Of a stretch of 59,516 nucleotides of DNA, positions 1-59,516 are shown one piece after another. The stretch comes from an uncultured Pseudomonadales bacterium. Lineage in GTDB: Bacteria > Patescibacteriota > Microgenomatia > UBA1400 > PJMF01. Each line of letters opens with the position of its first letter. Positions within the stretch are counted from its first letter, which is position 1. The translations under genes were made by a program, and so were the position numbers. Location: positions 2,553-62,068 of the forward strand of contig CAZYRN010000004.1 of assembly GCA_964650185.1 (NCBI GenBank). The letters are read 5' to 3'. A model generated the notes under the pieces. That model was given only the letters and a program-made list of their open reading frames with translations. It did not search any database and was not told the origin of the DNA.

Positions 1-2
1 GG

Positions 3-188
3 ATTGGAGCTTTTACTGGCTTAGTACCTGATTTTGTCGAATTTCCCCGCAATTTTTTTAAGTGGGAACCTTTTTTCCTCAAACCATTTAATGATTTTCA
101 CGGATTATTCCACAACTCGACACCAAATATGATGTTGGGTTTGGGGACACAGCTTATTACCTTAGCGTTGATTTATTTTTTAAGATGA
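3..188 (+). CDS. C-terminal fragment of a membrane protein (possibly YdjM-like metal-dependent hydrolase), truncated by the window edge
   Basis: Manual translation from position 3 is open to TGA 186-188: IGAFTGLVPDFVEFPRNFFKWEPFFLKPFNDFHGLFHNSTPNMMLGLGTQLITLALIYFLR. It has PD and H-x3-H motifs and a hydrophobic tail. Confidence 0.5.
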   Translation: MGAFTGLVPDFVEFPRNFFKWEPFFLKPFNDFHGLFHNSTPNMMLGLGTQLITLALIYFLR

Positions 189-207
189 AAACCTTAGTTA
201 CTTAAGT

Positions 208-351
208 TTAATAGCAGTCATCTGATAAACCAGTCTCAGGAACCCCAGCTTTTGTACCAAAATAATCTACCCACTCTTCTAAGTTTTGAAATCTTTGTTT
301 TACATTCCAGGGACCTGTAATACTCCATGTATCTCCGTATCCTAATACCAT
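208..351 (-). CDS. Small hypothetical protein, 47 aa (not in the ORF track)
   Basis: ATG 351 to TAA 208-210: MVLGYGDTWSITGPWNVKQRFQNLEEWVDYFGTKAGVPETGLSDDCY. AAAGG lies upstream. Confidence 0.3.
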   Translation of the reverse strand: MVLGYGDTWSITGPWNVKQRFQNLEEWVDYFGTKAGVPETGLSDDCY

Positions 352-391
352 AATTTTGCCTTTCTATAGCGTTATATACTATAATTTGACT

Positions 392-709
392 ATGTTGAAT
401 AAAGAAGTAACTATAAAGTCTTTGCCCTCTGATTTATTTAGAATAGTCTCCTTAATTTTGTTTCCTTTTATTGTTTATTTTTTAATTTCTTCATTTAGAC
501 AGAGTTTTCTAAATCTTAACTCCAGACAATGTATTTCTAATTTTGATGCCTCTACTTTTAATTGCTTTGACGGCAAAGCATTATTTTTTTTCTCCTTCAC
601 CACCACCCTCTTTCTTTTTATTTTTATTTATCGACTTATTAAGCATTTCTTTTCCATACAAAAAAAAGAGCCCTCTAAAAAGCTCTTTTCTCCATTAAAT
701 AAAGCCTAA
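392..709 (+). CDS. Hypothetical two-TM membrane protein
   Basis: ATG 392 lies 6 nt after TATAAT (380-385). Two hydrophobic segments flank a C-x10-C loop. Confidence 0.5.
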   Translation: MLNKEVTIKSLPSDLFRIVSLILFPFIVYFLISSFRQSFLNLNSRQCISNFDASTFNCFDGKALFFFSFTTTLFLFIFIYRLIKHFFSIQKKEPSKKLFSPLNKA

Positions 710-737
710 TCTCTTAAAAATATAACTCTGATCAATG

Positions 738-823
738 TGCCGCGGGTGGGAATCGAACCCACACGGGGTGTAAGCCCCATAGGTTTTTGAGACCTACGCG
801 TCTGCCTGTTCCGCCACCGCGGC
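738..823 (-). tRNA. tRNA-Leu(CAA)
   Basis: Reverse complement GCCGCGGTGGCGGAACAGGCAGACGCGTAGGTCTCAAAAACCTATGGGGCTTACACCCCGTGTGGGTTCGATTCCCACCCGCGGCA forms a cloverleaf with a long variable arm and anticodon CAA. CCA is not encoded. Confidence 0.96.
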
Positions 824-921
824 GCAGCACATCTCAACATCAAGTACTTAGACTGCCTAAGTAGCTTTAGAGTATACCAGCAAACCTTGCAATTTCCCAG
901 CAAATCATCCATCATGAAGTT

Positions 922-1155
922 ATGGCATCTGTCCAAGCTATAATAGCCGAAATTTTTGAGATCAACCATATTTGGTGGCTAGTGATTAAAGCTTTTGTCT
1001 GGCTAGGCATTGCCATTACCATTTTAGTCAAAACCGACTCTCCTCATCCAGAAAAGTCATTAAAAAGCCTCAAGTCATCACTTGGATTTTTTTTGCTCTT
1101 TATTTTTTTGTCCGGCGGACTAATATATCTTCTTTTTGGCCAAGTGCCGGTCTAA
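922..1155 (+). CDS. Small two-TM hypothetical protein
   Basis: ATG start, 77 aa, two clear hydrophobic helices. Confidence 0.6.
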   Translation: MASVQAIIAEIFEINHIWWLVIKAFVWLGIAITILVKTDSPHPEKSLKSLKSSLGFFLLFIFLSGGLIYLLFGQVPV

Positions 1156-1250
1156 AACTATTTATTAGCTAATAATTTATTTGAGATCATAATCAGAAAA
1201 GTAGATGGAGCTGGATTAAATTCTTCATTTGGGGTCATAATTTTTCCAAA

Positions 1251-1519
1251 TTACCTATTACTTTGGCTTCCATTACCATTACTTCCATTGCTACGCGCAT
1301 GTTCAAGCTGTTTCCTAACTTGCTGACTAACGTCTCCACCGTTCCGATATCCTCGCTCTCTCAACATGAGAGTGGTGCGAGAATCATTATCTGCAGGCTC
1401 TTCTGCTTCACCGAATGCTTCTGGATATAAATACCCAGGTATTTTTTTCTCTTCTCTACTCCATCATCTCCGTCTCTTGCTCCATAAAGTTTGGATATTC
1501 CTCTTAGTCTTTCATTCAT
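1251..1519 (-). pseudogene. Hypothetical gene split by a 1-nt frameshift at an A7 run (or sequencing error, or programmed -1 shift)
   Basis: ORF from ATG 1519 (MNERLRG...) reaches AGA-AAA-AAA at 1450-1442. The -1 frame continues IPGYLYPEAFGEAEEPAD...NGSNGNGSQSNR to TAA 1251. Confidence 0.3.
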
Positions 1520-1674
1520 CCTTACCAATTTAGCACAACTTTGCGCCAGTTTGATGATTTTCAATAACTATTTTTTTACCGGTTGGATGTATGGCGATAA
1601 ACTTGAAAAACTGCTGGCAGCTAAAATAAAAATAGAATTGACTTTAATTAACAACAGGCATAGAGTACCAACTT

Positions 1675-1995
1675 ATGGTCAAACTTTTTTCCCTAGAGCT
1701 AGGACAACATCAACCTCAACACGACCACCACTCAACGGCCACTGAAAGTCAAAAAAATAATGACCCTCTAAATCAATTATTGCCATATTTAAATGAAATA
1801 ATGGCTGCTCAAGGATGTATTACCGATAGTTGTTTAGATGATAAAAAACTAAAAAAAGTTAATGCGATATTAGAACCCTTAGGAATTAACTTAAGTCAAG
1901 CTTTATTTCTGCTGCTAGAACAAGGAGCTTTAGAAATGACCAATGAATATCCCACTCGTTTTAGGCTCACTGACTCTAGTCAAGATTTTCATTAA
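1675..1995 (+). CDS. Hypothetical protein, 106 aa
   Basis: ATG-started ORF convergent on dnaB. AT-rich, no recognised motif. Confidence 0.5.
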   Translation: MVKLFSLELGQHQPQHDHHSTATESQKNNDPLNQLLPYLNEIMAAQGCITDSCLDDKKLKKVNAILEPLGINLSQALFLLLEQGALEMTNEYPTRFRLTDSSQDFH

Positions 1996-2003
1996 ATAAT
2001 CGC

Positions 2004-3326
2004 CTACTCCGTCGTCTGCTGCATTCCGGTTTCCATGTTGTAAAACTTGATTCGATCACCTCTAAAGAAGAGATCAACTGTGCCCACTGGACCATTCCGG
2101 TGCTTGGCCACTTTAAACTTCATGGCCTCGCGCACATCATCATCCTGCCGATACAAAAAGGCTACTACGTCCGCATCTTGCTCAATGCTGCCGCTTTCCC
2201 GCAAGTCTGACAATTGCGGTGCTTTCTCTCCCCGACTCTCAACCGCCCGATTTAACTGTGATAACGCCAACACTGGCACTTTAAGTTCGCGAGCGATATT
2301 CTTCAAACCCTGAGAAATTTCCGCTACCTCTTGGGTTCGGTTGTCTTTGGTTCGGCCATGAGCCAACTGCAAATAGTCCATAATGATCAAATCAACACCA
2401 TGCTCTGCCTTTAAGCGCCGAGCCTTGGTTCTCATCTCATAAATTGACATACCTGGTTTATCATCAATAAAGAGCGGTGCATCTGCTAGCACCCCCATTG
2501 CATCAGATAACTTCAAAAAGTCCTGCTGGTCGAGTCGGCCAGTTTTCAGCCGCCACGCATCAATATCCGCCTGTGACACCAACAACCGATCCACTAGCTC
2601 TTCCTTACTCATTTCCAGCGAAAAGAAACCAACTTTCTTCTTAGCGGTCACGGTCACATATTGGCAAATGTTTAAAGCCAACGCGGTTTTACCCATGCCT
2701 GGCCGCGCCGCCAAAATTACTAAGTTTGATTTCTGCAAACCAGCTAAAATTCGGTCAATATCAGTAAAGCCGGTGGGCAAACCTCGCAAATCATCGCCAG
2801 AACGCTGCAGCTCATCTAGTCTTTCAAAACTTTCTACCAACGTATCCTTCAACGGCACAAAGGCTTTGTCAGATCTGGATTGGGAAACTTTGAAAATTTC
2901 CTGCTCTGCTTCATCCATTAAATTTTCTGCCTCTATAGATGGATCGAAAGCTTTTTCAGCTAAAGTACTCGAGACTTTAATCACTCGCCTTTTGACATAA
3001 GTTTCCACCACCAGCTGGGCATAGCGCTCCACGTTGGCGGAAGTTGAAACCAAGTTAGACAACTCGGCAATTTTAGCAGCACCGCCTGCCTGTTGGAGAT
3101 GCTTCATCTTCTTCAGCTGATTATTTAAAGTCACCGCATCAATTGGCTGACGCGCTTCATAAAGCGTCTCCATAGCTTCATAGATGACCTGATGGGCGGG
3201 ATCATAAAAGCTTTCTGGCCGCAACACTTCTCCAACTCTAATGATTGCTTCTGCATCAATTAAAATTGAGCCAAGCACCGACTGCTCGGCATCAATATCA
3301 TGGGGTGGTACTCTGTTTGTAGCCAT
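2004..3326 (-). CDS. dnaB: Replicative DNA helicase DnaB
   Basis: N-terminal PPHDIDAEQSVLG, Walker A AARPGMGKT, FSLEM, DYLQL, LSQLNR and DLRESGSIEQDAD motifs. Confidence 0.98.
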   Translation of the reverse strand: MATNRVPPHDIDAEQSVLGSILIDAEAIIRVGEVLRPESFYDPAHQVIYEAMETLYEARQPIDAVTLNNQLKKMKHLQQAGGAAKIAELSNLVSTSANVERYAQLVVETYVKRRVIKVSSTLAEKAFDPSIEAENLMDEAEQEIFKVSQSRSDKAFVPLKDTLVESFERLDELQRSGDDLRGLPTGFTDIDRILAGLQKSNLVILAARPGMGKTALALNICQYVTVTAKKKVGFFSLEMSKEELVDRLLVSQADIDAWRLKTGRLDQQDFLKLSDAMGVLADAPLFIDDKPGMSIYEMRTKARRLKAEHGVDLIIMDYLQLAHGRTKDNRTQEVAEISQGLKNIARELKVPVLALSQLNRAVESRGEKAPQLSDLRESGSIEQDADVVAFLYRQDDDVREAMKFKVAKHRNGPVGTVDLFFRGDRIKFYNMETGMQQTTE

Positions 3327-3377
3327 ATGCTTAATAGTATCGTTTGGGCAGAATCATATAGTATTTACCGCTGGAAA

Positions 3378-4037
3378 CTATGAGCGGCGCAACACTACTA
3401 CTTCAGTTTCTTCCGGCAGGTTACTGCGATCAATATTGAGCTTATCATCTGGCTCAACTTCAACACCATATTCCTTTAAAAACTCCTCTAAAGTTGCCAG
3501 TTCACCAAATGTGTTTTCATCTAAGGCTGAAGTTTGGTAGTGCATCGGAATCACCATGCTCGGCTCAAGGGTTTTAATAACATTAATAGCTGCTTTAGGA
3601 CCAATTGTATAAACTCCCCCCACTGGACAAAGTAAAATATCCACATCGCCAATTTCATCAATCTGTTCTGGAGTTAACTCATGGCCTAAATCTCCCAAAT
3701 GACACACTCTCAAGTCATCAAGTAAGATAGTATAAATAATATTTGTACCTCGTTCTGCTCCCTGCTGATCATCATGATATGTTTGCACACCAAAAACTGA
3801 GATACCTGCCACCTCATATTCGCCTGGTGAATCAATCACAAATGGCCGATCACGGCGAGCGGTCGCACTGACAGCATCAACATAATTATGGTCTTTGTGA
3901 TCATGAGAAATGGTTACGAGATCAGCACTAACTTTAGGCATTTCAATACCAATATATGAATGAAAAGGATCCGTCACCACCGTCCCTGCTTTGCCCTTTA
4001 ATTTAAAGCTTGAATGTCCGTTATAAGTAATAATCAT
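3378..4037 (-). CDS. MBL-fold metallo-hydrolase
   Basis: GHSSF, SHDHKDH (HxHxDH), HLGD and PMHY motifs. Confidence 0.9.
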   Translation of the reverse strand: MIITYNGHSSFKLKGKAGTVVTDPFHSYIGIEMPKVSADLVTISHDHKDHNYVDAVSATARRDRPFVIDSPGEYEVAGISVFGVQTYHDDQQGAERGTNIIYTILLDDLRVCHLGDLGHELTPEQIDEIGDVDILLCPVGGVYTIGPKAAINVIKTLEPSMVIPMHYQTSALDENTFGELATLEEFLKEYGVEVEPDDKLNIDRSNLPEETEVVVLRRS

Positions 4038-4163
4038 ACTGAAACCCTTTCACCTGTAGCCTACCAAAACTTTACCTAACATACAATACAAAAATCCCAA
4101 GTTAACTCCCTAATAAAACCAGTAGTTTCCCGATCCGGTTGATGCAGTATAATAGAGTTTCTG

Positions 4164-4691
4164 ATGAAAAAGGAAATTATCATTTCAGTGGTAGTGGGTT
4201 TAATTTCAGGGTTAATTATTGTTTATGGAGTCTACACCGCCCGCACCTCATTATCAAAACCAACTGCTGACCAGACTTTACTGGAAACCAACCCTTTAGC
4301 GTCGGTGTCTCCCAGTCCCAACAATGGTCAATTAGCAATTCACAGCCCTGCTGATGAGATTATTGTCGATCAGCGACAGCTGACTATCACTGGCACCACC
4401 ATTCCCCACACTTATGTGGTCGTCTTTGTCAATAATGATGAAAACATCCTTACCTCTGATAGTGCCGGCTCATTTTCCATGGAAGCAGTCTTAGAAACCG
4501 GCAGCAACATCATTATCATTTATGCCATTGATTCTGACGGCAATACTATCGTGGAAGAAAGAACTGTCATTTATACCACCGAGCCCTTGATTGACACAGA
4601 AACAACCAATACAGAAACAGAGACCGGTGATCCTGAGGCAGAAGCTGATCCAGATCAAGAAACCAGCAATACTGATGTCACTGAGGAATAA
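4164..4691 (+). CDS. Membrane-anchored protein with Ig-like beta-sandwich domain and acidic tail
   Basis: N-terminal TM helix; SP...LTITGTT...GSFS...L..GSN.I.I.A.D..GN pattern typical of bacterial Ig-like domains. Confidence 0.7.
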   Translation: MKKEIIISVVVGLISGLIIVYGVYTARTSLSKPTADQTLLETNPLASVSPSPNNGQLAIHSPADEIIVDQRQLTITGTTIPHTYVVVFVNNDENILTSDSAGSFSMEAVLETGSNIIIIYAIDSDGNTIVEERTVIYTTEPLIDTETTNTETETGDPEAEADPDQETSNTDVTEE

Positions 4692-4695
4692 ATTT

Positions 4696-5391
4696 ATGAA
4701 AAATATCACCCAACTTATCACCTTAATTCTCTGCAGCTTGGTTGTCAGTTTGGCTAACCCAGGTCAAAGTTTTGCTCAAGACAGCACTAACAGCGCTAAT
4801 CCCACCGAAACTACTCGCCAGCTTAAGGAAAGAATTCAGCGGATAGTTGATGAGAAGAAAGATCAAATTAAAGGCGTTATTGACGATCTTTCGCAACAGC
4901 GCACTGGTTTCATCGGCGAGGTGCAACGAGTCACCGAAGAAAGCATTACCATTAATAATCAGCATGGCACGCGCATTTTGCCGATTGATGATCAAGTGAC
5001 CCTCCGAAGAAATAATAATGACATTGAAATCAGCGAGATCGCGGTTGGAGATTGGTTGGTGGTGATGGGTGTCGAGGCAGATGATGCCTTTGTTCCTTTG
5101 CGCATTTTAGCCTCATCAACTTCACTTAGACCCAGATCTCATGTGGTAGCCTTAGGCAGCATCGCTGATATCAGCCGAAATAGCTTAACACTGCTTTCCA
5201 GAACTGGTGAAGAAGTTGAGTTTGTGACTAATACTAATACCAGCTTTCAAGACAATGATGGTGAAGAGGTGCTGGTGTCAGAGTTTGTCGAAGAGATGCA
5301 GGTGATTGTCGTCGGATATGAGGACAAAGATGATAAGATTTTGACAGTAGTCAGAACTTTAGCGCCGCTTACAGTCACCGAGAATGAGTAA
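4696..5391 (+). CDS. Exported hypothetical protein with two OB-like (DUF5666-like) beta domains
   Basis: Signal peptide from ATG 4696, then a coiled-coil and two repeats of G.V/I..I....IT/L...G.......T. Confidence 0.65.
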   Translation: MKNITQLITLILCSLVVSLANPGQSFAQDSTNSANPTETTRQLKERIQRIVDEKKDQIKGVIDDLSQQRTGFIGEVQRVTEESITINNQHGTRILPIDDQVTLRRNNNDIEISEIAVGDWLVVMGVEADDAFVPLRILASSTSLRPRSHVVALGSIADISRNSLTLLSRTGEEVEFVTNTNTSFQDNDGEEVLVSEFVEEMQVIVVGYEDKDDKILTVVRTLAPLTVTENE

Positions 5392-6460
5392 CCACAACTC
5401 CATTTATTCACAGCGCCTCCAACACTTACGTCAAGACCTTGACTCAAAAACCGGCCTGCTACTCTCTACTCCCACCGACATTACATATTTTTCCGGTTTT
5501 CAATTTTTAGTTCCTGAAGAGCGAGAGGCATTAATGGTCATCACGCCGCAATCAGCTACTTTACTGCGTGCTAGTTTTTCTCCCTTTAAAAAAAGTGATG
5601 GCATTGTTGATATTGCCGGTTGTTATCCCGAAGCCTTACAAGAGCTGATAGTCAAACTAAAAAAGACCGACGGGTTGCGAGAGCTGCAGATTGATCCAAA
5701 CAGCTTGTTTGTAAATGAGTATTACCATCTGCAGGCTTTACCCGCTCTACATTTGACAGATCTAGACCGGCAACGAATCTGGAAACTGCGTACAATTAAA
5801 TCTTCTCAAGAAATTAAGTACATTCGCCAAGCTGCCCGCATCACTAAAAAAGTCATGAAGCAAGCGTTAGAACAGCTAACAGTAGGTCAGACTGAGTTGG
5901 AATTAAAACAGTTGATTGAGAATGCTTTAACTGAACTTGGCTCCCAACAGCCAGCTTTTCCAACTATTGTTGCTTTTGGCGCACATGCCGCCCTGCCCCA
6001 TCATCAGCCAACCTCGACTAAATTGAGCTCAAATACAGCCGTCCTGCTTGATTTTGGTGCCACGGTGGCTGGATATCGGGCTGATATGACTCGGACTGTC
6101 TGGTTTGGTGATCAACCCAGTGCTGAATTTGTGCAAGTAAAAAAGTTAGTTATAGCCGCTTATCGGCAAGTGCTAAAACTTTTAGACCAGCCAAAAGTTG
6201 TTACCGCTCAGGAACTAGATCACGCGGCGCGCTCTCTGATTACTGCGGCTGGCTACGGCAGTAAGTTTATTCACACCACCGGCCACGGATTAGGGTTGGA
6301 TATTCATGAAAGTCTGTCACTGAGCTGGAGAAATACCCAACAGATTTTGCCCCACATGGTGATTACCATCGAACCCGGAATTTACTTGACTGGCCAGTTT
6401 GGCTATCGACATGAAAATACGGTGCTGGTAACTCAAAATGGAGGTCAAGCGCTGACATAA
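5384..6460 (+). CDS. Xaa-Pro aminopeptidase (M24 family)
   Basis: PHH, LLDFGA..GYRADMTRT, HTTGHGLGLDIHE, TIEPGIY and RHEN metal-binding motifs. Confidence 0.93.
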   Translation: MSNHNSIYSQRLQHLRQDLDSKTGLLLSTPTDITYFSGFQFLVPEEREALMVITPQSATLLRASFSPFKKSDGIVDIAGCYPEALQELIVKLKKTDGLRELQIDPNSLFVNEYYHLQALPALHLTDLDRQRIWKLRTIKSSQEIKYIRQAARITKKVMKQALEQLTVGQTELELKQLIENALTELGSQQPAFPTIVAFGAHAALPHHQPTSTKLSSNTAVLLDFGATVAGYRADMTRTVWFGDQPSAEFVQVKKLVIAAYRQVLKLLDQPKVVTAQELDHAARSLITAAGYGSKFIHTTGHGLGLDIHESLSLSWRNTQQILPHMVITIEPGIYLTGQFGYRHENTVLVTQNGGQALT

Positions 6461-6504
6461 TTAATCGACAATGATGGTTGGTGTGATTAAAATCAAAGGA
6501 ATCT

Positions 6505-7029
6505 ATGCCTGATGAAGCTCAAATTCAACTCCTTACCGCGCAAGATGCGTCCCTTTATCGCGACCTACGGCTACGGGCGCTTCAAACTGACCCACAAGTT
6601 TTTTTAGCAACATTTGAGGAAGAAAGCCAAAAACCGCTGTTAGCTTTTCAGCATGAGTTAGAATTTGCCATTAGTTCCCCAATCTGGGGTTATTATGGAA
6701 TTTTTCATCAACAACAGTTGGTGAGTTTTTGCCAAATCAGTCATACTGCCTTTTCCAAACACGCTCATCTTGCTCATCTTTACAATCTGTACATTGCTCC
6801 TGAATTTCGCCGACAAGGTTATGGTCATCATCTCGTGACCTATGTGATAGAAAAATTAATATCTCACCAAGTTGAGTTGCTAGTGATTACCCATCTCGGC
6901 AATAATACGCGGGCTCATCAATTTTATGAAAGATTGGGTTTTCAAGAATGCGGCCGCTTGCCCAATAGCATTAAGTGGCAAGGCCAATACGATGATGAAG
7001 TGCAGATGTATCTTAAACTTGAAAAGTAA
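6505..7029 (+). CDS. GNAT family N-acetyltransferase
   Basis: LYIAPEFRRQGYG acetyl-CoA motif A; N..A..FYERLGF..CG. Confidence 0.9.
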   Translation: MPDEAQIQLLTAQDASLYRDLRLRALQTDPQVFLATFEEESQKPLLAFQHELEFAISSPIWGYYGIFHQQQLVSFCQISHTAFSKHAHLAHLYNLYIAPEFRRQGYGHHLVTYVIEKLISHQVELLVITHLGNNTRAHQFYERLGFQECGRLPNSIKWQGQYDDEVQMYLKLEK

Positions 7030-7072
7030 GTCTGGAAAAAAACTGTGATTAGTTCAACTTTTAGTTCAACTG

Positions 7073-7145
7073 TGGACCCGACCGGGATCGAACCGGCTAC
7101 CTTTGCAATGCGAATGCAACGCTCTACCAAGTGAGCTACGGGCCC
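7073..7145 (-). tRNA. tRNA-Ala(CGC)
   Basis: Reverse complement GGGCCCGTAGCTCACTTGGTAGAGCGTTGCATTCGCATTGCAAAGGTAGCCGGTTCGATCCCGGTCGGGTCCA; anticodon CGC; G3:U70 alanine identity pair. Confidence 0.96.
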
Positions 7146-7177
7146 TAATTAAGCGGTTAGCCCTAATTAAGCGGTTA
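7142..7177. repeat. Perfect 18-bp tandem duplication at the tRNA-Ala 5' boundary
   Basis: GCCCTAATTAAGCGGTTA at 7142-7159 and 7160-7177. Confidence 0.9.
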
Positions 7178-7362
7178 TTAAAGAAATAAACCCACCAATT
7201 CTTATAGCGGTATTTTACCCTATTCTTAATTTTGACCAATACCAAACCAAATTTAACTAGCTATAGCAATGTAAAGTTTATGTAATAGCAATGAATTAGT
7301 ATAGTAATATTTCACCAGAGGTGATTGATCTAAAATATGACTCCTTTATAATGTTAGATGAT

Positions 7363-7647
7363 ATGAAAAAACAGTTTAAAGACCTCATCGAGGCAGTTGC
7401 CCAACTTGAAAATGAAAAAGAGATTGAGAATTTTCTTAGAGACCTCTTGACCCCAACTGAAACGGAAGAGTTATCGACTCGCTACCAGATCGCTTTCTTG
7501 CTCTGGTCTACAGAAATGTCCTATGCCGACATTGCGGAGAAGCTGAGTACTAGCACCACAACTGTGACTCGAGTAGCTAGATTTTTGCATAAAGAACCCT
7601 ACGGCGGCTACCGCACTGTTCTGCAACGGCTTTATCCCAAAGACTAG
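7363..7647 (+). CDS. TrpR-like YerC/YecD family regulator
   Basis: FLRDLLTPTE..EL..R..IA..L.....SY..I...L.TSTTTVTRVAR.L.....GGYR signature. Start placed at ATG 7363, 10 nt after TATAAT 7347-7352. Confidence 0.88.
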   Translation: MKKQFKDLIEAVAQLENEKEIENFLRDLLTPTETEELSTRYQIAFLLWSTEMSYADIAEKLSTSTTTVTRVARFLHKEPYGGYRTVLQRLYPKD

Positions 7648-7714
7648 CTGATCTTTTACCAACACCGGCGTTCTCGATAGACTAGGCTTGAGTGCTGCTG
7701 TTACAATGAACAGC

Positions 7715-8968
7715 ATGACACAAAATTTACTTCAAACCTTGAAGGGTTTCCGAGATTTTTTACCCGCTGAAAAAAGAAAGCGGGATTTTGTCGCGGCCAA
7801 AATCAAGGCAGCTTTTGAGTTGTATGGTTATGAACCAGTTGAAACACCAACTCTCGAGTATGCCTCACTGCTACTAGGCAAATACGGAGATGAGGCTGAC
7901 AAACTGGTTTACACCTTTGAAGACCGAGGCGGTCGCCAAGTAGCACTGCGTTATGATCAAACCGTTCCCACGGCTCGACTGCTTGCCGAACAGCAACATC
8001 AGCTACCACGATATTTCCGCCGCTATCAGATGCAAAATGTTTTTCGTGCTGATAAACCTCAAGCCGGCCGCTATCGAGAATTTACCCAATGTGATTGTGA
8101 TATTTTTGGCAGTACTTCCCCACTGGCAGATGCCGAGATTGTGGCCGTTTATTATCAGGCGTTCAAAAATATCGGTTTAACCTCACTCCAAATTGAAATT
8201 AATGACCGACAGACCTTATTCCAGACTCTTTCGCCTTTTGCTACTCCCGAAGTTGATGTCATGTCTATTACTCAATCCATTGACAAACTGGACAAACTTT
8301 CCCCCGAAGAAGTGATAGCAGAATTAGTTAAAAAGGGCTTATCAACCTCAGTAGCATCAGAAATTATATCCGCTATAGAAAATGCTGATAAATCTGATAA
8401 TTTAAAGGAAATTGAACAATACATAATTAAGCTGGGAGTGCCTGCCGAGACCTTAGTCTTCAACCCAAAACTTGCTCGGGGGCTAGATTATTACACTGGC
8501 TTAATTTTTGAAGGCCGTATACCCGAATATCAAATGGGTTCAGTGGGCGGCGGCGGGCGTTATGATCAATTGATTGAAAATCTCTCTGGCCTCAAGATGT
8601 CGGCGGTCGGTTTTGGGATTGGTTTTGATCGCACTGTCGAAGCTGCTGATCAGTTAGGCTTACTGCCAAATGTAACCGGCACTGCCCAAGTACTAGTCTC
8701 AGTTTTTAATGAGCAGCTGGCTCCTATCTCGATGGCCGCCGCCGCTCAACTTCGCCAAGCCGGCATTGCCACCGAGCTTTACCCAGAAAACTCTGACCGG
8801 CTGGGTAAACAATTTGCGACAGCTAATGATAAAAACATTGCCTATGTCGTCGTGATTGGCGATGAGGAAGCCGCCGCCAATCAAGTGACACTGAAAGATA
8901 TGGCCAGCGGCGATCAAGATCGAATTAGTCTAGAGGAATTAATCACTCGCCTCAAGCCGCGTGACTAA
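7715..8968 (+). CDS. hisS: Histidine--tRNA ligase
   Basis: KGFRD, LRYDQTVP, FRADKPQAGRYREFTQCDCD, LARGLDYYTG and GGGRYD motifs. Start ATG 7715, 7 nt after TACAAT. Confidence 0.97.
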   Translation: MTQNLLQTLKGFRDFLPAEKRKRDFVAAKIKAAFELYGYEPVETPTLEYASLLLGKYGDEADKLVYTFEDRGGRQVALRYDQTVPTARLLAEQQHQLPRYFRRYQMQNVFRADKPQAGRYREFTQCDCDIFGSTSPLADAEIVAVYYQAFKNIGLTSLQIEINDRQTLFQTLSPFATPEVDVMSITQSIDKLDKLSPEEVIAELVKKGLSTSVASEIISAIENADKSDNLKEIEQYIIKLGVPAETLVFNPKLARGLDYYTGLIFEGRIPEYQMGSVGGGGRYDQLIENLSGLKMSAVGFGIGFDRTVEAADQLGLLPNVTGTAQVLVSVFNEQLAPISMAAAAQLRQAGIATELYPENSDRLGKQFATANDKNIAYVVVIGDEEAAANQVTLKDMASGDQDRISLEELITRLKPRD

Positions 8969-9016
8969 CCAAAGCTAATTTGAATCAACTATCATCAGTC
9001 TTAAGGTGAAGATATT

Positions 9017-9976
9017 ATGCCTGCCCAGCATCGATCAAAATCAAAAAAAATTCGCTCGACACGGCTGATTTCTTATTTTTTTCTCATTATCACCACCATT
9101 ACTTGGGGTGCAGCCCTCATCATTATTAAGCCAGCCCTGGACGTAACTACTCCTTTTAGATTTCTTTTCTATCGATACTTTTTGGCAGTTATTCTCTCAC
9201 TGCCGTTGTTAATTTATTTTTGGCCCAAAATTAAGCAAAAGAGGCCTGTGCTCAAAAAAATTGCTGGACTCGAGCTACTTGGCACCACTGCTGCTTTATC
9301 TCTTCTCTACTATGGTCTTGATCAAACTAGTGCTATAGAAGCTAGCTTAATTACCACTTCTTCCCCTATCTTCATCTCATTACTGGGCGTGCTGCTGCTG
9401 AAAGAAAAAGTTGAAAAACGCGAACTCTGGGGTTTTCTAATCACTCTGTTAGGTGCTGTTGTCTTGACATTAATGCCTATTTTTCATGGTACTACCCAGC
9501 TCAACGGCATCTCTTTAACCGGCAACTTACTAATCTTGGCTCAGAACCTAGCCATCGGTCTTTATTACGTCTTGGCAAAAATCCATTACCGCCAACTACC
9601 CAAACTCTTTGTCACTACTATCAGCTTTTACATTGGTCTCAGCTCATTTTTTATGCTTAGCCTGGGAGAAGCTGGCTGGTCACTCCCTGCTCTATTTAGC
9701 CAAATTACCGCCGACTTTCAAGCTCCAGTAGTTTGGCTGGCCAGCGGCTACATGGCTTTATTTGGCTCCATTATTGGTTTAACTGCTTATATTAAAGGTC
9801 AAGACGGCATTGAAGTTTCAGAAGCTGCTTTATTTACTTATCTACAGCCATTAATCTACCTCCCGCTGGGAGTATTATTCTTACAGGAACAATTAGGAGT
9901 AATTCAAATTACCGCCCTGGCAATAATTTTATTTGGAGTGGTGATCTCGGAGAAAAGAGGCCAAAAAAAGCGCTAA
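9017..9976 (+). CDS. DMT/EamA family transporter
   Basis: About 10 TM helices in two repeats; TWG...R and SPIF..LL...LLKEK motifs. Confidence 0.9.
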   Translation: MPAQHRSKSKKIRSTRLISYFFLIITTITWGAALIIIKPALDVTTPFRFLFYRYFLAVILSLPLLIYFWPKIKQKRPVLKKIAGLELLGTTAALSLLYYGLDQTSAIEASLITTSSPIFISLLGVLLLKEKVEKRELWGFLITLLGAVVLTLMPIFHGTTQLNGISLTGNLLILAQNLAIGLYYVLAKIHYRQLPKLFVTTISFYIGLSSFFMLSLGEAGWSLPALFSQITADFQAPVVWLASGYMALFGSIIGLTAYIKGQDGIEVSEAALFTYLQPLIYLPLGVLFLQEQLGVIQITALAIILFGVVISEKRGQKKR

Positions 9977-10020
9977 TTTAGTTAGCTTTCTGAGCTGGCT
10001 ATGCTATAATACCAATCTCT

Positions 10021-10350
10021 ATGAAACAAAAAATACATCCTACCTGGCATAGCGACGCCGTCGTCAAGTGTGCTTGCGGCAATGAGTTCACCACTGGCTC
10101 TACTCAAGAAGTCATTGAAGTGGATATTTGTTCTGCTTGTCATCCCTTCTTTACTGGTGAAATGAAGTTTGTTGATCGACAGGGTCGAGTTGATAAATTC
10201 CAGAAGAAAGTGGCTGCTGCTCAAGCTGCCAAACAGCAAAAAACCGCTAAGAAAAGCAAGAAGTCAGATAAACAGGCCGAGCAAAAATCTTACCGCGAAC
10301 TGCTGAGAGAGCAAAAAGATTCGCTGCGTGAGACTAGCTCAGCCGCTTAG
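10021..10350 (+). CDS. rpmE: 50S ribosomal protein L31 (Zn-binding type) with Lys/Gln-rich C-terminal extension
   Basis: [30 protein letters not shown]. Confidence 0.96.
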
Positions 10351-10365
10351 CTGTTGACGCTGCCT

Positions 10366-11340
10366 ATGTCTAATCCATTTCAAGCTCAAATCGACGAGCT
10401 AAACCGGCAAATTGCAGAGAATGAAATTCTCCTAACTGATCCTGAACTGAAAACTTTAGCGCAAGCTGAAATTGCCAAATTAGCCGAGCAAAAACAAATC
10501 TTAGACGATGCGGCAGCTCAACTTAACTCATCTTCTCAAGCTGAATTGGGTCCTGATGCCCGTCATCATCACGCTATTTTGGAGTTTCGCCAAGGTGCGG
10601 GCGGCGATGAAGCTAAGCTCTGGGCTGAAGAGCTGATGCGGATGTACATCCGTTTTGCTGAACTGCTGAAACTTAAAGTTGAATTTATTGATGAGTCTGT
10701 CATTAAAATTAAAGGCATGGCGAGCTTACCTGATCTGCCCCACCAGCTGACTGCTTACGAACTGCTTCAATATGAATCTGGCGTGCATCGGGTGCAGCGA
10801 GTGCCAGTGACAGAGTCTCAAGGAAGAATTCATACCTCCACAGCCACAGTGGCTGTATTACCTGAAGTTCATCCGGCAGCAGTACAGGTTAATGACGAAG
10901 ATTTAGAGTGGCAGTTTATCCGCTCCAGCGGTGCTGGGGGTCAGTCTGTTAATAAAACCAGCAGCGCAGTTAGATTAACTCACGTTCCATCCGGCATCAT
11001 GGTTTCTGCTCGCCAAGAACGTAAACAGACGCAAAATCGTGAGATTGCTCTAGAACTGCTCCGTTCTCAGCTCTGGGAAATTGAAGAGGAAAAAAGACTC
11101 CAAAAAATTGGTCAGGCTCGGGCGTCAATTGGCCGCGCCCGCCGTTCTGAAAAAATCCGCACCTACAACTTCCCGCAAAGCCGAGTTACCGATCATCGGA
11201 TTAAGGAATCTTGGCATAATCTTGACGAAATTTTACAGGGCAACTTGACTGATGTGGTTAGCCAAACCTACCAGCTGCTCCAGGATGCAGAAAAACAAGC
11301 TGAAAATCAGGCCGAAAAAGAAACTGAAAAAGAGAGCTAA
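10366..11340 (+). CDS. prfA: Peptide chain release factor 1
   Basis: ESGVHRVQRVPVTE (PxT anticodon), GAGGQ, SEKIRTYNFPQ. Confidence 0.95.
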   Translation: MSNPFQAQIDELNRQIAENEILLTDPELKTLAQAEIAKLAEQKQILDDAAAQLNSSSQAELGPDARHHHAILEFRQGAGGDEAKLWAEELMRMYIRFAELLKLKVEFIDESVIKIKGMASLPDLPHQLTAYELLQYESGVHRVQRVPVTESQGRIHTSTATVAVLPEVHPAAVQVNDEDLEWQFIRSSGAGGQSVNKTSSAVRLTHVPSGIMVSARQERKQTQNREIALELLRSQLWEIEEEKRLQKIGQARASIGRARRSEKIRTYNFPQSRVTDHRIKESWHNLDEILQGNLTDVVSQTYQLLQDAEKQAENQAEKETEKES

Positions 11341-11361
11341 GCCTTCCTTTGATTTTAGGCT

Positions 11362-12534
11362 TTACTGACTGCGCAGCGTTACATCAACGGAAAAATTTTC
11401 ACCTTCACGCCAGTAATCTATTCTAACTCGCTGATTTATGCTTTTACGGTTAATGATCTCGGCTAAATCAGCCTCACGTAAACTCTCACCATCAATCCGG
11501 GTAATAATATCCCCTTCTCTCAAACCAGCTTCCGCTGCAGTACTGCGCTCAACAATTCGCAGTAGATAAGCTCCCTGCGGGACTTCATTGGTTAAAGCTG
11601 CTTGAGCTGAAATATTTTGATAGGACACGCCTAAAAATGGCCGGTCAAAACTGCCGGTAGCAGTAAAGTTATCAATAGAGGCCTTCACTAAATTAATCGG
11701 CAAAGCAAAACCAATATTTTCAGCCCCAGCCGAAACAGCCACATTGACACCGATCACTTTGCCAGACCGATCCAACAGCGGTCCACCGGAATTGCCCGGA
11801 TTAATCGCGGCATCTGTTTGAATTAAATCTTCCAAATTCTCAGACTGATTACCGCTCGGATTGATCGCCTCAATGCCTCGACCCAGACCAGAAATAACTC
11901 CAGTTGTGACGGTATGTCTAAACTCTCCCAGGGCTGTCCCAATGGCAATCACCTCTTCCCCCACCCGTAGCTGATCAGAATCTCCCAGCGGCAGTGACGA
12001 CACATTTAAGCCATCTGCTCTGATGATAGCTAAATCATTCGAGGGATCACGATAAATCTGAGTCACCGGATACTCATTGCCTTCACGATCAATGACAGAA
12101 TAATCAGATTCAGCATCGCCCACCACATGTTTGTTGGTGACGACTAAATTTTCTTCACCAACTACAAAACCAGTCCCAATATCTCGCTGGACTTGTTCGG
12201 TTCTAGTACTGGGCAAACCAAATATCCCAAATGGGTCAAAACGCTCTATCACTTGCTGCTCTTGTCTGATTGACACCGTCACCACCGACTCAGCCGCAAT
12301 TTCAGTAATATCAGCCACTGAAGCTTGTTCTGCCATGATGGTACCTAGTTGAGAATTATCAGCGTTGCTCAATTGATTACGAACTGCTGGCAGCCTGATT
12401 TTGCCAGTAATTACATCCAGTGGCTGAATTACAAACAACCGGTCAGCAATTGCTCCGGCAAAAAATGAAACTAAGATCAAAACGGAAACGGATAAACCTA
12501 ATAAGAAAGTTTTATGCTGATTGTTGAATTTCAT
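11362..12534 (-). CDS. HtrA/DegP-like trypsin serine protease with PDZ domain
   Basis: N-terminal TM; GTGF, TNKHVV (His), NDLA (Asp), TDAAINPGNSGGPL (Ser); one PDZ domain. Confidence 0.95.
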   Translation of the reverse strand: MKFNNQHKTFLLGLSVSVLILVSFFAGAIADRLFVIQPLDVITGKIRLPAVRNQLSNADNSQLGTIMAEQASVADITEIAAESVVTVSIRQEQQVIERFDPFGIFGLPSTRTEQVQRDIGTGFVVGEENLVVTNKHVVGDAESDYSVIDREGNEYPVTQIYRDPSNDLAIIRADGLNVSSLPLGDSDQLRVGEEVIAIGTALGEFRHTVTTGVISGLGRGIEAINPSGNQSENLEDLIQTDAAINPGNSGGPLLDRSGKVIGVNVAVSAGAENIGFALPINLVKASIDNFTATGSFDRPFLGVSYQNISAQAALTNEVPQGAYLLRIVERSTAAEAGLREGDIITRIDGESLREADLAEIINRKSINQRVRIDYWREGENFSVDVTLRSQ

Positions 12535-12581
12535 CGTACAGATAAGCTTATCAAATAATTAGCACTCAGACAATAACTGTG

Positions 12582-13841
12582 CTAAATCTCTTCAATAGCT
12601 CGCAATAGCACCTCATCTTCTTCAGTGTCAGGGTTGTCTTCTACCTCAATGGCCACTGGAATGCCTTCATCATGAATCCAGTCGCCTTTTGGCAGCAACC
12701 AGCGAGCAATGGTCACATGCAATCCGCCGCCATTGGATAACTCACGCCGATCCTGAACTGTCCCTTTGCCAAAAGTCTGCTCGCCAATTAACTTAGCATC
12801 AAGTTGATCTCTTAGCGCTCCAGCCACAATTTCTGAAGCGGAAGCACTGCCTTTATTCACTAATACCTCAACTGGGAAATTGGTCAACCTCGCTCGACCC
12901 TGTGCTTTATAATCCTGCTGCGTGATCTTGCCTTTTTGTGAGACCACCACTCCGCCATCGATAAACTCACTGGCAACATCAATCGCCCCATCAAAGAAAC
13001 CACCCGGATTATTTCTCAGATCTAAGACAATGCCATCTAAATCTGCTCCATTAACTAAAATTTCCTTAACTGCTTGATCATACTCAGTTGGTGTCCGCTC
13101 TCCAAAGCTTGAGACCGTTAAGTGAGCTACTTTCTTACCAGCATGCTCAACAAACTTTAGCTCCACCGACTCCACCACGATCTCACCCCGCTGGACATCA
13201 ACATCAAAGGGTTCTTGATAATTGCCATCGCCATTTTTGCGGGCAATGGTAAAGGTGACAGTGGTGTTTTTCGGACCGCGGATCTTCTCCACCGCCTCAG
13301 TCAGAGACCAGTCAGTAGTATCTTCATCTAGATCCTTCATCTCATCGCGCACATGGATAATTAAATCACTGGCCTGAATACCAGCTGCTTCCGCCGGCGT
13401 CCCTTTCAATGGAGCGACAACAGCTAAAGTATTGTCGATGTAACCCAGCTCGATCCCGACGCCAAAAAATGAGCCGGCTAAATCTTCTGCTCGCCGTTGA
13501 TTTTCTTCAGGGGGCAAATAAGCCGTGTAAGGATCACCGACCGCAGCTGTCATCCCTTGAATAGCGCCGTTGACCATCGCTTTTGCATCCAGCTGCTCTT
13601 GATTTAGGTAGGTTTGATCAAGATAATTCCACACTTCCCAGAAAACTGAAAAGTCGACACTATCCTGCTTTGCTTCAGGCAGCTCAGTGTTAACAATGCT
13701 GGACAGTGGGATGTTGGCTGGTGTACCGCCTTGTATGCCGTAGCGGTAACCCACTACTCCACCCAAGGCTAATAACAGAATTCCCAGTACCAGATTTCTG
13801 ACTGCTGCCATTGATAGCTTGATTTTTGCCCTGTTTACCAT
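12582..13841 (-). CDS. S41 family carboxyl-terminal protease (CtpA)
   Basis: GDPYT, GVGIE, PDZ domain, DLRNNPGG, SASASEI, GKGTVQ. Confidence 0.95.
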   Translation of the reverse strand: MVNRAKIKLSMAAVRNLVLGILLLALGGVVGYRYGIQGGTPANIPLSSIVNTELPEAKQDSVDFSVFWEVWNYLDQTYLNQEQLDAKAMVNGAIQGMTAAVGDPYTAYLPPEENQRRAEDLAGSFFGVGIELGYIDNTLAVVAPLKGTPAEAAGIQASDLIIHVRDEMKDLDEDTTDWSLTEAVEKIRGPKNTTVTFTIARKNGDGNYQEPFDVDVQRGEIVVESVELKFVEHAGKKVAHLTVSSFGERTPTEYDQAVKEILVNGADLDGIVLDLRNNPGGFFDGAIDVASEFIDGGVVVSQKGKITQQDYKAQGRARLTNFPVEVLVNKGSASASEIVAGALRDQLDAKLIGEQTFGKGTVQDRRELSNGGGLHVTIARWLLPKGDWIHDEGIPVAIEVEDNPDTEEDEVLLRAIEEI

Positions 13842-13861
13842 AGAGAGCTATTGTAACTCAG

Positions 13862-14053
13862 TTAGAGGGTTTGGGTAAACGGCAACAATGCCAGGTGTCT
13901 AGCCCTTTTCACCGCTTTGCCCAACTGCCGCTGCTGTTTTTGAGAAAGGCCAGTTTTTTCGCGGGGAATTAAATAGCCTTGTTCAGTCACATAGCGACCC
14001 AGAGTTTTGACACTCTTATAGGTAAAAGTTCTTAAGTCTTTCGTTTTTGCCAT
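13862..14053 (-). CDS. rpsR: 30S ribosomal protein S18
   Basis: YK....L..YVTE.G...PR.KTG....QQR.L..AVKRAR.LALLPF. Confidence 0.95.
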
Positions 14054-14075
14054 AATTTTTCCTTTTGTTATTTAT

Positions 14076-14525
14076 TTAGAAGGGAATGTCATCAGCGACA
14101 TCCTCCACATCTGCTATATCATCTAGAGGTGCTTCTTCATCAGCCGCAGCTTCTGGTACTTCTTCCTCGTTGTAACTACTACCGCTGGAAGAACGCAACA
14201 AGATCATATTATCAATCACGACTTCAGTGGTGCGACGACTTTGATCATCATCGGTCTTCCACTCTCGAGTTTGCAATCTGCCTTCAACATAAACCTTGTC
14301 GCCTTTGTGCAGCAGTTCGCCACAAATTTCAGCTAACTTAGCCCAAGCCACAATATTGTGAAACTCGGTTCGCTCTTGCTTATCTCCACCGTTGGGCGCA
14401 CTCCAACTGCGATTGGTCGCAATTCCAAAAGAACAGACTGCAGTTCCCTTGGGGGTAAACCTCAAGTTGGGATCCCGGGTAAGGTTCCCGATTAACATAA
14501 CTTTATTGAGTGATCTAACTGACAT
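14076..14525 (-). CDS. ssb: Single-stranded DNA-binding protein
   Basis: LNKVMLIGNLTRDP, TEFHNIVAW, VYVEGRLQTR; C-terminal DDIPF. Confidence 0.97.
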   Translation of the reverse strand: MSVRSLNKVMLIGNLTRDPNLRFTPKGTAVCSFGIATNRSWSAPNGGDKQERTEFHNIVAWAKLAEICGELLHKGDKVYVEGRLQTREWKTDDDQSRRTTEVVIDNMILLRSSSGSSYNEEEVPEAAADEEAPLDDIADVEDVADDIPF

Positions 14526-14601
14526 TATTCATTTCCTTTCTGTGATCACTAGTTACTAAGATTCATTCAAATATAACGTGTTCTTATTACACCAACTGTA
14601 G

Positions 14602-15012
14602 TCAGTTCTGATCTCCTGATTCGGCTGGACTATCAGCGCCCACTTCACCCAATGAGTTTTCGCTCGGAGTAATTTCAGCCGCTTCTTCATATTCACTGCT
14701 TACCAGCAAGTGACGCATCACCAACTCGCTCATCTTCAGTTCTTTTTCAAAAGCCTGAACTTGATCTGGTAAAAAGCTGATAATTAAGAAGGTGTAAACA
14801 GCTTCAGCCTGCTTTTGGCCAGCATGACGAATCCGGTAAGCCAGCTTGCGCTTGGACCAGTCTTCCTCATGAACAACCTGACCTTGGTGCTTCTTAATTA
14901 ATGCCACCACCGCCTCTTTAGCCTTGCTCAGCTCAGAGTCAGTTAAATTAGTGGGAAGAAGATAAGTCAGCTCATATAATCGAGGCTCCTTATCAGCAAT
15001 GATTTCAATCAT
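14602..15012 (-). CDS. rpsF: 30S ribosomal protein S6
   Basis: YELTYLL, W..RKLAYRI, VMRHLLV; canonical rpsF-ssb-rpsR order; SD GAAAGGA. Confidence 0.94.
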   Translation of the reverse strand: MIEIIADKEPRLYELTYLLPTNLTDSELSKAKEAVVALIKKHQGQVVHEEDWSKRKLAYRIRHAGQKQAEAVYTFLIISFLPDQVQAFEKELKMSELVMRHLLVSSEYEEAAEITPSENSLGEVGADSPAESGDQN

Positions 15013-15082
15013 TTACATCCTTTCTTGATGTGCCCTAAAAGGCTTGGTCTCTAATATTGAGGGGCACACTACTTATATTATA
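15013..15082 (-). promoter_or_regulatory. rpsF promoter (-10 TATAAT) and probable S6:S18 autoregulatory leader
   Basis: TATAAT at 15077-15082. Stem TGTGCCC/GGGCACA (15062-15068 with 15029-15035) encloses a CTC-7nt-GAG hairpin and an unpaired CCA, next to the SD. This resembles the CCR-containing S6:S18 leaders. Confidence 0.55.
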
Positions 15083-15094
15083 CAGTAAAAATCC

Positions 15095-16177
15095 TTATGC
15101 ACCAACTTTAAACTCCACTACATCGTCGGGCTGCATCACGTAATCTCTACCTTCCAGCCGCATTTTGCCAGCTTCCCTCACCCCTTTCCAGCCGCCAAAT
15201 TCAATAAAATCAGCGTAGCTGGCGAGCTGGGCTTTAATAAATTTTTTCTCAAAATCGGAATGAATCACTCCAGCTGCCTCCGGAGCAGTCGTTCCTTGAT
15301 GAATTGTCCAGGCCCTGACCTCTTTTTCGCCAGCAGTTAAAAAGCTTTGCAGTTTCAATAGCTGGTAGGCTTTGGCAATTAATCTTTCTAAACCGCTTTG
15401 CTCTACTCCCAAATCAGCTAAGTATAGTTGCTGATCTTCATCACCCAAACTGCTCAGCTCACTTTCAATCTGCGCGCTGATAACCACCACATCCTGCAAA
15501 CTAACTCCCAGTTCTCCACTCCACACCCCTGCAATTGGCTTGTGCTCCTTCAATCTGTGTTCATCAACATTAATCACATATAAAATTTTCTTAGCGGTCA
15601 GCAGATTCAGTTCCTTAGCTAGCTGCTGATCAGCTTCATCTGCCAAGATATTTATGATCAGCGTGCCAGCTTGAGCAGCCTCTAAAAACCGCTCTACCCT
15701 ACTCCAACGCTCGAGAAGTTCCTTTTCTTTAGTAGCTTTGGGTGGTTTTTGCTTAGCTAAAGTGTCCAGATCAGCCAACAATAACTCGGTCTCAATAATT
15801 TCGCGGTCAGTTTTCACATCCACGCTGCCTTCGCGCAGCACATTTTCATCAGCGAAGTCCCGCAGCACATGACACACCAGACTTACTTCGCGAATGTTAG
15901 CTAAAAACTTGTTACCCAATCCCTCACCCTCATGCGCGCCTTTAACTAAACCGGCAATATCCACAAACTCAACCGTAGCTGGCTTAATGGTGTTAGTGTG
16001 AACAACTTCAGCCAGTTTAGCCAGTCTGACATCAGGCACTGGCACCACACCAACATTGGGCTCAATCGTGGCAAAGGGATAATTGGCCGCTAAAGCCGCC
16101 TGCTGTTTGAGTAAGGCATTAAATAAAGTTGACTTGCCGACATTAGGCAAACCAACGATACCGATAGATAAAGACAT
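15095..16177 (-). CDS. ychF: Redox-regulated ATPase YchF
   Basis: [45 protein letters not shown]. Confidence 0.97.
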
Positions 16178-16385
16178 GATCTAGATTCTACCACCCCACC
16201 GCCAAGAGACCAACGCAAAAGCACTGTTTAGCTTAAGCCGGGAAATTCCTTCTGGTTTATGACCGGCAACAACAAAAACTAGCATGGCTAAATTTTTTCT
16301 AAGGTAGCTTTCCTTCTTTGCTGTGTTTCTGACCATGAGTACCGTGGGTTATAATTGAGTAAGAAATTACGAACATCACAGTATC

Positions 16386-16610
16386 ATGTCAAAACGTCTC
16401 ACCGTCATTGCCCACCCCAATTCGAAACAGTCGCGGGTGATCCAAGACGAAGCTGGCCACTGGCATTTTTATCTCCAGCAAAAAGCCATAGGGGGACAAG
16501 CCAATCAGGCTTTAATTGAGGCAGTTGCTGATCACTTTCACCTTAAGAAAAATCAAGTGCAGCTGATTTCGGGGCACAAATCAAAGCAAAAAGTGCTGTC
16601 AATTGAGTAA
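16386..16610 (+). CDS. DUF167/YggU family protein
   Basis: V.AHPNSK...A..GQANQALIEAVA.HF......V.LISG.KSK.K pattern. Confidence 0.85.
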   Translation: MSKRLTVIAHPNSKQSRVIQDEAGHWHFYLQQKAIGGQANQALIEAVADHFHLKKNQVQLISGHKSKQKVLSIE

Positions 16611-16624
16611 CTAGGTTTGCTAAT

Positions 16625-16819
16625 TTACTCTTTGTCTGGAATCACCAGCCAAAGCACTAAATATGGAAGAAGTCCGGGCAGTCCACCAGGCAGTAGCAGC
16701 AGTAAAAAAATGGCTCTGACTGCAATTACATCAACTGACAGATACTCCGCAATGCCGAGACATACTCCGGCAATTTTTCTGCCTTTGACTGGCCGTCGTA
16801 ATTTTTTAATTGATGACAT
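16625..16819 (-). CDS. PspC domain protein
   Basis: KLRR....RKIAGVC.GIAEYL.VD...VR......LL...GL..YLVLWLVIP. Confidence 0.92.
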   Translation of the reverse strand: MSSIKKLRRPVKGRKIAGVCLGIAEYLSVDVIAVRAIFLLLLLPGGLPGLLPYLVLWLVIPDKE

Positions 16820-16825
16820 ACCAAT

Positions 16826-16854
16826 ATCATACTTTACTCAAGGTTTGTGCTCAA
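16826..16854 (-). promoter_or_regulatory. Sigma70-type promoter for the pspC-like gene
   Basis: TTGAGC (16849-16854), 17-nt spacer, TATGAT (16826-16831), then 6 nt to ATG 16819. Confidence 0.6.
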
Positions 16855-17000
16855 GTCACACCTTTAAAATATAACTTATCGCTCAGTCAAACGATCTCGG
16901 CTATTGACTGTAAGAATGCTTCTCTACTACTCTAAGTAAGAGGAAGTATTTAACCAAGACTTTAATTTGAAGGATCGATATTAATTTTCATCAAAAACTC

Positions 17001-19031
17001 TTGCTCGCTGGTGGTTTTATCGCTAGTTTACTGCTAACTGGTTACTTGTTTTTAGGAACTCCCTTTTCTAAATCGACCACCACCGCTCAAACAGGTCCCC
17101 ATTTCTTGACTGTCGACAGCACTGACCCACACAAATTCAATTATCAAGGTCAGCAAGTAATGCTAAAGGGTGTTAATTTTAATAATTTAAATGCTCTTGG
17201 TCTTTGGCAGGCATCAGATATCGACAAGATTAATGTCGGACCTGGAGATTATGAAAAAGTCTCGCAAATGGGAGCAAATCACGTTCGCTTTGGTCTTAGT
17301 TATCAATGGTATGAACAAGATCCAGTCGAGTTTTTCTCTGTTTTAGACCAGCATGTCCAGTGGGCACGAGATAATAATCTCTGGATAATCTTGGTGGACT
17401 TTACATTGCCTTATCTGGGAGAAAACACAGATGACGGGCTAGCTCATCCGTTAGGTGGATGTTATCAGGGTTATGGTAATCCTTGTAATTTTTGGGGCGA
17501 TGAGCCAAATGAAGAAGCAGCTCGACTGGCTTTTAAAGAATTTTGGTATGACATTGTGTCTCATTATGAAAATAATGACACTGTCGCAGGATATGATTTT
17601 ATCAATGAACCGTGGGCACAGGATGAAAGCTACCAAAAGGGCATCCATTCATCTCGCTATTATGAAGAGATTGTTGATGGAATTGTTGAAAATAATCACA
17701 ACGCCACCCAACTCTTTTTTCTTGAATCTGAACCAGAACCGCTTTCTTGGATTTATTTCCTCGGCTATTCTCCCGGCTCTTCTTTAATTAATAGTTTGAA
17801 ATCTGTCACCAATAACCGGATTGTGATGAGCGTGCACATGTATCGGCCGCAAGCGTTGACTCATTATGAGGAAGTAGTCTATCCCACTCTCGAGAGCGGT
17901 GTGGAGTGGAATCAATCTAGCATGACCGATCCCACTGCCCCAGAGGCTTTTCCTGGTGATGTGGTCAAAACAATCTATACCTCAGGCAGCATTACCGTTA
18001 ACTCAGTCACCTACAATTCTGTCGATGAGTATCTTACTGATTATCCTCATGATATCCGAACTAGGTTTGGCTTAATTTTTAGTCAACAGACGTTAGGTGT
18101 GCCAATCTATATTGGTGAATGGTCAGCACAGCAAACTGAAGACTCTGGAGGAAATGGCTGGTACACCAATACCTTTATTGATTACAATATCGATATTGCT
18201 AATTTATTTGATAGCTGGGAAGTTCATGATGCCGTTTATACATTTAAGGCCGGACCTTATAACTGGGGGCTTTTTATTAGCTCCACCGCCCAACCCGCCG
18301 GTCAATTTAATCCCAGTGTGGCAAGTAATCCAGAAAATCCCACTGAGACAATCCAACCTTTTATTGATGTCTTGACCGCTCGGTGGAATTTAACAGTCAA
18401 ACCTGATTTTACTGAAAGTGGTGGAGAACCAGACCCTACACCAACGCCGACACCTGAGCCATCCCCTGATCCGACTCCGGATCCATCGCCTGAGCCATCC
18501 CCAGATCCCAGCCCTGATCCCAGTCCTGATCCCAGCCCTGATCCCAGTCCCGAGCCATCTCCAGAACCCAGCCCCTCACCAACCCCAATACCAGCGGTGT
18601 TTCCATCGCCTTCTCCCGTCACCAACACCGCTCCTAAGCAAGTGTCTTTCTCTAAAGCTGAAGCCCCCACTTGCCAAGATATTTACCCGGTAGGTATAGT
18701 AGATTTATTCCAGATTGATCGCGAAGGCAGTGCTGCAACACTCTTCTTCACCCCCCTTACCGACGCCAATCAATATAGTGTTGTTTTTGGCTATGAACCG
18801 AATGACGAGCGGTTTGGCGGTATCGATCTAGCTTCAACCGATCTCAACAATGGCGTGCAATCAATTACTGTTAATTATCTTGATCCAACCCAGCAGTACT
18901 CCTTTAAAATACTTCCCACCAATGGTTGTGCTGCCGGGGCTTGGTCTAATTGGTTGAATGCTTCCGGCCAACCGGAAAACTTAACTACCTTGCAAAGATT
19001 TTACCGTTACACTCAAGAACTGCTGAATTAA
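17001..19031 (+). CDS. Secreted glycoside hydrolase family 5 with Pro/Ser/Asp linker and C-terminal Fn3-like domain
   Basis: N-terminal hydrophobic segment; KGVN, HVRF, DFINEP (acid/base), HMY, YIGEW (nucleophile); PSPD repeats; terminal beta domain ending GCAAGAWSNW. Start codon (TTG) uncertain. Confidence 0.88.
   Translation: MLAGGFIASLLLTGYLFLGTPFSKSTTTAQTGPHFLTVDSTDPHKFNYQGQQVMLKGVNFNNLNALGLWQASDIDKINVGPGDYEKVSQMGANHVRFGLSYQWYEQDPVEFFSVLDQHVQWARDNNLWIILVDFTLPYLGENTDDGLAHPLGGCYQGYGNPCNFWGDEPNEEAARLAFKEFWYDIVSHYENNDTVAGYDFINEPWAQDESYQKGIHSSRYYEEIVDGIVENNHNATQLFFLESEPEPLSWIYFLGYSPGSSLINSLKSVTNNRIVMSVHMYRPQALTHYEEVVYPTLESGVEWNQSSMTDPTAPEAFPGDVVKTIYTSGSITVNSVTYNSVDEYLTDYPHDIRTRFGLIFSQQTLGVPIYIGEWSAQQTEDSGGNGWYTNTFIDYNIDIANLFDSWEVHDAVYTFKAGPYNWGLFISSTAQPAGQFNPSVASNPENPTETIQPFIDVLTARWNLTVKPDFTESGGEPDPTPTPTPEPSPDPTPDPSPEPSPDPSPDPSPDPSPDPSPEPSPEPSPSPTPIPAVFPSPSPVTNTAPKQVSFSKAEAPTCQDIYPVGIVDLFQIDREGSAATLFFTPLTDANQYSVVFGYEPNDERFGGIDLASTDLNNGVQSITVNYLDPTQQYSFKILPTNGCAAGAWSNWLNASGQPENLTTLQRFYRYTQELLN
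18429..18592 (+). repeat. 12-bp-period coding repeat (P-S/T-P-D/E)n
   Basis: ccatcccctgat ccgactccggat ccatcgcctgag ccatccccagat cccagccctgat cccagtcctgat cccagccctgat cccagtcccgag ... Confidence 0.9.
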
Positions 19032-19110
19032 ACCGCCTTCTCCTAAATTCCTTTCAAAACGTTGATGTGGTTACACTTCGTGCCACCTAGTTAACTTATA
19101 CTGGATCTAA

Positions 19111-19791
19111 ATGATTCCTCAACCAGCTCACACCACCTTAAAGCAGCTACCAGTTATTAAGCAACCCCGCTCCATTTTGCAGCGAGCTGGACCGCAAAAT
19201 CTCACTAGCGCCGAACTAATTGCCATACTTCTCGGGGCTGGCACTAAGCAAGTCAGCGCGAAACAGTTAGCAGAAAAAATTTTACACCGGCATCATCAAC
19301 ACCTCACCACTGTGACTTTCAACCAGCTGCAAAAATTTCGCGGGATTGGACCAGTTAGAGCGGCTCAACTGCTGGCTGCTCTAGAACTGGGTAGACGATA
19401 CTTCTCACCTCAACCAGCCCAGCAGATCTTAAAACCCCAAGATGTACTTTCGCAAGTGACCGCCATTCGCTCCAGTCACCGCGAACATCTCTTGGTGTTA
19501 TATCTCAATGCACGGTATGAGTTGCTGGCAAAGCAAACCATTGCCATCGGCTCACTAAATACTAATGCAGTCGAAGCCAGAGATATTTTTGCTCAAGCCA
19601 TTACCTTGCCTTGCCGGAGTTTAATCTTGGTTCATAACCATCCTTCGGGTAATGCTCAGCCAAGTTACGATGACCTGGAAACAACAAAAAAGCTGCAAGC
19701 TGCCGGTGAGTTGTTGGGAATAGAAGTCGCAGATCACTTGATCGTCACTGCTCAGAGCCATCACTCTTTCCGCGATAGCGGTTTAATGTAG
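19111..19791 (+). CDS. radC: RadC family protein (HhH plus JAB/MPN domain)
   Basis: ELIAILLG.G, GIGPVRA.QL.A.LELGRR, HNHPSG...PS.DD, DHLI. Confidence 0.93.
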   Translation: MIPQPAHTTLKQLPVIKQPRSILQRAGPQNLTSAELIAILLGAGTKQVSAKQLAEKILHRHHQHLTTVTFNQLQKFRGIGPVRAAQLLAALELGRRYFSPQPAQQILKPQDVLSQVTAIRSSHREHLLVLYLNARYELLAKQTIAIGSLNTNAVEARDIFAQAITLPCRSLILVHNHPSGNAQPSYDDLETTKKLQAAGELLGIEVADHLIVTAQSHHSFRDSGLM

Positions 19792-21243
19792 TTAAAAATT
19801 AGATTTTTTAATTAGTTCTGCACCCTGCGGGGTATCTTTCACCTCAAAGCCATGACCAAGCAGTTGTTGTCGGATTTGATCTGCCAGTTCCCAATTTTGC
19901 TCCTGACGAGCACTTTCCCGGTCTGCTACCAACTGTTTCACCTCAGTCGGCAGCTCAACTGCAGTCACCGCTGTACCGCCCCACTTAGCTAAAATCTGAT
20001 CGGCTTGGCTGAAGCCTAAACCCAGCACCTGATCAAAATCCATTAATAGTTCGTGTTTATCAACTCCTGGAATGTTGGACTTAACCACTTCCCACATTAC
20101 CGCTACCGCTGCTGGCGAGTTTAAATCATTAGCTAGCTCAGCAAAAAATTGCTGCCGATAGCGGTCAATTTTCTCTAGCTTATCTTCACTCAACACTGTC
20201 CGCCCTGACTCCCGTTTAAATTGACTTAATGTCTCCAATAACCGCAGATAACTCTTATGCACTCCAGCTAAGTTTTCCCAAGTAAAATTCATCTCAGATC
20301 GGTAATGAGCTGTTAAAAACAACAGCCGCAGCGCGAGCGGATGAAAACCGCGCTCCATCACATCATCAATCGTAAAAAAGTTATTCTTGGACTTACTCAT
20401 CTTTTCACCCTCAACCATTAAAAAGTTGTGGTGCACCCAATACCGCACAAATGGTTTTTTGCCAGTCGCTGCCTCAGACTGAGCTATCTCATTAGGGTGA
20501 TGAACTGAAATGTGGTCAATACCGCCAGTGTGAATATCAAACTGCTCACCCAAATACTTCATACTCATCGCAGAACACTCCACATGCCAGCCAGGAAAAC
20601 TTCGCTCATGCCAGGGACTAGGCCAAACCATCGCCCGACTCTCTCCCGGCCGCTCAAACTTCCACAGCGCAAAATCAGTCGGATGCTTTTTACCAGCCAC
20701 CGGTTCGACTCTCGCCCCCTCCTGCAATTGCGCTAAATCACCTCTTCTCGCCAGCTGACCATAATCTTCTAACCGGCTCGTGTCGAAATAAACACCATCA
20801 TTTTCAATAACGTAGGTAAAACCTTTCGCCTCCAGCTCCTGCACCAACTTTAACTGCTCTTCAATATGCTCCGTCGCTCTGGGACTGACGTCAGGTTTCA
20901 AATTGCCCATCAGCTGCATGGAATACCAGAAGTGTTCTTCAAATTTTTTAGCCAGCTCCCAAACAGTAGTCTGGTACTTCTGCGCCCCCTTTTCCATCTT
21001 GTCTTCACCAGTGTCAGCATCAGAAGCCAGATGACCCACATCAGTAATATTTTGGACGAAATGCACCTGATAACCTTGGTGTCGCAGCGTTCGCACCAAC
21101 AGATCATCCATCGTAAATTTACGCAGATGACCTAAATGGGCGTAATCATAAACAGTAGGACCGCAAGAATATAAACCTAACTTAGCTGGCGCTGGCGGCT
21201 GCACTTCCTCGATCTGGCGACTCATGGTGTTGAAAAGTTTCAT
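19792..21243 (-). CDS. cysS: Cysteine--tRNA ligase
   Basis: YSCGPTVYDYAHLGH, NITDVGH, FPGWHVECSAMS, DIHTGGIDH..HH.NE, KMSKS. Confidence 0.97.
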   Translation of the reverse strand: MKLFNTMSRQIEEVQPPAPAKLGLYSCGPTVYDYAHLGHLRKFTMDDLLVRTLRHQGYQVHFVQNITDVGHLASDADTGEDKMEKGAQKYQTTVWELAKKFEEHFWYSMQLMGNLKPDVSPRATEHIEEQLKLVQELEAKGFTYVIENDGVYFDTSRLEDYGQLARRGDLAQLQEGARVEPVAGKKHPTDFALWKFERPGESRAMVWPSPWHERSFPGWHVECSAMSMKYLGEQFDIHTGGIDHISVHHPNEIAQSEAATGKKPFVRYWVHHNFLMVEGEKMSKSKNNFFTIDDVMERGFHPLALRLLFLTAHYRSEMNFTWENLAGVHKSYLRLLETLSQFKRESGRTVLSEDKLEKIDRYRQQFFAELANDLNSPAAVAVMWEVVKSNIPGVDKHELLMDFDQVLGLGFSQADQILAKWGGTAVTAVELPTEVKQLVADRESARQEQNWELADQIRQQLLGHGFEVKDTPQGAELIKKSNF

Positions 21244-21244
21244 C

Positions 21245-21898
21245 TCAATGCTTTGCTCCAGCATTACCTAATGTTTTTCGCTGGTGCTCCATCATATCTT
21301 CAGTTCGTTTTCTCTTAGATCCAGCTGGTCCAACTGGTCCTTTTTTCGGACTTGATGGCATCACTATCCGCTCCTGTGCACGTGCCTGCTCGGCTTGCTG
21401 GCGCTGCTCTTCTTCTTCTCGCTGGTGCTTCTCGGCCTGCATCTTGGCTTGATACTTTTGTTGAGCCACCTGCTGTTGTTCTTGATCCAATTTTTGCCAG
21501 CGCTGATGAAGCTGCTGTTTTTTAGCCTGATCTTCGGGAGTGTCCTCAACCTTAATTCCCAACAGCGCCCCAATATCAAATAAACTTGCCAAACCTTTCA
21601 CCACATCTTTAACGGGTCTGCTGAGCAACTCATCCTTAATTGATCCTACCTCCCGTGGCTGGGCTGGCTGAAAAGTACCCTGACTTGGTTTTTGGTCTAA
21701 GGCGTTAGTCTTATCGAGCAGTGGATTAGTACCAGCTTTGCCTGTGCCTTGTTGCGTACTAGTCTGCTGTTGACTCAACTGCTTCTGCTGCATGGCTGAC
21801 TGCATGGCATTTTCATCAAGATGCTCACTAAATCCACCCAGATTTGAGTTAAAACCGCCCATTGGTCTTGGTCTGGCAGTTGGTTTTGGTCCTGGCAT
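21245..21898 (-). CDS. Gln-rich coiled-coil hypothetical protein
   Basis: 217-aa ATG ORF whose stop abuts the cysS start. Confidence 0.7.
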   Translation of the reverse strand: MPGPKPTARPRPMGGFNSNLGGFSEHLDENAMQSAMQQKQLSQQQTSTQQGTGKAGTNPLLDKTNALDQKPSQGTFQPAQPREVGSIKDELLSRPVKDVVKGLASLFDIGALLGIKVEDTPEDQAKKQQLHQRWQKLDQEQQQVAQQKYQAKMQAEKHQREEEEQRQQAEQARAQERIVMPSSPKKGPVGPAGSKRKRTEDMMEHQRKTLGNAGAKH

Positions 21899-21917
21899 CT
21901 AGATAGCTTTCCTCAAT

Positions 21918-22355
21918 CTATTCCGACTCATCTACTTCAATTTTGATATGTTCAATTTGACGAATGCCATGTTCTTCGATATCAGAGGTTTCCGCCGCGA
22001 CTTCATCCTCGGTGGCCTGAACTTGATCCTGTCGAGCTTGTTCTGCTGATCCGGATAAAACCTGTTTCATTTCTGCCAGCTGCTGTTCAATTTTCTGCGC
22101 ATCTTCAGCTTGCTGCCGCGCTTTAATTTCTTCTAATTCTGCCAGCTTGGCCGCTTCCTGCTCCTTCTCCTGCTCTTCGATTTGACTAAGCTCTTGATTA
22201 ACTTCAGCTGCTCCCTTCGCATCTTTTAACAGATCTTCTAAAATATCCATCGGGCTAGGAGAAGTACCAGCTGTTTGAGTTGGATCGCTAGTCTGGGTCG
22301 GATCGTCAGCCTGGGTTGGATCTGCTGCAACTACCGAATTATCTGAATCACTCAT
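21918..22355 (-). CDS. Acidic coiled-coil hypothetical protein
   Basis: 145 aa, E/Q/A-rich, with a short ADPTQ/SDPTQ repeat. Confidence 0.7.
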   Translation of the reverse strand: MSDSDNSVVAADPTQADDPTQTSDPTQTAGTSPSPMDILEDLLKDAKGAAEVNQELSQIEEQEKEQEAAKLAELEEIKARQQAEDAQKIEQQLAEMKQVLSGSAEQARQDQVQATEDEVAAETSDIEEHGIRQIEHIKIEVDESE

Positions 22356-22386
22356 GATCTTAAGATACTAGAAAAACCAGGCTTTC

Positions 22387-22713
22387 TCAATGAGAAAGTG
22401 ATTTGCGACTGAATTGAATCTGTTTTTCTTTCATCTTGCGGACTTGCCTCATGGCAGCGTTGGTCGCATCAACAATACCTTCATACATATCACTCGCCAT
22501 GGTTCTGACCACAATGGTTTTTCCAGGCAGGCTGACCACATATTTAATAATGGCATTTTGATCTCGCTTAGAGCCAGCGACTTTATGATCCAGTGAAATC
22601 TGGACTTTGCCGATCCGCTGATGCAGCTTTTGCAGCTTGCTGGCTTGCTCGATGGCAAAAGCACGCAGTGCTTGAGTGATGGTGAAAGTTTTGGACGCGA
22701 TTAATATCCGCAT
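22387..22713 (-). CDS. raiA: Ribosome hibernation promoting factor (short HPF/RaiA)
   Basis: I....F.IT.ALR.FA.....KL, V.LPGK.I......DMYEGI; strong SD AAGGAGG 5 nt before ATG 22713. Confidence 0.88.
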   Translation of the reverse strand: MRILIASKTFTITQALRAFAIEQASKLQKLHQRIGKVQISLDHKVAGSKRDQNAIIKYVVSLPGKTIVVRTMASDMYEGIVDATNAAMRQVRKMKEKQIQFSRKSLSH

Positions 22714-22751
22714 CAATACCTCCTTCGCCCGGGCGGGCTATTTTTTAGTAC

Positions 22752-22797
22752 AAAAAAACACCTCTTTGTCTGTTACGAGAAAAGAAAAAGAGGTGTT
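22752..22797 (-). terminator. Intrinsic terminator between recR and raiA
   Basis: 11-bp stem AACACCTCTTT/AAAGAGGTGTT followed by TTTTT. Confidence 0.7.
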
Positions 22798-22919
22798 CTT
22801 CTGCTAAAGCTGAAGCAAAAAAGTTCTTTGGTAAGTTGCGATCTAAATGATAGATCATTAAGCTCAGTTTACTGAATAAGTCACAGCTGAACAAGCCATA
22901 AGATCGCTTGCTATATAAG

Positions 22920-23534
22920 TTAAAGCTGGCGTCTACCCTCGAGTGCACGGGCAATTGTCACTCCATCGGCATACTCGATATCAGCCCCAATCGGCAGACC
23001 GTGACCAATTCTAGTCATGCTGAGCTGAGAAGCCTCACCACCAAACTCACTTTTTTCAATTAACTCGCGAATGTAAAGCGCGGTAGCCTCTCCCTCCATG
23101 GTGGGATTAGTGGCCATAATTAACTCTGTGACACCTTCTAACCTATCTAAAATTTCACCTAAAAATAATTGATCCGGTCCAATGTTATTCAGCGGATCAA
23201 TCGAACCATGCAGCACATGATACAAACCATGATACTGACTGGAGTTCTCGATGGCCAACACGTCTAGTGGCGCTTCAACGACACATAACAGACTTTGATC
23301 ACGAGTTTGATCACTGCAAATCTCGCACGGATCAGTTTCACTGACGTTATGACAGCGACTGCAGAGAACGGTTTTTTGTTTTAATGAAATTAATTTTTCC
23401 GCAAAATCTGCTAATTCTTCTTCAGGATTATGCAGCAGATAAAAAACTAGCCGTTGGGCAGATTTTGGACCAATTCCAGGCAGTTTTTCAAATTTTTCAA
23501 TCAAGCGCTCAATGGGTCGCGGTAGTTTTGCCAT
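22920..23534 (-). CDS. recR: Recombination mediator RecR
   Basis: LPGIGPKSAQR, C4 zinc finger CSRC...CEIC, YHVLHG, ATNPTMEGEATA, EYAD. Confidence 0.97.
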   Translation of the reverse strand: MAKLPRPIERLIEKFEKLPGIGPKSAQRLVFYLLHNPEEELADFAEKLISLKQKTVLCSRCHNVSETDPCEICSDQTRDQSLLCVVEAPLDVLAIENSSQYHGLYHVLHGSIDPLNNIGPDQLFLGEILDRLEGVTELIMATNPTMEGEATALYIRELIEKSEFGGEASQLSMTRIGHGLPIGADIEYADGVTIARALEGRRQL

Positions 23535-23582
23535 AACTTTCTATCCTAGAATGAATAGCCAACAATTACAAACTGTATTATA

Positions 23583-23834
23583 GTGAATGTAACAATATTA
23601 AACAAAAAGCAGCCTACGAATGAACAAAATAGAAATGGATTAAATGAAATTAATGATTCTAAAGAGGAAAGTTTATTAAAAGATCCTAAGGCAACTGCAA
23701 TCGCCGCAGAAATAATTAACAAGACTAGACAGCAAGAAAAATTTTATGAGGAAATGAAGAAGGCTGGCGGGGGGAATTCTGGGATATCAGCTGAAGAAAA
23801 TATATTTGGTGTTGAAATAGCAGACTTATACTAA
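23583..23834 (+). CDS. Small AT-rich hypothetical protein
   Basis: 83-aa ORF with GTG start filling the recR-pyrF gap; no motif. Confidence 0.45.
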   Translation: MNVTILNKKQPTNEQNRNGLNEINDSKEESLLKDPKATAIAAEIINKTRQQEKFYEEMKKAGGGNSGISAEENIFGVEIADLY

Positions 23835-23910
23835 AGCCTCTACATCCATCTCTTCAAATGCAGGTTATTCTTCAGCCTCATCAATTTTAAAATTTGGTGG
23901 TTGTTGTTCT

Positions 23911-24744
23911 TCAATCATTTTTACTCCTATCTTGCATCTCTACTGCTAGTTCTTGTGCGGCCTGAGCCGGACTGTCTGCAAAAATTATTCCGCGGCTGGA
24001 ATTAATAATTAATCCCAAACCTTTTTCATTGCAGCCATCTCTCAACACGGCTGCCAAATCTCCGCCCTGCGCTCCCACCCCCGGCACTAACAGCGTCATC
24101 TCACCCACCAACTGCCTCACTTGAGACAATTCAGCCGGATAAGTAGCACCCACTACCAACAGACAGTTGCCATGTTCATTCCATTCTGAAGCAACCTGCT
24201 GAGCTACCACCTGCCACAGTGGCTGCGTCGGTAAATTATCACCCCCAGTTCTGCTCACCATTAAATCCTGTAATTCGCCAGCACCTGGATTAGAAGTGCG
24301 GCACAAAAAAATACAACCTTTGTCTTGACGTACTAAAAATGGCTGCATTGCTTCATGACCTAAATAAGGATGGAGCGTGATGGCGTCAAAACCCAGCTCG
24401 TCAAAAATCCCTTTCGCGTATGCTTCGTTAGTTGAACCAATGTCAGCTCGCTTCGCATCAGCAATGGTGGGCAGCTGAGGATGCCGTTCCTGCAAATACA
24501 TCATGGACATTTTTAGCTCCCGCCAGCCCTGCTCCCCCCTCGCTTCGTAAAAAGCCAAGTTAAATTTATAGCAACTTGTGTATTGATGAGTTTCCTCTAT
24601 TATCCACTTATTAAACTCATATTGAGGATATTCTTTGCTCAAAAAAGAAGATGGTAATTTGGAAATTTCACTATCTAAACCCACACTCAGTAAGGAATTA
24701 ATTGATTGCGCCCGAGCTTCGTATTTTTCTACAAAAGTGGTCAT
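23911..24744 (-). CDS. pyrF: Orotidine-5'-phosphate decarboxylase (type 2)
   Basis: VGLD, YKFNLAFY, DAKRADIGST, CRTSNPG, VVGATYP, LVPGVGAQGG, NSSRGI. Confidence 0.96.
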   Translation of the reverse strand: MTTFVEKYEARAQSINSLLSVGLDSEISKLPSSFLSKEYPQYEFNKWIIEETHQYTSCYKFNLAFYEARGEQGWRELKMSMMYLQERHPQLPTIADAKRADIGSTNEAYAKGIFDELGFDAITLHPYLGHEAMQPFLVRQDKGCIFLCRTSNPGAGELQDLMVSRTGGDNLPTQPLWQVVAQQVASEWNEHGNCLLVVGATYPAELSQVRQLVGEMTLLVPGVGAQGGDLAAVLRDGCNEKGLGLIINSSRGIIFADSPAQAAQELAVEMQDRSKND

Positions 24745-25373
24745 TTATTCCTTTCCGCCCAGCTCCATGGTTCTTGCAGCCAGGACTCAATTAGCTCTTT
24801 TTCTGCTGGTGAAAACAGTTTTCGCGCTAATGCCACCTCAAGAATAATAGGAAAAGTTGTTAGGGTATGCAGTTTCACATTTGCCTGCGCAAACGCCTTT
24901 TCAGCCTCAGGAAACCCGTAAGCAGTGATGACCAAACAGTCTGCCACTTCAGCTTGATCATGACGCAGTGCCTCGACTCCGGCTAGACTGCTGCCGCCTG
25001 TGGTGACGTGATCCTCGATCAGCAGCACTTTTTTTCCTTGCACTTGACCGCCTTCAATCTTGCTTTTAGTCCCATGATCTTTGACTTTTTTCCTAATAAA
25101 TACCGATGGCTGCCGCAGCTGATATCCTAAAGCTGCACTATGAGGAATACCTGCTGTCTCGATGCCAGCTAACAAATCAAATTCCAGTCTTTGTTGAGCA
25201 ATTAACTGCTGAAAACCTGCAATGACCAACTCCCATTCCTGAGGATGAGCCGGAAAAATCCGATTATCAACATAAACCGGTGATAATAACCCAGACTTAA
25301 AAGTGATTGGCTGCTGGGGTGAAAAACCTACCGCCTTAATATCGAGTAAAGCTGCTGCAATTTTTGCTTGCAT
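24741..25373 (-). CDS. pyrE: Orotate phosphoribosyltransferase
   Basis: FKSGLLSPVYVDNR, RKKVKDHG, PRPP motif VLLIEDHVTTGGS. ATG 25373 overlaps the upstream stop. Confidence 0.96.
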   Translation of the reverse strand: MQAKIAAALLDIKAVGFSPQQPITFKSGLLSPVYVDNRIFPAHPQEWELVIAGFQQLIAQQRLEFDLLAGIETAGIPHSAALGYQLRQPSVFIRKKVKDHGTKSKIEGGQVQGKKVLLIEDHVTTGGSSLAGVEALRHDQAEVADCLVITAYGFPEAEKAFAQANVKLHTLTTFPIILEVALARKLFSPAEKELIESWLQEPWSWAERNK

Positions 25374-26443
25374 TAGTTCCTTTCTTCCCAAATTTCCATG
25401 GCGAGATGCGGCTGCCACATAGCTCCAGTGGCACTTAGCACTGCGTCTGCTCCTAACTGTCGATAGTCAGCATAATCTTGGGCACTCATCACTCCGCCGA
25501 CGCCAACCACCACGAATTGCTGGTCATATTCGGCTCTCAACTGCACCAAGCGTTTTACCATCTCCAAACCTGCCCATTTAATACTCGCTCCGCAAATACC
25601 ACTTCTTTCTCGTCCTTTTCCAGGCAAAGCAGGCTTGCCAGCTTCATTCACCACCAAAGCCGGAATGGTATTAATGGCAATTAATCCATCAACAATCGGG
25701 CCGACTTTAGCTACTAGCTCTGCTAAGTGTGCCTCTTCGGCAAAATAAGCTAGTTTGAGCAGTAGCGGCGTGTTGCCAATTTCATTTTTAATCTGATCCG
25801 CAATCTGGCGCACCCGCTCCACATCAAAACATAATAGCTCAGCTGTGCCTTCATTAGGACAACTGAGATTAGCAGCTAAAATTGGCGCGCCAGTCTCTTT
25901 CACCAATCTAGCCCCCAACACATAATCATCAATAAAATCCTGAACAGAACCACCCGGCAGCTTTGTGCCTTGAAAACCGCCGATCAGCGCTTGACCCTTA
26001 CCAGCTGCCTGCACGGCTGCAGCCATATCTGGCTGCCACCAATCTGGATCCATGGAGGGGACGCCAAATGAGTTAGTAATTGAGAGCGGCTCCTCATAAT
26101 TTTCATCAGCCACCACTGGCTGCTGAGCTCTCTCTAAGCTGAGCTCACCTTCAATTTTCGCCGCTAGCACATTCGGGTTGGGGTGACAGGGATAAAATTT
26201 GGTGCGGACAGTTTTATAAACATTCAAATCAAAACCTTTGACAAAAGCAGCTGCCACAAACTTACCGTTAATTAATGGTCCAGCCGGAATACCAAATGGC
26301 TGAAATAATTTCTGACCTAAAAACTCTACTTGCGGTTCATCGAGTCGATGCAGCTGCTCACCATCAGCAAAAGCCCCAAATGGACCTGTCTCAAAATTAG
26401 CTTCGTATGAAAGCTGAGGATCGTAAAAAGGTTGTTCCATCAT
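25373..26443 (-). CDS. pyrD: Dihydroorotate dehydrogenase, divergent class-1-like
   Basis: PFGIPAG, YKTV, NSFG.PS, NLSCPN (catalytic Cys), LLKL, INT, GICG, VGVGGV; located directly upstream of pyrE-pyrF. Confidence 0.85.
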   Translation of the reverse strand: MMEQPFYDPQLSYEANFETGPFGAFADGEQLHRLDEPQVEFLGQKLFQPFGIPAGPLINGKFVAAAFVKGFDLNVYKTVRTKFYPCHPNPNVLAAKIEGELSLERAQQPVVADENYEEPLSITNSFGVPSMDPDWWQPDMAAAVQAAGKGQALIGGFQGTKLPGGSVQDFIDDYVLGARLVKETGAPILAANLSCPNEGTAELLCFDVERVRQIADQIKNEIGNTPLLLKLAYFAEEAHLAELVAKVGPIVDGLIAINTIPALVVNEAGKPALPGKGRERSGICGASIKWAGLEMVKRLVQLRAEYDQQFVVVGVGGVMSAQDYADYRQLGADAVLSATGAMWQPHLAMEIWEERN

Positions 26444-26446
26444 GAT

Positions 26447-27478
26447 TTAATTTGCTTGACTGTTTTCGGTTAAGCCCAGCACCTTTCTGCCATTACTAGT
26501 GGCAATTTTGGTTAGTGCAGCTAAATCATAAAAGTGCAGACTTTCCAGTAAAAATCTTAACTCCAGCCACATCTCCCCATCAGTAAATGGTTTATAAATA
26601 TCAGCGATGTTGTCGGTGCCAATGGCGACGGTAATTCCGGCCGCAGTCAGCTCCTCCACAGGTGTGACAGAATTATGAACCGGCTGCAGCTCTTCGCGAC
26701 GCCGGTGGTCAATCCACGCCGTTGGGCATGCAATCATCATCACTCCTGCTTCTTTGAGCTGCTGATATAGCTGCTGACGATAAGCTTGCGGATGACTGGC
26801 AATGGAGATGCCATGTATCCCCACCACTTTTCCTGCCATGCCATGCTGGCGAGTTTTGGCAGCAAGCAGTTCAGTCTCTGTTTCTTGAGGACTATTGAGC
26901 TGATCAACATGCACATGCACAAGTTTATTGAGCCGCTGAGCAGTCTCCATAATGATATCTAGGTGCTCCTCTTCCCTACCCAGATCTTTACCCGGCAAGC
27001 CGCCAATAATATCCACAAATTCAGCTCCTCGCTCAAACCACTCCCGCGCCGTCGGCTCGATAACTCCTTTTAAAGTCTGGTTAATAAAAACCAGCTCCAA
27101 ATCTGCCTGATATTTTTCTCTTACTTTGGTGGCAGCTTGGATCGCCTTATCCTCAATCACCTCATCAACATCAATAAAGCTGCCCAGCGCAGTCACTCCC
27201 TGAGCCAACTGCCGCTCGATTGCCATCGCCATCCGATCATAGATTTGAGCAACCGTTGAGGTTCGTTTCATTTCATCTACCAGCGTCCACTTTTGTTGTA
27301 ACTGTGCTTCAGCTAAGTCCAATAAATCTGGAGTAATGGAATATGCCCGATCCAGGTGGGTGTGGGCATTCACCCACCCGCCTCGAGCTTTAATTTCCTC
27401 AAGCAACAAGCCTTTTAGATCCCACTCCGCAAGGCCTGTTAACTTCGCTTCAGTAGCTTTTTTAGCTGCGTTTGCCAT
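26447..27478 (-). CDS. Cytosine-deaminase/AtzC-like metal-dependent amidohydrolase (atypical active site)
   Basis: NAHTHLD (H39/H41), HVHVDQ (H190), IHG (H222), GTDN (D289). Compact, lacking most of the N-terminal beta domain. Confidence 0.85.
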   Translation of the reverse strand: MANAAKKATEAKLTGLAEWDLKGLLLEEIKARGGWVNAHTHLDRAYSITPDLLDLAEAQLQQKWTLVDEMKRTSTVAQIYDRMAMAIERQLAQGVTALGSFIDVDEVIEDKAIQAATKVREKYQADLELVFINQTLKGVIEPTAREWFERGAEFVDIIGGLPGKDLGREEEHLDIIMETAQRLNKLVHVHVDQLNSPQETETELLAAKTRQHGMAGKVVGIHGISIASHPQAYRQQLYQQLKEAGVMMIACPTAWIDHRRREELQPVHNSVTPVEELTAAGITVAIGTDNIADIYKPFTDGEMWLELRFLLESLHFYDLAALTKIATSNGRKVLGLTENSQAN

Positions 27479-29090
27479 TTCTGACGACCAATCTTTTCGC
27501 TAGTTTATGAACATAGTTCTCCGCGATCTCATAGTTATCAATGTACTTAGTGTCATTTTTGACTGACCACTCCCGAATGACTTTTTGATCAGCTTTGGCT
27601 TCGCCAGTTTGTTCACGGTAGGGCTCATGGAAAATGACATCAAATCGGTCTTGTCTCAGCAGATCTTCTAAAGAAGGATTTTTCTTTTTGTACATCTTAT
27701 GAATTAAGATGGATGGCACTTTGTTTTTCTTGAAGAAGCGGTATGTGCCATTGGTAGCATAAAGTTCATATCCTAACTCAATCATCTTTTTAGCTAAAGG
27801 CAAATACTTCTGCTTATTGTCATCTTCACCAATAGTAAACAAGGCAAAGTACTGTTTTTCTTGAGCTGTTTTCATTTGCAGCGTGTAGATTTCCGTAAAG
27901 CCAGCTGAGCAGTTCTGGTTAAAACCCTCACTCTTCATAAAGGTCGCTAACCGCTCTTTGTAAAGTGAGTTGGGACTCTCGACAGCTACTACTTCAGCAC
28001 AGCCTTTATACAGCCGGAGAGTGGCTTTACCAGTCACTTTCTGATTAACTCTGTCTAAGTAAGCATTGAGATTTTGCAGTAGCGGCTCATACCACAGACC
28101 GCCATAGCATAAATAAGCCCACTTATTATCAATTTCAGCCTTGAACTCATTTTCATAACGAGTTGAGACGTATTTTTCTAAGTTAAAGTGTGCTTGAATA
28201 ATAATTTCTGCTGCAGGCGCTTCATATAAACCGCGCACCTTCAACCCGACTAAGCGATCCTCAATGTGATGAGTCACCCCCACGCCGTGTTTGGCGCCAA
28301 TCTTATTCAGCTTCATAATTAGCTCATGCAGCTGCATGTTTTTACCATTTAAAGCCACTGGCAAGCCTTTGACAAAATCAAGCGTCACCAGCTCTGATTT
28401 ATCAGGTGCTTTTTCCGGCAAGGCACACACCTGTAAAATTTTCTCTAAGGGCGGAATCATTTCCGGATTTTCAATTTCACCGCTCTCACCTGTCACGCCC
28501 CACATATTGTCATCATAAGAATAAGGCGAGTCTTTAGTTTGTTTGACAGGAATGTTGTGTTTCTTCACATACTCCAACTGCTCATCCCGACCCATACTCC
28601 ACTCTCTAACTGGCGCAATGATCTTCATTTCCGGTGCTAAAGTCAGTACAGTGCCTTCAATCCGCACTTGGTCATTCCCCTTGCCGGTACAGCCATGAGC
28701 GATGGTATCAGCCTCATACTTGCGGGCCGTATCAACCGCTAATTTTGCCAACAGCGGCCGGCCGATAGGCGTACTAAGGTGGTATTTTCCCTGATAGCTA
28801 GAATTCGCTTTAATGCCCCAGGCAATATAATGGTAAGCGAACTCTTTTTTAGCATCAATTAAAACCGCTTTATAAGCACCTAAATCCAGTGCTTTTTGCT
28901 TAATTTTTTCTAAATCATCCGCTTGCTGACCAATATCAATTGTTAACGCAATTACCTCTGCTTCATACTCATCCGCAATCCATTTCAGCATCATCGAGGT
29001 ATCAAGGCCACCAGAGTAAAGTAGAACCACTCTTTTGACTTCTCCCTTGCGTCCTTCGTAACTCGACACCTTGATGTACTGTTGCATCAT
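27462..29090 (-). CDS. argG: Argininosuccinate synthase fused to a C-terminal MGS-like (CarB allosteric-type) domain
   Basis: YSGGLDTS, AHGCTGKGNDQVR, DDNMWG and DRLVGLKVRGLYEAP in aa 1-410. aa ~413-532 (FTI...K......KKM.ELGYELYATNGT.....HK....P...D......D.I) match the CarB/MGS pattern. SD GAAAGGAG. Confidence 0.93.
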   Translation of the reverse strand: MMQQYIKVSSYEGRKGEVKRVVLLYSGGLDTSMMLKWIADEYEAEVIALTIDIGQQADDLEKIKQKALDLGAYKAVLIDAKKEFAYHYIAWGIKANSSYQGKYHLSTPIGRPLLAKLAVDTARKYEADTIAHGCTGKGNDQVRIEGTVLTLAPEMKIIAPVREWSMGRDEQLEYVKKHNIPVKQTKDSPYSYDDNMWGVTGESGEIENPEMIPPLEKILQVCALPEKAPDKSELVTLDFVKGLPVALNGKNMQLHELIMKLNKIGAKHGVGVTHHIEDRLVGLKVRGLYEAPAAEIIIQAHFNLEKYVSTRYENEFKAEIDNKWAYLCYGGLWYEPLLQNLNAYLDRVNQKVTGKATLRLYKGCAEVVAVESPNSLYKERLATFMKSEGFNQNCSAGFTEIYTLQMKTAQEKQYFALFTIGEDDNKQKYLPLAKKMIELGYELYATNGTYRFFKKNKVPSILIHKMYKKKNPSLEDLLRQDRFDVIFHEPYREQTGEAKADQKVIREWSVKNDTKYIDNYEIAENYVHKLAKRLVVRNGKRS

Positions 29091-29245
29091 GCTCCTTTCA
29101 GTTTAGTTAATATTGAGTGGTGTTTATGCAAAAGATGCCAATGAAAAAGATGCAAAAAAAATCCCGCCTGGGCGGGAGTGAAACCAAACACCGAATGGGG
29201 TGTTTTCAGTTGTTGCTGGAAAGTAGTTTTCTTAGTGGTAGGCAC
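29087..29245 (-). CDS. Putative 52-aa leader peptide reading through the terminator
   Basis: GTG 29245 is open to TGA 29087-29089, which overlaps the argG ATG (ATGA): VPTTKKTTFQQQLKTPHSVFGFTPAQAGFFLHLFHWHLLHKHHSILTKLKGA. Confidence 0.35.
   Translation of the reverse strand: MPTTKKTTFQQQLKTPHSVFGFTPAQAGFFLHLFHWHLLHKHHSILTKLKGA
29154..29177 (-). terminator. Intrinsic terminator (attenuator) inside the argG-pyr operon leader
   Basis: TCCCGC-CCAG-GCGGGA followed by T8, lying between the promoter and the argG start. Confidence 0.85.
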
Positions 29246-29255
29246 TAAGAATGAC

Positions 29256-29285
29256 AGTATAGTCCTAGCGATAATCCAATTGCAA
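29256..29285 (-). promoter_or_regulatory. Sigma70-type promoter of the argG-pyr operon
   Basis: TTGCAA (29280-29285), 18-nt spacer, TATACT (29256-29261). Confidence 0.7.
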
Positions 29286-29293
29286 CGGGTAAT

Positions 29294-29932
29294 TTAGTGG
29301 GATGACATTTTTTCTTTGACCGCCGCCCAAATAGCTTCCTCAACCTCATCTACATCTTGATCGGCATCAATCACTACCCACCGATTCATCTCGTCAGCAG
29401 CGGCCAGCTCTAAGTAAGCCGCCCGAACTTGGTCATGGAATTTTTTATTTTCCATGTCCAAGCGATTCACATCACCGGCGTCGTTACGGCGATTTAAACC
29501 CTTCGCCACATCCACATCCAGCAGTAAAGTTAAATCAGGATAAGTATTTTTTGTAGAAATATTATTCAACTCTTCAATCATCTCTTTACCAAAACCCCTC
29601 ACCAAACCTTGGTAAACCACACTGCTGTCGCGGGAGCGATCCATCACGACTACTTTGCCAGATTCCAAAGATGGAATAACTAGCTCGCGATAAATCTGGG
29701 CTCGAGCTGCTTGAAATAATAAAACTTCAGTTGTAAAAGCCATGCCAACATTTTTACTAGACAACACCACTTCCCGAATCTGCTCAGAAATCACCGTGCC
29801 ACCCGGCTCGCGCAAAATTAACACATCTTTGCCGACTTTAGTCAGCCGCTCTCTAATGCGAACTGCCTGAGTAGTTTTACCACCGCCCTCGCCGCCTTCT
29901 AAAGTAATTAAAAAACCAGGTTTATTTGACAT
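29294..29932 (-). CDS. tmk: Thymidylate kinase
   Basis: LEGGEGGGKTTQ, REPGGT, LFQAARAQ, MDR...S...YQG, PDLTLLLD. Confidence 0.96.
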   Translation of the reverse strand: MSNKPGFLITLEGGEGGGKTTQAVRIRERLTKVGKDVLILREPGGTVISEQIREVVLSSKNVGMAFTTEVLLFQAARAQIYRELVIPSLESGKVVVMDRSRDSSVVYQGLVRGFGKEMIEELNNISTKNTYPDLTLLLDVDVAKGLNRRNDAGDVNRLDMENKKFHDQVRAAYLELAAADEMNRWVVIDADQDVDEVEEAIWAAVKEKMSSH

Positions 29933-29959
29933 GGAGATATCTTATCAAAAAATAGCATA

Positions 29960-30769
29960 TTATTCTAAGCTGTACTGCTGAGCCATGGCGGGAAGTGGAT
30001 GGTCCCTTCTAAATTGTTCCTGTAACATCTCAAAATTCATGGGATTTCTAAAGTCACCAATTAAATCTTTGTAGGGCCACCAATCTACTCGCTCAAGTCC
30101 AAGTGGGCGCTCCTCACCTAAGATTTGTAGGTTGTTTCTGATGAATCGTAGACACAGATGTGAGTGATCTTTTTGCTTTTGTCGATCATCCTGAGTAAGT
30201 CTTTCACCAGTAAAATAATCTTTGCCATTAAAAAATATAGCTGGATAGTTTCTTCGGTCCTTTTCTTCTACATCAGCAATCACTTGATTAACTGGAGTGT
30301 TAATAGGAACAGCTAAGTATGCTGAAAGTAATAATGTTAAAAATTCTTCCAATTCTTTAATTAAATTCTTTTCATCTAAATTACCTGCTATTTCAAATAG
30401 TCGATCGAGAATATCCGATCTTCTACCCTGACCATTCACACTTCTTCTCACTTGGTCATAATCAATTTCTTCAGTTGGCGAAGGCGTACCCATGGCCACC
30501 CAGCCTCCGTCCGTAAGTTCAATTAGTAAGTTTTCTACTATTAATTGCTCAAGCTCTTGTCGAATCTCTTCCAACTCTCCCAGCAATAAATTGATAGATC
30601 CATCAAGGCTACCTGGAATGATTGATTTCCTTTCGCTTAACCAGATTATGACTGTGTTCCGGAAATTTTCTAAATCCGTAGTTTCAATTAAGAAATCCCG
30701 TCGTTCTCCATAGCCTTGATGAAGTAAAAGATGAGGAAATTTTTCAGAACTTTTGGTCAAAGTAGCCAT
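29960..30769 (-). CDS. Hypothetical protein, possibly MazG-like all-alpha NTP pyrophosphohydrolase
   Basis: LLGELEEI...IELTD (ExxE...ExxD) and VEEKDRRNYP segments. AT-rich; GGAG upstream of ATG 30769. Confidence 0.5.
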   Translation of the reverse strand: MATLTKSSEKFPHLLLHQGYGERRDFLIETTDLENFRNTVIIWLSERKSIIPGSLDGSINLLLGELEEIRQELEQLIVENLLIELTDGGWVAMGTPSPTEEIDYDQVRRSVNGQGRRSDILDRLFEIAGNLDEKNLIKELEEFLTLLLSAYLAVPINTPVNQVIADVEEKDRRNYPAIFFNGKDYFTGERLTQDDRQKQKDHSHLCLRFIRNNLQILGEERPLGLERVDWWPYKDLIGDFRNPMNFEMLQEQFRRDHPLPAMAQQYSLE

Positions 30770-30900
30770 AACAACCACACTCCTATATTAGATAACTAAC
30801 AGAATACCCGTAGCTAATAAATTAGAAAACCACAACAGCTTGTGGTTTAAAAACTATCTAACCACAAAATTATGCACTTTATTCACGCACTTTTCCAGAA

Positions 30901-31437
30901 TTATTCCCGCAAAGCCTGGTATTCCAGCATGATAGTTTGTGATGACAATTGTTTTAGATTGATCAACTTGAGATCAGCGGTAACATCATTATTAAAAAGA
31001 CTGATGCCTTGGCCAAAAACGACTGGCTCAATAGTTAAGTACAGCTTGTCTACCAGGCCTGCCTGCAGAAATAAGGTGTAAATAGTTGCTCCGCCAGAAA
31101 TAGCCACTTGAGTAAATCCAGCTACTGCCAAAATATCAATGACTTCTGTAGGTGATTGCTTAGTAAAATAAGCCTCTCCTGGTTGTAGCTTGATACCTCT
31201 TTTTAGCTCAAGCTGATTCTTACCAATCTCTCTACTGAACACTATATTTACTCTGCCTGACAAAGGTCGCGGCAGGGTGTGAAAAGTATTACTGCCCATC
31301 ACCACCACTCCAGCGGCTTTGCTTTTTTCTGCAAACCAAGCTGCATCTTCCTTGCTTGTCCAACGAGTCGATAAATCGGCGTCATGACGCCCGATCCAGC
31401 CATCAGCGGTTAAAGCTGCAATGATAAAAACTTCCAT
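30901..31437 (-). CDS. Dihydrofolate reductase family protein
   Basis: IIAALTADG.IG, W..KED..WF, VVMGSNTF, RPLSGRVNIV, ISGGATIY, KLYLT. Confidence 0.88.
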   Translation of the reverse strand: MEVFIIAALTADGWIGRHDADLSTRWTSKEDAAWFAEKSKAAGVVVMGSNTFHTLPRPLSGRVNIVFSREIGKNQLELKRGIKLQPGEAYFTKQSPTEVIDILAVAGFTQVAISGGATIYTLFLQAGLVDKLYLTIEPVVFGQGISLFNNDVTADLKLINLKQLSSQTIMLEYQALRE

Positions 31438-31498
31438 CTTTTCCTAATTACCTTTCTTTTTCTTACTTTTCTGGCTTTACTTACATTTAGAATTGTTC

Positions 31499-31533
31499 AT
31501 TGCCTAAAAACCAGATGATTGCCTAAAAACCAG
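31499..31533. repeat. 16-bp direct repeat duplicating the dut stop region
   Basis: ATTGCCTAAAAACCAG at 31499-31514 and 31518-31533. Confidence 0.85.
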
Positions 31534-31951
31534 TTGAACCGATTCCACCTCGACTATCATGACCCAACTTTTTCACCTCTTCAATCTCCACTGCTTCTCT
31601 GGGCAGCACTAACAACTGCACTAAGCGCTCCCCTTTTTTGATGACTGCCGGCTGTTGAGAAAAATTAAATAAAATAGCATGGTACTCATCATCATCACCG
31701 CAAAAATCTTCATCACCCACCCCAATGCCATTAGCCATCAACAAACCTTTTTTGTGCAGTGAGCTACGCGCTGCCATTAACGCCCAGTGATGGGGCGGCA
31801 GCTCTATAGCAATATTTAACGGCACATAACCAATTTCCTGAGGCTGAATAGTAAAATTAATTCGGGCATATAAATCCAGAGCTGCCGCCCGCTCAGTTTT
31901 ATACTCGGGCAATGGCAGACTAGTATCAAAACGCTTCATCTTTAATTTCAT
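31523..31951 (-). CDS. dut: dUTP diphosphatase
   Basis: AAALDL, ARSSL, GVGDEDF, GERLVQL, RGGIGSTG. Confidence 0.93.
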   Translation of the reverse strand: MKLKMKRFDTSLPLPEYKTERAAALDLYARINFTIQPQEIGYVPLNIAIELPPHHWALMAARSSLHKKGLLMANGIGVGDEDFCGDDDEYHAILFNFSQQPAVIKKGERLVQLLVLPREAVEIEEVKKLGHDSRGGIGSTGF

Positions 31952-31993
31952 CTATTCAAGTATAACATTGCTCATTATTGACGGAGCTGGTGC

Positions 31994-32866
31994 TTAGACA
32001 GTTGCTAAACTCAAATAGAAGAAAAGTTGAGCTTTTTCCTCAGGTGTAAGCTCAGCTGAAAAATGATTATCTAATAATTCTTGAAAAGCGCTCACGTTTT
32101 CCTGCCAATACTCTGCGTAATTAACACCGCCAAACATATCTGCTCTGCACAAGAGGAAAATTTTCGCAATTAAATCCAACTTAACTGCTCTAATAAAAGC
32201 TAAAAACTGCTCTTCTGTCTGGACTTGCTCTTTAAAATCTTGAAAAAAGTGATGATACAGAATGACTAACTCCATTGCTTCCCAAAAAGATTCATCAGCT
32301 ATTTTGCCTCTATTTTCGACTTGGTCAATGAGCTGACGAATAATTATTGCTCCTAGTTCAGCATGACTGGGATGAGAGTGTTTTTCCTCTGGAGGAATTA
32401 GTTGATTAATCTCTTTTTGAGTCATGCCCCCGCTAATAGCTTTGCCTGCATCATGATAGATGGCTGTTAGTCTAAGAAAAAATCTTAGCTCCGCCTCAAT
32501 GCCATCAGTTTTCAGCTCTCTCAGCACCTTAATGGTATGTTCGTAGGGAGTCTGACCACTGTGACCTGTTGTCACCCTAATAGCTTTGGAGTTAAGTTTA
32601 GTAAATAATTCTGACTTCGCTAAAATCTCTTCTAAATTTGGCAGTACTTGCTCAATAAACAACTCATCACTTAACTGTCTCGTAGCTGACAAAATTTGTA
32701 TTAACTGCTGAAAAATTTGCACATCTTCTTCCTCACCTGCCCACTCTAACCTGCCATTTTCATTTAAAGTAAAAATTGAGTTAGGATGATCAATCAGACG
32801 CCTTTGTTCTTCAGTGATCTCTGGAGTTCGATAATGTTCAACAGTCCTGCCGTTTAACTTACTCAT
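31994..32866 (-). CDS. HD-domain protein
   Basis: YEHT..V, AIYHDAGK, HAELGA, YHH and AD motifs of the HD superfamily. Confidence 0.75.
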   Translation of the reverse strand: MSKLNGRTVEHYRTPEITEEQRRLIDHPNSIFTLNENGRLEWAGEEEDVQIFQQLIQILSATRQLSDELFIEQVLPNLEEILAKSELFTKLNSKAIRVTTGHSGQTPYEHTIKVLRELKTDGIEAELRFFLRLTAIYHDAGKAISGGMTQKEINQLIPPEEKHSHPSHAELGAIIIRQLIDQVENRGKIADESFWEAMELVILYHHFFQDFKEQVQTEEQFLAFIRAVKLDLIAKIFLLCRADMFGGVNYAEYWQENVSAFQELLDNHFSAELTPEEKAQLFFYLSLATV

Positions 32867-32939
32867 GACCGCAAACTATATCAAACCTTAGTTAAACTGT
32901 CACTTGCCACTCAACCTTACTTCTTGCTACAGTAACCTC

Positions 32940-33878
32940 ATGCTGACCGTCCCCTCTCAACCTAAGACTAAAAAAACTCCCGATACCCAATACCGAGAAA
33001 TTTTACAGCTCATTATGGATCATGGCACCCGAGTGATGGCCCAAGCTGGTGGTGAGAAAAAATCTGACACCGACACCATTAGTTATATCGCTCCTCCACC
33101 TATGCGTTTTGATCTGGAAAACGGTTTTCCTCTCCTAACTGAGCGCAACCTGGCACCGGATTTTAAAAAAGTTCCGACTGTCTGGAAACAGGCCATTGGC
33201 GAGATTATCGGTTTTATTAACGGTGCCCGAACACAGTCTGAGTTAGAAAAATACGGCTGCCACTGGTGGAAATACTGGGTAACTGCTGAAAAATGCCAAA
33301 AACGCGGTTTAGAACCAGGTGATCTAGGGCCAGGCTCATATGGAGCCGCTTTTCATGACTTCCCTACCGCTGAAGGCGATAGTTACAATCAAGTCAAAAA
33401 TATTGTCGAGCAGATCATCGAGTTGCCACATCTTAAAACGCACTTCATCTCTCCTTGGATTCCGCAGTACACCATTCGCGGCACCGGTAAAAAGCAGCAG
33501 GTTGTAGTCTGTCCATGTCATGGCTGGATGCACTTTTTTGTCCGTGACGGCAAATTAAGTTTGCACATGTTCCAGCGATCCGGTGATGTGCCAATTGGCA
33601 TTCCGCAAAATATGGCTCAATATGCGGCTTTAGTGATGATGATGGCTCAAGCTACTGGAAATAAACCTGGCGAGCTGATTCACACCATCTCTGACGCTCA
33701 TATCTATGTTAATCAGCTGCCGGCTGTGGAAGAAATTCTCAAAAGAGAACCGCGGCCATTTCCCACCATGAAGCTCAACACCGACAATACTGATATTTTC
33801 AAATTTAGAGTTGAGGACTTTGAACTGAGTGACTATCATCCTCATCCTGGCATAAAAGGCATTCCGGCCGCAATTTAA
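32940..33878 (+). CDS. thyA: Thymidylate synthase
   Basis: GFPLLTER, CPCH (catalytic Cys), QRSGD, PQN (Asn = dUMP specificity), DAHIY. Promoter TTGCCA-18-TACAGT lies 6 nt before ATG 32940. Confidence 0.95.
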   Translation: MLTVPSQPKTKKTPDTQYREILQLIMDHGTRVMAQAGGEKKSDTDTISYIAPPPMRFDLENGFPLLTERNLAPDFKKVPTVWKQAIGEIIGFINGARTQSELEKYGCHWWKYWVTAEKCQKRGLEPGDLGPGSYGAAFHDFPTAEGDSYNQVKNIVEQIIELPHLKTHFISPWIPQYTIRGTGKKQQVVVCPCHGWMHFFVRDGKLSLHMFQRSGDVPIGIPQNMAQYAALVMMMAQATGNKPGELIHTISDAHIYVNQLPAVEEILKREPRPFPTMKLNTDNTDIFKFRVEDFELSDYHPHPGIKGIPAAI

Positions 33879-33891
33879 TTAGAAAGACCAG

Positions 33892-34368
33892 ATGGCAACA
33901 GATTACTCCAATACCCAGCATGTTGATTTAGCAAACGCTCGTGAAGATGAGCAGCGGCAAGTCATGAAAAAGATCATTGAAGCTAATGAATGCCCTTTCT
34001 GCCTGGAAAATCTCCAAAAATACCACACTCCGCCCATTTTATTTGAAACAGCTCACTGGCTGCTAACCTCTAACCGCTGGCCTTACAAACATACTCAATA
34101 CCACTTGCTGGCCATCTTAAAATCACATAAAGAAATGTTAGCTGAGCTTACAACTGCAGAAGGTGCGGAACTCGTCGAGATCCTACATTTTGCGCAAGAA
34201 CACACTCAAGCTCTTGGCGGAGGTGTCGCGATGCGTTTTGGCGACACCAGTTATTCGGCTGGCACCATCAAGCATCTTCATGTGCAGTTTATTGTGCCTG
34301 ACATTGACCAGCCAGATTTTGAACCAGTTAGAATTAAAATCGGCAAAGATAGAGAAAAAAGAAATTAA
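33892..34368 (+). CDS. HIT-superfamily protein, HxHxQ type
   Basis: CPFC, N.WPY, H, and G.TIKHLHVQ motifs. Confidence 0.85.
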   Translation: MATDYSNTQHVDLANAREDEQRQVMKKIIEANECPFCLENLQKYHTPPILFETAHWLLTSNRWPYKHTQYHLLAILKSHKEMLAELTTAEGAELVEILHFAQEHTQALGGGVAMRFGDTSYSAGTIKHLHVQFIVPDIDQPDFEPVRIKIGKDREKRN

Positions 34369-34409
34369 TTTTCTTCTGCACTCAGATTATTCCACCACTC
34401 TAACTTTAT

Positions 34410-35279
34410 TTATTCCGCCACTCGAATAATCTCAATTCCGCTGGCTCGCAACAAACCTTCGCCATCCAAAACCGAGTAGCCATCTTTATAAAAAAGCCGT
34501 TTGATTCCGCTATAGGCAATTATTCTGGCACAATATGGACACGGAAAAGTTGTCACATACAGATCTGCACCACGCAATGAAATGCCTTGTGCGGCAGCAT
34601 GAGCGATAACTGCTCCTTCAGCATGCAGAGAGGTCGACATCTCGATATCTGCTCCTCGAGAATAATTAGCTCGCGGGTCACCTAAAAAGTACTGTTGCTG
34701 ATCTGAGGGGGCATGACGGTTGCCAGCCGAAACCAGCAGTTGGCCATCCTTAGCAATGGCTGCGCCTGTCTGCCGCCACCAGTCTGCACTGCGTTGAGAA
34801 GCCGCTACGGCCGAGCCCATAAATTGCTGATGAAGTTCATCTCGAGTCACTTCTCCGTCTGGATTTATATCCTGCTGCTGTTTGGTTTTAGCTAAACTCC
34901 AGCGCAAAAAAATGGAGTCATGTGTAATTTTGGGAGCTGTAGTCACTTTTGCAACCAAATTTTTTTCTAGCCAGTCACTAATCTCGTCTTCCGCCATGAT
35001 AAGTTCTTGATAGTCAGCCAGTTGCGCTAGATCTGCTTCTGCCTGCAGGTGAATCAAAACTCGGTCCGGAAATAAACTCTTTAGTTGCTGCAAAATCAGC
35101 TCTGTTGAGAGTGCTCTGATATCTTTCAAGATCGATTTAAACTCACCTTCTAAAAATTTTTTATCCACCACCGCTAACTCTGCCTCAGGATATTTAGTCA
35201 ATAAATTTAAATAACCCTGGTGAAGCACCGGAATATAAAGGACGATAGCCTGGTTATGAGTGGTGGGATTCGTGGCCAT
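34410..35279 (-). CDS. dCMP deaminase with an N-terminal nucleotidyltransferase-like domain
   Basis: C-terminal S.DWWRQTGA, GN, HAE...PCPYC. The ~140-aa N-terminal extension starts YIPVLHQGY. Confidence 0.85.
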   Translation of the reverse strand: MATNPTTHNQAIVLYIPVLHQGYLNLLTKYPEAELAVVDKKFLEGEFKSILKDIRALSTELILQQLKSLFPDRVLIHLQAEADLAQLADYQELIMAEDEISDWLEKNLVAKVTTAPKITHDSIFLRWSLAKTKQQQDINPDGEVTRDELHQQFMGSAVAASQRSADWWRQTGAAIAKDGQLLVSAGNRHAPSDQQQYFLGDPRANYSRGADIEMSTSLHAEGAVIAHAAAQGISLRGADLYVTTFPCPYCARIIAYSGIKRLFYKDGYSVLDGEGLLRASGIEIIRVAE

Positions 35280-35838
35280 TTTGCAGCTCCTCGATAATTT
35301 CTTCCATGGTATTAATTAGTCTTTGACTGAGAGTTTTGGTTAGTTTTTGGGCTGCACCAATCTGCACTCGGCGAATCTTCGCGCTGGTGGAAGTAGTTGC
35401 TAATGGTTTTAAGACCAATACTTCACCGCAGATAGTCTCTAAATATTTAATTTTGTCAGGAGTATAGGTTTGGTCAGTAGCGACTAGCACATCAGGCTTA
35501 ATCAGTTTAATTAAGTTGTACTTCTCATCATCTTTTTTCTTCAGCACTACATAGTCAACTGAGTTGAGATAAGTCAGCATCTCCATCCGCTCATTTTCTG
35601 GTACTACTGGCCGATCAGGACCTTTGCGAATTTTAACCTTCTCATCACTATCCACTCCCACGATTAGGACATCGCCTTGCTGCTTGGCTTCATGACAATA
35701 ACGGCCGTGGCCAATATGCACCATGTCAAAAGTGCCTTGGGTTAAAACAATTTTTTTGCCCTCTTGGCGCAATTTTTCTACGATGGGCACAATGTCAGCT
35801 GTTTCTAAAATTATTTTATGCTGAGTACTAGGCGACAT
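35254..35838 (-). CDS. Cytidylyl/adenylyltransferase family protein (RfaE-II/TagD-like)
   Basis: GTFDMVHIGH, LIVGVDSD, KG..RP, ER.EML, STS.KI. Confidence 0.9.
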   Translation of the reverse strand: MSPSTQHKIILETADIVPIVEKLRQEGKKIVLTQGTFDMVHIGHGRYCHEAKQQGDVLIVGVDSDEKVKIRKGPDRPVVPENERMEMLTYLNSVDYVVLKKKDDEKYNLIKLIKPDVLVATDQTYTPDKIKYLETICGEVLVLKPLATTSTSAKIRRVQIGAAQKLTKTLSQRLINTMEEIIEELQNGHESHHS

Positions 35839-35859
35839 ATTAAATAGTTCTTTCTAAAT

Positions 35860-36429
35860 CTAATTTCTTTTTAAGTATAACTGATGTTCTTGAATGTAGG
35901 CCGCCACTGCTGGGTGCACTAGTTGAAAAATACTCTGACCCGTTTGAATTCGCTCACGAACATCGCTGGATGAGATCGCCACTTCTTCAACTTCAGTTAA
36001 AGGAGTCATATTTGACTGCAGCGGCGCCAGTGGATGACCAGTTCTGGGATAAATAAAGAATTGAAAATCTATTAAACGCGGATGGCCAGCCAAAAAATCA
36101 TCAAACCGATCTAAATACTCAGAGCCCATTAGCCAAGAAAAATCATGCTCTGGATATTTTTGCGAAAAATAAACTAAAGTTGGGTAAGTAAAACTAACCT
36201 CGCGAAATTCTTGAAGCTGAGTTTGCGACGGCAGCATTAACTTCACCATCTCCAGCCGCTGCTCGTATGGCACCATGTCCAACTTACCGTATCGGGCTTC
36301 CCAGGGGTGAATATAAACCGGCACATACCAAACCTGATCAACAAGCTGTTGGGCAATAATTTCTTCAGCTACCCGCTGATGTCCGAGATGAGGAGGATCA
36401 AAGGCTCCGCCAAAAAGGGCTATTTTCAT
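35860..36429 (-). CDS. nadD: NadD-like nicotinate-nucleotide adenylyltransferase
   Basis: LFGGAFDPPHLGH, R.EM, T..TL, WLMGS, ISSS.VR. Confidence 0.8.
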   Translation of the reverse strand: MKIALFGGAFDPPHLGHQRVAEEIIAQQLVDQVWYVPVYIHPWEARYGKLDMVPYEQRLEMVKLMLPSQTQLQEFREVSFTYPTLVYFSQKYPEHDFSWLMGSEYLDRFDDFLAGHPRLIDFQFFIYPRTGHPLAPLQSNMTPLTEVEEVAISSSDVRERIQTGQSIFQLVHPAVAAYIQEHQLYLKRN

Positions 36430-36435
36430 TCTTTC

Positions 36436-38667
36436 CTAAGATTTTTTAGCTTTCGTTTTTTTCGCGGCAGGCTTTTTGGCAGTTTTTTTAGCAGGTTTCT
36501 TAGCTGGTTTTTTGGCAGCAGCTTTTTTAGCTTTACCCTTGTTCTGACCGTTTTTCTCTTGGTAGCTTTTCTTGCGCTCAGCACGCTTTTTCTGATGAGC
36601 CGCCCACTCTTCAGGAGTGATGGTATCGCCTTTTTTAGGTTGCTGCCAACTCGCCCAATCACAGTCAGGATAGCGGGAACAGCCAAAAAATTTCTTGCCG
36701 TAACGGGTATTTTTAATGACTACCTCACCTTGGTGACATAATGGACAGTTCACATCAGCCACTTTTTCAACCAGGTTGTTGGTGTACTTACAGTCTGGAA
36801 AACGACTGCAGCTGATGAACTTGCCAAAACGGCCGGTTCTAATCACTAGCTCACCGCCTTCTTTGGCACCACATTCAGGACAAGCCTGGTTGAGTTTTTC
36901 GACAGGAATTTGTTTGCGCTCGGCTTTTTCAACTACCTGCCCAATTCTTTCCTCCAACGGTTGGTAAACTTTGTTCACGACTTGGCGCCACTCCAACTTG
37001 CCGAGCGCAATTTCATCCAAGTCCTCTTCCATCTCCGCGGTAAAGTCATAATCGGTAAAAACTGGGAAGTGTTCCAAGAGAAAATCACTCACCGTCATCC
37101 CGACCGCGGTGGGCTTAAACTTCTTATCTTCACGCTCCACATACGCCCGATCTTCCAAAACTGAGATGATACTGGCATAAGTACTGGGCCGACCAATACC
37201 TCGCTTCTCCAGCTCCTTCACCAACGAAGCATCGTTGTATCGAGGAGGCGGCTGAGTAAATTTTTGAGCAGAATTTAAATCTAAATAATTTACATCATCG
37301 CCGGTTTTCACATCTGGCAAGAACGTGTCTGAACCACTGGGGAATAACTTCATCCAGCCATCAAACTTCAAAATTGATCCTGCTGCTCTAACTGTGGCTG
37401 ATTGATGGGCTGCGCCCGATTTCATCTGGGCATTAACCACAATCGCTGTCTGATCATAAACAGCTTGTTTCATCTGACTGGCCACAAACCGCCGCCAAAT
37501 TAAATCGTAAAGCCGCTGATGCCGATCACCCAGCTTTGCTCCCTGAGCCGGCACAGCTGCTGCCTGCAAATTAACATTGGTCACCCGGATTGCTTCATGA
37601 GCTTCTTGGGCATTTTTTGATTTGCTGACAAAAACTCTCACTTTTTCCGGCACGTAAGCTGATCCATACTGCTGTCCAATATAAGCTCGCGCCATCTCAA
37701 TCGCTTGAGAGGAAAGATTGGTAGAGTCAGTTCGATGATAAGTTATTAAACCCTCTTCATAAAGCTGCTGAGCTAAAGTCATAGTTTGCTTGCTGGTAAA
37801 ACCCAATCGCGAAGCCGCATTCTGCTGTAAAGTAGAGGTTGTAAATGGCGGAAAACTCCAGCGGCGCCGCTCTTTCTTCTCCACTTCTTCCACTTGATAT
37901 GCAGCATCTTTTAATCCCGCCACCACTTCGGTAACATCTGCTGCCGTATGCGGCTCATACTTCTTTCCATCCACCGCTACCACTCGGCCAATGAAAACAT
38001 CCGCCGGCAGTTCTTCAAGTGGTTTACCATCCACAAATATTTCTTGTTTTTCAGAATCACCCGCTGCTAAAGCCACATCCAGTTCCCAATACTCTTCCGG
38101 AACAAAGGCTTCAATTTCTCTTTCCCGCTCCACGATCAACCGCAAGGCCGGTGTCTGCACCCGTCCAGCTGATAAACCGCGCCGGACTTTTTTCCATAAT
38201 ACTGGAGAAACTTTGTAACCCACCAAGCGGTCTAAAATTCGCCGAGCTTGCTGAGCATTGACTAGATCTAAGTTAATTTCACCTGGATTATCAATAGCTG
38301 CCTTAACGGCGCTTGAGGTAATTTCATAAAAAGTTGATCGAGAAAAATCCTGATCTTTTTTACCGGTTTTGCCGGTCGTAATCAGATGCTTCACATGCCA
38401 GGCAATCGCTTCTCCTTCGCGGTCAGGGTCCATCGCTAGATAAATTTTTTCAGCATCCTTAGCTAACTTCCGCAGCGCCGTCACTATCTTATTTTTGCCG
38501 GTAACAATTTCATAAGTTGGTTCAAAATTTTGCTCCACATCCACTCCCAATGTTTTCTTAGGCAGATCACGAACATGACCCACTGAGGCCTCAATTTTAA
38601 ACTCTTTCCCCAAGTAGGAAGCTAACTTGCGGGCTTTGGTTGGTGATTCAACAATGACTAACTTCAT
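36436..38667 (-). CDS. topA: DNA topoisomerase I with C-terminal Zn ribbons and Lys/Ala-rich tail
   Basis: VIVESPTKA, DPDREGE, SAGRVQ, LITYHRTDS, QEAHEAIR, GIGRPSTY; tail KKPAKKPAKK. Confidence 0.97.
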   Translation of the reverse strand: MKLVIVESPTKARKLASYLGKEFKIEASVGHVRDLPKKTLGVDVEQNFEPTYEIVTGKNKIVTALRKLAKDAEKIYLAMDPDREGEAIAWHVKHLITTGKTGKKDQDFSRSTFYEITSSAVKAAIDNPGEINLDLVNAQQARRILDRLVGYKVSPVLWKKVRRGLSAGRVQTPALRLIVEREREIEAFVPEEYWELDVALAAGDSEKQEIFVDGKPLEELPADVFIGRVVAVDGKKYEPHTAADVTEVVAGLKDAAYQVEEVEKKERRRWSFPPFTTSTLQQNAASRLGFTSKQTMTLAQQLYEEGLITYHRTDSTNLSSQAIEMARAYIGQQYGSAYVPEKVRVFVSKSKNAQEAHEAIRVTNVNLQAAAVPAQGAKLGDRHQRLYDLIWRRFVASQMKQAVYDQTAIVVNAQMKSGAAHQSATVRAAGSILKFDGWMKLFPSGSDTFLPDVKTGDDVNYLDLNSAQKFTQPPPRYNDASLVKELEKRGIGRPSTYASIISVLEDRAYVEREDKKFKPTAVGMTVSDFLLEHFPVFTDYDFTAEMEEDLDEIALGKLEWRQVVNKVYQPLEERIGQVVEKAERKQIPVEKLNQACPECGAKEGGELVIRTGRFGKFISCSRFPDCKYTNNLVEKVADVNCPLCHQGEVVIKNTRYGKKFFGCSRYPDCDWASWQQPKKGDTITPEEWAAHQKKRAERKKSYQEKNGQNKGKAKKAAAKKPAKKPAKKTAKKPAAKKTKAKKS

Positions 38668-38739
38668 AAGCTTGCATTGTACACTATTCTTTTTCTACCG
38701 TTAGGAACGCTTCACTGACCTACTAATTTTTATCAGCAA

Positions 38740-39900
38740 CTATCGCCTCACCTGCCAGTCAAAACCCTCTCGGCTAATGAAACCGTTTAGCTCCAGCTCT
38801 GACAAAATTCCCTGCAGTTGGTTAATTGGTAACGCTAAAGCATCTGCCAGCTCATCACTAGTTTGCGAGTGAGTCTGGAGCTGATGGTAAACCTGCCGCT
38901 GCCAGTCATCAGCTAGTTTAAGCTGTGCTGGATTAGGCTGTCCTAATTCTGGCCGCTGGTCACTTTCCATCCCACTCGCTTCTGCCCAGCTCAAGATGCC
39001 GGCTTCTTCTAAAATTTCTCGAGCAGTGCTGACTAATCGAGCACCCTGATTGATTAAGCTTTTCGTCCCTTCACTATAAGGACTAAAGATCGAACCTGGT
39101 ACAGCACACACTCCCCGGCCATACTCTCCAGCCAAACGAGCAGTGATATGACTGCCGCTGTCACTAGCTGCTTCAATAACCACTGTCGCTAATGACATTC
39201 CAGCCACAATTCGATTTCGCTCGGGGAAATTGCCCCGATGAGCTCCTACCCACGGCGGATACTCGGAGAGAAAACACTGCTTTTGGGCTATCATTTTTTC
39301 AAAAAGTGACTGTTGTGATGCCGGAAATATCTCCTCAAAACCAAAACCCAACACGCCCACCGTTTTCCCTTCCGCTGCCATCGCCGCTGTCTGTGCGGTC
39401 ACATCCACTCCATACATAAATCCTGAAATAATCGTACATTGATGAGCTATTAAAGCAGGTACTAACCACTCAATTACCGCCCGTCCATAACCCGAAATTT
39501 GCCTCGTCCCTACTACTGCAATTGGCCGCTCCAACTGCCCAATTAGCCGTCCTTTCACATACAAAATTGGTGGCTTATCATCAATGTTTTTCAGTAATTT
39601 TGGATAATTATTATCTTCAGGGCTGATCAACTGGATCTTTTGCTCCCTCAGCCACCCAAAATAACTTTCGGGTGTCCAGTTTTTTTTAAACAGCCGCAAC
39701 GCCGCTTGCTGTTTGAAATTTAAGCCGGAAATTTCCCAAATTTGAGCTGGTTGCTGTCGCCAAAATTCTGCTAAACTCACCTGCAATTCCTGACAACATC
39801 GTTGAATTTTAGCCAAACTAGCCCTGCCGATACCCTGCACCGCCAGCAGAGCCGCTACATAAGCTTTTTCAGCTTCTTTTTTGCTTAAAGGCAGACTCAT
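38740..39900 (-). CDS. dprA: DNA-processing protein DprA
   Basis: YP.LL..I.D.P..LYVKG, AVVGTR, ISG..YGVD, FPERNRIVAGMS, SGS.ITA, VPGSI; C-terminal winged helix. Confidence 0.95.
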   Translation of the reverse strand: MSLPLSKKEAEKAYVAALLAVQGIGRASLAKIQRCCQELQVSLAEFWRQQPAQIWEISGLNFKQQAALRLFKKNWTPESYFGWLREQKIQLISPEDNNYPKLLKNIDDKPPILYVKGRLIGQLERPIAVVGTRQISGYGRAVIEWLVPALIAHQCTIISGFMYGVDVTAQTAAMAAEGKTVGVLGFGFEEIFPASQQSLFEKMIAQKQCFLSEYPPWVGAHRGNFPERNRIVAGMSLATVVIEAASDSGSHITARLAGEYGRGVCAVPGSIFSPYSEGTKSLINQGARLVSTAREILEEAGILSWAEASGMESDQRPELGQPNPAQLKLADDWQRQVYHQLQTHSQTSDELADALALPINQLQGILSELELNGFISREGFDWQVRR

Positions 39901-39991
39901 GTCGTCACTAAACCACGTTATGGTGACACCAAGTGTAATGTCGTGAGCATTATCTGCAATTTATGGTGAATTTTGCTGTTCGTAACTGAAT

Positions 39992-41908
39992 TTATCGGAA
40001 AATTGACTCGAGGATTTTCGCTACCACTGGTCCAGAGTCATAGGAACCTTCCCGGAACTCCTTCTCTTCATCACTCTCCACCAACACAGTGATTACCAGC
40101 TCATCAGGTATGCCATGTTCACTAACTTGACCTAACCAGCGCTGATAGGAAGCTGAGCCAGTGGCAGTCAGTTCATTATTATCAACCCCCTCATCAACCA
40201 CTTCACCAACCACTTCACCCTCAGTTTCCCCAAATACAGTCGCCGAATTACTGGCTATCAAACTGGCCTTTTGTTTAATTGGCAGCGTGCCGACAATTGC
40301 TGTCAGCCAACCGTGCGTCTTGCGGTAACCCCGCTCATCTGCTCCGCCAAACTCAGCCGTGCCCGTTTTACAGGCTACAGCGCCCTCTTGAATTTCCAGC
40401 TGAGGAGTTTTATCTTCAGCCCCTGTTCGATACTGCTGGTTATGTTCAAATAAAGGAAAGGCAGTTCCTCCTGCCGAGCACACATCCAGCATACCCGCTA
40501 AAACCAACTCAAGATGATCCTCTTGGATACTTAAACCCCGGCACTCGTAACTCGGCTGCTTTAACAAGGTTGGCTGACAACGCTGTCCATGCCCAGCTAG
40601 AGATTGGGTCATTTGAGACATCTGTAGTGGTGTTACCAACACATCTCCCTGACCGATGCCCATATGGTAGGTGTTACCCAAATACCAAGGTTCCCCCACC
40701 ACTCTTTCTTTCCACTCTGGATTTGGCACCACTCCCTTCGCCTCGTGGCCCAGCTCAATTCCTGTTAATTCACCTAGTCCAAACAGCTGGGCAAATTCTG
40801 CTAAGCGGTTTGGACCCAGCCACTCCGCCGCCTTATAAAAGAAAATGTCATTACTGCGGGCAATTGCTCTTCTGAGTCCAATCTCACCATCGGTACCACC
40901 TAATTGAGTGTAGTACCAGTTAGCATACTCATAATCTCCCACCTTCAAAACGCCTTCATCAATCACCGTGGTGCTAGTATCAACCACCCCACTTTCCAAG
41001 CTACCAACTGCAGTAATCAACTTGAAAATTGAGCCGGGAGGATAGACGCCGCCCACGGCCCGATTGAAAAATACTTGCAGCGGGTCATCAAAGTATGCTT
41101 GAACTTGCTGCTGCCGCTGTTGTTCTAAGACCGTATCTAAGTAGCGCTGACTAAGGAAATTAGCATTAAAAGTCGGACTGCTAACCAAACTTAAAATCTC
41201 ACCAGTTTGGCCACTTTCAATAATGACTACTCCCCGCAAATTACCTAAAGCCTTTAAAGACAACTCGGCTAAATATGGATCAAGCGTCGTTTCAATGTTT
41301 AGACCAGGCACACCTGGCTCACTGGACACCAACCGCTGTTTGCGCCCCATAGCATTAATTTCAAAAACTTCTTTACCCGCTCTGCCTCGGAGAATTTCAT
41401 CAAACTTCTGCTCCAAACCATACTTGCCGATTTGATCAGAAACTACCAGGTTTTTTTCGCGCAGCAGGTCATCGGCTGTCACTGGACCAACATAACCTAA
41501 GGTATGCGCCAACTCATTAGGAAACAGGTAATGACGCTGGACTCCATATTGAACTTGAGCCGGCTGCGTCGCAATTAATTCCAACGCTTCTTCTCGAGAT
41601 ACAGGCGCTATTTCAGGGTGTGCAGCCTGAGGATCAGTCACCGCATAATAAAGCCGCTGATTGTGAACCAGCGGTTCACCATATCGATCTAAAAAGACCC
41701 CTCTTTCGGGCGGAATTCTGACTGAAAAGAAACGATTATCGTCAGCTTGCTTCTTAAACTCAACCCCTCTAATAATTTGTACATCAACTAGCCTAACCAA
41801 AAGCAAGCTTAACACCGCCATAATCGCAGTCGCAATTAAAAAAAGACGCTGCCGATGCTGCTGCTGAAGCCGCTGAGCTGGCTGGGTGTAAGACCTTTTT
41901 TTAATCAT
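39992..41908 (-). CDS. mrdA: Penicillin-binding protein 2 (class B transpeptidase)
   Basis: TM, RG..LDR, G..GLE, PGSIFK (SxxK), SND, KTGTAE; last gene of the mre operon. Confidence 0.9.
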   Translation of the reverse strand: MIKKRSYTQPAQRLQQQHRQRLFLIATAIMAVLSLLLVRLVDVQIIRGVEFKKQADDNRFFSVRIPPERGVFLDRYGEPLVHNQRLYYAVTDPQAAHPEIAPVSREEALELIATQPAQVQYGVQRHYLFPNELAHTLGYVGPVTADDLLREKNLVVSDQIGKYGLEQKFDEILRGRAGKEVFEINAMGRKQRLVSSEPGVPGLNIETTLDPYLAELSLKALGNLRGVVIIESGQTGEILSLVSSPTFNANFLSQRYLDTVLEQQRQQQVQAYFDDPLQVFFNRAVGGVYPPGSIFKLITAVGSLESGVVDTSTTVIDEGVLKVGDYEYANWYYTQLGGTDGEIGLRRAIARSNDIFFYKAAEWLGPNRLAEFAQLFGLGELTGIELGHEAKGVVPNPEWKERVVGEPWYLGNTYHMGIGQGDVLVTPLQMSQMTQSLAGHGQRCQPTLLKQPSYECRGLSIQEDHLELVLAGMLDVCSAGGTAFPLFEHNQQYRTGAEDKTPQLEIQEGAVACKTGTAEFGGADERGYRKTHGWLTAIVGTLPIKQKASLIASNSATVFGETEGEVVGEVVDEGVDNNELTATGSASYQRWLGQVSEHGIPDELVITVLVESDEEKEFREGSYDSGPVVAKILESIFR

Positions 41909-41930
41909 ATTTTTTAATCATTTGGAAAAT

Positions 41931-42380
41931 TTAAGATCGCCACCGGACACTAGTTCGTTGAGATTTAATCTGAAAATAACGCTGTCCTTTAACAATTATT
42001 ATAACCAGCCCCATCACTAGCAAAATATAAATGACATCTTGAAGGCGAAGTTGGTGAAAAATTAACAAGCCACTGCTCAAGCCACTGATTAGACCTAAAA
42101 TAACTAATCTTAATAAGGTACTGGGTAGCAGCTCGGTGCCAAAAAAGAACCAAGCATAACCTAGTACTACTAATAAGGTTGCTCCTACCCAAGTTAAGGC
42201 AAAAATACTGGCCGTTAACCAGACTAATAAGGCTAACAAGATTAACTTCGGCACCAGCTCGGCATCAGCAGTAATAAAAATACCGATGACAATCAGTAAG
42301 GCCGGCAAACCAATGACTCGTTCTAAAGCCGCCAAAATAAATAAGCCGAGAATTTTTAAAATTAAATGGAGATAATTCAT
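41931..42380 (-). CDS. Polytopic membrane protein at the MreD position
   Basis: About 5 TM helices; sits between mreC and PBP2 with overlapping junction. Confidence 0.6.
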   Translation of the reverse strand: MNYLHLILKILGLFILAALERVIGLPALLIVIGIFITADAELVPKLILLALLVWLTASIFALTWVGATLLVVLGYAWFFFGTELLPSTLLRLVILGLISGLSSGLLIFHQLRLQDVIYILLVMGLVIIIVKGQRYFQIKSQRTSVRWRS

Positions 42381-43159
42381 GGGATCACCTCCACAATGGC
42401 TAACTCATAAAAACTAACCAGTTGTTCTACCACCACCGTTTGTGAAGCCGCTGCTTGATTAGAGACGACCTGCCCCACCGTCCCAATAAAGATATTGGCT
42501 GGAATCTGGGCTTGGCCAACAGTCATCACTCTTTCACCTGACTTCAACTCAGTATCTACCGGCAGCTCCGTCAGCAAAATTTTTCGGGCATCTCCAGTAA
42601 TTAAACCAGTAGCTCCTGATTCAGTTTTAGCTAAAATGGTCGGCTGGCGAAGCTGACTTAATAAAGTCACTGTCGATTGGTGACTGGAAACAGTGTCAAC
42701 TAAACCCAGCAGCACTCCATTAGCGATGACCGGCGCTCCTGAGATCACTCCTTCCGCAGTCCCCAGACTTAAACTCGGATGGCCATAAGATACGATGGGC
42801 GTCGCAATTAATGACGGCAGCTGTTTTTCTTGGGCAGATAAAATTTCTCTCAGCACCTCATTTTCTCGCTCAAGTTCCTCAAGCTGAGTAATTTTGGCTA
42901 AAGCCTGACTGTACTCTAGTTCTAGCTGTTGAACTCGGCGCGCGGCCTTATAACTCTGCCGCAAATAGTGAACAGGCGCTAAAATTTCATGAGCTGCCTT
43001 CATACCCACCTCAGTCACCGGCCGCGCTAATCTCTCCCCAACTGCAATCGCTGTGTTAGCTACTCCCAACCACTGCAAGCCAAGAAAGACCGCGGTAAAA
43101 ACTGCTACCGCGATGACTTCCCGATACTGGTCTCGTCGATACCAAGGTAAAAATGTCAT
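42377..43159 (-). CDS. mreC: Rod shape-determining protein MreC
   Basis: TM, coiled-coil ELERENEVLRE, G...GV..GAPV....VLLG.V, V.T.G.....P..I.IG.V. Confidence 0.85.
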   Translation of the reverse strand: MTFLPWYRRDQYREVIAVAVFTAVFLGLQWLGVANTAIAVGERLARPVTEVGMKAAHEILAPVHYLRQSYKAARRVQQLELEYSQALAKITQLEELERENEVLREILSAQEKQLPSLIATPIVSYGHPSLSLGTAEGVISGAPVIANGVLLGLVDTVSSHQSTVTLLSQLRQPTILAKTESGATGLITGDARKILLTELPVDTELKSGERVMTVGQAQIPANIFIGTVGQVVSNQAAASQTVVVEQLVSFYELAIVEVIP

Positions 43160-44169
43160 ATCATGCTTTTCACCACGTCCAAATCTGGTGAAGATGCTAC
43201 TAAAACTTGAGTTTGCAGCTCATTTTCCAGCATGGCTGCCAAGCCTGCCAACTGCGCAACTCCGCCCGTTAAATAGATGCCTTGTTCTAAAGCCTGAGTG
43301 ACTAATTCTGCCGGACTCATGATTAAAACGCCGCTAATCTCTGATGAAAGTTTTTTGGCTAACTCATAAAATTTCAGAGCAAACACTGCCGCTTCCACGC
43401 GAATGGTCATCATCGTGCCAGTTTTAGTGTTTTTACCCCGCACTGTCATCTTGCCCAGTTTTGCCGCCGCCTGATCACTAACCACTCCGATTTGTTCCTG
43501 AATTTTTTGGGCAGTTTCAAATCCAATTTCACAACCATAGGCTTGCTTAACTTCATCCATAATCACTCGAGTAAAGTCATCCCCCTTCACCGAATGGAGT
43601 GTTTTTTGCACTATGATTTCTTGTCCTGTTAATAAGCCCAGCTCAACTGTCTGCGCCCCTAAATCTAAGACCATATGGGAATTTTTCAGTCGATTAAGTC
43701 GCGGTAAATTGCTTAATGCCGCAATCTTTTTCACCATCGTCACCTGACAGCCTAAGTTTGTCAAAATTCTTTTTAACTGATTTTGCTCTACCGGCGTCAC
43801 TCCGGCTGGCACTGCTACTTTACAGCGCGGTCTGATCACGTTAATCACTCCCTGCTGATGAAATGCCTGATTAAAAACTGCTTCTAAAAAGAGGGTCATC
43901 ATTTCTAAGTCAGCCACCACGCCCTCTTGAATGGGTTGGATCACCACTACTCGTGCGGGAGTTTTACCCCGCAGCTGTCTGGCTTGATCGCCCACAGCTA
44001 CCACCGCCTCCATCTCTTCATTCCAGGCTAAAGCTGTGGCTTGATTCCACACCACTTCCCCATTCACCGTCACTCGCGTCATTTGTGAACCAAAATCAAG
44101 AGTAACCTGAGGTTGCGCGGTCCTAACTACTGAGGTCAACTGATGGAAAATACTACCGATTCGGCTCAT
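43156..44169 (-). CDS. mreB: Divergent MreB-like actin homolog
   Basis: DFGS, AVG..A..L.GKTP, PI..GVVAD, VPAGVT.VE, GDDF, LTGG.A.L.GL; first gene of the mreBCD-PBP2 operon. Confidence 0.8.
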   Translation of the reverse strand: MSRIGSIFHQLTSVVRTAQPQVTLDFGSQMTRVTVNGEVVWNQATALAWNEEMEAVVAVGDQARQLRGKTPARVVVIQPIQEGVVADLEMMTLFLEAVFNQAFHQQGVINVIRPRCKVAVPAGVTPVEQNQLKRILTNLGCQVTMVKKIAALSNLPRLNRLKNSHMVLDLGAQTVELGLLTGQEIIVQKTLHSVKGDDFTRVIMDEVKQAYGCEIGFETAQKIQEQIGVVSDQAAAKLGKMTVRGKNTKTGTMMTIRVEAAVFALKFYELAKKLSSEISGVLIMSPAELVTQALEQGIYLTGGVAQLAGLAAMLENELQTQVLVASSPDLDVVKSMI

Positions 44170-44199
44170 GGGTTGAGTGTAACATAGCCAACCGAAAAT

Positions 44200-45198
44200 T
44201 TAGAGTGAGTTCATCAGCTCAGCAGCCTTCCGCCACTGACTTTGATTAATCAGCTCTTCAGCCTCGTTCAGCTTAGCAATTTCTTCTGGCTTGTCGGCGA
44301 AGAACTCTTTCATCCCCGCCACCCGCTCCCGAACCAAATCGCCCTTGAGCTCCATGGCTTTTTCCAACATGATTTCTTCTAAATCTGGAATTAATTTTTC
44401 CAGATATACAATCATCTCTTCCTGAACAGCTTCGTTATCTCCTTTATTCATAATCTTTTCCAGCTCAGCCATCTCAGCGTCAGTTATGAGCAGTTCCACA
44501 TCACTCTCAATGAAATCTTCCCAAATGACCTGCTGCAGCTCATCTAAAAACTGTTCTTTCTCATCATCTTGAGCCTCGTGAACTCCCAGCAAGAAAAAGA
44601 TGTTTTGATCTTTAAGTTCTTGCGATTCTTTGGCTGGCTGAGGTTCGGTGACTGACTTAGGGGCTGGGGCTGGCTTGGGCTCAGCAACTGGCTTGGGCGC
44701 TGGGGCTGGTACCTTTGGCTTAGTCGGCATAGCCGGCATGGCTGGCTTGTCTGATACAGCTGGTACATCTGGCAACTCTGGAATAGCTGGCAGCTCAGGA
44801 GCATCAGGAGCTGCGGGTACAGCGGGGACATCCGGCATCAATGGAGGTGCTGGCGGTGTCTGAACACTCGGCGCGCTGGGTGGAGTTGGCAAAGTGGACG
44901 GTGTGGGCGGCATAGGCGCACTCGGCGGAGTTGGCACACTCGGTGGTGTGGGTGCACTCGGTGGTGTGGGCACACTCGGCGGAGTTGGCATAGTAGGTCT
45001 AGCTGGCGATGTCGGCGGCATTGATGGAGCCAGTGGAGCTTGACCACCAGGCCTTGACTGGTCGCTGGGAGAAGTCGGTGGAACCGTCGGACTTGACGGA
45101 GTTGGTGGAGCCGGCGGAGTTGGTGGCTGATAATCATCCACGTATGAACTCTGCGACTGGTTTTGTGCTTGATCTTGGGCAGGTTTTTGATCGGTCAT
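44200..45198 (-). CDS. Proline-rich protein with acidic helical C-terminal domain
   Basis: ATG 45198 with SD AAAAGGA; ~180-aa P-rich tract (PSVPTP/PSAPTP, PAVP, PKP repeats); C-terminal QNIFFLLGV...LEKLIPDLEEIM. Confidence 0.75.
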   Translation of the reverse strand: MTDQKPAQDQAQNQSQSSYVDDYQPPTPPAPPTPSSPTVPPTSPSDQSRPGGQAPLAPSMPPTSPARPTMPTPPSVPTPPSAPTPPSVPTPPSAPMPPTPSTLPTPPSAPSVQTPPAPPLMPDVPAVPAAPDAPELPAIPELPDVPAVSDKPAMPAMPTKPKVPAPAPKPVAEPKPAPAPKSVTEPQPAKESQELKDQNIFFLLGVHEAQDDEKEQFLDELQQVIWEDFIESDVELLITDAEMAELEKIMNKGDNEAVQEEMIVYLEKLIPDLEEIMLEKAMELKGDLVRERVAGMKEFFADKPEEIAKLNEAEELINQSQWRKAAELMNSL

Positions 45199-45345
45199 TA
45201 ATTCCTTTTCCTTTTTCAATAACAGTTCACTACTAATAGTAGTGAGTAACAGCAATATACCAAGTATGACAGTCTATTGGGAACACGAACATTCACCGAA
45301 CTAACTACTGAAATCTAGGCTTCAATCCTTTCAGCCTGTATACTA

Positions 45346-47511
45346 ATGAGTGTGCCAGACAGTTTTTTTCGTAAAATCATCATCATCTTGTTTCACCTGC
45401 TAGTTATTACTGTCCCTTTTTTCTTTACCTGGGTTAATGAGGAGTTGTTTGAGTTTCCCAAGATGCTGCTCACTTACAGCTTTACCATCTTTATTGTAGG
45501 TTTCTGGGTGATGAGAATGATCAGAGAAAAGCGCTGGATTATTTACAGATCAGTATTTACTTGGCCAATTTTAGCTTTTCTCCTCTCTCAAGTCATGGCC
45601 ACCATCTTCTCCATTCATTTTCATACCTCAATTTTTGGCTACTACACTCGCTGGCACGGCAGCCTACTATCTACTTTTGCTTATATTCTCCTTTTTTACG
45701 CCTTTATCAGTAACATTAATCGTCGCGATCTGCCTAAGTTAATGCTTAGCCTGCTCCTAGCTGCCCTAGGCGTTTCTCTGTATGCAATTCCTGAACATTT
45801 TGGCGTTTCGCCCAGCTGTTTATTGATCAGTCGTCAGTTCAGTGTCCAGTGTTGGGTGCAGGATGTCCAGACCAGAGTATTTGCTACTTTTGGCCAGCCC
45901 AACTGGTTGGCAGCCTATGTAGTTACTCTCCTGCCGCTGTCTTTGATCGCCACTGTCAAAGCTAGTTTTTCCTCAAAAAAAATCTGGCAATCAAAAAAAA
46001 GCTGGCTGTATGGAATAACTAGCGTCGCACTGCTGATGACGCTAATTTTTACCAAATCCCGCTCAGGCATGCTGGGTTTTGGAATCAGCATCATCGTGCT
46101 TGTGTTGGGCTTAATCTGGTTGCTCTATCAAAAACAGCTGCTGAGATCGCAGCTCACTACCAGATTGGGCGGACTCAGTGCGGTGCTGCTGGTAGTCATC
46201 GCTCTCTTCGGCACACCCTTTACCCCCTCATTGCCTAAGCTATTAACAGCTGCCACTCCTACCAATGAAGCTCCAGCCGCTGACGCTGATCTCCAGCCTA
46301 CCTCCGCCCCAGTCAACCGCTTAGAAGCAGGCGGCACTGATTCCGGTGAGATTAGAAAAATAGTTTGGCAAGGAGCTATAGATGTCTGGAAAAGATATCC
46401 TTTATTTGGCTCCGGCGTGGAAACTTTTGCTTACAGTTACTACCAAGATCGGCCATTAGCACATAATGACGTCTCTGAATGGGACTTTCTCTACAACAAA
46501 GCCCACAACGAACTCTTAAACTTTTTAGCTACCACCGGCATTTTTGGATTAGGCACATACTTAGTAATGCTGGGGTGGTTTGGCATCATTTGTCTAAAAA
46601 TTATTACTCAGCCTGAGCCAAAAAAGACTGAAACCTCGTCCTACGACCTACAACAACAATTAGTAGCTCTCTCCTTATTAGCCGGCGTAGTGGCTCTTTC
46701 TATCTCTAACTTTTTTGGTTTCTCCACTGTCATGGTGAGTGTGTTGATGTTCTTATTTTTCGGTTGGGTGGAGTTAATTTACCGCCAACAGCAGCCCTCT
46801 CTTATAGATCCTAAATTTCTGCCAAAGGCTACAGCTGGTCAACAATTTGGCATGATTATTACTGCTTTAATCATGTTTATCCTCTTGACTAGAATCATCG
46901 TCACTTGGCGAGCAGATTATGCATTCGCCACTGGAAAATCATATTTTAAAGCCCAGTACATTTTGCCAGGTATGCAGCAGCTCCAGCAAGCGGCTGCTCT
47001 CCAACCTCAGCAGGCGCTTTTCCATGATGAGTTAGCAGAAACTTATAGTCAGCTAGCAGTAGCTTTGGATGAGCAAGGTGAGAGTACTCAGGCAGCTCAA
47101 CTCGCCGCCGCGGCTGTACAGGAAGTCACCTTAACTCGCCGCCTTAATCCCCGTCATCTCAACTTTTATAAAACCCAAGCTCGAGTGTTTATTAACTTAT
47201 CTCAAATAGATGAATCACTGTTAGATTATGCTTTAGAAACGCTTTACACCGCCATAGAACTCGCTCCGACTGACCCTAAATTAAGATATAACCTGGGGGT
47301 AATTTTAATTGATCAAGGAGAAACAGAGGCTGGTCAGACTGCCTTAATTGAAGCCGTGAAGATGAAGCCTAACTATGAAGCTGCCCGACTAGAATTAGGT
47401 AAATTGTATGAATCACAGGGAGAAATTGACCAAGCCGTTGTACAATACCAGTACATTTACGATCATATTACTACCAACAACCAGTTCGTTAATGAAAAAT
47501 TAGCAAAATAA
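45346..47511 (+). CDS. O-antigen ligase (Wzy_C)-like membrane protein with C-terminal TPRs
   Basis: Many TM helices; RVFATFGQPNWLAAY, TKSRSG, R..VWQGA....PLFGSG, AHNE; TPR motifs. Confidence 0.88.
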   Translation: MSVPDSFFRKIIIILFHLLVITVPFFFTWVNEELFEFPKMLLTYSFTIFIVGFWVMRMIREKRWIIYRSVFTWPILAFLLSQVMATIFSIHFHTSIFGYYTRWHGSLLSTFAYILLFYAFISNINRRDLPKLMLSLLLAALGVSLYAIPEHFGVSPSCLLISRQFSVQCWVQDVQTRVFATFGQPNWLAAYVVTLLPLSLIATVKASFSSKKIWQSKKSWLYGITSVALLMTLIFTKSRSGMLGFGISIIVLVLGLIWLLYQKQLLRSQLTTRLGGLSAVLLVVIALFGTPFTPSLPKLLTAATPTNEAPAADADLQPTSAPVNRLEAGGTDSGEIRKIVWQGAIDVWKRYPLFGSGVETFAYSYYQDRPLAHNDVSEWDFLYNKAHNELLNFLATTGIFGLGTYLVMLGWFGIICLKIITQPEPKKTETSSYDLQQQLVALSLLAGVVALSISNFFGFSTVMVSVLMFLFFGWVELIYRQQQPSLIDPKFLPKATAGQQFGMIITALIMFILLTRIIVTWRADYAFATGKSYFKAQYILPGMQQLQQAAALQPQQALFHDELAETYSQLAVALDEQGESTQAAQLAAAAVQEVTLTRRLNPRHLNFYKTQARVFINLSQIDESLLDYALETLYTAIELAPTDPKLRYNLGVILIDQGETEAGQTALIEAVKMKPNYEAARLELGKLYESQGEIDQAVVQYQYIYDHITTNNQFVNEKLAK

Positions 47512-47521
47512 TGAAAATTTC

Positions 47522-48115
47522 ATGAAAATTGTGACTGTACCCCATCCAGCTTTAAGAGAGCCAGCTCAACCTATCATCACTGTTGATAAAAAGTTGTTAA
47601 AATTTGTCGAGGAATTGCAACGCACTTTGGATAAGAAAAAAAATCCGCCTGGCGTAGGACTGGCTGCACCGCAAGTGGCTACCAACATGCGCATTTTTAC
47701 CACTAAACTTGCTCCTTTTACTGAGGAAGATGACTATAATCCCCGCGATCTCAATTTGGCTGAAATTCGTTATTACATTAATCCCCAGGTGATTGATCAC
47801 AGCTCTGAATTAGTGCTGGGAGTTGATGAAGAAGAACCAGATTTAGAGGGCTGTTTGTCGATTCCAGGAATTTACGGTCCAGTTCCCCGCTGGGAATGGA
47901 TCGAAGTTGAGTACCAGCAAGTTCAAGAACAAGAGCTAATCACTCATCGGGAAAGATTTGCAGATTTTTACGCTCGAGTAGTCCAGCACGAAATTGATCA
48001 CCTCGATGGAATTTTGTTTACCGATTATCTAAAAAAATATGACTTGCCGGTTTATCAAACAGACCGCCGTGACAATCTCGTTGAGATTGACCCAAGAATT
48101 ATCGAAATCTTTTAA
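47522..48115 (+). CDS. def: Peptide deformylase
   Basis: GVGLAAPQ, EGCLS, QHEIDHLDG. Confidence 0.96.
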   Translation: MKIVTVPHPALREPAQPIITVDKKLLKFVEELQRTLDKKKNPPGVGLAAPQVATNMRIFTTKLAPFTEEDDYNPRDLNLAEIRYYINPQVIDHSSELVLGVDEEEPDLEGCLSIPGIYGPVPRWEWIEVEYQQVQEQELITHRERFADFYARVVQHEIDHLDGILFTDYLKKYDLPVYQTDRRDNLVEIDPRIIEIF

Positions 48116-49140
48116 TGTTTACTCTCGCCATTGCCGGATCTACCACCTACTCTGCTCAGTGCGCCACTGCATTACTGGAAAATCCATCACTGGATTTAAT
48201 CTGGATCATGACGCCGGCGCCAAAATTGGTTGGCCGCCACCAGGAGCTGACAGTGAATCCGCTGCATCAGTTTGCTCAAGATCAGCAGCTACCAACCGTG
48301 TTGGTGGACCAAAAAATTGACCAGCAGGTTCAAGAAAAAATATCACGGCTGGAACAACCCGATTTTTTGTTAGTGGTTGATTTCGGCTACATTATTCCCA
48401 ACTGGCTCCTTCAGCGACCACGCTTGATGCCGCTTAATATCCATCCGTCAGCTTTGCCTAAGTGGCGCGGTAGTTCTCCCGGCCAATTTGTCTTGCTGGC
48501 AGGAGAAAAAAATTCTGCGGTGAGCTTAATCGAGATGAACGATCAACTGGATCAAGGACCAATTATTGCTCAAATTGAATTTTCAGTGGCGCAAAACTGG
48601 ACTCAAACCGAGTATTACCAGCACAGTTTTCAGCTAATTACTGAACAGTTGGGTGAGTTGATACTAAAATCGGCTAGCAAAGACCCAACTCCCCAGCCGC
48701 CTACCTCACCAACACCGATTGCCCGCCGCTTAACTAAAGCGGATTCATTTGTCCCGTGGGAGATTATTAGTCAAATTCTGACAGATCGTAAACAAGAAAC
48801 TGGTGCTGCAGATGCTGTCGATGCAGTTGCAACCGATGCTGTCGATGGGGCCGCCACACCAGCCCTTCCCGCCGCCATTTCCGACCAGCCAGTTTTAACT
48901 ACTTATCTAGCCAACGCCCCAGCGACTGCAGCAGCCACTATTATTTCTCGAGCCTGCCGAGCCTTTTCACCTTGGCCATTGGTTTGGACAGAACTGCCCA
49001 CTCCCCAAGGTTCGCGCCGCATGCAGCTTATTAGTTGCACCTCAACTAGCGATCATCAGCTTATTTTAGAAAAAGTTAAAATTGCCGGACTCTCAATCAA
49101 GCCCTGGCATGAAGTCAAAAATATATATCAGGGTGTTTAA
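48115..49140 (+). CDS. fmt: Methionyl-tRNA formyltransferase
   Basis: VVDFGYII, NIHPSALPKWRGSSP, LDQGPI, RAFSPWP; coupled to def. Confidence 0.9.
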   Translation: MFTLAIAGSTTYSAQCATALLENPSLDLIWIMTPAPKLVGRHQELTVNPLHQFAQDQQLPTVLVDQKIDQQVQEKISRLEQPDFLLVVDFGYIIPNWLLQRPRLMPLNIHPSALPKWRGSSPGQFVLLAGEKNSAVSLIEMNDQLDQGPIIAQIEFSVAQNWTQTEYYQHSFQLITEQLGELILKSASKDPTPQPPTSPTPIARRLTKADSFVPWEIISQILTDRKQETGAADAVDAVATDAVDGAATPALPAAISDQPVLTTYLANAPATAAATIISRACRAFSPWPLVWTELPTPQGSRRMQLISCTSTSDHQLILEKVKIAGLSIKPWHEVKNIYQGV

Positions 49141-49186
49141 TCCTGCAGGGTGGTTAAATCTATGGGGAACCTACTCTCGAGGAAGC

Positions 49187-49408
49187 TTACTCTTGATCGG
49201 AGTTGGCTTGATAGTGAGAAGTGACGCCAGCTTTTTTGAGCATGCGCAGCACTTTAGTCGGCACACGCATTCTTTTTCGCTGACCATCAACTAAAACCGT
49301 CACGGTATGTAAATTGCGTCTAAAGGCTCTTTTACTGCGGTTTTTGGCATGAGAAACCTTGTTGCCAATGTGGGCGACTGATGGATATTTAACGTCAAAA
49401 CTTGCCAT
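49187..49408 (-). CDS. rpmB: 50S ribosomal protein L28 (Cys-free)
   Basis: GNKVSHAKNRSKRAFRRNLH...V....LR. Confidence 0.88.
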   Translation of the reverse strand: MASFDVKYPSVAHIGNKVSHAKNRSKRAFRRNLHTVTVLVDGQRKRMRVPTKVLRMLKKAGVTSHYQANSDQE

Positions 49409-49525
49409 AGAAAGAGAATTATACCTTAAAAACAAGAGATATCAAATACAAGCTGCTCGGGTACTGTATTATCTCGCTACCGCTTTCTGCATCGGATATT
49501 TTCTGAATCGTATATAATAAAGGTA

Positions 49526-50143
49526 ATGCTAAATTTACTTTTCGCCAATCCTTTGGCTTTTATTTTGCTTTTTGCAGGTTTAATAGTCGCCATTACTATC
49601 CATGAGTTTGCTCACGCCTGGGCAGCTGATCAACTAGGCGATCCCACCCCCAGAGTTCAAGGCAGAGTGACACTAGATCCCAGAGCTCATCTGGATCCAA
49701 TCGGCACCATCGCTATTCTCATTACCCGCTTTGGCTGGGGTAAACCGGTTCAATTTGATCCTTACAACTTAAAAGACCCAGTCCGTGACACCGCTTTAAT
49801 TAGCTTAGCTGGACCATTATCTAACTTAATTATGGCGGGAATTTTATCAATCATAATTAATTTAGGAGTGGCTCCTTGGCTGTGGGTGCAGCAGGCTTTA
49901 GTCCAAGTCTTGGTGATTAATGTGGTCTTGGCAATCTTTAACTTAATTCCTATTTTTCCTCTAGACGGCGGAAAAATTTTAACGGCCATTCTACCCCGCG
50001 CCACCGCCATCGAATACGAAGCGTTTATGCAGCGTTACTGGATTCTCATTTTGCTGTTCTTTATTTTTCCCTGGGGAGGTACTTCACCGGCTTCACAGCT
50101 GATCATGCCAATTATTGACTTAATTGTCAGGTGGCTTATCTAA
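49526..50143 (+). CDS. Site-2 protease (M50 family)
   Basis: HEFAH, GDPTP, AGPLSN, FNLIPIFPLDGG. Confidence 0.94.
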   Translation: MLNLLFANPLAFILLFAGLIVAITIHEFAHAWAADQLGDPTPRVQGRVTLDPRAHLDPIGTIAILITRFGWGKPVQFDPYNLKDPVRDTALISLAGPLSNLIMAGILSIIINLGVAPWLWVQQALVQVLVINVVLAIFNLIPIFPLDGGKILTAILPRATAIEYEAFMQRYWILILLFFIFPWGGTSPASQLIMPIIDLIVRWLI

Positions 50144-50149
50144 CAGTCC

Positions 50150-50731
50150 ATGAAAATTGAAACTTTGGTTTTAGGAGAACTCCAAACTAACTGCTATCTA
50201 GCCTGGTGTCCGCGCACGGAGCAAGCGGTGATCATAGACCCAGCTGATAACGGGACATTTATCAGTGAAAGAATTTTAGAACTGGGTTTAGAGCCAGTAG
50301 CTATTTTACTAACTCATGGCCATTATGATCATGTCTTAGGTTTACTGGAGCTTAAACTCAACTTTCCTCAAGCCAGCATTATGATGCACGCGGCTGATCT
50401 GTTTTTACTCGAGACGATGGAGTCGCGGGTGAAACACTGGCAAGGTCCAGAAACACTCGTACCGCCCACCCCAGCCATTGATCACTTTTTAACAGATGGT
50501 GAAACTATTGAGTTTGGTTATCAAGAGCTGGAGGTGATTCACACACCTGGCCATACTCCCGGCAGTGTCTGTTTTTACGACCGAGAAAATCTTTTTTCCG
50601 GTGATACTTTGTTTCGTACCGGCGTTGGCCGGACTGATTTGAGTTATTCCAGCAGTCAACAGCTCAAAAAATCGCTGCAAAAACTGTTGCCCTTAGCGAC
50701 TGAGCGGAATCTTTATCCAGGACATGAATAG
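50150..50731 (+). CDS. MBL-fold hydrolase (glyoxalase II-like)
   Basis: TNCY, THGHYDH, TPGHTPGS, SGDTLF, PGHE. Confidence 0.92.
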   Translation: MKIETLVLGELQTNCYLAWCPRTEQAVIIDPADNGTFISERILELGLEPVAILLTHGHYDHVLGLLELKLNFPQASIMMHAADLFLLETMESRVKHWQGPETLVPPTPAIDHFLTDGETIEFGYQELEVIHTPGHTPGSVCFYDRENLFSGDTLFRTGVGRTDLSYSSSQQLKKSLQKLLPLATERNLYPGHE

Positions 50732-50749
50732 GCTCATGACAACCTGATC

Positions 50750-52123
50750 CTAACCACTAACTGTGATGATCAGAAAAATTAAGAAGAAAATAAAGGCGGC
50801 TGCCATGATTAGTTGCCGCAGTCTGCTGGGTCGGAAATAGGCTGGCAGCCGCTTCTGATTTAAATAAAACAACAGTGGAAAAGAAACCAGCATTGCCGCC
50901 GCATTCAGCACTGCTCCTAAAGTTAGTAAAAAGCGTGGCTCAGTCACACCTGCCAAATAAATAATCATTCCCAAAAATATTTGTGCCCACAAAGCCAAGT
51001 AAAAAGCTAAAGAAAGATTGAATTTTTTTCCTTTTTTAAAAAAGATCAGTAAAATATTTTCGGAAATGATCCGCGACGAAGATTCCAACACGCCGACCTG
51101 CGTACTAAACAACATTAGCGCCGCCACTAGTAAGAAAAATGTCCCAACAATGGGTGAAAGCCGTTCACTAATCACCCCAGCCTCAGTGTACAAAAAACTC
51201 AACCCCTCAGCTGCACCAGTGCCAAAAACCGTTACTTTCGCCAGCACCGCCATCACCAAAATGGTCGTAAAGCCCAGGGTTAAAAATACAATCGAGTGTT
51301 CAAAATTAACTACTCGCCACCAACCTTGCCACTGGCGCCGGTTAGCGGCGGTATCTTGAAAAAGCTGACCCTCAACTTTGACTGGCTTAACTTCTTTCCG
51401 ATTGAGCAAGGAAGAAATTTTAGCCGCATACTTGCCCATCCCCCAGCCTTTTTCTTTAATGTAATAAGACTGAGCTAGATTTAAATTGCCGCCCGCTCCA
51501 GAAAATGCAAACGCACCCAAAAAGCTAGCAATGGCAATTCCGGGCGGGAAAAACCACCAGCCGTCACCGCGCCCGACTAAACCCCAAGCGGCTTCAATCC
51601 AATCTTGCCGACCAGTCAGCAGTAAAGTAACTACCAGCATAAACGGCAAACCCACCAAGATCACCGACCGCTGCAGCCACTCCATGGTGTTATATAAAAA
51701 CTTGCCCGCCGACAAAATCAAGCCAGTTAAAGCTAATAACACCAGCGCGATGATCGTCTCCGTGTGCTGACCACCAATAAAGTTCGCTAAAATCTGGGAA
51801 GCGGCTGAAGAAAAGCCCGGCAGTGACCAAGGAATAAAAGTAGAAATAATAAACCACCACGGAATCAGCCAGCTTAACTTGCGAAAACCGACAAAAACAC
51901 TTTCTCCCCACGCCAATGAGTAACGCATCGCTTCCGTATTCAGCACATACTGAAAAATGATGCCTAACAATCCGCCCCACAAAATTCCCAAACCAAAGTT
52001 AGCTGTCAGATATGGCCATAAGATCAACTCACCGCTACCCAGTGCCAACCCCAACAAAATGAAAGATGGCCCGAGCGTGGACCAAATGCTCGGTGGTTTC
52101 GGCAGACTTTTAGAAACAGGCAT
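50750..52123 (-). CDS. Nramp-like/APC-superfamily transporter
   Basis: LGPSFIL.GLALGSGE.ILWP start; about 11 TM helices. Confidence 0.75.
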   Translation of the reverse strand: MPVSKSLPKPPSIWSTLGPSFILLGLALGSGELILWPYLTANFGLGILWGGLLGIIFQYVLNTEAMRYSLAWGESVFVGFRKLSWLIPWWFIISTFIPWSLPGFSSAASQILANFIGGQHTETIIALVLLALTGLILSAGKFLYNTMEWLQRSVILVGLPFMLVVTLLLTGRQDWIEAAWGLVGRGDGWWFFPPGIAIASFLGAFAFSGAGGNLNLAQSYYIKEKGWGMGKYAAKISSLLNRKEVKPVKVEGQLFQDTAANRRQWQGWWRVVNFEHSIVFLTLGFTTILVMAVLAKVTVFGTGAAEGLSFLYTEAGVISERLSPIVGTFFLLVAALMLFSTQVGVLESSSRIISENILLIFFKKGKKFNLSLAFYLALWAQIFLGMIIYLAGVTEPRFLLTLGAVLNAAAMLVSFPLLFYLNQKRLPAYFRPSRLRQLIMAAAFIFFLIFLIITVSG

Positions 52124-52247
52124 TAGTCAAAGTATAGCGGAAAATATTAACTGGATAAACTCTTCATCTTTAATTCATAATTGGTTGATATACTAACTGA
52201 AACTTCCTTGTCATCTTGTAAATAAATACAAGCAGCTTGCTAAGTGT

Positions 52248-52952
52248 ATGCGGATTTTAATTATTGAAGACAACCAACTACTAGCTGGAGCCTTAAAAAA
52301 TCACTTACAACAATCGTATGCTGTTGACTTAGCTTACTCAGGTGACAAAGGAGTTAATTTAGCATTAGTTCACGATTATGATGCGATCTTATTAGATCTA
52401 GAGCTGCCCATGATGATTGGCTATGAAGTCTGCCGACAACTGCGAAATCAAGAAATTTACACCCCAATTTTAGTCATCTCCGGCCATGACAGCACTGGTA
52501 GCAAGGTGGCACTCTTAAACGCAGGGGCTGATGATTACGTCATCAAACCCTTTAGCACCGCTGAGATTAAAGCCAGATTACGAGCGGTACTGAGAAGATC
52601 AGCTCACTTTGAAAAAAATATTTTAGAAGTACACCCCTTACACCTCAACCGCATTACTAAAGCCGTTGCAATTCGCAACCGACCGCTCAATTTGCCATTA
52701 AAAGAGTTTTTAATTTTAGAGCACCTAATGCTTTACGCCAATACTCCCATCAGCAGATTAGAGCTTTTAGAACACGTCTGGGAAGGCTGGCCAGACTTAT
52801 CCAGCAATATTATTGACGTTCATATTGGCAACATTCGCAGAAAAATTGGGCGGCCAGAAAGTAACCAGCTGATTAAAACCGTGCGTGGCATCGGCTACAT
52901 GATTCCTAAAACACAATTAAACAATTCTCCGCCCGAGTGGCAGTTAAGTTAG
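52248..52952 (+). CDS. OmpR-family response regulator
   Basis: IIEDN, LLDLELP (phospho-Asp), GADDYVIKPF; winged helix with KTVRGIGY. Confidence 0.95.
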   Translation: MRILIIEDNQLLAGALKNHLQQSYAVDLAYSGDKGVNLALVHDYDAILLDLELPMMIGYEVCRQLRNQEIYTPILVISGHDSTGSKVALLNAGADDYVIKPFSTAEIKARLRAVLRRSAHFEKNILEVHPLHLNRITKAVAIRNRPLNLPLKEFLILEHLMLYANTPISRLELLEHVWEGWPDLSSNIIDVHIGNIRRKIGRPESNQLIKTVRGIGYMIPKTQLNNSPPEWQLS

Positions 52953-52955
52953 CTC

Positions 52956-53843
52956 ATGATTGGTTTACTCAGGCATATTGGCGGCTTGTTTATCCAATTT
53001 CACCAGCTCAGCTCTTTCTTTTATGGTTGTTTAATAGTGCTGATTTTGGCAGCCTTCTTGATTTTAATCAGTGGCTTAATTGTCCTGAAAAAAGAGCGGG
53101 ATCAGTTTCAACTCAGCCTCGCAGACCACACTACTATTCTTGAGGAAAAACATGCAGAACAGATGAACCAAGCTTTTCGTTTTGCTGAAATTGGCAAGCA
53201 GGCTGCTGCTATTTTTCATGAAATCCGCACTCCACTCACTGCTGCCTCATTGAGTACTGAAAATTTACAGCAGCATATTCAAGATCAGCGGCTATTGGAA
53301 TCAGCTCAGCTGATTATGGAAAGCTTAAACGTCATTACTCAGTTTGTAGAAACTAATCAAAAGCAGATTCAGCAAGCTTCTCTGCCCTGTTATTTTTCTC
53401 CTCTAACAGAGGTTAAATTAGCCGTGCATATTATGGAAGTGAAAGCTCATCAAAATCTGGTGCAACTGCAAACCCACCTGGTCGATACACCACCGCTGTT
53501 TGGCTGTCCGCTACATTTTTATCAAATTGTGTCGCAATTAATTGCTAATGCGCTTGACTCTTATCTGGATTTACCAGCTCATCGCCATAAAATAGTCAAA
53601 ATTTCACTGGAAAACTATAATCATCACTTGTCTTTTCAAGTTCAAGACTATGGCTGCGGCATCCCTATTTCAGATCAGGCAAAAATTTTTGAGTTGATGT
53701 TTACTACTAAAACTGCTCATCAAGGCTGTGGGATTGGTTTGGCGGTGGCAAAATCTGCTATGGATAATTTCGGCGGCCAGATCACCTTTCACAGCGTGGC
53801 TGGTCAGGGCAGTATTTTTGTGGCTGATTTTCCGCTGCCTTAG
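52956..53843 (+). CDS. Sensor histidine kinase (single TM, no obvious sensor domain)
   Basis: FHEIRTPL (H box), LIANALD, DYGCGI, FTTK, GCGIGL. Confidence 0.9.
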   Translation: MIGLLRHIGGLFIQFHQLSSFFYGCLIVLILAAFLILISGLIVLKKERDQFQLSLADHTTILEEKHAEQMNQAFRFAEIGKQAAAIFHEIRTPLTAASLSTENLQQHIQDQRLLESAQLIMESLNVITQFVETNQKQIQQASLPCYFSPLTEVKLAVHIMEVKAHQNLVQLQTHLVDTPPLFGCPLHFYQIVSQLIANALDSYLDLPAHRHKIVKISLENYNHHLSFQVQDYGCGIPISDQAKIFELMFTTKTAHQGCGIGLAVAKSAMDNFGGQITFHSVAGQGSIFVADFPLP

Positions 53844-53943
53844 ATTAGCAAATTTGTAGCAACTTCGTAAAAACCGCTCCTGACTACTTTTATTATATTT
53901 TGACCTATTGTCTTTTCGGGTTTAATTCTGTTATTTATTAAGT

Positions 53944-54189
53944 ATGTTCCAAAGAATAGCCGAAAAGATTGAGGTAGCTGGCGTCTATAAAAACACCGAG
54001 TTTATCCCTCGCAAGTTTCAGTGGCGGCACCGCGTCTACCAAATAGACGAACTAACTCTCATCTCAGACATCAAAGACGGCGGCATCCGTAAAAGACTTT
54101 ACAGCGTTACTTCTCGAGGAAATCTCTACCGGTTGTGCTTTAACCGTGACAGTGAGAGCTGGCTGCTGGAAGAAGTCTGGTATGAATAA
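53944..54189 (+). CDS. Small DUF6504-like beta protein
   Basis: P..F.WR.R.Y.I...Y.V...Y.L.F......W.L..V pattern; its stop overlaps the dinB start. Confidence 0.65.
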   Translation: MFQRIAEKIEVAGVYKNTEFIPRKFQWRHRVYQIDELTLISDIKDGGIRKRLYSVTSRGNLYRLCFNRDSESWLLEEVWYE

Positions 54190-55462
54190 CACCACCTTCA
54201 ACAACGCCTCCACCAGCACCATCCTCCACGTCGACATCAACTCTTACTTTGCCACCCTCCAACAGCAGGAAAATCCCCACCTGCGCGGCCGGCCGATTGG
54301 CGTCGTTAAAGATGAGGGTCGCTCCTGCATTATTGCCGCCTCGAAAGAAGCTAAGAAATTCGGTATCAAAACTGGGGCTGATTTGCCAGAAGCCAGACTG
54401 CGCTGTCCAGATCTACTAACTATTCCCGCCCAGTTTGATCGTTATCTTGATGCCACCCGTCGGCTCAAAAAAATCTTCACCCAAATTGCACCAGCTATAA
54501 CCATCTACTCACTGGATGAAGCTTTTATCGATATTTCTGACTGCCAACAACACCTCTACCCCGATCCCCATCATCTCGGCAGACAAATCCAGCAGCTGAT
54601 TAAAAATGATCTGGGTGAATGGGTGACAGCCAGCGTTGGCATTGGTCCCAACCGCTTCCTGGCAAAAATGGCCTCAGAAATCTCGCCGCCGGAGAGTGTT
54701 TTTGAAATTAATCACCATAATCTCGATGCCGTTTTAGCTGAAGTTAAGTTTAATGATGTGTGCGGTATCGGCTACCAGCTAGAAAAAAAGCTACTCAAGA
54801 TGGGCATCACCCACCCCTACCTCATTCGGCTTTACTCCAATGATGACCTGCTGCCAATTTTTGGCCCTTTTTGGACAAAAGAGTTAAAAAAAATGGCGTA
54901 CGGCCAGGAGCCTCATCACCTCGAATTGCTGAACGAGCCACTGCCTCATATGAAAAGTGTGGGGCGTTCCATTACCGGCTATAAGCTGTATGATAATGAG
55001 CAAGAGATCAAAAGCATCTTGTACAACTTGACTGAGGAGGTCACTCACAAGGTGCGCCAGATGAAGCTGGCAGGCAGAGCTGTCAATGTGAGTTTGTTCG
55101 GCCAAAATCGCGGCTGGGGGCAAGCTCCCCAAATCTGGCACCAACACCTTACCCTCAAGTATTACCTCCGCCACACTCAGGAAATGTTTCAGCTAATCTA
55201 TGATCAGCTTTATCGAAACTGGCAGCGGGAGTTTAAAGTGATTAAGTTCGGCGTCAGACTAGGCATGCTGGAACCAGTCGCTGAGATCAATCCTTCTCTA
55301 TTGCCAGAAGCACAACAGCAAGAAAAAATTTCTGCCGCCAAAGATTACTTAACAGAAAAGTATGGCTTATTTACCCTCCGCTCTGGCGTGCTACTCAATC
55401 AGCCTTTAATTAGGCCGGAAGTAACCGGTTTTCTTGGGGACAAAACTTACCACCAGCTGTAA
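54182..55462 (+). CDS. dinB: Y-family DNA polymerase (Pol IV/DinB-like)
   Basis: HVDINSYFA, AAS.EAK.FGI, YSLDEAF (catalytic carboxylates intact), LAKMAS, GIG, KSVG; C-terminal little-finger domain plus tail. Confidence 0.9.
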   Translation: MNNTTFNNASTSTILHVDINSYFATLQQQENPHLRGRPIGVVKDEGRSCIIAASKEAKKFGIKTGADLPEARLRCPDLLTIPAQFDRYLDATRRLKKIFTQIAPAITIYSLDEAFIDISDCQQHLYPDPHHLGRQIQQLIKNDLGEWVTASVGIGPNRFLAKMASEISPPESVFEINHHNLDAVLAEVKFNDVCGIGYQLEKKLLKMGITHPYLIRLYSNDDLLPIFGPFWTKELKKMAYGQEPHHLELLNEPLPHMKSVGRSITGYKLYDNEQEIKSILYNLTEEVTHKVRQMKLAGRAVNVSLFGQNRGWGQAPQIWHQHLTLKYYLRHTQEMFQLIYDQLYRNWQREFKVIKFGVRLGMLEPVAEINPSLLPEAQQQEKISAAKDYLTEKYGLFTLRSGVLLNQPLIRPEVTGFLGDKTYHQL

Positions 55463-55463
55463 G

Positions 55464-56519
55464 CTACAGTTTAAGATATTTAAATAGCTTCACTTCACTG
55501 AGCATACTTTCTTTCCAGTTGTAACTGCCTTCCAGAAAATCAATTTTCTTCATCCCCAGAGATAAAGCATCTTCAATCTCAATCAGGTTCATGTAGTTGC
55601 CGACACCGGAAAAACGTTTGATATCATAACCGCCTTTTAAAGCATAGTAACCGCCTTGATAAAGAGCAATCACGTCCACCCCTGCCACTTGACCGCCAAT
55701 CCGGACTGACACGACTCTAATCTCAAACTCATCTTTTGCCATCCCCAGCACCATAATTTTCTCAAAAGTAGCTCGTTTCCGCGGATCATCCCAGTCACTA
55801 GGGTCAGGACGATCTGCAAAACGGAGTTTGTTAAGCCGCACCATCTCTTGATAGTCAGCAAAGTTATTAATGGTGACAGTGGGATTAAGCTGAGAAATTA
55901 GCCGAAAATCACGGCGGAGATTGTATCTTTTTTTCTTCTTGAGAGAGTCTAAAAAATCATCTAAAGAAGCCACTTTAGTTAAATCAATCAGGTACTTAGG
56001 TTCATCAGGCTGAAAAGAGATGACTTTTTCATAGGGAAAAATAGCTGAAGCAGCAATCGCATTTAAGATGGTTGGTGTTGGGGCAGCTGCCAATAACAGG
56101 GGGATTATCACCGGATCACTGACAAAAAACCGGTTGTCTTCATGCCAAGGACTGCCAAACCACTCATATTGCTTTAACTCAGAGTTAAACCACAACGGTA
56201 GCACGCCCAGCACGCCAGTTTGGTTTTTTAACACAATAAAATAAGGCTGAAATTGGTAACCATGCCAAAAAGCCAGTCGAAACTGCCAGGAATCAAATAA
56301 ACTTTGGTGGGGTGAAAATTGTTCCCATAGCTGCTGACACTCGAGTAATTCTGTCTTTATTTCCAGCTGGAGCGTTTTTAGCAGTAGTAAATGACCATGC
56401 TGTTTATAAAACTGCTGCTGCTGATCTGATAAGGCACGACGAAATAGCTGCGGGTAAAATTTGCGGTGTTGAGTGAGTGGAGGTATCGGACCAGGATCTT
56501 CGTCTTGATCTAATGGCAT
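55464..56519 (-). CDS. GNAT-fold protein (CelD/BcsL-like acetyltransferase)
   Basis: QSLFDSWQFR, KKKRYNLRR, Y....GGYD.....GVG, DFLEG....K pattern. Confidence 0.7.
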   Translation of the reverse strand: MPLDQDEDPGPIPPLTQHRKFYPQLFRRALSDQQQQFYKQHGHLLLLKTLQLEIKTELLECQQLWEQFSPHQSLFDSWQFRLAFWHGYQFQPYFIVLKNQTGVLGVLPLWFNSELKQYEWFGSPWHEDNRFFVSDPVIIPLLLAAAPTPTILNAIAASAIFPYEKVISFQPDEPKYLIDLTKVASLDDFLDSLKKKKRYNLRRDFRLISQLNPTVTINNFADYQEMVRLNKLRFADRPDPSDWDDPRKRATFEKIMVLGMAKDEFEIRVVSVRIGGQVAGVDVIALYQGGYYALKGGYDIKRFSGVGNYMNLIEIEDALSLGMKKIDFLEGSYNWKESMLSEVKLFKYLKL

Positions 56520-56620
56520 GCTGCACCACCCTTTTAGTCCTTTGCGGTGGCGAAAATTGATACGAAAATTAATACAAGAAAATTGTACTGCGCTCAATTA
56601 AGATGTCAAGAGATCAGCTG

Positions 56621-57871
56621 TTACTTCAGTTTGGCCTGGGCCGCCCGAGCTGAACTAATAAAATAATCAATGTCTTCTTTAGTATGAGCCGCACTCAACT
56701 GCACTCTGATCTCATCTCTCCCTGGAGAAACCACTGGATAACTCAGGTTTGTCACTAAGATGCCCGCTTCAAAGAAAGCGTCGGTCAGGGCCTTGGCTTT
56801 TTTAGCCTCACCCAGTAAAATGGGCTGAATAGGATGAATTGAGTCCGAAGCAAACTCGAAACCAAGCTCAATCATCTCGCGCTTAAACTGCCCCATGTTT
56901 TCCCGAAGCTGAGCTAACATTTTTTGTCCTTTTTCGCTAGATAAGAGCTTGACAGCCGCCAAACCTGCACCAGCTGTTCCGGGCGAGATAGAGTTGGAAT
57001 AAATGTATGTCGCCGCAGCTTCACGCAGGTAGTCAATCACAACTTGATCTCCCACCACATAACCGCCATCAGCGCCCAAAGCCTTCCCCAACGTACCTAC
57101 CAGTACATCTGCCTTGCCTCTAGTCACTTCTTCCGTACCGCGACCAGTTTCGCCAAAAGCACCAATGCCATGAGCATCATCAACCACCAGTATGATGCCT
57201 TGTTCATACTCACTGTCATACTGATTAACTAGCGCCCGCAGCGGACCGAGATCTTGATATTCGCCGAGCATGCTAAAGACACCGTCAGTGACAATCAACA
57301 CTCGCTGGTGCTGACCTTTTTCTTCCTCGAGAATTTTGGCTAAATCATCAAGATCAAGATGTTTGAAGATGCGCCGCTTAGGCTTGGGATGATTTGCAAT
57401 GCGAATCCCATCAATGATACTGCGATGATTAATCTCGTCAGAGATGACTAAAACATCATTACCCACCACTGAATCCCGGCTTTGGCCAGCAATCAGTGAG
57501 AATAAAACAGCCATATTAGCCGCAAAAGCAGAAGAAAAGACCATGGCATCATCACGGCCGTGAAACTCAGCCAGGGCTTTTTCCAGATCACGATGAATTT
57601 TGAGTGAGCCGGAAATAAACCGGACTGCACCTGGACCAGTGCCATACTGCTGTGAAGCCTGGTGTTCGGCCTCTTTCAGTTCTGGCAGATGGCGGAAACC
57701 TAAGTAGTCATTGGAGTTGAAAATCCGGTACTCTTGACCGGCAATTTTAGCCCGAGGCGCTGGGTGGTCAGTAAAACCCTCAATCACATTTTCGTGGCGC
57801 TTGGCGGTACCAGCGTCATCAATGCGTGCCAGCTCTTGGCCTAAAACCTGATAAAAAGCTTGTTTAGACAT
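56621..57871 (-). CDS. kbl: 2-amino-3-ketobutyrate CoA ligase (glycine C-acetyltransferase)
   Basis: FNSNDYLG, G.GAVRFISG, SDEINHRSIIDGIR, TDGVFSM.G, VDDAHG, GTLGKALG (PLP Lys), RVQLSAAH; coupled to tdh. Confidence 0.88.
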   Translation of the reverse strand: MSKQAFYQVLGQELARIDDAGTAKRHENVIEGFTDHPAPRAKIAGQEYRIFNSNDYLGFRHLPELKEAEHQASQQYGTGPGAVRFISGSLKIHRDLEKALAEFHGRDDAMVFSSAFAANMAVLFSLIAGQSRDSVVGNDVLVISDEINHRSIIDGIRIANHPKPKRRIFKHLDLDDLAKILEEEKGQHQRVLIVTDGVFSMLGEYQDLGPLRALVNQYDSEYEQGIILVVDDAHGIGAFGETGRGTEEVTRGKADVLVGTLGKALGADGGYVVGDQVVIDYLREAAATYIYSNSISPGTAGAGLAAVKLLSSEKGQKMLAQLRENMGQFKREMIELGFEFASDSIHPIQPILLGEAKKAKALTDAFFEAGILVTNLSYPVVSPGRDEIRVQLSAAHTKEDIDYFISSARAAQAKLK

Positions 57872-58811
57872 GATTTCCTTTCAATTTTTCTGCCAATTTT
57901 TCCAGCATCACCTCGACCATCTTGCTCAGATCATACTCAGGCTGCCACTGCCAATCTTGGCGAGCGACACTGTCATCAATGCTCATCGGCCAAGACTCAG
58001 CAATTTTTTGCCTTTCATCAGGCTGATAAGTGACTTCTAGGGGCCGGTGCCGCTGAATCTCAGCAGCAATTTCGGCAGGAGTAAAGCTAATGGCGGCAAA
58101 GTTGTAGCTGGTATGAATGGAGAGATCAGCTGCATCTGCTTGCATGAGCTGAATCGTACCGCGGATAGCGTCATCCATGTACATCATGGGGAGGGCGGCG
58201 TCATCTTGCAGGTAAATTTCATAACTGCCTTCTTGTAAAGCCTTGTAAAATATTTCGACAGCATAATCCGTAGTGCCGCCGCCCGGCTCCGCCTTCCAGC
58301 TAATCAAGCCAGGATAACGGACACTGCGGACATCCAACCCATACTTCAAGTGATAGTACTGACACATTAACTCACCCGCCACCTTAGTCACGCCGTACAT
58401 AGTAGTTGGCTCTAAAACAGTTTGCTGAGGCGTGTTTTCCCGAGGAGTAGTTGGACCAAATGCCGCAATTGAGCTTGGCCAAAATACTTTCAGCTGATAC
58501 TCTTTGGCTAAATCTAAAACATCTTTTAAGCTGTTGACATTAATATCCCAAGCTAAATCTGGGTTTTTTTCGCCCGTGGCAGAGAGCAGCGAGACCATAT
58601 GATAAATGGTTCCCACTTCGTGTTTTTCTATTAAAGCTTTCAGACCTGCTTTATCAGGGAGACGCAAAGTTTCAACAATGCCTTGAAAATCCTCAGGCAC
58701 ATTTTTGTTGCCCATAGCAATGACATTTTCTGGACCGTGCAATCGCTGCAGTTCCGGCACCAACTCACTGCCAATCTGGCCAAAAGCACCAGTTACCAGA
58801 ATTTTCTTCAT
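57864..58811 (-). CDS. tdh: L-threonine 3-dehydrogenase (SDR/epimerase type)
   Basis: TGAFGQIGSEL, LLSATGE, WPSSIAAFG, P.TMYGVTK, RYPGLIS, PGGGTTDYAV, PMMYMDD; SD GGAGG. Confidence 0.9.
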   Translation of the reverse strand: MKKILVTGAFGQIGSELVPELQRLHGPENVIAMGNKNVPEDFQGIVETLRLPDKAGLKALIEKHEVGTIYHMVSLLSATGEKNPDLAWDINVNSLKDVLDLAKEYQLKVFWPSSIAAFGPTTPRENTPQQTVLEPTTMYGVTKVAGELMCQYYHLKYGLDVRSVRYPGLISWKAEPGGGTTDYAVEIFYKALQEGSYEIYLQDDAALPMMYMDDAIRGTIQLMQADAADLSIHTSYNFAAISFTPAEIAAEIQRHRPLEVTYQPDERQKIAESWPMSIDDSVARQDWQWQPEYDLSKMVEVMLEKLAEKLKGNHV

Positions 58812-58853
58812 AAAATTTCCTCCCTGCTGATTTTTAATTGCCAAAATGTGCTT

Positions 58854-58910
58854 GACTAACCACTAGCCAAACTAAGACTAGTGTATCACTACCCTGATAG
58901 CTAATTAGTC
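58854..58910 (-). other. Candidate three-way-junction structure upstream of tdh
   Basis: GACTAA/TTAGTC encloses TATCA-6nt-TGATA and CACTAG-11nt-CTAGTG. Confidence 0.35.
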
Positions 58911-58944
58911 GGAAAAAGTGGTCAAAATCATGCAATCGAGTGAA

Positions 58945-59379
58945 TTAGTTGGCAAGCGAAGCATCAAAAACAACCGTTTCTTCTGCTTTTGGTCCACTGC
59001 CATTCTCATGGCCGTTGTGACCATTGTGGCCGTTGTGACCATTGTGATGGGGTGACATTTCTGTCACAACTTCCTCAACCTCAGGAAAAGCTGCCTGACG
59101 ATAATTTTCAATACTCAATACTCCAAACTGTTCACTAGCATACTGATCAAGTATTAAAGCCCTTAGCTGTTCTATCAATTTTTTTGACTTAATTTCAACA
59201 TTGGGTCTCCCTGGAATTTCTATAAACCACAAGGATCCTGTTCCAGGATTGGTTGAAATAGTTGCAAGCAAATCCTCTTGTATATGTTTGCCATTATCTG
59301 ACTGTTGGCGCTGATAAAATTTGTACGTAAAATTATCAACTTTCTCTACCTGCACCACCCCCAACTCACCTCTTATCAT
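58945..59379 (-). CDS. Hypothetical protein with (HNG)n repeat near the C-terminus
   Basis: 144-aa AT-rich ATG ORF; 9-bp-period repeat at ~59008-59049 encoding HHNGHNGHNGHNGH. Confidence 0.6.
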   Translation of the reverse strand: MIRGELGVVQVEKVDNFTYKFYQRQQSDNGKHIQEDLLATISTNPGTGSLWFIEIPGRPNVEIKSKKLIEQLRALILDQYASEQFGVLSIENYRQAAFPEVEEVVTEMSPHHNGHNGHNGHNGHENGSGPKAEETVVFDASLAN

Positions 59380-59516
59380 TAAGAAAAAAGCTTCATGAAT
59401 AGCCTCTTCCTGTTCATGATTAAAGTTACTACTTTTCCCCTACTCTACCCAAAACACTTACATTTGTAAAGCGACTTTGATCTAGTTTGTATTAGTTAGC
59501 TAATATTAGCACCACT

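Follow-up and report, generated by a model that had tools for sequence, protein, structure and literature searches.

A five-gene pyrimidine operon with an unusual head

In a small-genome Patescibacteriota bacterium (contig CAZYRN010000004.1), five genes on the minus strand form one tightly packed operon within the stretch of DNA analysed (59,516 nucleotides, hereafter the window). The first, argG-MGS (27462-29090, 542 aa), encodes an argininosuccinate synthase (ArgG) domain (27852..29090, residues 1 to about 413) followed by an MGS-like domain (27462..27851, residues about 414-542). It is followed by an amidohydrolase gene (AH; 26447-27478, 343 aa), a divergent pyrD-like gene (25373-26443, 356 aa), pyrE (24741-25373) and pyrF (23911-24744). 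Junctions consist of a 17-nt overlap, a 3-nt gap, a 1-nt overlap (TAATG, placing the PyrE start at 25373) and a 4-nt overlap, as the preliminary description had reported, and its observation of this operon is confirmed. Adjacent genes also belong to pyrimidine-nucleotide metabolism (29294..33878, Pfam hits): tmk (29294-29932, -), an unknown 272-aa ORF, DHFR (folA; 30901-31437, -), dUTPase (dut; 31523-31951, -), an HD-domain protein (31994-32866, -) and thyA (32904-33878, +).

We found a sigma-70-like promoter match just after the tmk stop codon (29256..29285, -; TTGCAA, 18 nt, TATACT; 9 of 12 positions) and a GC-rich hairpin (TCCCGCC-CAGG-CGGGA) followed by T8 (29177-29162, within the feature at 29154..29177, -), about 65 nt upstream of the argG-MGS start. 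However, the number of such sites in the region is no higher than in shuffled sequence, making the promoter match weak evidence. The hairpin, which had been described as a leader terminator, lies between tmk and argG and could equally be the tmk terminator or an attenuator; Rfam finds no known leader or riboswitch here.

Profile searches identify most of these proteins. The ArgG domain scores well above curated equivalog cut-offs (NCBIfam NF001770, 500 bits against 334; TIGR00032, 446 against 268) and matches Thermus thermophilus ArgG (334 bits; chain 1j1z, E = 1e-98). Residues Y87, R95, T119, N123, D124, R127, S180, E191, E270 and Y282 (human numbering) are kept in at least 98 of 103 family members. 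When we examined the ATP P-loop (SGGLDTS) and the citrulline and aspartate contacts together, however, the family proved to carry six specific substitutions in otherwise invariant motifs, including S92P (101 of 103 sequences), H187G (102 of 103) and N271D (103 of 103), plus L88H and Y190G/A, so that this comparison does not settle whether substrate and product are exactly canonical. The C terminus matches Pfam MGS (PF02142, residues 430-514, 46 bits against 24) and, as its best homologue, the allosteric domain of CarB (NF003671 positions 898-1048). A family HMM aligns to Escherichia coli CarB 940-1041 with K954, T974, T977 and K993, the residues that bind the nucleotide phosphate there, conserved as K, T, T and K, although N1015 is His in the window protein and ligand binding was not assayed. 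PyrE (TIGR00336, 125 bits against 106.8) and PyrF (subfamily 2; TIGR02127, 228 against 110.6) score above their cut-offs. The PyrD-like protein matches Pfam DHO_dh (67 bits against 27) but is below every NCBIfam cut-off.

AH belongs to NCBIfam NF005365 (PRK06886; 477 bits against 340, over the full length), a family named "hypothetical protein" and with no assigned function in release 20.0. It is a CodA/AtzC-like TIM barrel (TM 0.76-0.82 to its nearest solved relatives, only 22-28% identity) that lacks the beta-sandwich domain (343 aa against about 403-427). Its metal-site residues H39, H41, H190, H222 and D289 align with CodA H61, H63, H214, H246 and D313, but the protein is not a typical cytosine deaminase: the catalytic glutamate of the HxxE motif (CodA E217, AtzC D220) is replaced by Q193, invariant among close members and at least 90% conserved in distant ones; the substrate glutamine (CodA Q156, AtzC Q160) is L136; and cytosine-deaminase models score about 100 bits against cut-offs of 403-483. 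AH shares the D-N motif of AtzC after the beta-8 Asp and has a basic residue (R44) where AtzC has K65. No dihydroorotase model hits AH. A lysine, K137, invariant among close family members, lies three residues past the predicted beta-4 strand, next to the position of the CodA substrate Gln, but it is not conserved in distant members and is unlikely to be the carboxylated, metal-bridging lysine of dihydroorotases.

Conservation and genomic context of the ArgG-MGS/AH pair

The pair is conserved far beyond chance, a point on which the preliminary description had staked its proposal. AH lies within 300 nt of ArgG-MGS in 57 of 80 metagenome loci anchored on ArgG-MGS and in 23 of 80 species anchored on AH, often with translational coupling. 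The orders ArgG-MGS>AH>PyrD(>E>F) account for about 50 loci, although the proteins are only about 60-70% identical to those of the window; complete genomes with ArgG-MGS>AH>PyrDEF include CP066689.1 and BOKR01000001.1. Across the 80 ArgG-MGS loci AH is present in 65, PyrD in 40 and ArgH in 4. Searches of the 59.5-kb window (phmmer with E. coli and Patescibacteria queries) found no CarA, CarB, PyrB, PyrC, ArgH, OTC, arginase or ADI/DDAH/CtlX-type enzyme, and none of the ArgG-MGS>AH>PyrD loci has PyrB, PyrC or CarAB within the fetched flanks. No whole genome was searched, so that pyrB, pyrC, carAB, argH or OTC may lie elsewhere in this organism, and the status of its canonical gene set is left undecided by their absence from the window; PyrB is common in Microgenomates. 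In related Microgenomates contigs (loci L170, L174 and L177), pyrB-carA-carB-pyrC directly precede a same-sized DHO_dh gene (356-360 aa), and the one in L174 gives the same weak DHO_dh profile hits as the window PyrD. ArgG-MGS and AH therefore occupy the position of those four genes.

AH also keeps other company. In 9 AH-anchored loci, some with overlapping genes, it sits next to ArgH instead of ArgG; these come from Saprospiraceae, Chitinophagales, an aphid symbiont (the Geopemphigus symbiont) and two Patescibacteria, and the lyases pass the NCBIfam argH cut-off. Argininosuccinate is the only metabolite common to the ArgG and ArgH reactions. DDAH-like or ADI-like enzymes adjoin AH or ArgG-MGS in 29 loci. 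AH is fused to PyrD in protein P0295, so its product is most likely dihydroorotate, and MGS is fused to the N terminus of AH in proteins P0254, P0260, P0267, P0268 and P0281, showing that MGS belongs to the module rather than to ArgG alone.

Other loci do not fit simple replacement. The appearance of intact carAB-pyrB-pyrC and argH in related genomes had been named in advance as grounds for abandoning the proposal, and L174 partly satisfies this condition: it carries ArgH, ArgG-MGS and AH directly beside a complete pyrB-carA-carB-pyrC-pyrD-pyrE-pyrF operon, showing that the module can be an addition rather than a replacement. The PyrC of L174 keeps all dihydroorotase metal ligands and substrate residues (including the lysine bridging the two metals and the Arg, Asn and His that hold the substrate carboxylate), so AH is not needed there as a plain dihydroorotase. 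Loci L144, L152 and L159 join the module to CarA-CarB, while L145 and L148 have ArgG-MGS with canonical PyrC and PyrB and no AH nearby. Some AH genes have no ArgG or ArgH nearby (L179, L183, L184, Weeksellaceae and Melainabacteria).

A possible argininosuccinate route to dihydroorotate

We favor, with moderate confidence, a model in which ArgG-MGS and AH form a two-enzyme module that supplies dihydroorotate to PyrD/E/F without aspartate carbamoyltransferase or a canonical dihydroorotase. ArgG would condense citrulline and aspartate, using ATP, to argininosuccinate, a step inferred from strong family membership. AH would then convert the amidino-aspartate part of argininosuccinate into dihydroorotate and release ornithine, a reaction that is water-neutral overall and that no enzyme assay has tested. 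The most plausible path is ring closure to the six-membered argininosuccinate anhydride followed by AtzC-like hydrolytic displacement of the N-alkylamine at C2; a variant is hydrolysis to carbamoyl-aspartate, with ring closure by AH itself or by a PyrC encoded elsewhere. PyrD, PyrE and PyrF would make UMP in the ordinary way, and the MGS domain probably lets a nucleotide regulate the module. In this view, argininosuccinate in other lineages appears to come from ArgH running in reverse (arginine + fumarate), and DDAH-like enzymes may supply citrulline from arginine.

The preliminary description had proposed essentially this route, with argininosuccinate (or guanidinosuccinate from urea) as intermediate, carbamoyl-aspartate or dihydroorotate as product and UMP feedback through MGS, and our results bear it out only in part. 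The operon, its conservation, its position relative to canonical pyr operons, the ArgH neighbors, the fusions, the affinity of AH to CodA and AtzC and the CarB-like MGS residues were observed directly, whereas the chemistry of both enzymes, nucleotide feedback and the role of the hairpin are inference. Several considerations weigh against the model: the proposed AH reaction needs two chemical steps in one active site and has no direct precedent, and the route costs more ATP than the canonical one unless citrulline or arginine is scavenged. On the other hand, the nearest solved relatives of AH remove an exocyclic amine or alkylamine from a pyrimidine or triazine ring, and displacement of an alkylamine from a ring carbon flanked by two nitrogens is the chemistry of AtzC (N-isopropylammelide isopropylaminohydrolase).

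The main alternative, which we consider unlikely but not excluded, is that AH is simply a new, non-homologous dihydroorotase that cyclizes carbamoyl-aspartate made by a PyrB encoded elsewhere, and that ArgG-MGS is an ordinary arginine-pathway enzyme clustering with pyr genes because both pathways draw on carbamoyl phosphate and aspartate. AH sits exactly where PyrC would, before PyrD, and is fused to PyrD in P0295; no canonical PyrC is seen in any ArgG-MGS>AH>PyrD locus; L168 and L169 show PyrB>CarA>CarB clusters without PyrC nearby, so such genomes might use AH; the glutamine replacing the deaminase glutamate may suit a 4-oxo (uracil-like) ring such as dihydroorotate; and ArgG-MGS lies beside ArgH or OTC in a few loci (L136, L153, L154 and L166). 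Conversely, AH coexists with a PyrC that has every catalytic residue in L174 and matches no dihydroorotase model, an allosteric-type MGS domain fused to a reversible mid-pathway enzyme would be unusual, and this reading does not explain why AH is coupled to ArgH in Bacteroidota, to DDAH-like or ADI-like/CtlX genes in two phyla, or to ArgG-MGS far more often than ArgG-MGS is coupled to ArgH.

Less likely still, a DDAH-like or ADI-like enzyme could perform the guanidino-to-ureido step, turning argininosuccinate or guanidinosuccinate into carbamoyl-aspartate, with AH only closing the ring and the enzyme encoded elsewhere where operons lack it. L179 has DDAH-like>AH>PyrD with an 8-nt overlap and no ArgG nearby, nine loci have ArgG-MGS>DDAH-like next to AH, nineteen Flavobacteriales loci have AH>ADI-like>CtlX, and the DDAH-like proteins keep the catalytic Cys and His. 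However, most ArgG-MGS>AH>PyrD operons, including this one, have no such gene, and known DDAH or ADI chemistry, an established mechanism, would on argininosuccinate release aspartate plus citrulline, not carbamoyl-aspartate. Slightly less likely again is that AH is a metabolite-repair or accessory enzyme of arginine metabolism, for example reopening spontaneously formed cyclic anhydrides of argininosuccinate or freeing arginine or citrulline plus aspartate from a conjugate, with its position reflecting a mixed arg/pyr supercluster. AH does adjoin ArgG, ArgH, DDAH-like, ADI-like and CtlX genes in three phyla, and arg-type and pyr genes lie side by side in L174, but ArgH is rarely near ArgG-MGS>AH while PyrD follows it in about half of the loci, AH-PyrD fusions exist, and in this window the pair lies inside a pyrimidine-nucleotide island with no other arginine gene. 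Finally, altered ArgG-MGS chemistry (for example adenylating carbamate or urea and coupling it to aspartate to give carbamoyl-aspartate or guanidinosuccinate directly, with AH closing the ring or deaminating) would fit the family-wide substitutions and would place MGS on a true first committed step, but is very unlikely given the score above the argG equivalog cut-off, the retained citrulline- and aspartate-binding residues (Y87, T119, N123, D124, R127, S180, E270 and Y282) and the ArgH neighbors of ArgG-MGS and AH, which point to argininosuccinate itself.

Relation to known pathways and implications

Compared with the canonical operon (pyrB-carA-carB-pyrC-pyrD-pyrF-pyrE), the last three enzymes, the unusual PyrD type, the end product UMP and the packing as one operon are shared, while the four genes for carbamoyl phosphate, carbamoyl-aspartate and ring closure are missing from the operon and the window. 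Compared with the ArgG and ArgH steps of arginine synthesis and the urea cycle, this ArgG carries a C-terminal MGS domain, and its usual partners are AH and pyrD rather than ArgH, which is near it in only 4 of 80 loci and absent from the window; the whole genome was not searched for the lyase. The MGS domain resembles that of CarB but is attached to ArgG, or in some lineages to AH. We found no paper describing this route. In Thermococcales, arginine-derived carbamoyl phosphate (arginine synthetase pathway; PMC13260591) is a precedent for arginine or citrulline, rather than CPSase, supplying the carbamoyl unit of pyrimidines, but that route still passes through carbamoyl phosphate, and pyrimidine biosynthesis is reported to be conserved in those archaea, whereas the route proposed here would bypass carbamoyl phosphate, PyrB and PyrC.

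A broader and more tentative possibility, which we hold with somewhat less confidence than the model itself, is that many Patescibacteria, and probably some Bacteroidota and Melainabacteria, make the pyrimidine ring by a route that bypasses aspartate carbamoyltransferase and dihydroorotase and, when citrulline or arginine is scavenged, carbamoyl phosphate as well. An amidino-aspartate, in most cases argininosuccinate, would be built by ArgG-MGS, by ArgH in reverse, or possibly by an amidinotransferase-like enzyme, and PRK06886 would convert it directly to dihydroorotate plus ornithine, with nucleotide feedback from a CarB-type MGS domain.

The first three steps of pyrimidine synthesis (CPSase, ATCase and dihydroorotase) are treated as universal, and genome-based metabolic reconstructions rely on that. 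A second way to make dihydroorotate would change how "incomplete" pyrimidine pathways are read in Patescibacteria and other reduced genomes, would give a function to a conserved family of unknown function found in at least 558 species genomes, and would add a new reaction to the amidohydrolase superfamily. Even the main alternative, a fourth and non-homologous kind of dihydroorotase, would be a new enzyme assignment. The argininosuccinate route would in addition reveal a direct metabolic link from arginine or citrulline to nucleotides in host-dependent bacteria.

Gene content of the operon and its surroundings

Five ORFs lie head to tail on the minus strand between 23911 and 29090. The first encodes 542 aa, of which residues 17-413 are a full-length argininosuccinate synthase (NCBIfam NF001770, 500 bits against a cut-off of 334; E = 1e-98 for the T. 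thermophilus ArgG chain 1j1z) and residues 430-514 match the Pfam MGS domain, while the C-terminus matches profile positions 898-1048 of the carbamoyl-phosphate synthetase large subunit, which is its allosteric domain. The second encodes a 343-aa member of the amidohydrolase superfamily (AH), whose only strong family match is NCBIfam NF005365 (PRK06886; 477 bits), a family that NCBI still names "hypothetical protein"; cytosine-deaminase models reach about 100 bits against cut-offs above 400. The remaining three encode a divergent PyrD (Pfam DHO_dh, 67 bits), PyrE, and PyrF. The genes are joined by a 17-nt overlap, a 3-nt gap, a TAATG 1-nt overlap, and an ATGA 4-nt overlap, as given in the preliminary description, whose observation of this gene cluster is confirmed. 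Phmmer searches of all window ORFs with E. coli proteins and Patescibacteria versions taken from related loci found no CarA, CarB, PyrB, PyrC, ArgH, OTC, arginase, or ADI/DDAH/CtlX-type gene.

The operon sits in a pyrimidine-nucleotide neighborhood. Directly upstream (29294-33878) lie tmk, an unknown 272-aa ORF (29960-30778), a DHFR, a dUTPase, an HD-domain protein, and thyA, so that about 10 kb of the window is devoted to UMP and dTMP synthesis. Between tmk and argG there is a promoter-like match and a GC-rich hairpin followed by T8, but the promoter and terminator scans find no more such sites than in shuffled sequence and the hairpin could equally be the tmk terminator; we therefore do not treat an attenuator, proposed beforehand as a leader terminator, as established. 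Rfam at gathering thresholds finds only two tRNAs in the window and nothing in this leader, where we saw by eye only a weak resemblance to a PyrR site. Elsewhere in the window are a 145-aa acidic, Gln/Glu-rich ORF with PTQ(A/T/S)D repeats and an 83-aa ORF in the gap between recR and pyrF on the opposite strand (21918-22355 and 23583-23834), neither of which was examined. The same DNA occurs in bioreactor, digester, sludge, landfill, and groundwater metagenomes; only DNA runs hold the sequence, and RNA evidence for co-transcription was thus not obtained from them.

Distribution and gene neighborhoods of the ArgG-MGS/AH pair

AH homologues at 55-73% identity come mostly from Patescibacteria (Pacebacteria, Woesebacteria, and Roizmanbacteria). 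A scan of one genome per GTDB species found 558 species with a relative, and the best 80 also included cultured Bacteroidota (Saprospira, Empedobacter, Weeksella, Moheibacter, Vaginella, and Faecalibacter), Melainabacteria, and the Bacteroidota symbiont of the aphid Geopemphigus. Many MAG records whose gene content and best matches are Patescibacteria-like are titled "uncultured Pseudomonadales" or "Gammaproteobacteria" (loci L007, L010, L011, L013-L016, L020, L027, L034, L035, L038, L044, L055, and L073), and these labels look unreliable. A plasmid search with AH gave only distant rhizobial amidohydrolases (below 28% identity). At 50% clustering the family is compact, with 82 representatives at E ≤ 1e-30. 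One 471-aa homologue (P0002) contains an internal tandem duplication of about 140 residues of the barrel, which is probably an assembly or gene-call artefact.

Conservation of the cluster, the lack of which had been named in advance as grounds for rejecting the proposed route, was examined by calling ORFs in 80 loci anchored on AH (distinct species) and in 80 metagenome loci anchored on ArgG-MGS, scored with the window proteins, E. coli proteins, and Patescibacteria versions of the canonical enzymes. AH lies within 300 nt of ArgG-MGS in 57 of the 80 ArgG-MGS loci, 55 of them on the same strand and often overlapping, and is present somewhere in 65 of them, while PyrD follows in 40 of the 80. 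The commonest orders are ArgG-MGS>AH>PyrD>PyrE>PyrF (23 loci), ArgG-MGS>AH (22 loci, many on short contigs), and ArgG-MGS>AH>PyrD (13 loci). These proteins are only about 60-70% identical to those of the window, so the order has survived deep divergence. The loci are not phylogenetically independent, and many contigs are short. Where the PyrD-like gene is replaced by an ordinary class-1 PyrD (for example in locus L111, 318 bits to PRK07259), the ArgG-MGS>AH pair is still in front of it, and the product handed on is therefore most likely ordinary dihydroorotate.

Searching with a Patescibacteria PyrB and reading the surrounding contigs gave three informative canonical operons in relatives. Contig L170 carries arginase-like > PyrB > CarA > CarB > PyrC > EamA > PyrD > PyrF > PyrE, and contig L177 carries CtlX, DDAH-like > PyrB > CarA > CarB > PyrC > PyrD > EamA > PyrF > PyrE. 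Contig L174 carries ArgH > ArgG-MGS > DDAH-like > EamA > <AH and, transcribed divergently from AH, a complete PyrB > CarA > CarB > PyrC > Crp-like > PyrD > PyrE-like > PyrF > PyrE operon. The PyrD of these bacteria (window 25373-26443; L174 16716-17789; L170 17309-18391) is a divergent type of 354-360 aa with an extra N-terminal stretch of about 120 residues; the window and L174 proteins give the same weak DHO_dh profile hits and score below every NCBIfam dihydroorotate dehydrogenase cut-off, the electron acceptor is not known, and in Roizmanbacteria (L003/L021) a 633-aa version is fused to a further domain. In the window-type operon, ArgG-MGS and AH therefore occupy the position that PyrB-CarA-CarB-PyrC hold in relatives, and none of the ArgG-MGS>AH>PyrD loci has PyrB, PyrC, or CarAB within the flanks fetched.

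The preliminary description had proposed that the pair replaces CarAB, PyrB, and PyrC, and had specified intact copies of these genes and of argH in this and related genomes as an outcome that would count against it. L174, together with loci L144, L152, L159, and L145, shows that the module can coexist with CarAB, PyrB, or PyrC, so that strict replacement is not general. No complete genome was searched for pyrB, pyrC, carAB, or argH, the collection scans returning only local flanks. A search of the protein collection with a Patescibacteria PyrB, with contigs compared by length, showed no contig shared with the AH or ArgG-MGS hits except L174, but this is weak evidence because only the best 120 of more than 8,000 hits were compared.

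In 9 of the 80 AH-anchored species the gene touching AH is argininosuccinate lyase rather than ArgG, seven on the same strand with gaps of -3 to 167 nt and two convergent; they come from Saprospiraceae, Chitinophagales, the aphid symbiont, and two Patescibacteria, and the lyases pass the argH equivalog cut-off. In Saprospira, other Saprospiraceae and Chitinophagales, and the Geopemphigus symbiont, the lyase is immediately upstream of AH (L047 8550-10954; L082 8558-11104; also L028, L037, L043, L064, and L070). The two genes overlap in L047, and the reduced symbiont genome has kept the pair, next to a glutamate/aspartate symporter gene. Guanidino-modifying enzymes accompany AH in two phyla. A DDAH/arginine-dihydrolase-like protein lies between ArgG-MGS and AH in most of nine metagenome loci and overlaps AH by 8 nt in L179, a 792-kb Patescibacteria contig with the order AIRS-domain (PurM-like) protein > DDAH-like > AH > DHO_dh (7829-12133) and no ArgG-MGS within 10 kb; the ATP-using AIRS-domain protein might stand in for ArgG there, although this was not examined. 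In 19 Flavobacteriales/Weeksellaceae genomes (about 10000-13000 in each of L033, L036, L039, L051, L057, L060, L062, L063, L065-L067, L071, L072, L076, L077, L079-L081, and L083), AH is followed on the same strand by a 304-aa arginine-deiminase-like protein and by CtlX, the putative citrullinase of PMC9007349. No arg or pyr gene lies within 10 kb in these genomes, and what AH does in this setting is unexplained.

Fusions and sequence features of AH and ArgG-MGS

Two kinds of fusion occur among the family representatives. AH-PyrD fusions (P0295, 657 aa; followed by PyrE-like and PyrF genes in locus L183) tie the product of AH to PyrD. MGS-AH fusions (P0254, P0260, P0267, P0268, and P0281, about 480 aa) show that the MGS domain belongs to the ArgG/AH module as a unit, sitting on whichever side of the gene boundary; in locus L184 the fusion sits next to a DHO_dh gene, whereas the contig carrying P0260 was too short to be informative. 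An allosteric-type domain is expected on a committed or branch-point step, and we infer that AH would be such a step if it draws argininosuccinate away from arginine metabolism, whereas a reversible mid-pathway dihydroorotase would not be.

The AlphaFold model of AH is confident (pLDDT 89), and its best structural matches are 5-methylcytosine and cytosine deaminases and AtzC (TM 0.76-0.82), although AH lacks their beta-sandwich domain. An alignment with E. coli CodA and pADP-1 AtzC shows that the metal-site residues are kept (H39, H41, H190, H222, and D289). The catalytic E217 of CodA (D220 in AtzC) is Q193, which is invariant among close members and at least 90% conserved in distant ones, and CodA Q156 is Leu, followed by a Lys (K137) that is invariant among close members. 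We considered K137 as a carboxylated, metal-bridging lysine of a dihydroorotase-type binuclear site and rejected this as unlikely, since it aligns one residue after the CodA substrate Gln, lies beyond the predicted beta-4 strand, and is not conserved in distant family members. AH shares the D-N pair of AtzC and has a basic residue (R44) where AtzC has K65. AH is therefore not a cytosine deaminase and is built like enzymes that displace an exocyclic amine from a pyrimidine-like ring.

ArgG-MGS keeps the P-loop and the residues that contact citrulline and aspartate. However, 103 family members share substitutions in motifs that are invariant in ordinary ArgG (S92P, L88H, G90S, H187G, Y190G/A, and N271D), which we read as a specialised subfamily and which leaves some room for altered substrate or product handling. 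A family HMM of the MGS domain aligns to E. coli CarB 940-1041, with K954, T974, T977, and K993, the IMP/UMP phosphate site of CarB, matching conserved residues.

A candidate argininosuccinate route to dihydroorotate

The interpretation offered in the preliminary description, a route from argininosuccinate to dihydroorotate, is partly supported, and we regard it with moderate confidence as the best available explanation. Production of argininosuccinate by ArgG rests on family membership, and the conversion of dihydroorotate to UMP by PyrD, PyrE, and PyrF is ordinary. By contrast, the conversion of argininosuccinate to dihydroorotate plus ornithine by AH is inferred, no chemistry having been tested. 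In this view the atoms balance without net water: argininosuccinate is known to form a six-membered cyclic anhydride, which is dihydroorotate with an N-alkyl-imino group at C2, and removal of that alkylamine by metal-activated water is the AtzC reaction type. Variants include hydrolysis to carbamoyl-aspartate first, or guanidinosuccinate as substrate where only a DDAH-like or amidinotransferase-like partner is present.

The leading alternative, which we consider unlikely, is that AH is a non-homologous dihydroorotase. Several facts fit it: AH sits in the place of PyrC, canonical PyrC never appears in a locus that has ArgG-MGS>AH>PyrD, and some PyrB-CarAB clusters (loci L168 and L169) also have no PyrC nearby. 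However, four observations argue that this is not the whole story. First, the PyrC of L174 keeps every E. coli dihydroorotase metal ligand and substrate residue (H17, H19, K103, H140, H178, and D251, plus R21, N45, and H255), so that in that genome AH is not needed as a dihydroorotase, and it is encoded with the arginine-type genes. Second, AH adjoins argininosuccinate lyase in the nine species described, and argininosuccinate is the only compound that the ArgG and ArgH reactions share. Third, guanidino-modifying enzymes accompany AH in two phyla. Fourth, ArgG-MGS is far more often next to PyrD (40 of 80 loci) than to ArgH (4 of 80), the opposite of what an arginine-biosynthetic ArgG should show. 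Literature searches on argininosuccinate with dihydroorotate, Patescibacteria with orotate, carbamoyl phosphate-independent pyrimidine synthesis, CtlX, Skilesia, and other topics found no paper describing either function or the family, and the GapMind papers concern other enzymes.

Use of arginine or citrulline as the carbamoyl source for pyrimidines has a precedent in Thermococcales, though there it passes through carbamoyl phosphate (PMC13260591). In addition, the canonical pyr operons of Microgenomates have arginine- or citrulline-degrading genes directly upstream of pyrB, an arginase-family gene in L170 (9017-9910) and CtlX plus a DDAH-like gene in L177 (8100-9922), with an EamA transporter gene inside the operon. 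This suggests that arginine commonly feeds pyrimidine synthesis in this group.

Follow-up and report, generated by a model that had tools for sequence, protein, structure and literature searches.

An argininosuccinate synthase fused to a carbamoyl-phosphate synthetase-type allosteric domain heads a pyrimidine operon and suggests a nucleotide-controlled route from citrulline to UMP

The window (the whole 59.5-kb stretch of DNA that was analysed) carries an operon whose first gene encodes an argininosuccinate synthase (ArgG) with an MGS-like C-terminal domain (ArgG-MGS), followed in order by genes for a CodA/AtzC-like amidohydrolase, a DHOD-like enzyme, PyrE and PyrF (Table 1). The stop codon of the fusion gene overlaps the start of the amidohydrolase gene by 17 nt in the list of open reading frames, which implies translational coupling; the translationally coupled operon is a pyrimidine rather than an arginine operon. 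The DHOD-like enzyme scores below every NCBIfam equivalog cut-off and retains both the NLSCPN catalytic loop (aligned to NISCPN of DHOD 5ksw) and the INT motif. The operon lies in a pyrimidine island with tmk, DHFR-like, dut, thyA and dCMP-deaminase-like genes, and no gene for CarAB, PyrB (ATCase) or PyrC (DHOase) was found within the window. The preliminary description had regarded the fusion as an arginine-pathway enzyme, whereas Pfam, NCBIfam and the comparison of loci place the gene at the head of a pyrimidine operon, and with that placement the probable target of its regulation changes as well.

Table 1. Features of the ArgG-MGS locus, in coordinates of the window
Feature	Position	Strand	Description	Basis
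Leader, tmk to argG-MGS	29091..29293	-	203 nt	Pattern scan
ArgG-MGS fusion gene	27462..29090	-	542 aa, single ORF, no internal stop	ORF list, Pfam, NCBIfam
Argininosuccinate synthase core	27879..29042	-	aa 17-404	PRK00509, TIGR00032, 1j1z alignment
MGS-like / CPSase-allosteric-type domain	27471..27857	-	aa ~412-540	PF02142, CarB C-terminus match, AF2, fold matches
Predicted phosphate/nucleotide pocket	27696..27836	-		HMMER alignment to E. coli CarB
T419	27834-27836	-	CarB S948	HMMER alignment to E. coli CarB
K426	27813-27815	-	CarB K954	HMMER alignment to E. coli CarB
T446	27753-27755	-	CarB T974	HMMER alignment to E. coli CarB
T449	27744-27746	-	CarB T977	HMMER alignment to E. coli CarB
K465	27696-27698	-	CarB K993	HMMER alignment to E. 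coli CarB
F487-H488-E489	27624..27632	-	CarB I1014-N1015-T1016; lineage-specific variant	HMMER alignment
Mononuclear-metal amidohydrolase	26447..27478	-	343 aa	PRK06886, 477 bits vs cut-off 340
DHOD-like enzyme, divergent class-1-like	25373..26443	-	356 aa	PF01180, 67 bits
PyrE, orotate phosphoribosyltransferase	24741..25418	-		TIGR00336, 125 bits vs cut-off 106.8
PyrF, OMP decarboxylase (subfamily 2)	23911..24744	-	product UMP	TIGR02127, 228 bits vs cut-off 110.6

In the leader upstream of the fusion gene, a promoter-like site lies at 29285-29256, a GC hairpin with U8 behind it at 29177-29162, and the SD sequence GAAAGGAG ahead of the ATG. Its fold has a z-score of -2.3, and in the pattern scan promoter and terminator patterns were no more frequent than in shuffled sequence; the hairpin may be an attenuator or the terminator of tmk. 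Searches of Rfam at the gathering threshold returned only tRNAs in the window and six related loci, while a relaxed search of the leader gave a single sub-threshold match at chance level and no PyrR element.

A complete type-I ArgG (aa 17-413) is joined without a stop codon to the MGS-like tail, as had been noticed from the sequence: the segment first described (27495-27854) corresponds exactly to aa 413-532 by the open reading frame, Pfam and NCBIfam. The two-domain architecture of type-I ArgG (HUP/ATP-pyrophosphatase plus the ArgG C-terminal domain) was recovered by Pfam and Foldseek, with Arginosuc_synth (PF00764) at aa 20-181 (214 bits) and Arginosuc_syn_C (PF20979) at aa 190-408 (220 bits). 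The fusion protein exceeds the cut-offs of both NCBIfam equivalogs, PRK00509 (500.3 bits against 334) and TIGR00032 (446.5 bits against 268.2), and its core aligns over its full length, motifs included, with the Thermus thermophilus enzyme 1j1z (E 6e-98). Foldseek matched the core to ArgG structures at E 1e-33, the T. thermophilus enzyme 1kh1 being 41% identical. The ATP loop YSGGLDTS lies at aa 25-32, further motifs are HGCTGKGNDQVR, PYSYDDNMWGVTGESG and IEDRLVGLKVRGLYEAP, and across 44 homologues the SGGLDTS loop and the Asp/citrulline motifs (TGKGNDQxR; S..D.N...S/T.E.G; E.R..G.K.RG.YE) are invariant. In ArgG one contact to citrulline is made by a Ser five residues past a conserved Tyr; the fusion has Pro108 at that position, which is invariant among the ArgG-MGS homologues aligned. 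Judged by its sequence, the core is a genuine argininosuccinate synthase, predicted to form argininosuccinate from citrulline, aspartate and ATP, an activity that the ArgH gene beside the fusion in L056 and the citrulline-forming enzymes beside it in nine loci support indirectly. It shares its core and all ATP, aspartate and citrulline motifs with type-I enzymes (T. thermophilus 1j1z and 1kor; Legionella pneumophila 6xnq), and differs from them in about 130 additional C-terminal residues that form a separate domain, and in a genomic context that is pyrimidine rather than arginine, with ArgH hardly ever adjacent. To our knowledge, bacterial ArgG is an enzyme unregulated at the protein level, as textbooks have it, and we know of no regulatory domain on it.

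By sequence as well as by fold, the tail is most closely related to the carbamoyl-phosphate synthetase allosteric domain. Pfam assigned MGS (PF02142) to aa 430-514 (46.1 bits against a cut-off of 24.1, E 5.6e-12), NCBIfam matched the tail to positions 898-1048 of the CarB model, at the C-terminal end of its 1058 positions, and the sequence matches in the PDB were 2yvq and CarB 937-1034. Strands are predicted at 414-420, 441-445, 485-489 and 515-517 and helices at 423-438, 447-455, 474-479, 496-511 and 520-539, and AF2 modelled this part with a pLDDT of 83-94 in the full-length protein and 82.8 for the tail alone. The fold of the tail model is closest to CarB and CPS1: its parallel-sheet, Rossmann-like fold superposes on these with an rmsd of 2.1-2.7 A, with a TM of 0.70 for the allosteric domain of E. 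coli CarB (rmsd 2.7 A, E 5e-8) and 0.73-0.76 for the MGS domain of human CPS1. MgsA (TM 0.65, 12-15% identity) and PurH, in which the MGS fold is catalytic, rank below these regulatory CPSase domains, and the NCBIfam search did not report the MgsA family for the fusion protein. A methylglyoxal synthase enzyme is an improbable identity for the tail, as MgsA structures fit worse than CPSase domains. Like the allosteric domain of CarB (933-1073 in E. coli), to which its sequence identity is only 21-34%, the tail is C-terminal on an ATP-using enzyme that heads a pyrimidine/arginine pathway; here that enzyme is an N-type ATP-pyrophosphatase, whereas in CarB it is an ATP-grasp enzyme, and the effector here is a predicted one. 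The ornithine site of CarB lies at the interface with its carbamoyl-phosphate domain, an interface that is missing in ArgG-MGS.

Alignment of the tail to E. coli CarB with HMMER reproduced the pocket that had been aligned by hand in the preliminary description (K426, T446, T449 and K465) and extended it to T419. These columns are the most conserved of a domain in which the mean frequency of the top residue is just 0.59: across 80 species K426, T446 and K465 are present in 80/80, T449 in 79/80, S or T at position 419 in 79/80 and D501 in 79/80. The equivalents of CarB D1025 and I1029, which are nucleotide-pocket residues in the IMP complex, are also conserved. The resemblance to CarB extends to the equivalents of K954, T974, T977, K993, S948 and D1025. 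In the E. coli enzyme the pocket binds UMP as inhibitor and IMP as activator, T977 and K993 are crucial to UMP binding and inhibition, and S948, as part of the nucleotide effector site, is where the S948F substitution abolishes sensitivity to UMP and IMP (PMC6245113). One position departs from CarB in the window protein, where the ribose-contact Asn of the I-N-T strand (N1015) is a His, and this counts against UMP as ligand. The replacement of INT by FHE was confirmed at residues 487-489, while the shift in effector specificity that had been read into it was not upheld: position 487 is I in 57 species, V in 16 and F in 6, position 488 is N in 57, H in 16 and D in 5, and position 489 is I in 41, V in 26 and E in 1, so that FHE is a peculiarity of the lineage, and the loss of the N1015 equivalent is lineage-specific because the family consensus keeps I-N-(I/V).

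The combination of ArgG and MGS is new, ancient and widespread, and public annotation names it merely 'argininosuccinate synthase'. Far from being confined to this assembly, the architecture was found in more than 120 protein clusters, with PF02142, PF00764 and PF20979 on all 120 listed, and in 80 species-level loci from two phyla, in Patescibacteria and Silvanigrellales; its carriers include the cultured Fluviispira multicolorata, which bears the same operon. When the tail alone was used in a library search of representatives, mostly fragments were returned, together with other MGS architectures. The domain is under purifying selection, with dN/dS values of 0.018-0.17 for the MGS part and 0.009-0.07 for the ArgG core, and the relaxed selection that had been raised as a possibility was not seen. 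A full-text search of the literature gave no description of the fusion or of its operon. One paper on Patescibacteria merely names argG and argH among enriched genes.

Gene neighbourhoods were counted within +/-10 kb of each of the 80 ArgG-MGS genes. The PRK06886 amidohydrolase, which is the obligate partner of ArgG-MGS, is present in 72/80 loci (directly downstream in 60, farther along the same strand in 3 and convergent within <4 kb in 9), and a non-orthologous 8-oxoguanine-deaminase-like amidohydrolase occupies the same slot in another 5/80. A deaminase-type amidohydrolase therefore accompanies the fusion in 77/80 loci, and the other three loci end <=3.4 kb past ArgG. DHOD or a DHOD-like enzyme, PyrE and PyrF come next in many loci. 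Rosetta-stone fusions tie these genes together further, the amidohydrolase being fused to the DHOD-like enzyme in two loci (L058 and L077) and the DHOD-like enzyme to a PRTase in a third (L072). Among other MGS proteins, class-II aaRS-like cores with an MGS domain share the operons of L046, L057 and L071, carry the same PF02142 and include the closest relative of the MGS of ArgG. One protein (P0183) has the architecture aaRS-like::MGS::DHOD-like::PRTase.

Compared with the canonical operon (CarAB-PyrB-PyrC-PyrD-PyrE-PyrF), the last three steps, DHOD, PyrE and PyrF, are kept in the familiar order, a regulatory domain of the CarB type sits on the first enzyme, and in most loci ArgG-MGS and the amidohydrolase stand in the place of CarAB, PyrB and PyrC. 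CarAB is encoded in 5/80 loci. PyrB and PyrC are adjacent only in L070, whose operon has ArgG-MGS and the amidohydrolase alongside a full CarA, CarB, PyrB, PyrC and PyrD; the pair is therefore no simple replacement in this locus, the only one with both sets. ArgH is likewise adjacent in a single locus, L056, directly upstream of the fusion, so that the product is open to use in arginine synthesis in at least this genome. A scan of 1.3 Mb of loci for the fumarate-lyase signature returned 13 proteins, namely 11 of the PurB/PurB-PurS cluster (2 of them PurB by NCBIfam), one AspA/FumC-like protein and the ArgH of L056; a further candidate for ArgH, c37, was rejected on proving to be an amidohydrolase. 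Citrulline-forming enzymes lie beside the fusion in nine loci, DDAH/arginine-dihydrolase-like in eight and OTCase in L033 only.

PRK06886 is a separate NCBIfam family labelled 'hypothetical protein'. The nearest solved structures are cytosine deaminase 4r7w, CodA and AtzC, and the metal-site residues H39, H41, H190, H222 and D289 are invariant, so that the HxH, His, His and Asp ligands of the mononuclear-metal subtype of AtzC (N-isopropylammelide isopropylaminohydrolase) and CodA are kept. The protein differs from both in being about 80-100 aa shorter and in belonging to its own family, and it scores only 88-103 bits against cytosine-deaminase models whose cut-offs are 403-483, outside CodA membership. 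The position of the catalytic CodA E217, the glutamate of HxxE after the beta-5 His, is Q in 46/59 members and E in 12/59, the window protein having Q. AtzC is a hydrolase that removes an alkylamine from an amidine carbon of a ring, which is the chemistry that would be needed for release of ornithine from (cyclic) argininosuccinate.

From the identity and fold of the domains, the conservation of the pocket, the purifying selection, the distribution, the synteny and the Rosetta-stone fusions obtained here, the fusion and its operon context suggest that UMP is made from citrulline by a nucleotide-controlled route that may be undescribed. We infer the ligand, the sign of regulation and the substrate of the amidohydrolase, and therefore the pathway also. 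Citrulline would be supplied by a DDAH/ADI-like enzyme or OTCase, the genes of which adjoin the fusion in some genomes, and would be condensed with aspartate by ArgG-MGS. The amidohydrolase would then cleave argininosuccinate, or a six-membered cyclic anhydride of it, by hydrolysis at the guanidino C-N bond, freeing ornithine and leaving carbamoyl-aspartate or dihydroorotate, which the DHOD-like enzyme, PyrE and PyrF would carry on to UMP. ArgG-MGS would in this way take the entry point held by CarB and ATCase in the canonical pathway, and its MGS domain would exert end-product control of the CarB kind by binding a nucleoside monophosphate, for which UMP, acting as an inhibitor, is the most plausible candidate. 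We give about an even chance to the proposal that an ArgG under feedback regulation of the UMP type feeds citrulline and aspartate, by way of the amidohydrolase, into (dihydro)orotate. The earlier suggestion of a nucleotide-regulated ArgG survives in this form, in that a ligand-regulated ArgG withstands the checks of distribution, selection and pocket, whereas its arginine-pathway framing does not.

More tentative, and in our estimate somewhat short of even, is the broader reading that ATCase and dihydroorotase are bypassed in many Patescibacteria (Pace-, Woese-, Roizman-, Gottesman- and Levybacteria and some Saccharimonadales) and in Silvanigrellales, through ArgG-MGS and then an amidohydrolase of the PRK06886 or 8-oxoguanine-deaminase type, under control by UMP. 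Citrulline would come from arginine, or from ornithine and carbamoyl phosphate, and ornithine would serve as a recyclable carbamoyl carrier. Operon variants may have a radical-SAM enzyme in place of DHOD, or an added MGS-bearing AsnA/AsnRS-like ligase that could perform ring closure at the cost of ATP. Should carbamoyl-aspartate be the product of the amidohydrolase, a dihydroorotase would still be required, and none is encoded in the window. One extra ATP (converted to AMP + PPi) relative to ATCase also counts against the route.

An explanation that we consider less likely, and the strongest of those that compete with the proposed route, is that ArgG-MGS is an ordinary arginine enzyme with a nucleotide sensor that balances arginine against pyrimidine demand, the amidohydrolase being an unrelated salvage deaminase of the cytosine/isocytosine type and the co-location reflecting a shared regulon. 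Both pathways consume carbamoyl phosphate and aspartate, the ArgG core matches at equivalog level with its substrate motifs intact, ArgH lies directly upstream in L056, and in L070 the fusion is accompanied by every gene of the canonical pyrimidine set. Cytosine deaminase is the best solved relative of the amidohydrolase, and in seven loci the amidohydrolase gene shares its orientation with uridine kinase and not with ArgG, an arrangement that also fits a pyrimidine-salvage deaminase and counts against the route. However, 79/80 neighbourhoods are without ArgH and only one has OTCase, and the pairing of ArgG with an amidohydrolase, in two phyla, outlasts the non-orthologous replacement of the latter. 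The fusion of the amidohydrolase to the DHOD-like enzyme indicates a biosynthetic position and not salvage, most members have Gln for the catalytic Glu of CodA, and the overlap of start and stop codons argues for translational coupling of the pair.

Clearly less probable is that the MGS domain is functional without being a nucleotide sensor, and either binds a different phosphorylated or acidic molecule, which could be phosphate, PPi, carbamoyl phosphate or, as in CPS1, an acyl-amino acid, or acts mainly in oligomer assembly. The MGS domain of human CPS1 has the same fold and binds N-acetylglutamate, so that the fold alone leaves the ligand unfixed; MGS-like folds take varied ligands, with MgsA and PurH among the structural neighbours. 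None of the four residues that are conserved best makes a base-specific contact, all of them being ligands of phosphate, the N1015 equivalent varies (N, H or D), and the domain hangs on the C-terminal arm that makes tetramer contacts in canonical ArgG. Against this explanation, the equivalents of S948, D1025 and I1029 are conserved as well, the nearest relatives in fold and sequence are the CarB domains that bind UMP and IMP, and UMP is the end product of the operon. Hardly credible is the suggestion that the MGS domain is the decaying scar of an adjacent carB deletion or a misassembly of argG to the 3' end of carB: carB does adjoin argG-MGS in L059, L070, L074, L078 and L080, but a scar is refuted by the same junction in 80 species and more than 120 clusters, by dN/dS far under 1, by invariant ligand residues and by an identity of only 28-34% between the MGS of ArgG and that of an intact CarB in the same genome, compared with 40-43% to the aaRS-like::MGS fusion of the same operons, and an artefact is ruled out by contigs of four independent metagenome studies that assemble the identical junction in an ORF without indels, with substitutions only. 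Metatranscriptome contigs of low depth also span the ArgG/MGS and the ArgG/amidohydrolase junctions.

By most accounts, Patescibacteria cannot synthesise nucleotides. Yet in this operon an ArgG and an uncharacterised amidohydrolase take precisely the position that usually belongs to the first three enzymes of pyrimidine synthesis, and the presence of the same operon in the cultured F. multicolorata makes the proposed route directly testable. If it is true, pyrimidine biosynthesis would have a further, new entry, the scavenging of arginine and citrulline would be linked to the nucleotide autonomy of ultra-small bacteria, and reconstructions that score such genomes as pyrimidine auxotrophs would need revision.

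The argG-MGS gene encodes a complete type-I argininosuccinate synthase (ArgG) that runs without a stop into a CarB-type MGS-like domain, as had been read from the sequence alone, and the segment at 27495-27854 corresponds exactly to aa 413-532 (ORF, Pfam and NCBIfam). The ArgG core was recognized by Pfam (PF00764, aa 20-181; PF20979, aa 190-408) and NCBIfam (PRK00509, 500 bits versus a cut-off of 334; TIGR00032, 446 bits versus 268) and matched solved ArgG structures (E 1e-33; 41% identity to T. thermophilus ArgG). The C-terminal domain matched PF02142 (aa 430-514; 46 bits versus a gathering score of 24), and the tail also matched the final ~150 positions of the NCBIfam CarB models and was aligned by HMMER to E. 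coli CarB 937-1034 and to the isolated human CPS MGS domain (2yvq). The alignment to CarB reproduced the residue pairs that the preliminary description had derived by hand (K954=K426, T974=T446, T977=T449 and K993=K465) and the correspondence of I1014-N1015-T1016 to F487-H488-E489. Consistent with these matches, AlphaFold gave the tail a CarB/CPS1-like fold, with pLDDT values of 83-94 for the MGS domain in the full-length model and 82.8 for the tail modelled alone. Its best superpositions were with the E. coli CarB allosteric domain (TM 0.70, rmsd 2.7 Å) and human CPS1 (TM 0.73-0.76); methylglyoxal synthase (TM 0.65) and PurH ranked below these.

Given the pyrimidine genes on both sides of it, the fusion lies in a pyrimidine nucleotide island of ~11 kb and not in an arginine cluster, a context that the preliminary description had overlooked. 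The argG-MGS stop and the start of the following gene share an overlap of 17 nt, and the four downstream genes follow closely, each gap or overlap amounting to a few bases; the upstream genes extend from tmk to a dCMP-deaminase-like gene. The leader between tmk and argG-MGS, which no Rfam family matched, contains in order a promoter-like site (29285-29256), structured hairpins, and a GC hairpin with U8 (29177-29162) located 72 nt before the argG-MGS start codon (fold z-score -2.3). This leader may act as a transcription attenuator for the operon, or may be no more than the terminator of tmk. RNA contigs from compost and a biogas fermenter fell within the operon at a depth of only 2-4, spanning the ArgG/MGS junction (27644-27869, 27797-28061 and 27778-27928) and the ArgG/amidohydrolase junction (27296-27519), and in view of that depth and possible DNA carry-over they support co-transcription weakly. 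The interval 23900-29300 recurred in public metagenomes of bioreactors, sludge, anaerobic digesters, landfill, groundwater, soil, wastewater and sediment (20 runs, eleven studies; word share 0.37-1.00), which indicates an organism common in engineered and anoxic habitats. Elsewhere in the window, this small-genome bacterium encodes a secreted glycoside hydrolase.

Features of the window and of homologous loci (L-coordinates are positions within the locus)
Feature	Position	Strand	Remarks
argG-MGS	27462..29090	-	542 aa, uninterrupted (ORF listing)
Amidohydrolase	directly after argG-MGS		343 aa; NCBIfam PRK06886 ('hypothetical protein'), 477 bits
DHOD-like	after amidohydrolase		divergent
PyrE	after DHOD-like gene
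PyrF	last of the four downstream genes
Leader	29091-29293	-	203 nt, between tmk and argG-MGS
Thymidylate/pyrimidine island	29294-35279		upstream of operon
tmk	29294-29932
Unknown protein	29960-30778		272 aa, no Pfam match; also beside tmk in L006, L011, L015, L017
DHFR/RibD_C-like	30901-31437
dut	31523-31951
HD-domain protein	31994-32866
thyA	32904-33878	+
dCMP-deaminase-like	34410-35279		289 aa, ~145-aa N-terminal extension
Glycoside hydrolase	17001-19031	+	676 aa; GH5 cellulase domain, proline/acidic repeat region (weak PARP-repeat match)
PRK06886 (N-terminal)::DHOD-like (C-terminal)	L058:12531-14744; L077:12478-14625		one 715-737-aa protein
AsnRS-like::MGS	L046:12607-14097; L057:12610-14100; L071:12489-13907		472-496 aa, between amidohydrolase and DHOD
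Operon of L070	L070:10001-21602		ArgG-MGS, amidohydrolase, then CarA, CarB, PyrB, short 346-aa PyrC, PyrD ... PyrF
Variant operon	L030, L033, L061, L069, L074		ArgG-MGS, amidohydrolase, radical-SAM protein, PyrE-like PRTase

One genome per species was scanned, yielding 187 relatives, and the best 80 were examined as loci with ±10 kb on either side. The PRK06886 amidohydrolase was immediately downstream of ArgG-MGS in 60 loci, a little further off on the same strand in three and convergent within 4 kb in nine; in five the same slot held a non-orthologous deaminase-type amidohydrolase (8-oxoguanine-deaminase-like, 440 bits), and the three loci with none end ≤3.4 kb after ArgG. DHOD or DHOD-like proteins, PyrE-type phosphoribosyltransferases (PRTases) and PyrF were located downstream in many loci. 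Within ±10 kb, ATCase and dihydroorotase were found only in L070, a Gottesman/Roizman-like genome in which ArgG-MGS and the amidohydrolase precede a complete canonical operon; CarAB was found in 5 of the 80 loci, ArgH only in L056 (directly upstream of ArgG-MGS), a DDAH/arginine-dihydrolase-like gene in eight, and OTCase in L033. The variant operons have no DHOD, and their amidohydrolase (443-475 aa) is 8-oxoguanine-deaminase-like. Their radical-SAM slot, sometimes occupied by a divergent 416-454-aa relative with no Pfam match, may encode a putative oxygen- and flavin-independent dehydrogenase.

The mononuclear-metal ligands of the amidohydrolase (H39, H41, H190, H222 and D289) are all invariant. 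Among solved structures it is closest to cytosine deaminases and to AtzC, an enzyme that removes an alkylamine by hydrolysis from a ring amidine carbon. The protein scored far below every NCBIfam cut-off for cytosine deaminases; the position of catalytic Glu217 in CodA is Gln in 46 of 59 family members. Despite its divergence (67 bits), the DHOD-like protein has retained both the INT motif and the NLSCPN catalytic loop of class 1. It is fused to a PRTase domain in L072, and a separate protein of 1134 aa (P0183) joins an AsnRS/AsnA-like class-II core, MGS, a DHOD-like domain and a PRTase. The AsnRS-like::MGS proteins have an AsnRS/AsnA-like class-II aaRS core with no anticodon domain, and their C-terminal MGS is the closest relative of the ArgG MGS (40-43% identity). 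Within this operon type, the MGS module is thus attached to more than one ATP-using ligase, and AsnRS-like::MGS could be a candidate ATP-dependent ring-closing ligase that replaces dihydroorotase.

We propose a route from citrulline to UMP through a regulated ArgG-MGS and the amidohydrolase, a reading that, as a whole, we hold to be about evenly balanced between right and wrong. ArgG-MGS would convert citrulline and aspartate to argininosuccinate, and the amidohydrolase would cleave a guanidino C-N bond, releasing ornithine. Open argininosuccinate would yield carbamoyl-aspartate; argininosuccinate also forms a six-membered cyclic anhydride, which would yield dihydroorotate. DHOD, PyrE and PyrF would then finish UMP. 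Ornithine would be the leaving carrier, which OTCase could recycle in the presence of CarAB and which could be lost where citrulline derives from arginine, and the MGS domain would place the entry enzyme under CarB-like end-product control. The analysis itself establishes the identity of the domains, the conserved pocket, selection, synteny and the fusion proteins. We infer the substrate of the amidohydrolase, and hence the pathway, as we do the MGS ligand and the sign of its effect. The main rival reading, that ArgG is an ordinary enzyme cross-regulated with pyrimidines and its neighbour an unrelated salvage deaminase, seems to us possible but rather doubtful. The amidohydrolase is co-oriented with uridine kinase in seven loci, as expected of a salvage deaminase, and the ArgH of L056 would be able to use the ArgG-MGS product. 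The chief evidence against a model of pure replacement is L070, where the pair coexists with the full canonical set, and the window has no dihydroorotase, if one is needed. The amidohydrolase::DHOD-like fusions, for their part, place the amidohydrolase directly before the dehydrogenase, in the dihydroorotase position; in both L058 and L077, ArgG-MGS is separated from this fusion by a DDAH/arginine-dihydrolase-like gene.

In E. coli CarB the C-terminal domain binds UMP as an inhibitor and IMP and ornithine as activators, T977 and K993 are crucial to UMP inhibition and binding, and S948F abolishes nucleotide sensitivity (PMC6245113). Across the 80 species no part of the protein is less conserved than the MGS domain (mean top-residue frequency 0.59, versus 0.83 in the core), but the CarB effector-site positions stand out from it: K426, T446 and K465 are each present in 80/80 species, T449 and D501 (=D1025) each in 79/80, S or T at position 419 (=S948) in 79/80 and I505 (=I1029) in 76/80. 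It is safe to infer that a phosphorylated ligand is bound in a predicted CarB-like pocket; this ligand is likely a nucleoside monophosphate, and context suggests UMP. That the domain instead binds a non-nucleotide ligand or has a structural role is improbable in our estimation. The replacement of INT by FHE holds for the window protein but is a minority state, as the family consensus is I-N-(I/V) (N in 57 species, H in 16, D in 5; E in third position only once). Any shift in effector specificity would therefore concern the lineage of the window and not the fusion as such.

The fusion is not confined to this assembly: all of the best 80 of 187 relatives are ArgG-MGS fusions, as are the 120 best homologues (120/120 with all three Pfam domains; 67-77% identical, 514-567 aa). 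Contigs of four unrelated metagenome studies (bioreactor, sludge, landfill and groundwater) span the junction with substitutions only. By the Nei-Gojobori method on unsaturated pairs, dN/dS of the MGS part was 0.018-0.17, approximately twice that of the core (0.009-0.07) and far below 1, so that selection on the domain is not relaxed. The proposed alternative of a scar from carB deletion is ruled out by this spread, the low dN/dS and the mere 28-34% identity of the ArgG MGS to that of the neighbouring intact CarB (L070, L074 and L078), and an artefact by the shared architecture and the four studies. The hosts among the best 80 include Patescibacteria (Pace-, Woese-, Roizman-, Gottesman- and Levybacteria, a Torokbacterium and a Saccharimonadales MAG) and Silvanigrellales/Oligoflexia (L032, L038, L040-L042, L044, L047, L049-L055 and L066), among them the cultured Fluviispira multicolorata (L053). 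Both groups share the block of ArgG-MGS, amidohydrolase, DHOD-like protein and PyrE, and the Silvanigrellales/Oligoflexia ArgG is 62-64% identical to the Patescibacteria window ArgG, a similarity that suggests that the entire module passed horizontally between phyla that are very distant from each other; in the Silvanigrellales/Oligoflexia genomes the block has a PurB::PurS fusion and a GAF-HD protein as its flanking genes. Taxonomic labels among these loci look unreliable: many MAGs from 'binchicken' and SRP co-assemblies bear the title 'uncultured Pseudomonadales' or 'uncultured Gammaproteobacteria' and match Patescibacteria-labelled MAGs in operon and neighbours, L049 ('Betaproteobacteria') resembles Silvanigrellaceae loci and L065 ('Limisphaerales') Patescibacteria loci.

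The architecture is already present in public databases, annotated only as 'argininosuccinate synthase', and our literature search found no description of the fusion or the operon. The protein itself combines a known enzyme with a known sensor; the pathway to which it points would, if confirmed, be new.

Follow-up and report, generated by a model that had tools for sequence, protein, structure and literature searches.

A candidate ribosome-coupled attenuator on a near-leaderless upstream reading frame preceding a patescibacterial pyrimidine operon

The window analysed here, a stretch of 59,516 nucleotides, carries on its minus strand an operon in which a gene for an argininosuccinate synthase-like (ArgG-like) protein is followed by amidohydrolase–pyrD–pyrE–pyrF, down to position 23911 (assigned with Pfam; PyrE with NCBIfam). 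Control of this operon is control of pyrimidine genes, since it holds pyrD, pyrE and pyrF. What could adjust its transcription to the pyrimidine supply? The original prediction, made from the sequence of the window, proposed an attenuator ahead of the ArgG-like gene, read through by a leader reading frame and possibly governed by a pyrimidine-sensing switch of transcription start site. On the analysis reported below, the chances that the region between tmk and the ArgG-like gene, as the 5' leader of a pyrimidine operon, is a transcription attenuator operated by the ribosome and needing no regulatory protein of its own are about even.

The whole set of leader features lies on the minus strand (table 1), and each of the sequence elements named in the original prediction was found there at its coordinates. 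The two promoter boxes are separated by 18 nt in the window. The -10 box is followed by GTCATTCTTA-GTG, the GTG lying 10 nt past the box. At the other end of the open reading frame (ORF), the UGA shares bases with each of the two candidate ATGs of the ArgG-like gene (GCAUGAUG), and at scan threshold no second promoter was found in the window between terminator T2 and the AUG. Hairpin 2 proper is AAACACC/CCATTC/GGTGTTT (29205-29186). Single-sequence scans of the window gave three promoter-like sites, with 2.9 expected, and one terminator-like site, with 1.1 expected; these numbers are at chance level, so that the significance of the elements comes solely from comparison with relatives. The probability of 52 open codons, put earlier at 8 per cent, is indeed (61/64)^52 = 0.082, or about 5 per cent with the actual base composition.

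Table 1. Features of the region between tmk and the ArgG-like gene, and the first gene of the operon. Positions are those of the window.
Feature	Positions	Strand	Remarks
-35 box TTGCAA	29280..29285	-	TTGnnn, with a 16-18 nt spacer, kept in most of 46 leaders
-10 box TATACT	29256..29261	-	TAnAcT/TAGAAT/TACAAT kept in relatives
Start-site window t5 t6 C7 U8 U9 A10	29246..29251	-	Numbered from the -10 box
Hairpin 1, TTCTTAGTG/CCTAC/CACTAAGAA, GUG (29245-29243) buried	29229..29251	-	
Upstream ORF, GUG + 51 codons, UGA overlapping the ArgG-like AUG (UGAUG/AUGA)	29087..29245	-	
Hairpin 2 with U-rich 3' flank GUUUGGUUU	29181..29205	-	Possible pause element
Intrinsic terminator T2 (proposed attenuator), stem 29177-29162, U8 29161-29154	29154..29177	-	ORF codons 23-31
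Shine–Dalgarno AAGGAG 29097-29092; candidate AUGs 29090-29088 and 29087-29085; ORF UGA 29089-29087	29085..29097	-	
First gene, argininosuccinate synthase-like protein fused to an MGS-like domain	27462..29090	-	Pfam

The comparison covered 46 homologous leaders from about 29 genera, in two families of one order with Saccharibacteria-like genomes of about 1 Mb. They share a promoter followed, 8-11 nt past the -10 box, by an invariant GUG. The frame opened by this GUG runs past the last terminator, stops inside it or stops at most 13 nt short of it in all 46 leaders. Counted once per genus, there are no stop codons between +20 and the terminator in this frame, against 32 (14 + 18) and 38 (16 + 22) in the two other frames. 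The probability of such a bias is about (2/3)^70, or 1e-12, and the first 15 genera by themselves give 5e-6. The frame is kept open by selection. Lack of its conservation had been named as an outcome that would tell against the original prediction; the frame is conserved, and the predicted 52 codons, open through the terminator and with a stop overlapping the ArgG-like ATGs, were recovered in the window (29245-29087).

Where the frame ends varies, and both geometries, through the terminator and just before it, are present among the 46 leaders. The ORF stop overlaps or abuts the start of the first gene in 15 of them (AUGA, UAAUG, UGAUG), and in about 10 further leaders the ORF ends 11-32 nt within the first gene. 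Among strain variants there are five substitutions and a 3-nt insertion at an ORF codon boundary, none of which creates a stop; no change falls in hairpin 1, in the -10 box or in the T2 stem. Leaders outside the two families differ from the window type. A profile search of genome contigs with the ArgG-like alignment returned matches that, as listed, are dominated by ordinary argG, the nearest labelled relatives among the matches listed being Saccharibacteria and Roizmanbacteria.

The encoded peptides are unrelated between relatives except for V-P-x-T-x-F-F-L, which is shared because it is imposed by the hairpin and the U-tract. No conserved codon run was found in the leader peptides, only Phe codons forced by U-tracts. 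The last third of the window ORF had been described as His-rich; it does hold six of the seven His in residues 32-43, but the run is restricted to the window and unconserved in relatives, which excludes a histidine sensor, and the tail is lineage-specific noise. With neither a regulatory codon run nor an antiterminator, the leader is not an attenuator of the classical amino acid leader-peptide type (trp/his/phe).

Hairpin 1 buries the GUG in 41 of the 46 leaders, with 92 per cent of cells paired, and its conservation in homologous leaders, which the original prediction had named as a check, is of RNA type. There is one compensatory change (C-G to U-A), in the window and L004; all remaining right-arm changes are A>G or C>U, so that G.U pairs are kept on this strand only. 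The 5' arm UAGUG is invariant. Loops vary (CCUAC, CCAGU, GCAA, CUAG, UCUAA), often being CCAGU or CCNNC, and are 4 to 6 nt long, or 10-15 nt in genus g11. A tail of U7-9 follows the hairpin in 36 of the 46 leaders, and neither the window nor L004 has a U-tract there. Genera g1, g9, g11, g17 and g23 have lost this tail. Judged from these sequences, hairpin 1 with its U8-9 tail appears to be itself a terminator in most relatives, the tail having been lost in the window. The consensus hairpin is weak for a terminator (-5.2 kcal/mol); in one leader, L148, hairpin 1 with a U8 tail is the sole terminator detected.

The stability of hairpin 1 depends steeply on the 5' end of the transcript. In the window, it is -6.8 kcal/mol for a start at C7, -3.9 at U8, -1.6 at A10 and -0.5 at G11; for the consensus, the values are -5.2 (C), -1.4 (A) and -0.3 kcal/mol (G). 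The start window itself follows a pattern, YYYY-R-GUG: of the 41 leaders with hairpin 1, 39-41 have pyrimidines at the four positions preceding R-GUG. In just 17 of the 41 does position -4 have a pairing partner in the base that follows the right arm of hairpin 1; it is unpaired in the other 24. The pyrimidine-only start window is conserved, and base pairing does not explain it. In the window, the canonical start position 7 is a pyrimidine (C7), and the first purine, A10, lies immediately 5' of the GUG. A start-site switch would fit both the conserved pyrimidines and the steep drop in stability with an A or G start. Genus g17 is without hairpin 1 and the pyrimidine start window and keeps the ORF and terminators, from which it follows that the switch is dispensable for some members.

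The position of the canonical start was deduced from the leaderless genes of this genome, in whose main class TANNNT precedes the start codon by exactly 6 nt (84 genes against a background of about 20; 8 with GTG starts). A smaller class, with ATG starts 10 nt from the box, is found among promoters with a -35 TTG (nine, against two each at 9 and 11 nt). The GTG of the leader was said to have the same spacing as the leaderless genes; this agrees with the minor 10-nt class, but not with the main one. With the GUG 9-11 nt past the -10 box, a strictly leaderless RNA needs an unusually distal start, at A10 or G11. In model bacteria, leaderless initiation is weaker at GUG than at AUG. Three compost metatranscriptome runs gave contigs of depth 2, confined to the gene body.

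The predicted fold of the leader consists of three independent hairpins (z = -4.3), with a pairing probability of about 1 for T2. When T2 was blocked in the fold of the window leader, no competing pairing arose; this bears out the earlier remark that there is no antiterminator. Conservation of the terminator in homologous leaders was likewise borne out: 45 of the 46 have a GC-rich stem with U7-9 that lies within the ORF or at its end. The middle hairpin of relatives is unrelated in sequence to hairpin 2 of the window, and the sequence from hairpin 1 to T2 is unconserved between genera. The only U-rich stretch upstream of T2 in the window is GGUGUUUGGUUU, after hairpin 2; 36 of 46 relatives have the hairpin-1 U-tract. 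T2 is the only terminator after the upstream tmk operon, which it therefore also serves, and this gives a trivial second explanation for T2 when the window is taken alone. A divergent upstream gene, as in L005, L009, L113 and others, means that both terminators belong to the leader.

Known regulators of pyrimidine genes were searched for. The genome has six ORFs with a PRT fold (HGPRT-like, one unknown, PRPP synthase, PyrE, Upp and ComF), and there is no PyrR gene among them. Rfam gave no match to a PyrR site or any other family in the window (E<=10) or in the loci of seven relatives (E<=1), in keeping with the first reading of the window, in which no PyrR site was seen; the sole signal in this set was a sub-threshold, terminator-like anti-hemB hit (24 bits against a cut-off of 49.5). 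PyrR-mediated attenuation can be discarded, given that the protein, a binding loop and an Rfam match are all lacking. A riboswitch or other known cis-regulatory RNA is discarded on the lack of an Rfam match and the unconserved interval between hairpin 1 and T2.

A covariance model, R1, was built on the hairpin-1 motif and searched across the genomes of the family and the order. It matches once per genome, in 36 of 140 genomes of the family and 39 of 286 of the order. The motif heads units encoding the ArgG-like fusion, CarA, PyrB, a PyrE-like protein, a Xan_ur_permease (uracil/xanthine type) or upp plus a nucleoside phosphorylase. The same single-copy motif heads pyrimidine units in genomes that have no ArgG-like gene, which confirms the suggestion that the leader marks this argG as a pyrimidine gene. 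One other motif-like site, found in the genome of the window with a regular expression (C5:35449), lies in the coding sequence for the N-terminus of a CobW-type GTPase and was dismissed as a chance match.

We propose that the region acts as a pyrimidine attenuator that is coupled to the ribosome, needs no regulatory factor and is built on a near-leaderless upstream ORF, and that it joins the logic of pyrBI/pyrE with that of pyrC/pyrD; we regard this proposal as evenly balanced between true and false. A sigma-70-type promoter would fire into the 52-codon ORF, giving an mRNA that is leaderless or has a leader of 1-4 nt at most. A ribosome starting at the GUG would trail RNA polymerase closely and cover the 5' arm of T2; the T2 hairpin would be prevented, the operon would be transcribed and the ribosome could re-initiate on the first gene. 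If the GUG is unused, T2 would form and transcription would end. Usability of the GUG would be set by hairpin 1, because the RNA begins with the 5' arm of this hairpin. With ample CTP and UTP, transcription would start at C7 or U8 and the full hairpin 1 would bury the GUG; in most relatives, hairpin 1 with its U8-9 tail would terminate transcription immediately. When pyrimidine NTPs are scarce, the start would move to A10 or G11, hairpin 1 would lose two to three pairs and collapse, and a true leaderless A-GUG or GUG RNA would result. Without the intervention of a ribosome or a start shift, low UTP normally raises intrinsic termination. A probable further contribution, as in E. coli pyrBI/pyrE, is UTP-dependent pausing in U-rich stretches, which would give the ribosome time to close up. 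Terminator hairpins are repressed by ribosomes that come as near as about 10-15 nt (PMC4824070). In its most specific form, the proposal is of a previously undescribed, protein-free, two-stage sensor of pyrimidine NTPs, in which the initiating nucleotide (C/U versus A/G) would set the state of hairpin 1, only the short RNA would be translated, and the coupled ribosome would carry the polymerase through the second terminator and re-initiate on the first gene; this we put forward tentatively, with rather less than even confidence.

Some of these observations can also be read without a start-site switch. In a ribosome-coupled attenuator of pure pyrBI/pyrE type the start would be fixed, UTP would be sensed only through polymerase pausing in U-tracts, during which the ribosome could load at the 5' GUG and then remain coupled, and hairpin 1 would be a pause or partial terminator competing with ribosome binding. 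The U8-9 tract after hairpin 1 in 36 of 46 leaders and the second U7-9 after T2 fit this arrangement, as does the ORF kept in genus g17, which has purines in the start window and no hairpin 1; pyrBI/pyrE are a precedent, and repression of nearby terminators by ribosomes is documented. A fixed start, however, accounts neither for the mostly unpaired pyrimidines at positions -4 and -5 in 39-41 of 41 leaders nor for the exact coincidence of the canonical start position with the beginning of the 5' arm of hairpin 1. With the whole arm always transcribed, the GUG would nearly always be buried, since the hairpin folds far faster than a ribosome binds. In the window and L004, moreover, hairpin 1 is not followed by a U-tract. 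We consider a fixed start unlikely, while still a serious competitor. If instead nothing is sensed, the terminators could insulate the operon from upstream transcription and the leaderless ORF could feed ribosomes to the first gene by constitutive translational coupling. The stop/start overlaps in 15 of 46 leaders, the position of T2 as the only terminator after tmk in the window and the frequency of leaderless initiation in this genome would all suit such an arrangement. It is nevertheless quite improbable: without conditional read-through, terminators inside the ORF and downstream of the operon's own promoter would be a waste, the two of them also occur next to a divergent upstream gene, the motif is confined to pyrimidine units at one per genome, and simple coupling has no need of a hairpin that buries the start codon.

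The conservation of hairpin 1 could also reflect binding of a partner. A trans-acting, pyrimidine-sensing RNA-binding protein or small RNA, in the functional role of PyrR, might stabilize or melt the hairpin, with the ORF and terminators as read-out; the invariant UAGUG and recurrent loop exceed what pairing needs, and there is one motif copy per genome. Yet the invariant bases are already accounted for by the start codon and start window, the loop is variable, the PRT-fold proteins include no PyrR homologue and the Rfam PyrR site is unmatched; genomes of about 0.9 Mb hold few regulators, and the motif is not linked to a gene for any candidate factor. We judge such a factor improbable. The conserved palindrome spanning the transcription start, CTAGTG-N5-CACTAG, might alternatively be the DNA operator of a dimeric repressor. 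The right-arm A>G and C>U changes, however, pair only as G.U in the RNA of this strand and break the DNA symmetry, and they, together with the U8-9 tract after the repeat in 36 of 46 leaders, lead us to reject an operator; the length of the loop also varies, between 4 and 6 nt and up to 10-15 nt in genus g11, and the conserved frame and T2 would both be unexplained. Its probability is very small indeed.

If the ribosome-coupled attenuator with a start-site switch is correct, ultra-small bacteria with few regulators would control a costly pathway through RNA polymerase, the ribosome and NTP pools alone, and two E. coli devices, pyrBI/pyrE coupling and pyrC/pyrD start switching, would be joined on a leaderless mRNA. 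The two-stage sensor, if real, would give Saccharibacteria-like Patescibacteria their first defined cis-regulatory element and regulon marker. For practical purposes, the single-copy motif marks a regulon. It independently labels the ArgG-MGS/amidohydrolase operon as pyrimidine-related, which supports a separate proposal of a new route to UMP, and flags several proteins of unknown function as candidate enzymes of pyrimidine salvage or synthesis. With its length of about 100-200 nt, the leader may also serve as a compact model for competition between leaderless initiation and co-transcriptional RNA folding.

Among known systems, PyrR attenuation in Gram-positive pyr operons depends on PyrR itself together with a conserved binding loop and an antiterminator/anti-antiterminator set. 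The present leader would share with it pyrimidine-responsive termination ahead of a pyr operon, whereas PyrR, the binding loop and the antiterminator set are all absent here. Leaderless poly-Cys short ORFs of mycobacteria sense an amino acid by stalling at a codon run, which acts on a structure hiding the next ribosome-binding site (bioRxiv 10.1101/834739). As with these and other actinobacterial leaderless leader peptides, a leaderless short ORF would be the first cistron and a cis-regulatory sensor, and, as with the mycobacterial ORFs, the leader family marks a metabolic regulon; by contrast, the present leaders have no conserved codon run, would act on intrinsic terminators and probably respond to NTP supply.

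The closest parallels are found in enteric bacteria. The pyrBI (pyrL) and rph-pyrE leaders of E. coli and Salmonella rely on UTP-sensitive coupling of transcription with leader translation. Like pyrBI, the present leaders have an ORF through an intrinsic terminator or, like pyrE, one ending just before it; U-rich stretches upstream may be a further likeness, and there is neither an antiterminator hairpin nor a regulatory protein, so that the ribosome itself would block the terminator. They differ from pyrBI/pyrE in that the ORF starts, without a Shine–Dalgarno site, from a GUG 8-10 nt past the -10 box and would be leaderless or nearly so, and in that a 5' hairpin contains this start codon. In most members, moreover, just about 30 nt separate the start from the first of two tandem terminators, and the ORF stop often overlaps the start of the first gene; the host belongs to the Patescibacteria, and the leaders have no sequence similarity to those of E. 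coli. The pyrC and pyrD genes of E. coli and Salmonella are controlled by CTP/GTP-sensitive start-site switching (PMC6524683). In their leaders the canonical start is a pyrimidine and a purine follows 2-3 nt further on, as in the window (C7 U8 U9 A10 G11), and in both cases only the longer RNA would form a translation-blocking 5' hairpin, with a predicted loss of 5 kcal/mol from C7 to A10 in the window. Unlike in pyrC/pyrD, switching is here a prediction, and what the hairpin hides is a leaderless GUG and not a Shine–Dalgarno site; it would govern an upstream ORF rather than the enzyme gene, its output being relayed to a downstream attenuator, and in most relatives, where U8-9 follows it, the hairpin would also terminate transcription.

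The leader lies on the minus strand in the 203-nt spacer between the thymidylate kinase gene tmk and a gene for a 542-aa protein in which an argininosuccinate-synthase fold is fused to an MGS-like domain. This ArgG-like gene heads a tightly packed operon with genes for an amidohydrolase, pyrD, pyrE and pyrF. The host genome comprises 35 contigs (912 kb); the nearest named relatives among the matches listed are Candidatus Saccharibacteria and Roizmanbacteria MAGs, and the habitat is represented by bioreactor, digester and sludge metagenomes. A 272-aa ORF (29960-30778, minus strand) without a Pfam match at E<=0.001 lies between tmk and the DHFR-like gene of a dUTPase-DHFR-tmk nucleotide cluster, where thymidylate synthase would be expected.

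Elements of the leader and flanking genes in the window
Feature	Position	Strand	Remark
tmk	29932-29294	-	thymidylate kinase
-35 box TTGCAA	29285-29280	-	followed by an 18-nt gap to the -10 box
-10 box TATACT	29261-29256	-
Stretch from -10 box to GTG		-	GTCATTCTTA
Hairpin 1	29251-29229	-
GTG start of upstream ORF	29245-29243	-	52 open codons; TGA overlaps the first-gene ATG(s)
Hairpin 2	29205-29186	-
GC-rich terminator	29177-29162	-	U8 tail 29161-29154
AAGGAG, then ATGATG		-	Shine-Dalgarno sequence and candidate start codons
ArgG-like gene	29090-27462	-	first gene of the operon

Each element of the leader named in the original prediction is correctly described in the window sequence. Taken by itself, this sequence gives none of them significance: promoter and terminator scans yield no more hits than shuffled sequences, and an open frame of 52 codons has a chance probability of about 0.05-0.08. 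The predicted fold of the leader consists of three mutually independent hairpins (z = -4.3), and the scan found no promoter between the terminator and the AUG.

An ArgG-like gene is present in 38 of the 140 family genomes, and the upstream DNA was compared for 27 fused orthologues (65-73% identity). These leaders are not alignable over their full length and keep a common plan, in which the expected terminator, open frame and hairpin 1 recur: a promoter, an invariant GTG 8-10 nt past the -10 box, in most relatives the motif CTAGTG-loop-CACTAG followed by T8-9, a middle hairpin unrelated in sequence between leaders, a GC-rich terminator with T7-9, and next the gene. The CTAGTG motif is absent from two more distant ArgG-MGS loci, L015 and L031 (genome G049 and contig CAYLQG010000034.1), which still have a promoter and tandem terminators. 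They also have a short ORF that begins with ATG and stops within the last terminator or shortly upstream of it, apparently the same principle realised in a different sequence. Leader L134 (genome G113) has a second terminator at GTG+84..+112, among the opening codons of the structural gene (MNPPQGDFFK...) and just after a UAAUG stop/start overlap, which re-initiating ribosomes, besides those of the upstream ORF, would have to cross.

The GTG frame passes the last terminator in 19 of the 27 leaders and stops inside it or at most 13 nt before it in the other eight. Stop triplets were counted from +20 to 13 nt before the last terminator, with one leader per genus: the GTG frame has none, the other two frames 14 and 16 (P = (2/3)^30 = 5e-6). 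R1, a covariance model of hairpin 1 and its flanks, found 19 further leaders from 16 more genera, with 0 stops against 18 and 22. The pooled counts of 0, 32 and 38 give P ~1e-12, an order of magnitude only, given that these are related lineages and that two genera occur more than once. The predicted open frame is thus conserved and, judging from these counts, under selection. In experiments, a terminator hairpin is kept from folding by a ribosome standing about 10-15 nt away or closer (PMC4824070), in agreement with the 13-nt limit. The encoded peptides are not conserved, save V-P-x-T-x-F-F-L, which is dictated by the hairpin and the U-tract, and the His-rich tail is confined to the window among the compared leaders. 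The ORF stop overlaps or abuts the first-gene start (AUGA, UAAUG, UGAUG) in 15 of 46 leaders and lies a few codons within that gene in about ten more.

Three DNA runs (X10, X14 and X20) contain strain variants of the window organism, with five substitutions and one 3-nt insertion behind 29143; the insertion falls exactly between two ORF codons. No stop arises, and neither hairpin 1 nor the -10 box nor the stem of the terminator differs. The variants cluster in the ORF just past the terminator (29130-29171), base 29171 lying in its loop.

The 5' arm of hairpin 1 reads TAGTG throughout. At the closing position, the window and its closest relative, L004, have U-A in place of C-G; every other right-arm change is A>G where the partner is U, or C>U where the partner is G. 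Changes of these last two kinds preserve pairs only in RNA of the leader's own strand, which argues against a DNA operator and for an RNA structure, predicted to sit at the extreme 5' end. A U7-9 tail follows in 36 of 46 leaders, so that hairpin 1 is a promoter-proximal terminator in most relatives; the tail has been lost in the window, L004 and genera g11 and g23. In genus g17 the hairpin itself is gone, with the GTG (as ATGGTG), the ORF and two terminators retained. In relatives such as L128 and L005, the U8-9 tract (GTG+15..+24) reads UUU-UUU-UUG/A within the ORF. UUU-UUU runs are prone to transcriptional slippage, and U-UUU-UUU is a slippery site for ribosomal frameshifting; either event would shift the frame and end coupling, possibly adding a UTP-dependent layer.

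R1 matches 36 of the 140 family genomes and 39 of the 286 order genomes, each exactly once and all within two families. It also matches genomes devoid of the ArgG-like gene, where the first gene encodes CarA, PyrB (aspartate/ornithine-carbamoyltransferase fold), a PyrE-like phosphoribosyltransferase or a xanthine/uracil permease, or a protein with no Pfam match at the same syntenic place upstream of recR-hpf-cysS; a further unit contains upp and a nucleoside phosphorylase. Another first gene under R1 encodes a DDAH/ADI-family protein, with the ArgG-like gene next. The leader therefore marks the ArgG-like gene independently as a pyrimidine gene, as had been proposed. The Pfam-less loci (L169-L173, in genomes G025, G113, G062, G013 and G106, respectively) precede recR-hpf-...-cysS where the ArgG-like operon is absent. 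They encode a family of 357-367 aa, proteins of 426 and 322 aa, and a 354-aa protein with a PRT-like VxxxDDxxxTGxT motif; in L171, upp and the nucleoside phosphorylase follow. These proteins are candidate enzymes of pyrimidine salvage or synthesis. A DDAH/arginine-deiminase-family gene lies directly upstream of the ArgG-like gene in G015 (L139/L008), under the same leader, and in G041 (L014), which points to arginine or citrulline as the source of an input to the ArgG-MGS pathway.

Rfam searches gave no family match, PyrR sites included, as anticipated, and none of the six PRT-fold proteins of the host genome is PyrR (HGPRT-like, one unidentified, PRPP synthase, PyrE, Upp and ComF). Blocking the terminator exposes no competing helix in the folded window leader, in line with the reported lack of an antiterminator, and the upstream ORF has no regulatory codon run. 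The terminator might simply close the neighbouring operon: in the window it doubles as the end of the upstream tmk operon, a weak point of attenuation. Several relatives (L005, L009, L113) have a divergent gene upstream, and both terminators therefore belong to the leader.

Across genome G000, that of the window organism, 84 long ORFs have TANNNT exactly 6 nt ahead of their first start codon (74 ATG, 8 GTG), against a background of about 20 per offset. This peak implies that leaderless mRNAs are common in this ~0.9-Mb genome and that polymerase normally starts at the seventh base past the -10 box. The GTG had been said to share the spacing of leaderless genes; their main class is at 6 nt, and a minor 10-nt class does exist when a -35 TTG is required (9 ATG starts, against 2 each at 9 and 11 nt). 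In the leaders, 9 or 10 nt separate the -10 box from the GTG. Among the 41 leaders with hairpin 1, 39-41 have a pyrimidine at each of the four positions preceding R-GTG (R, purine). In only 17 of them does position -4 pair with the base past the right arm, so pairing does not account for the pyrimidines. A transcript starting at the canonical position would thus always begin with C or U; the nearest purines downstream are the A and G that open A-GUG. Predicted stability of the window hairpin falls from -6.8 kcal/mol with a 5' end at C7 to -3.9 at U8, -1.6 at A10 and -0.5 at G11; consensus values are -5.2 (C), -1.4 (A) and -0.3 (G).

We propose that a ribosome starting on the 5'-proximal GUG would trail polymerase, keep the terminator(s) unfolded and, at the overlapping stop/start, move on to the first gene. 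Hairpin 1 would bury the GUG and, in most relatives, also terminate; its formation would be set by the start nucleotide. High pyrimidine NTP would favour a C/U start and the complete hairpin, and low pyrimidine NTP an A/G start, giving a truly leaderless RNA free of the hairpin. UTP-limited pausing in U-rich tracts, as in pyrBI/pyrE, would further aid coupling. The mechanism has weak points: in model organisms, leaderless translation starts poorly at GUG; within the 10-nt class, A10/G11 would be a distal start; the consensus hairpin has low stability for a terminator; and genus g17 lacks the hairpin of the start switch.

Our literature search found no such leaders for Patescibacteria. The closest published systems are pyrBI/pyrE attenuation and pyrC/pyrD start switching in E. 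coli and the mycobacterial leaderless Cys short ORFs. In pyrC/pyrD, RNA initiated with CTP is two residues longer and folds into a translation-blocking 5' hairpin, which RNA initiated with G does not form (PMC6524683); start-site choice is described as depending on initiating-substrate concentration (PMC5730371). In layout and predicted stability, the start window and 5' hairpin of the leaders follow the pyrC/pyrD design. The element, as proposed, combines known principles, rebuilt on a leaderless upstream ORF.
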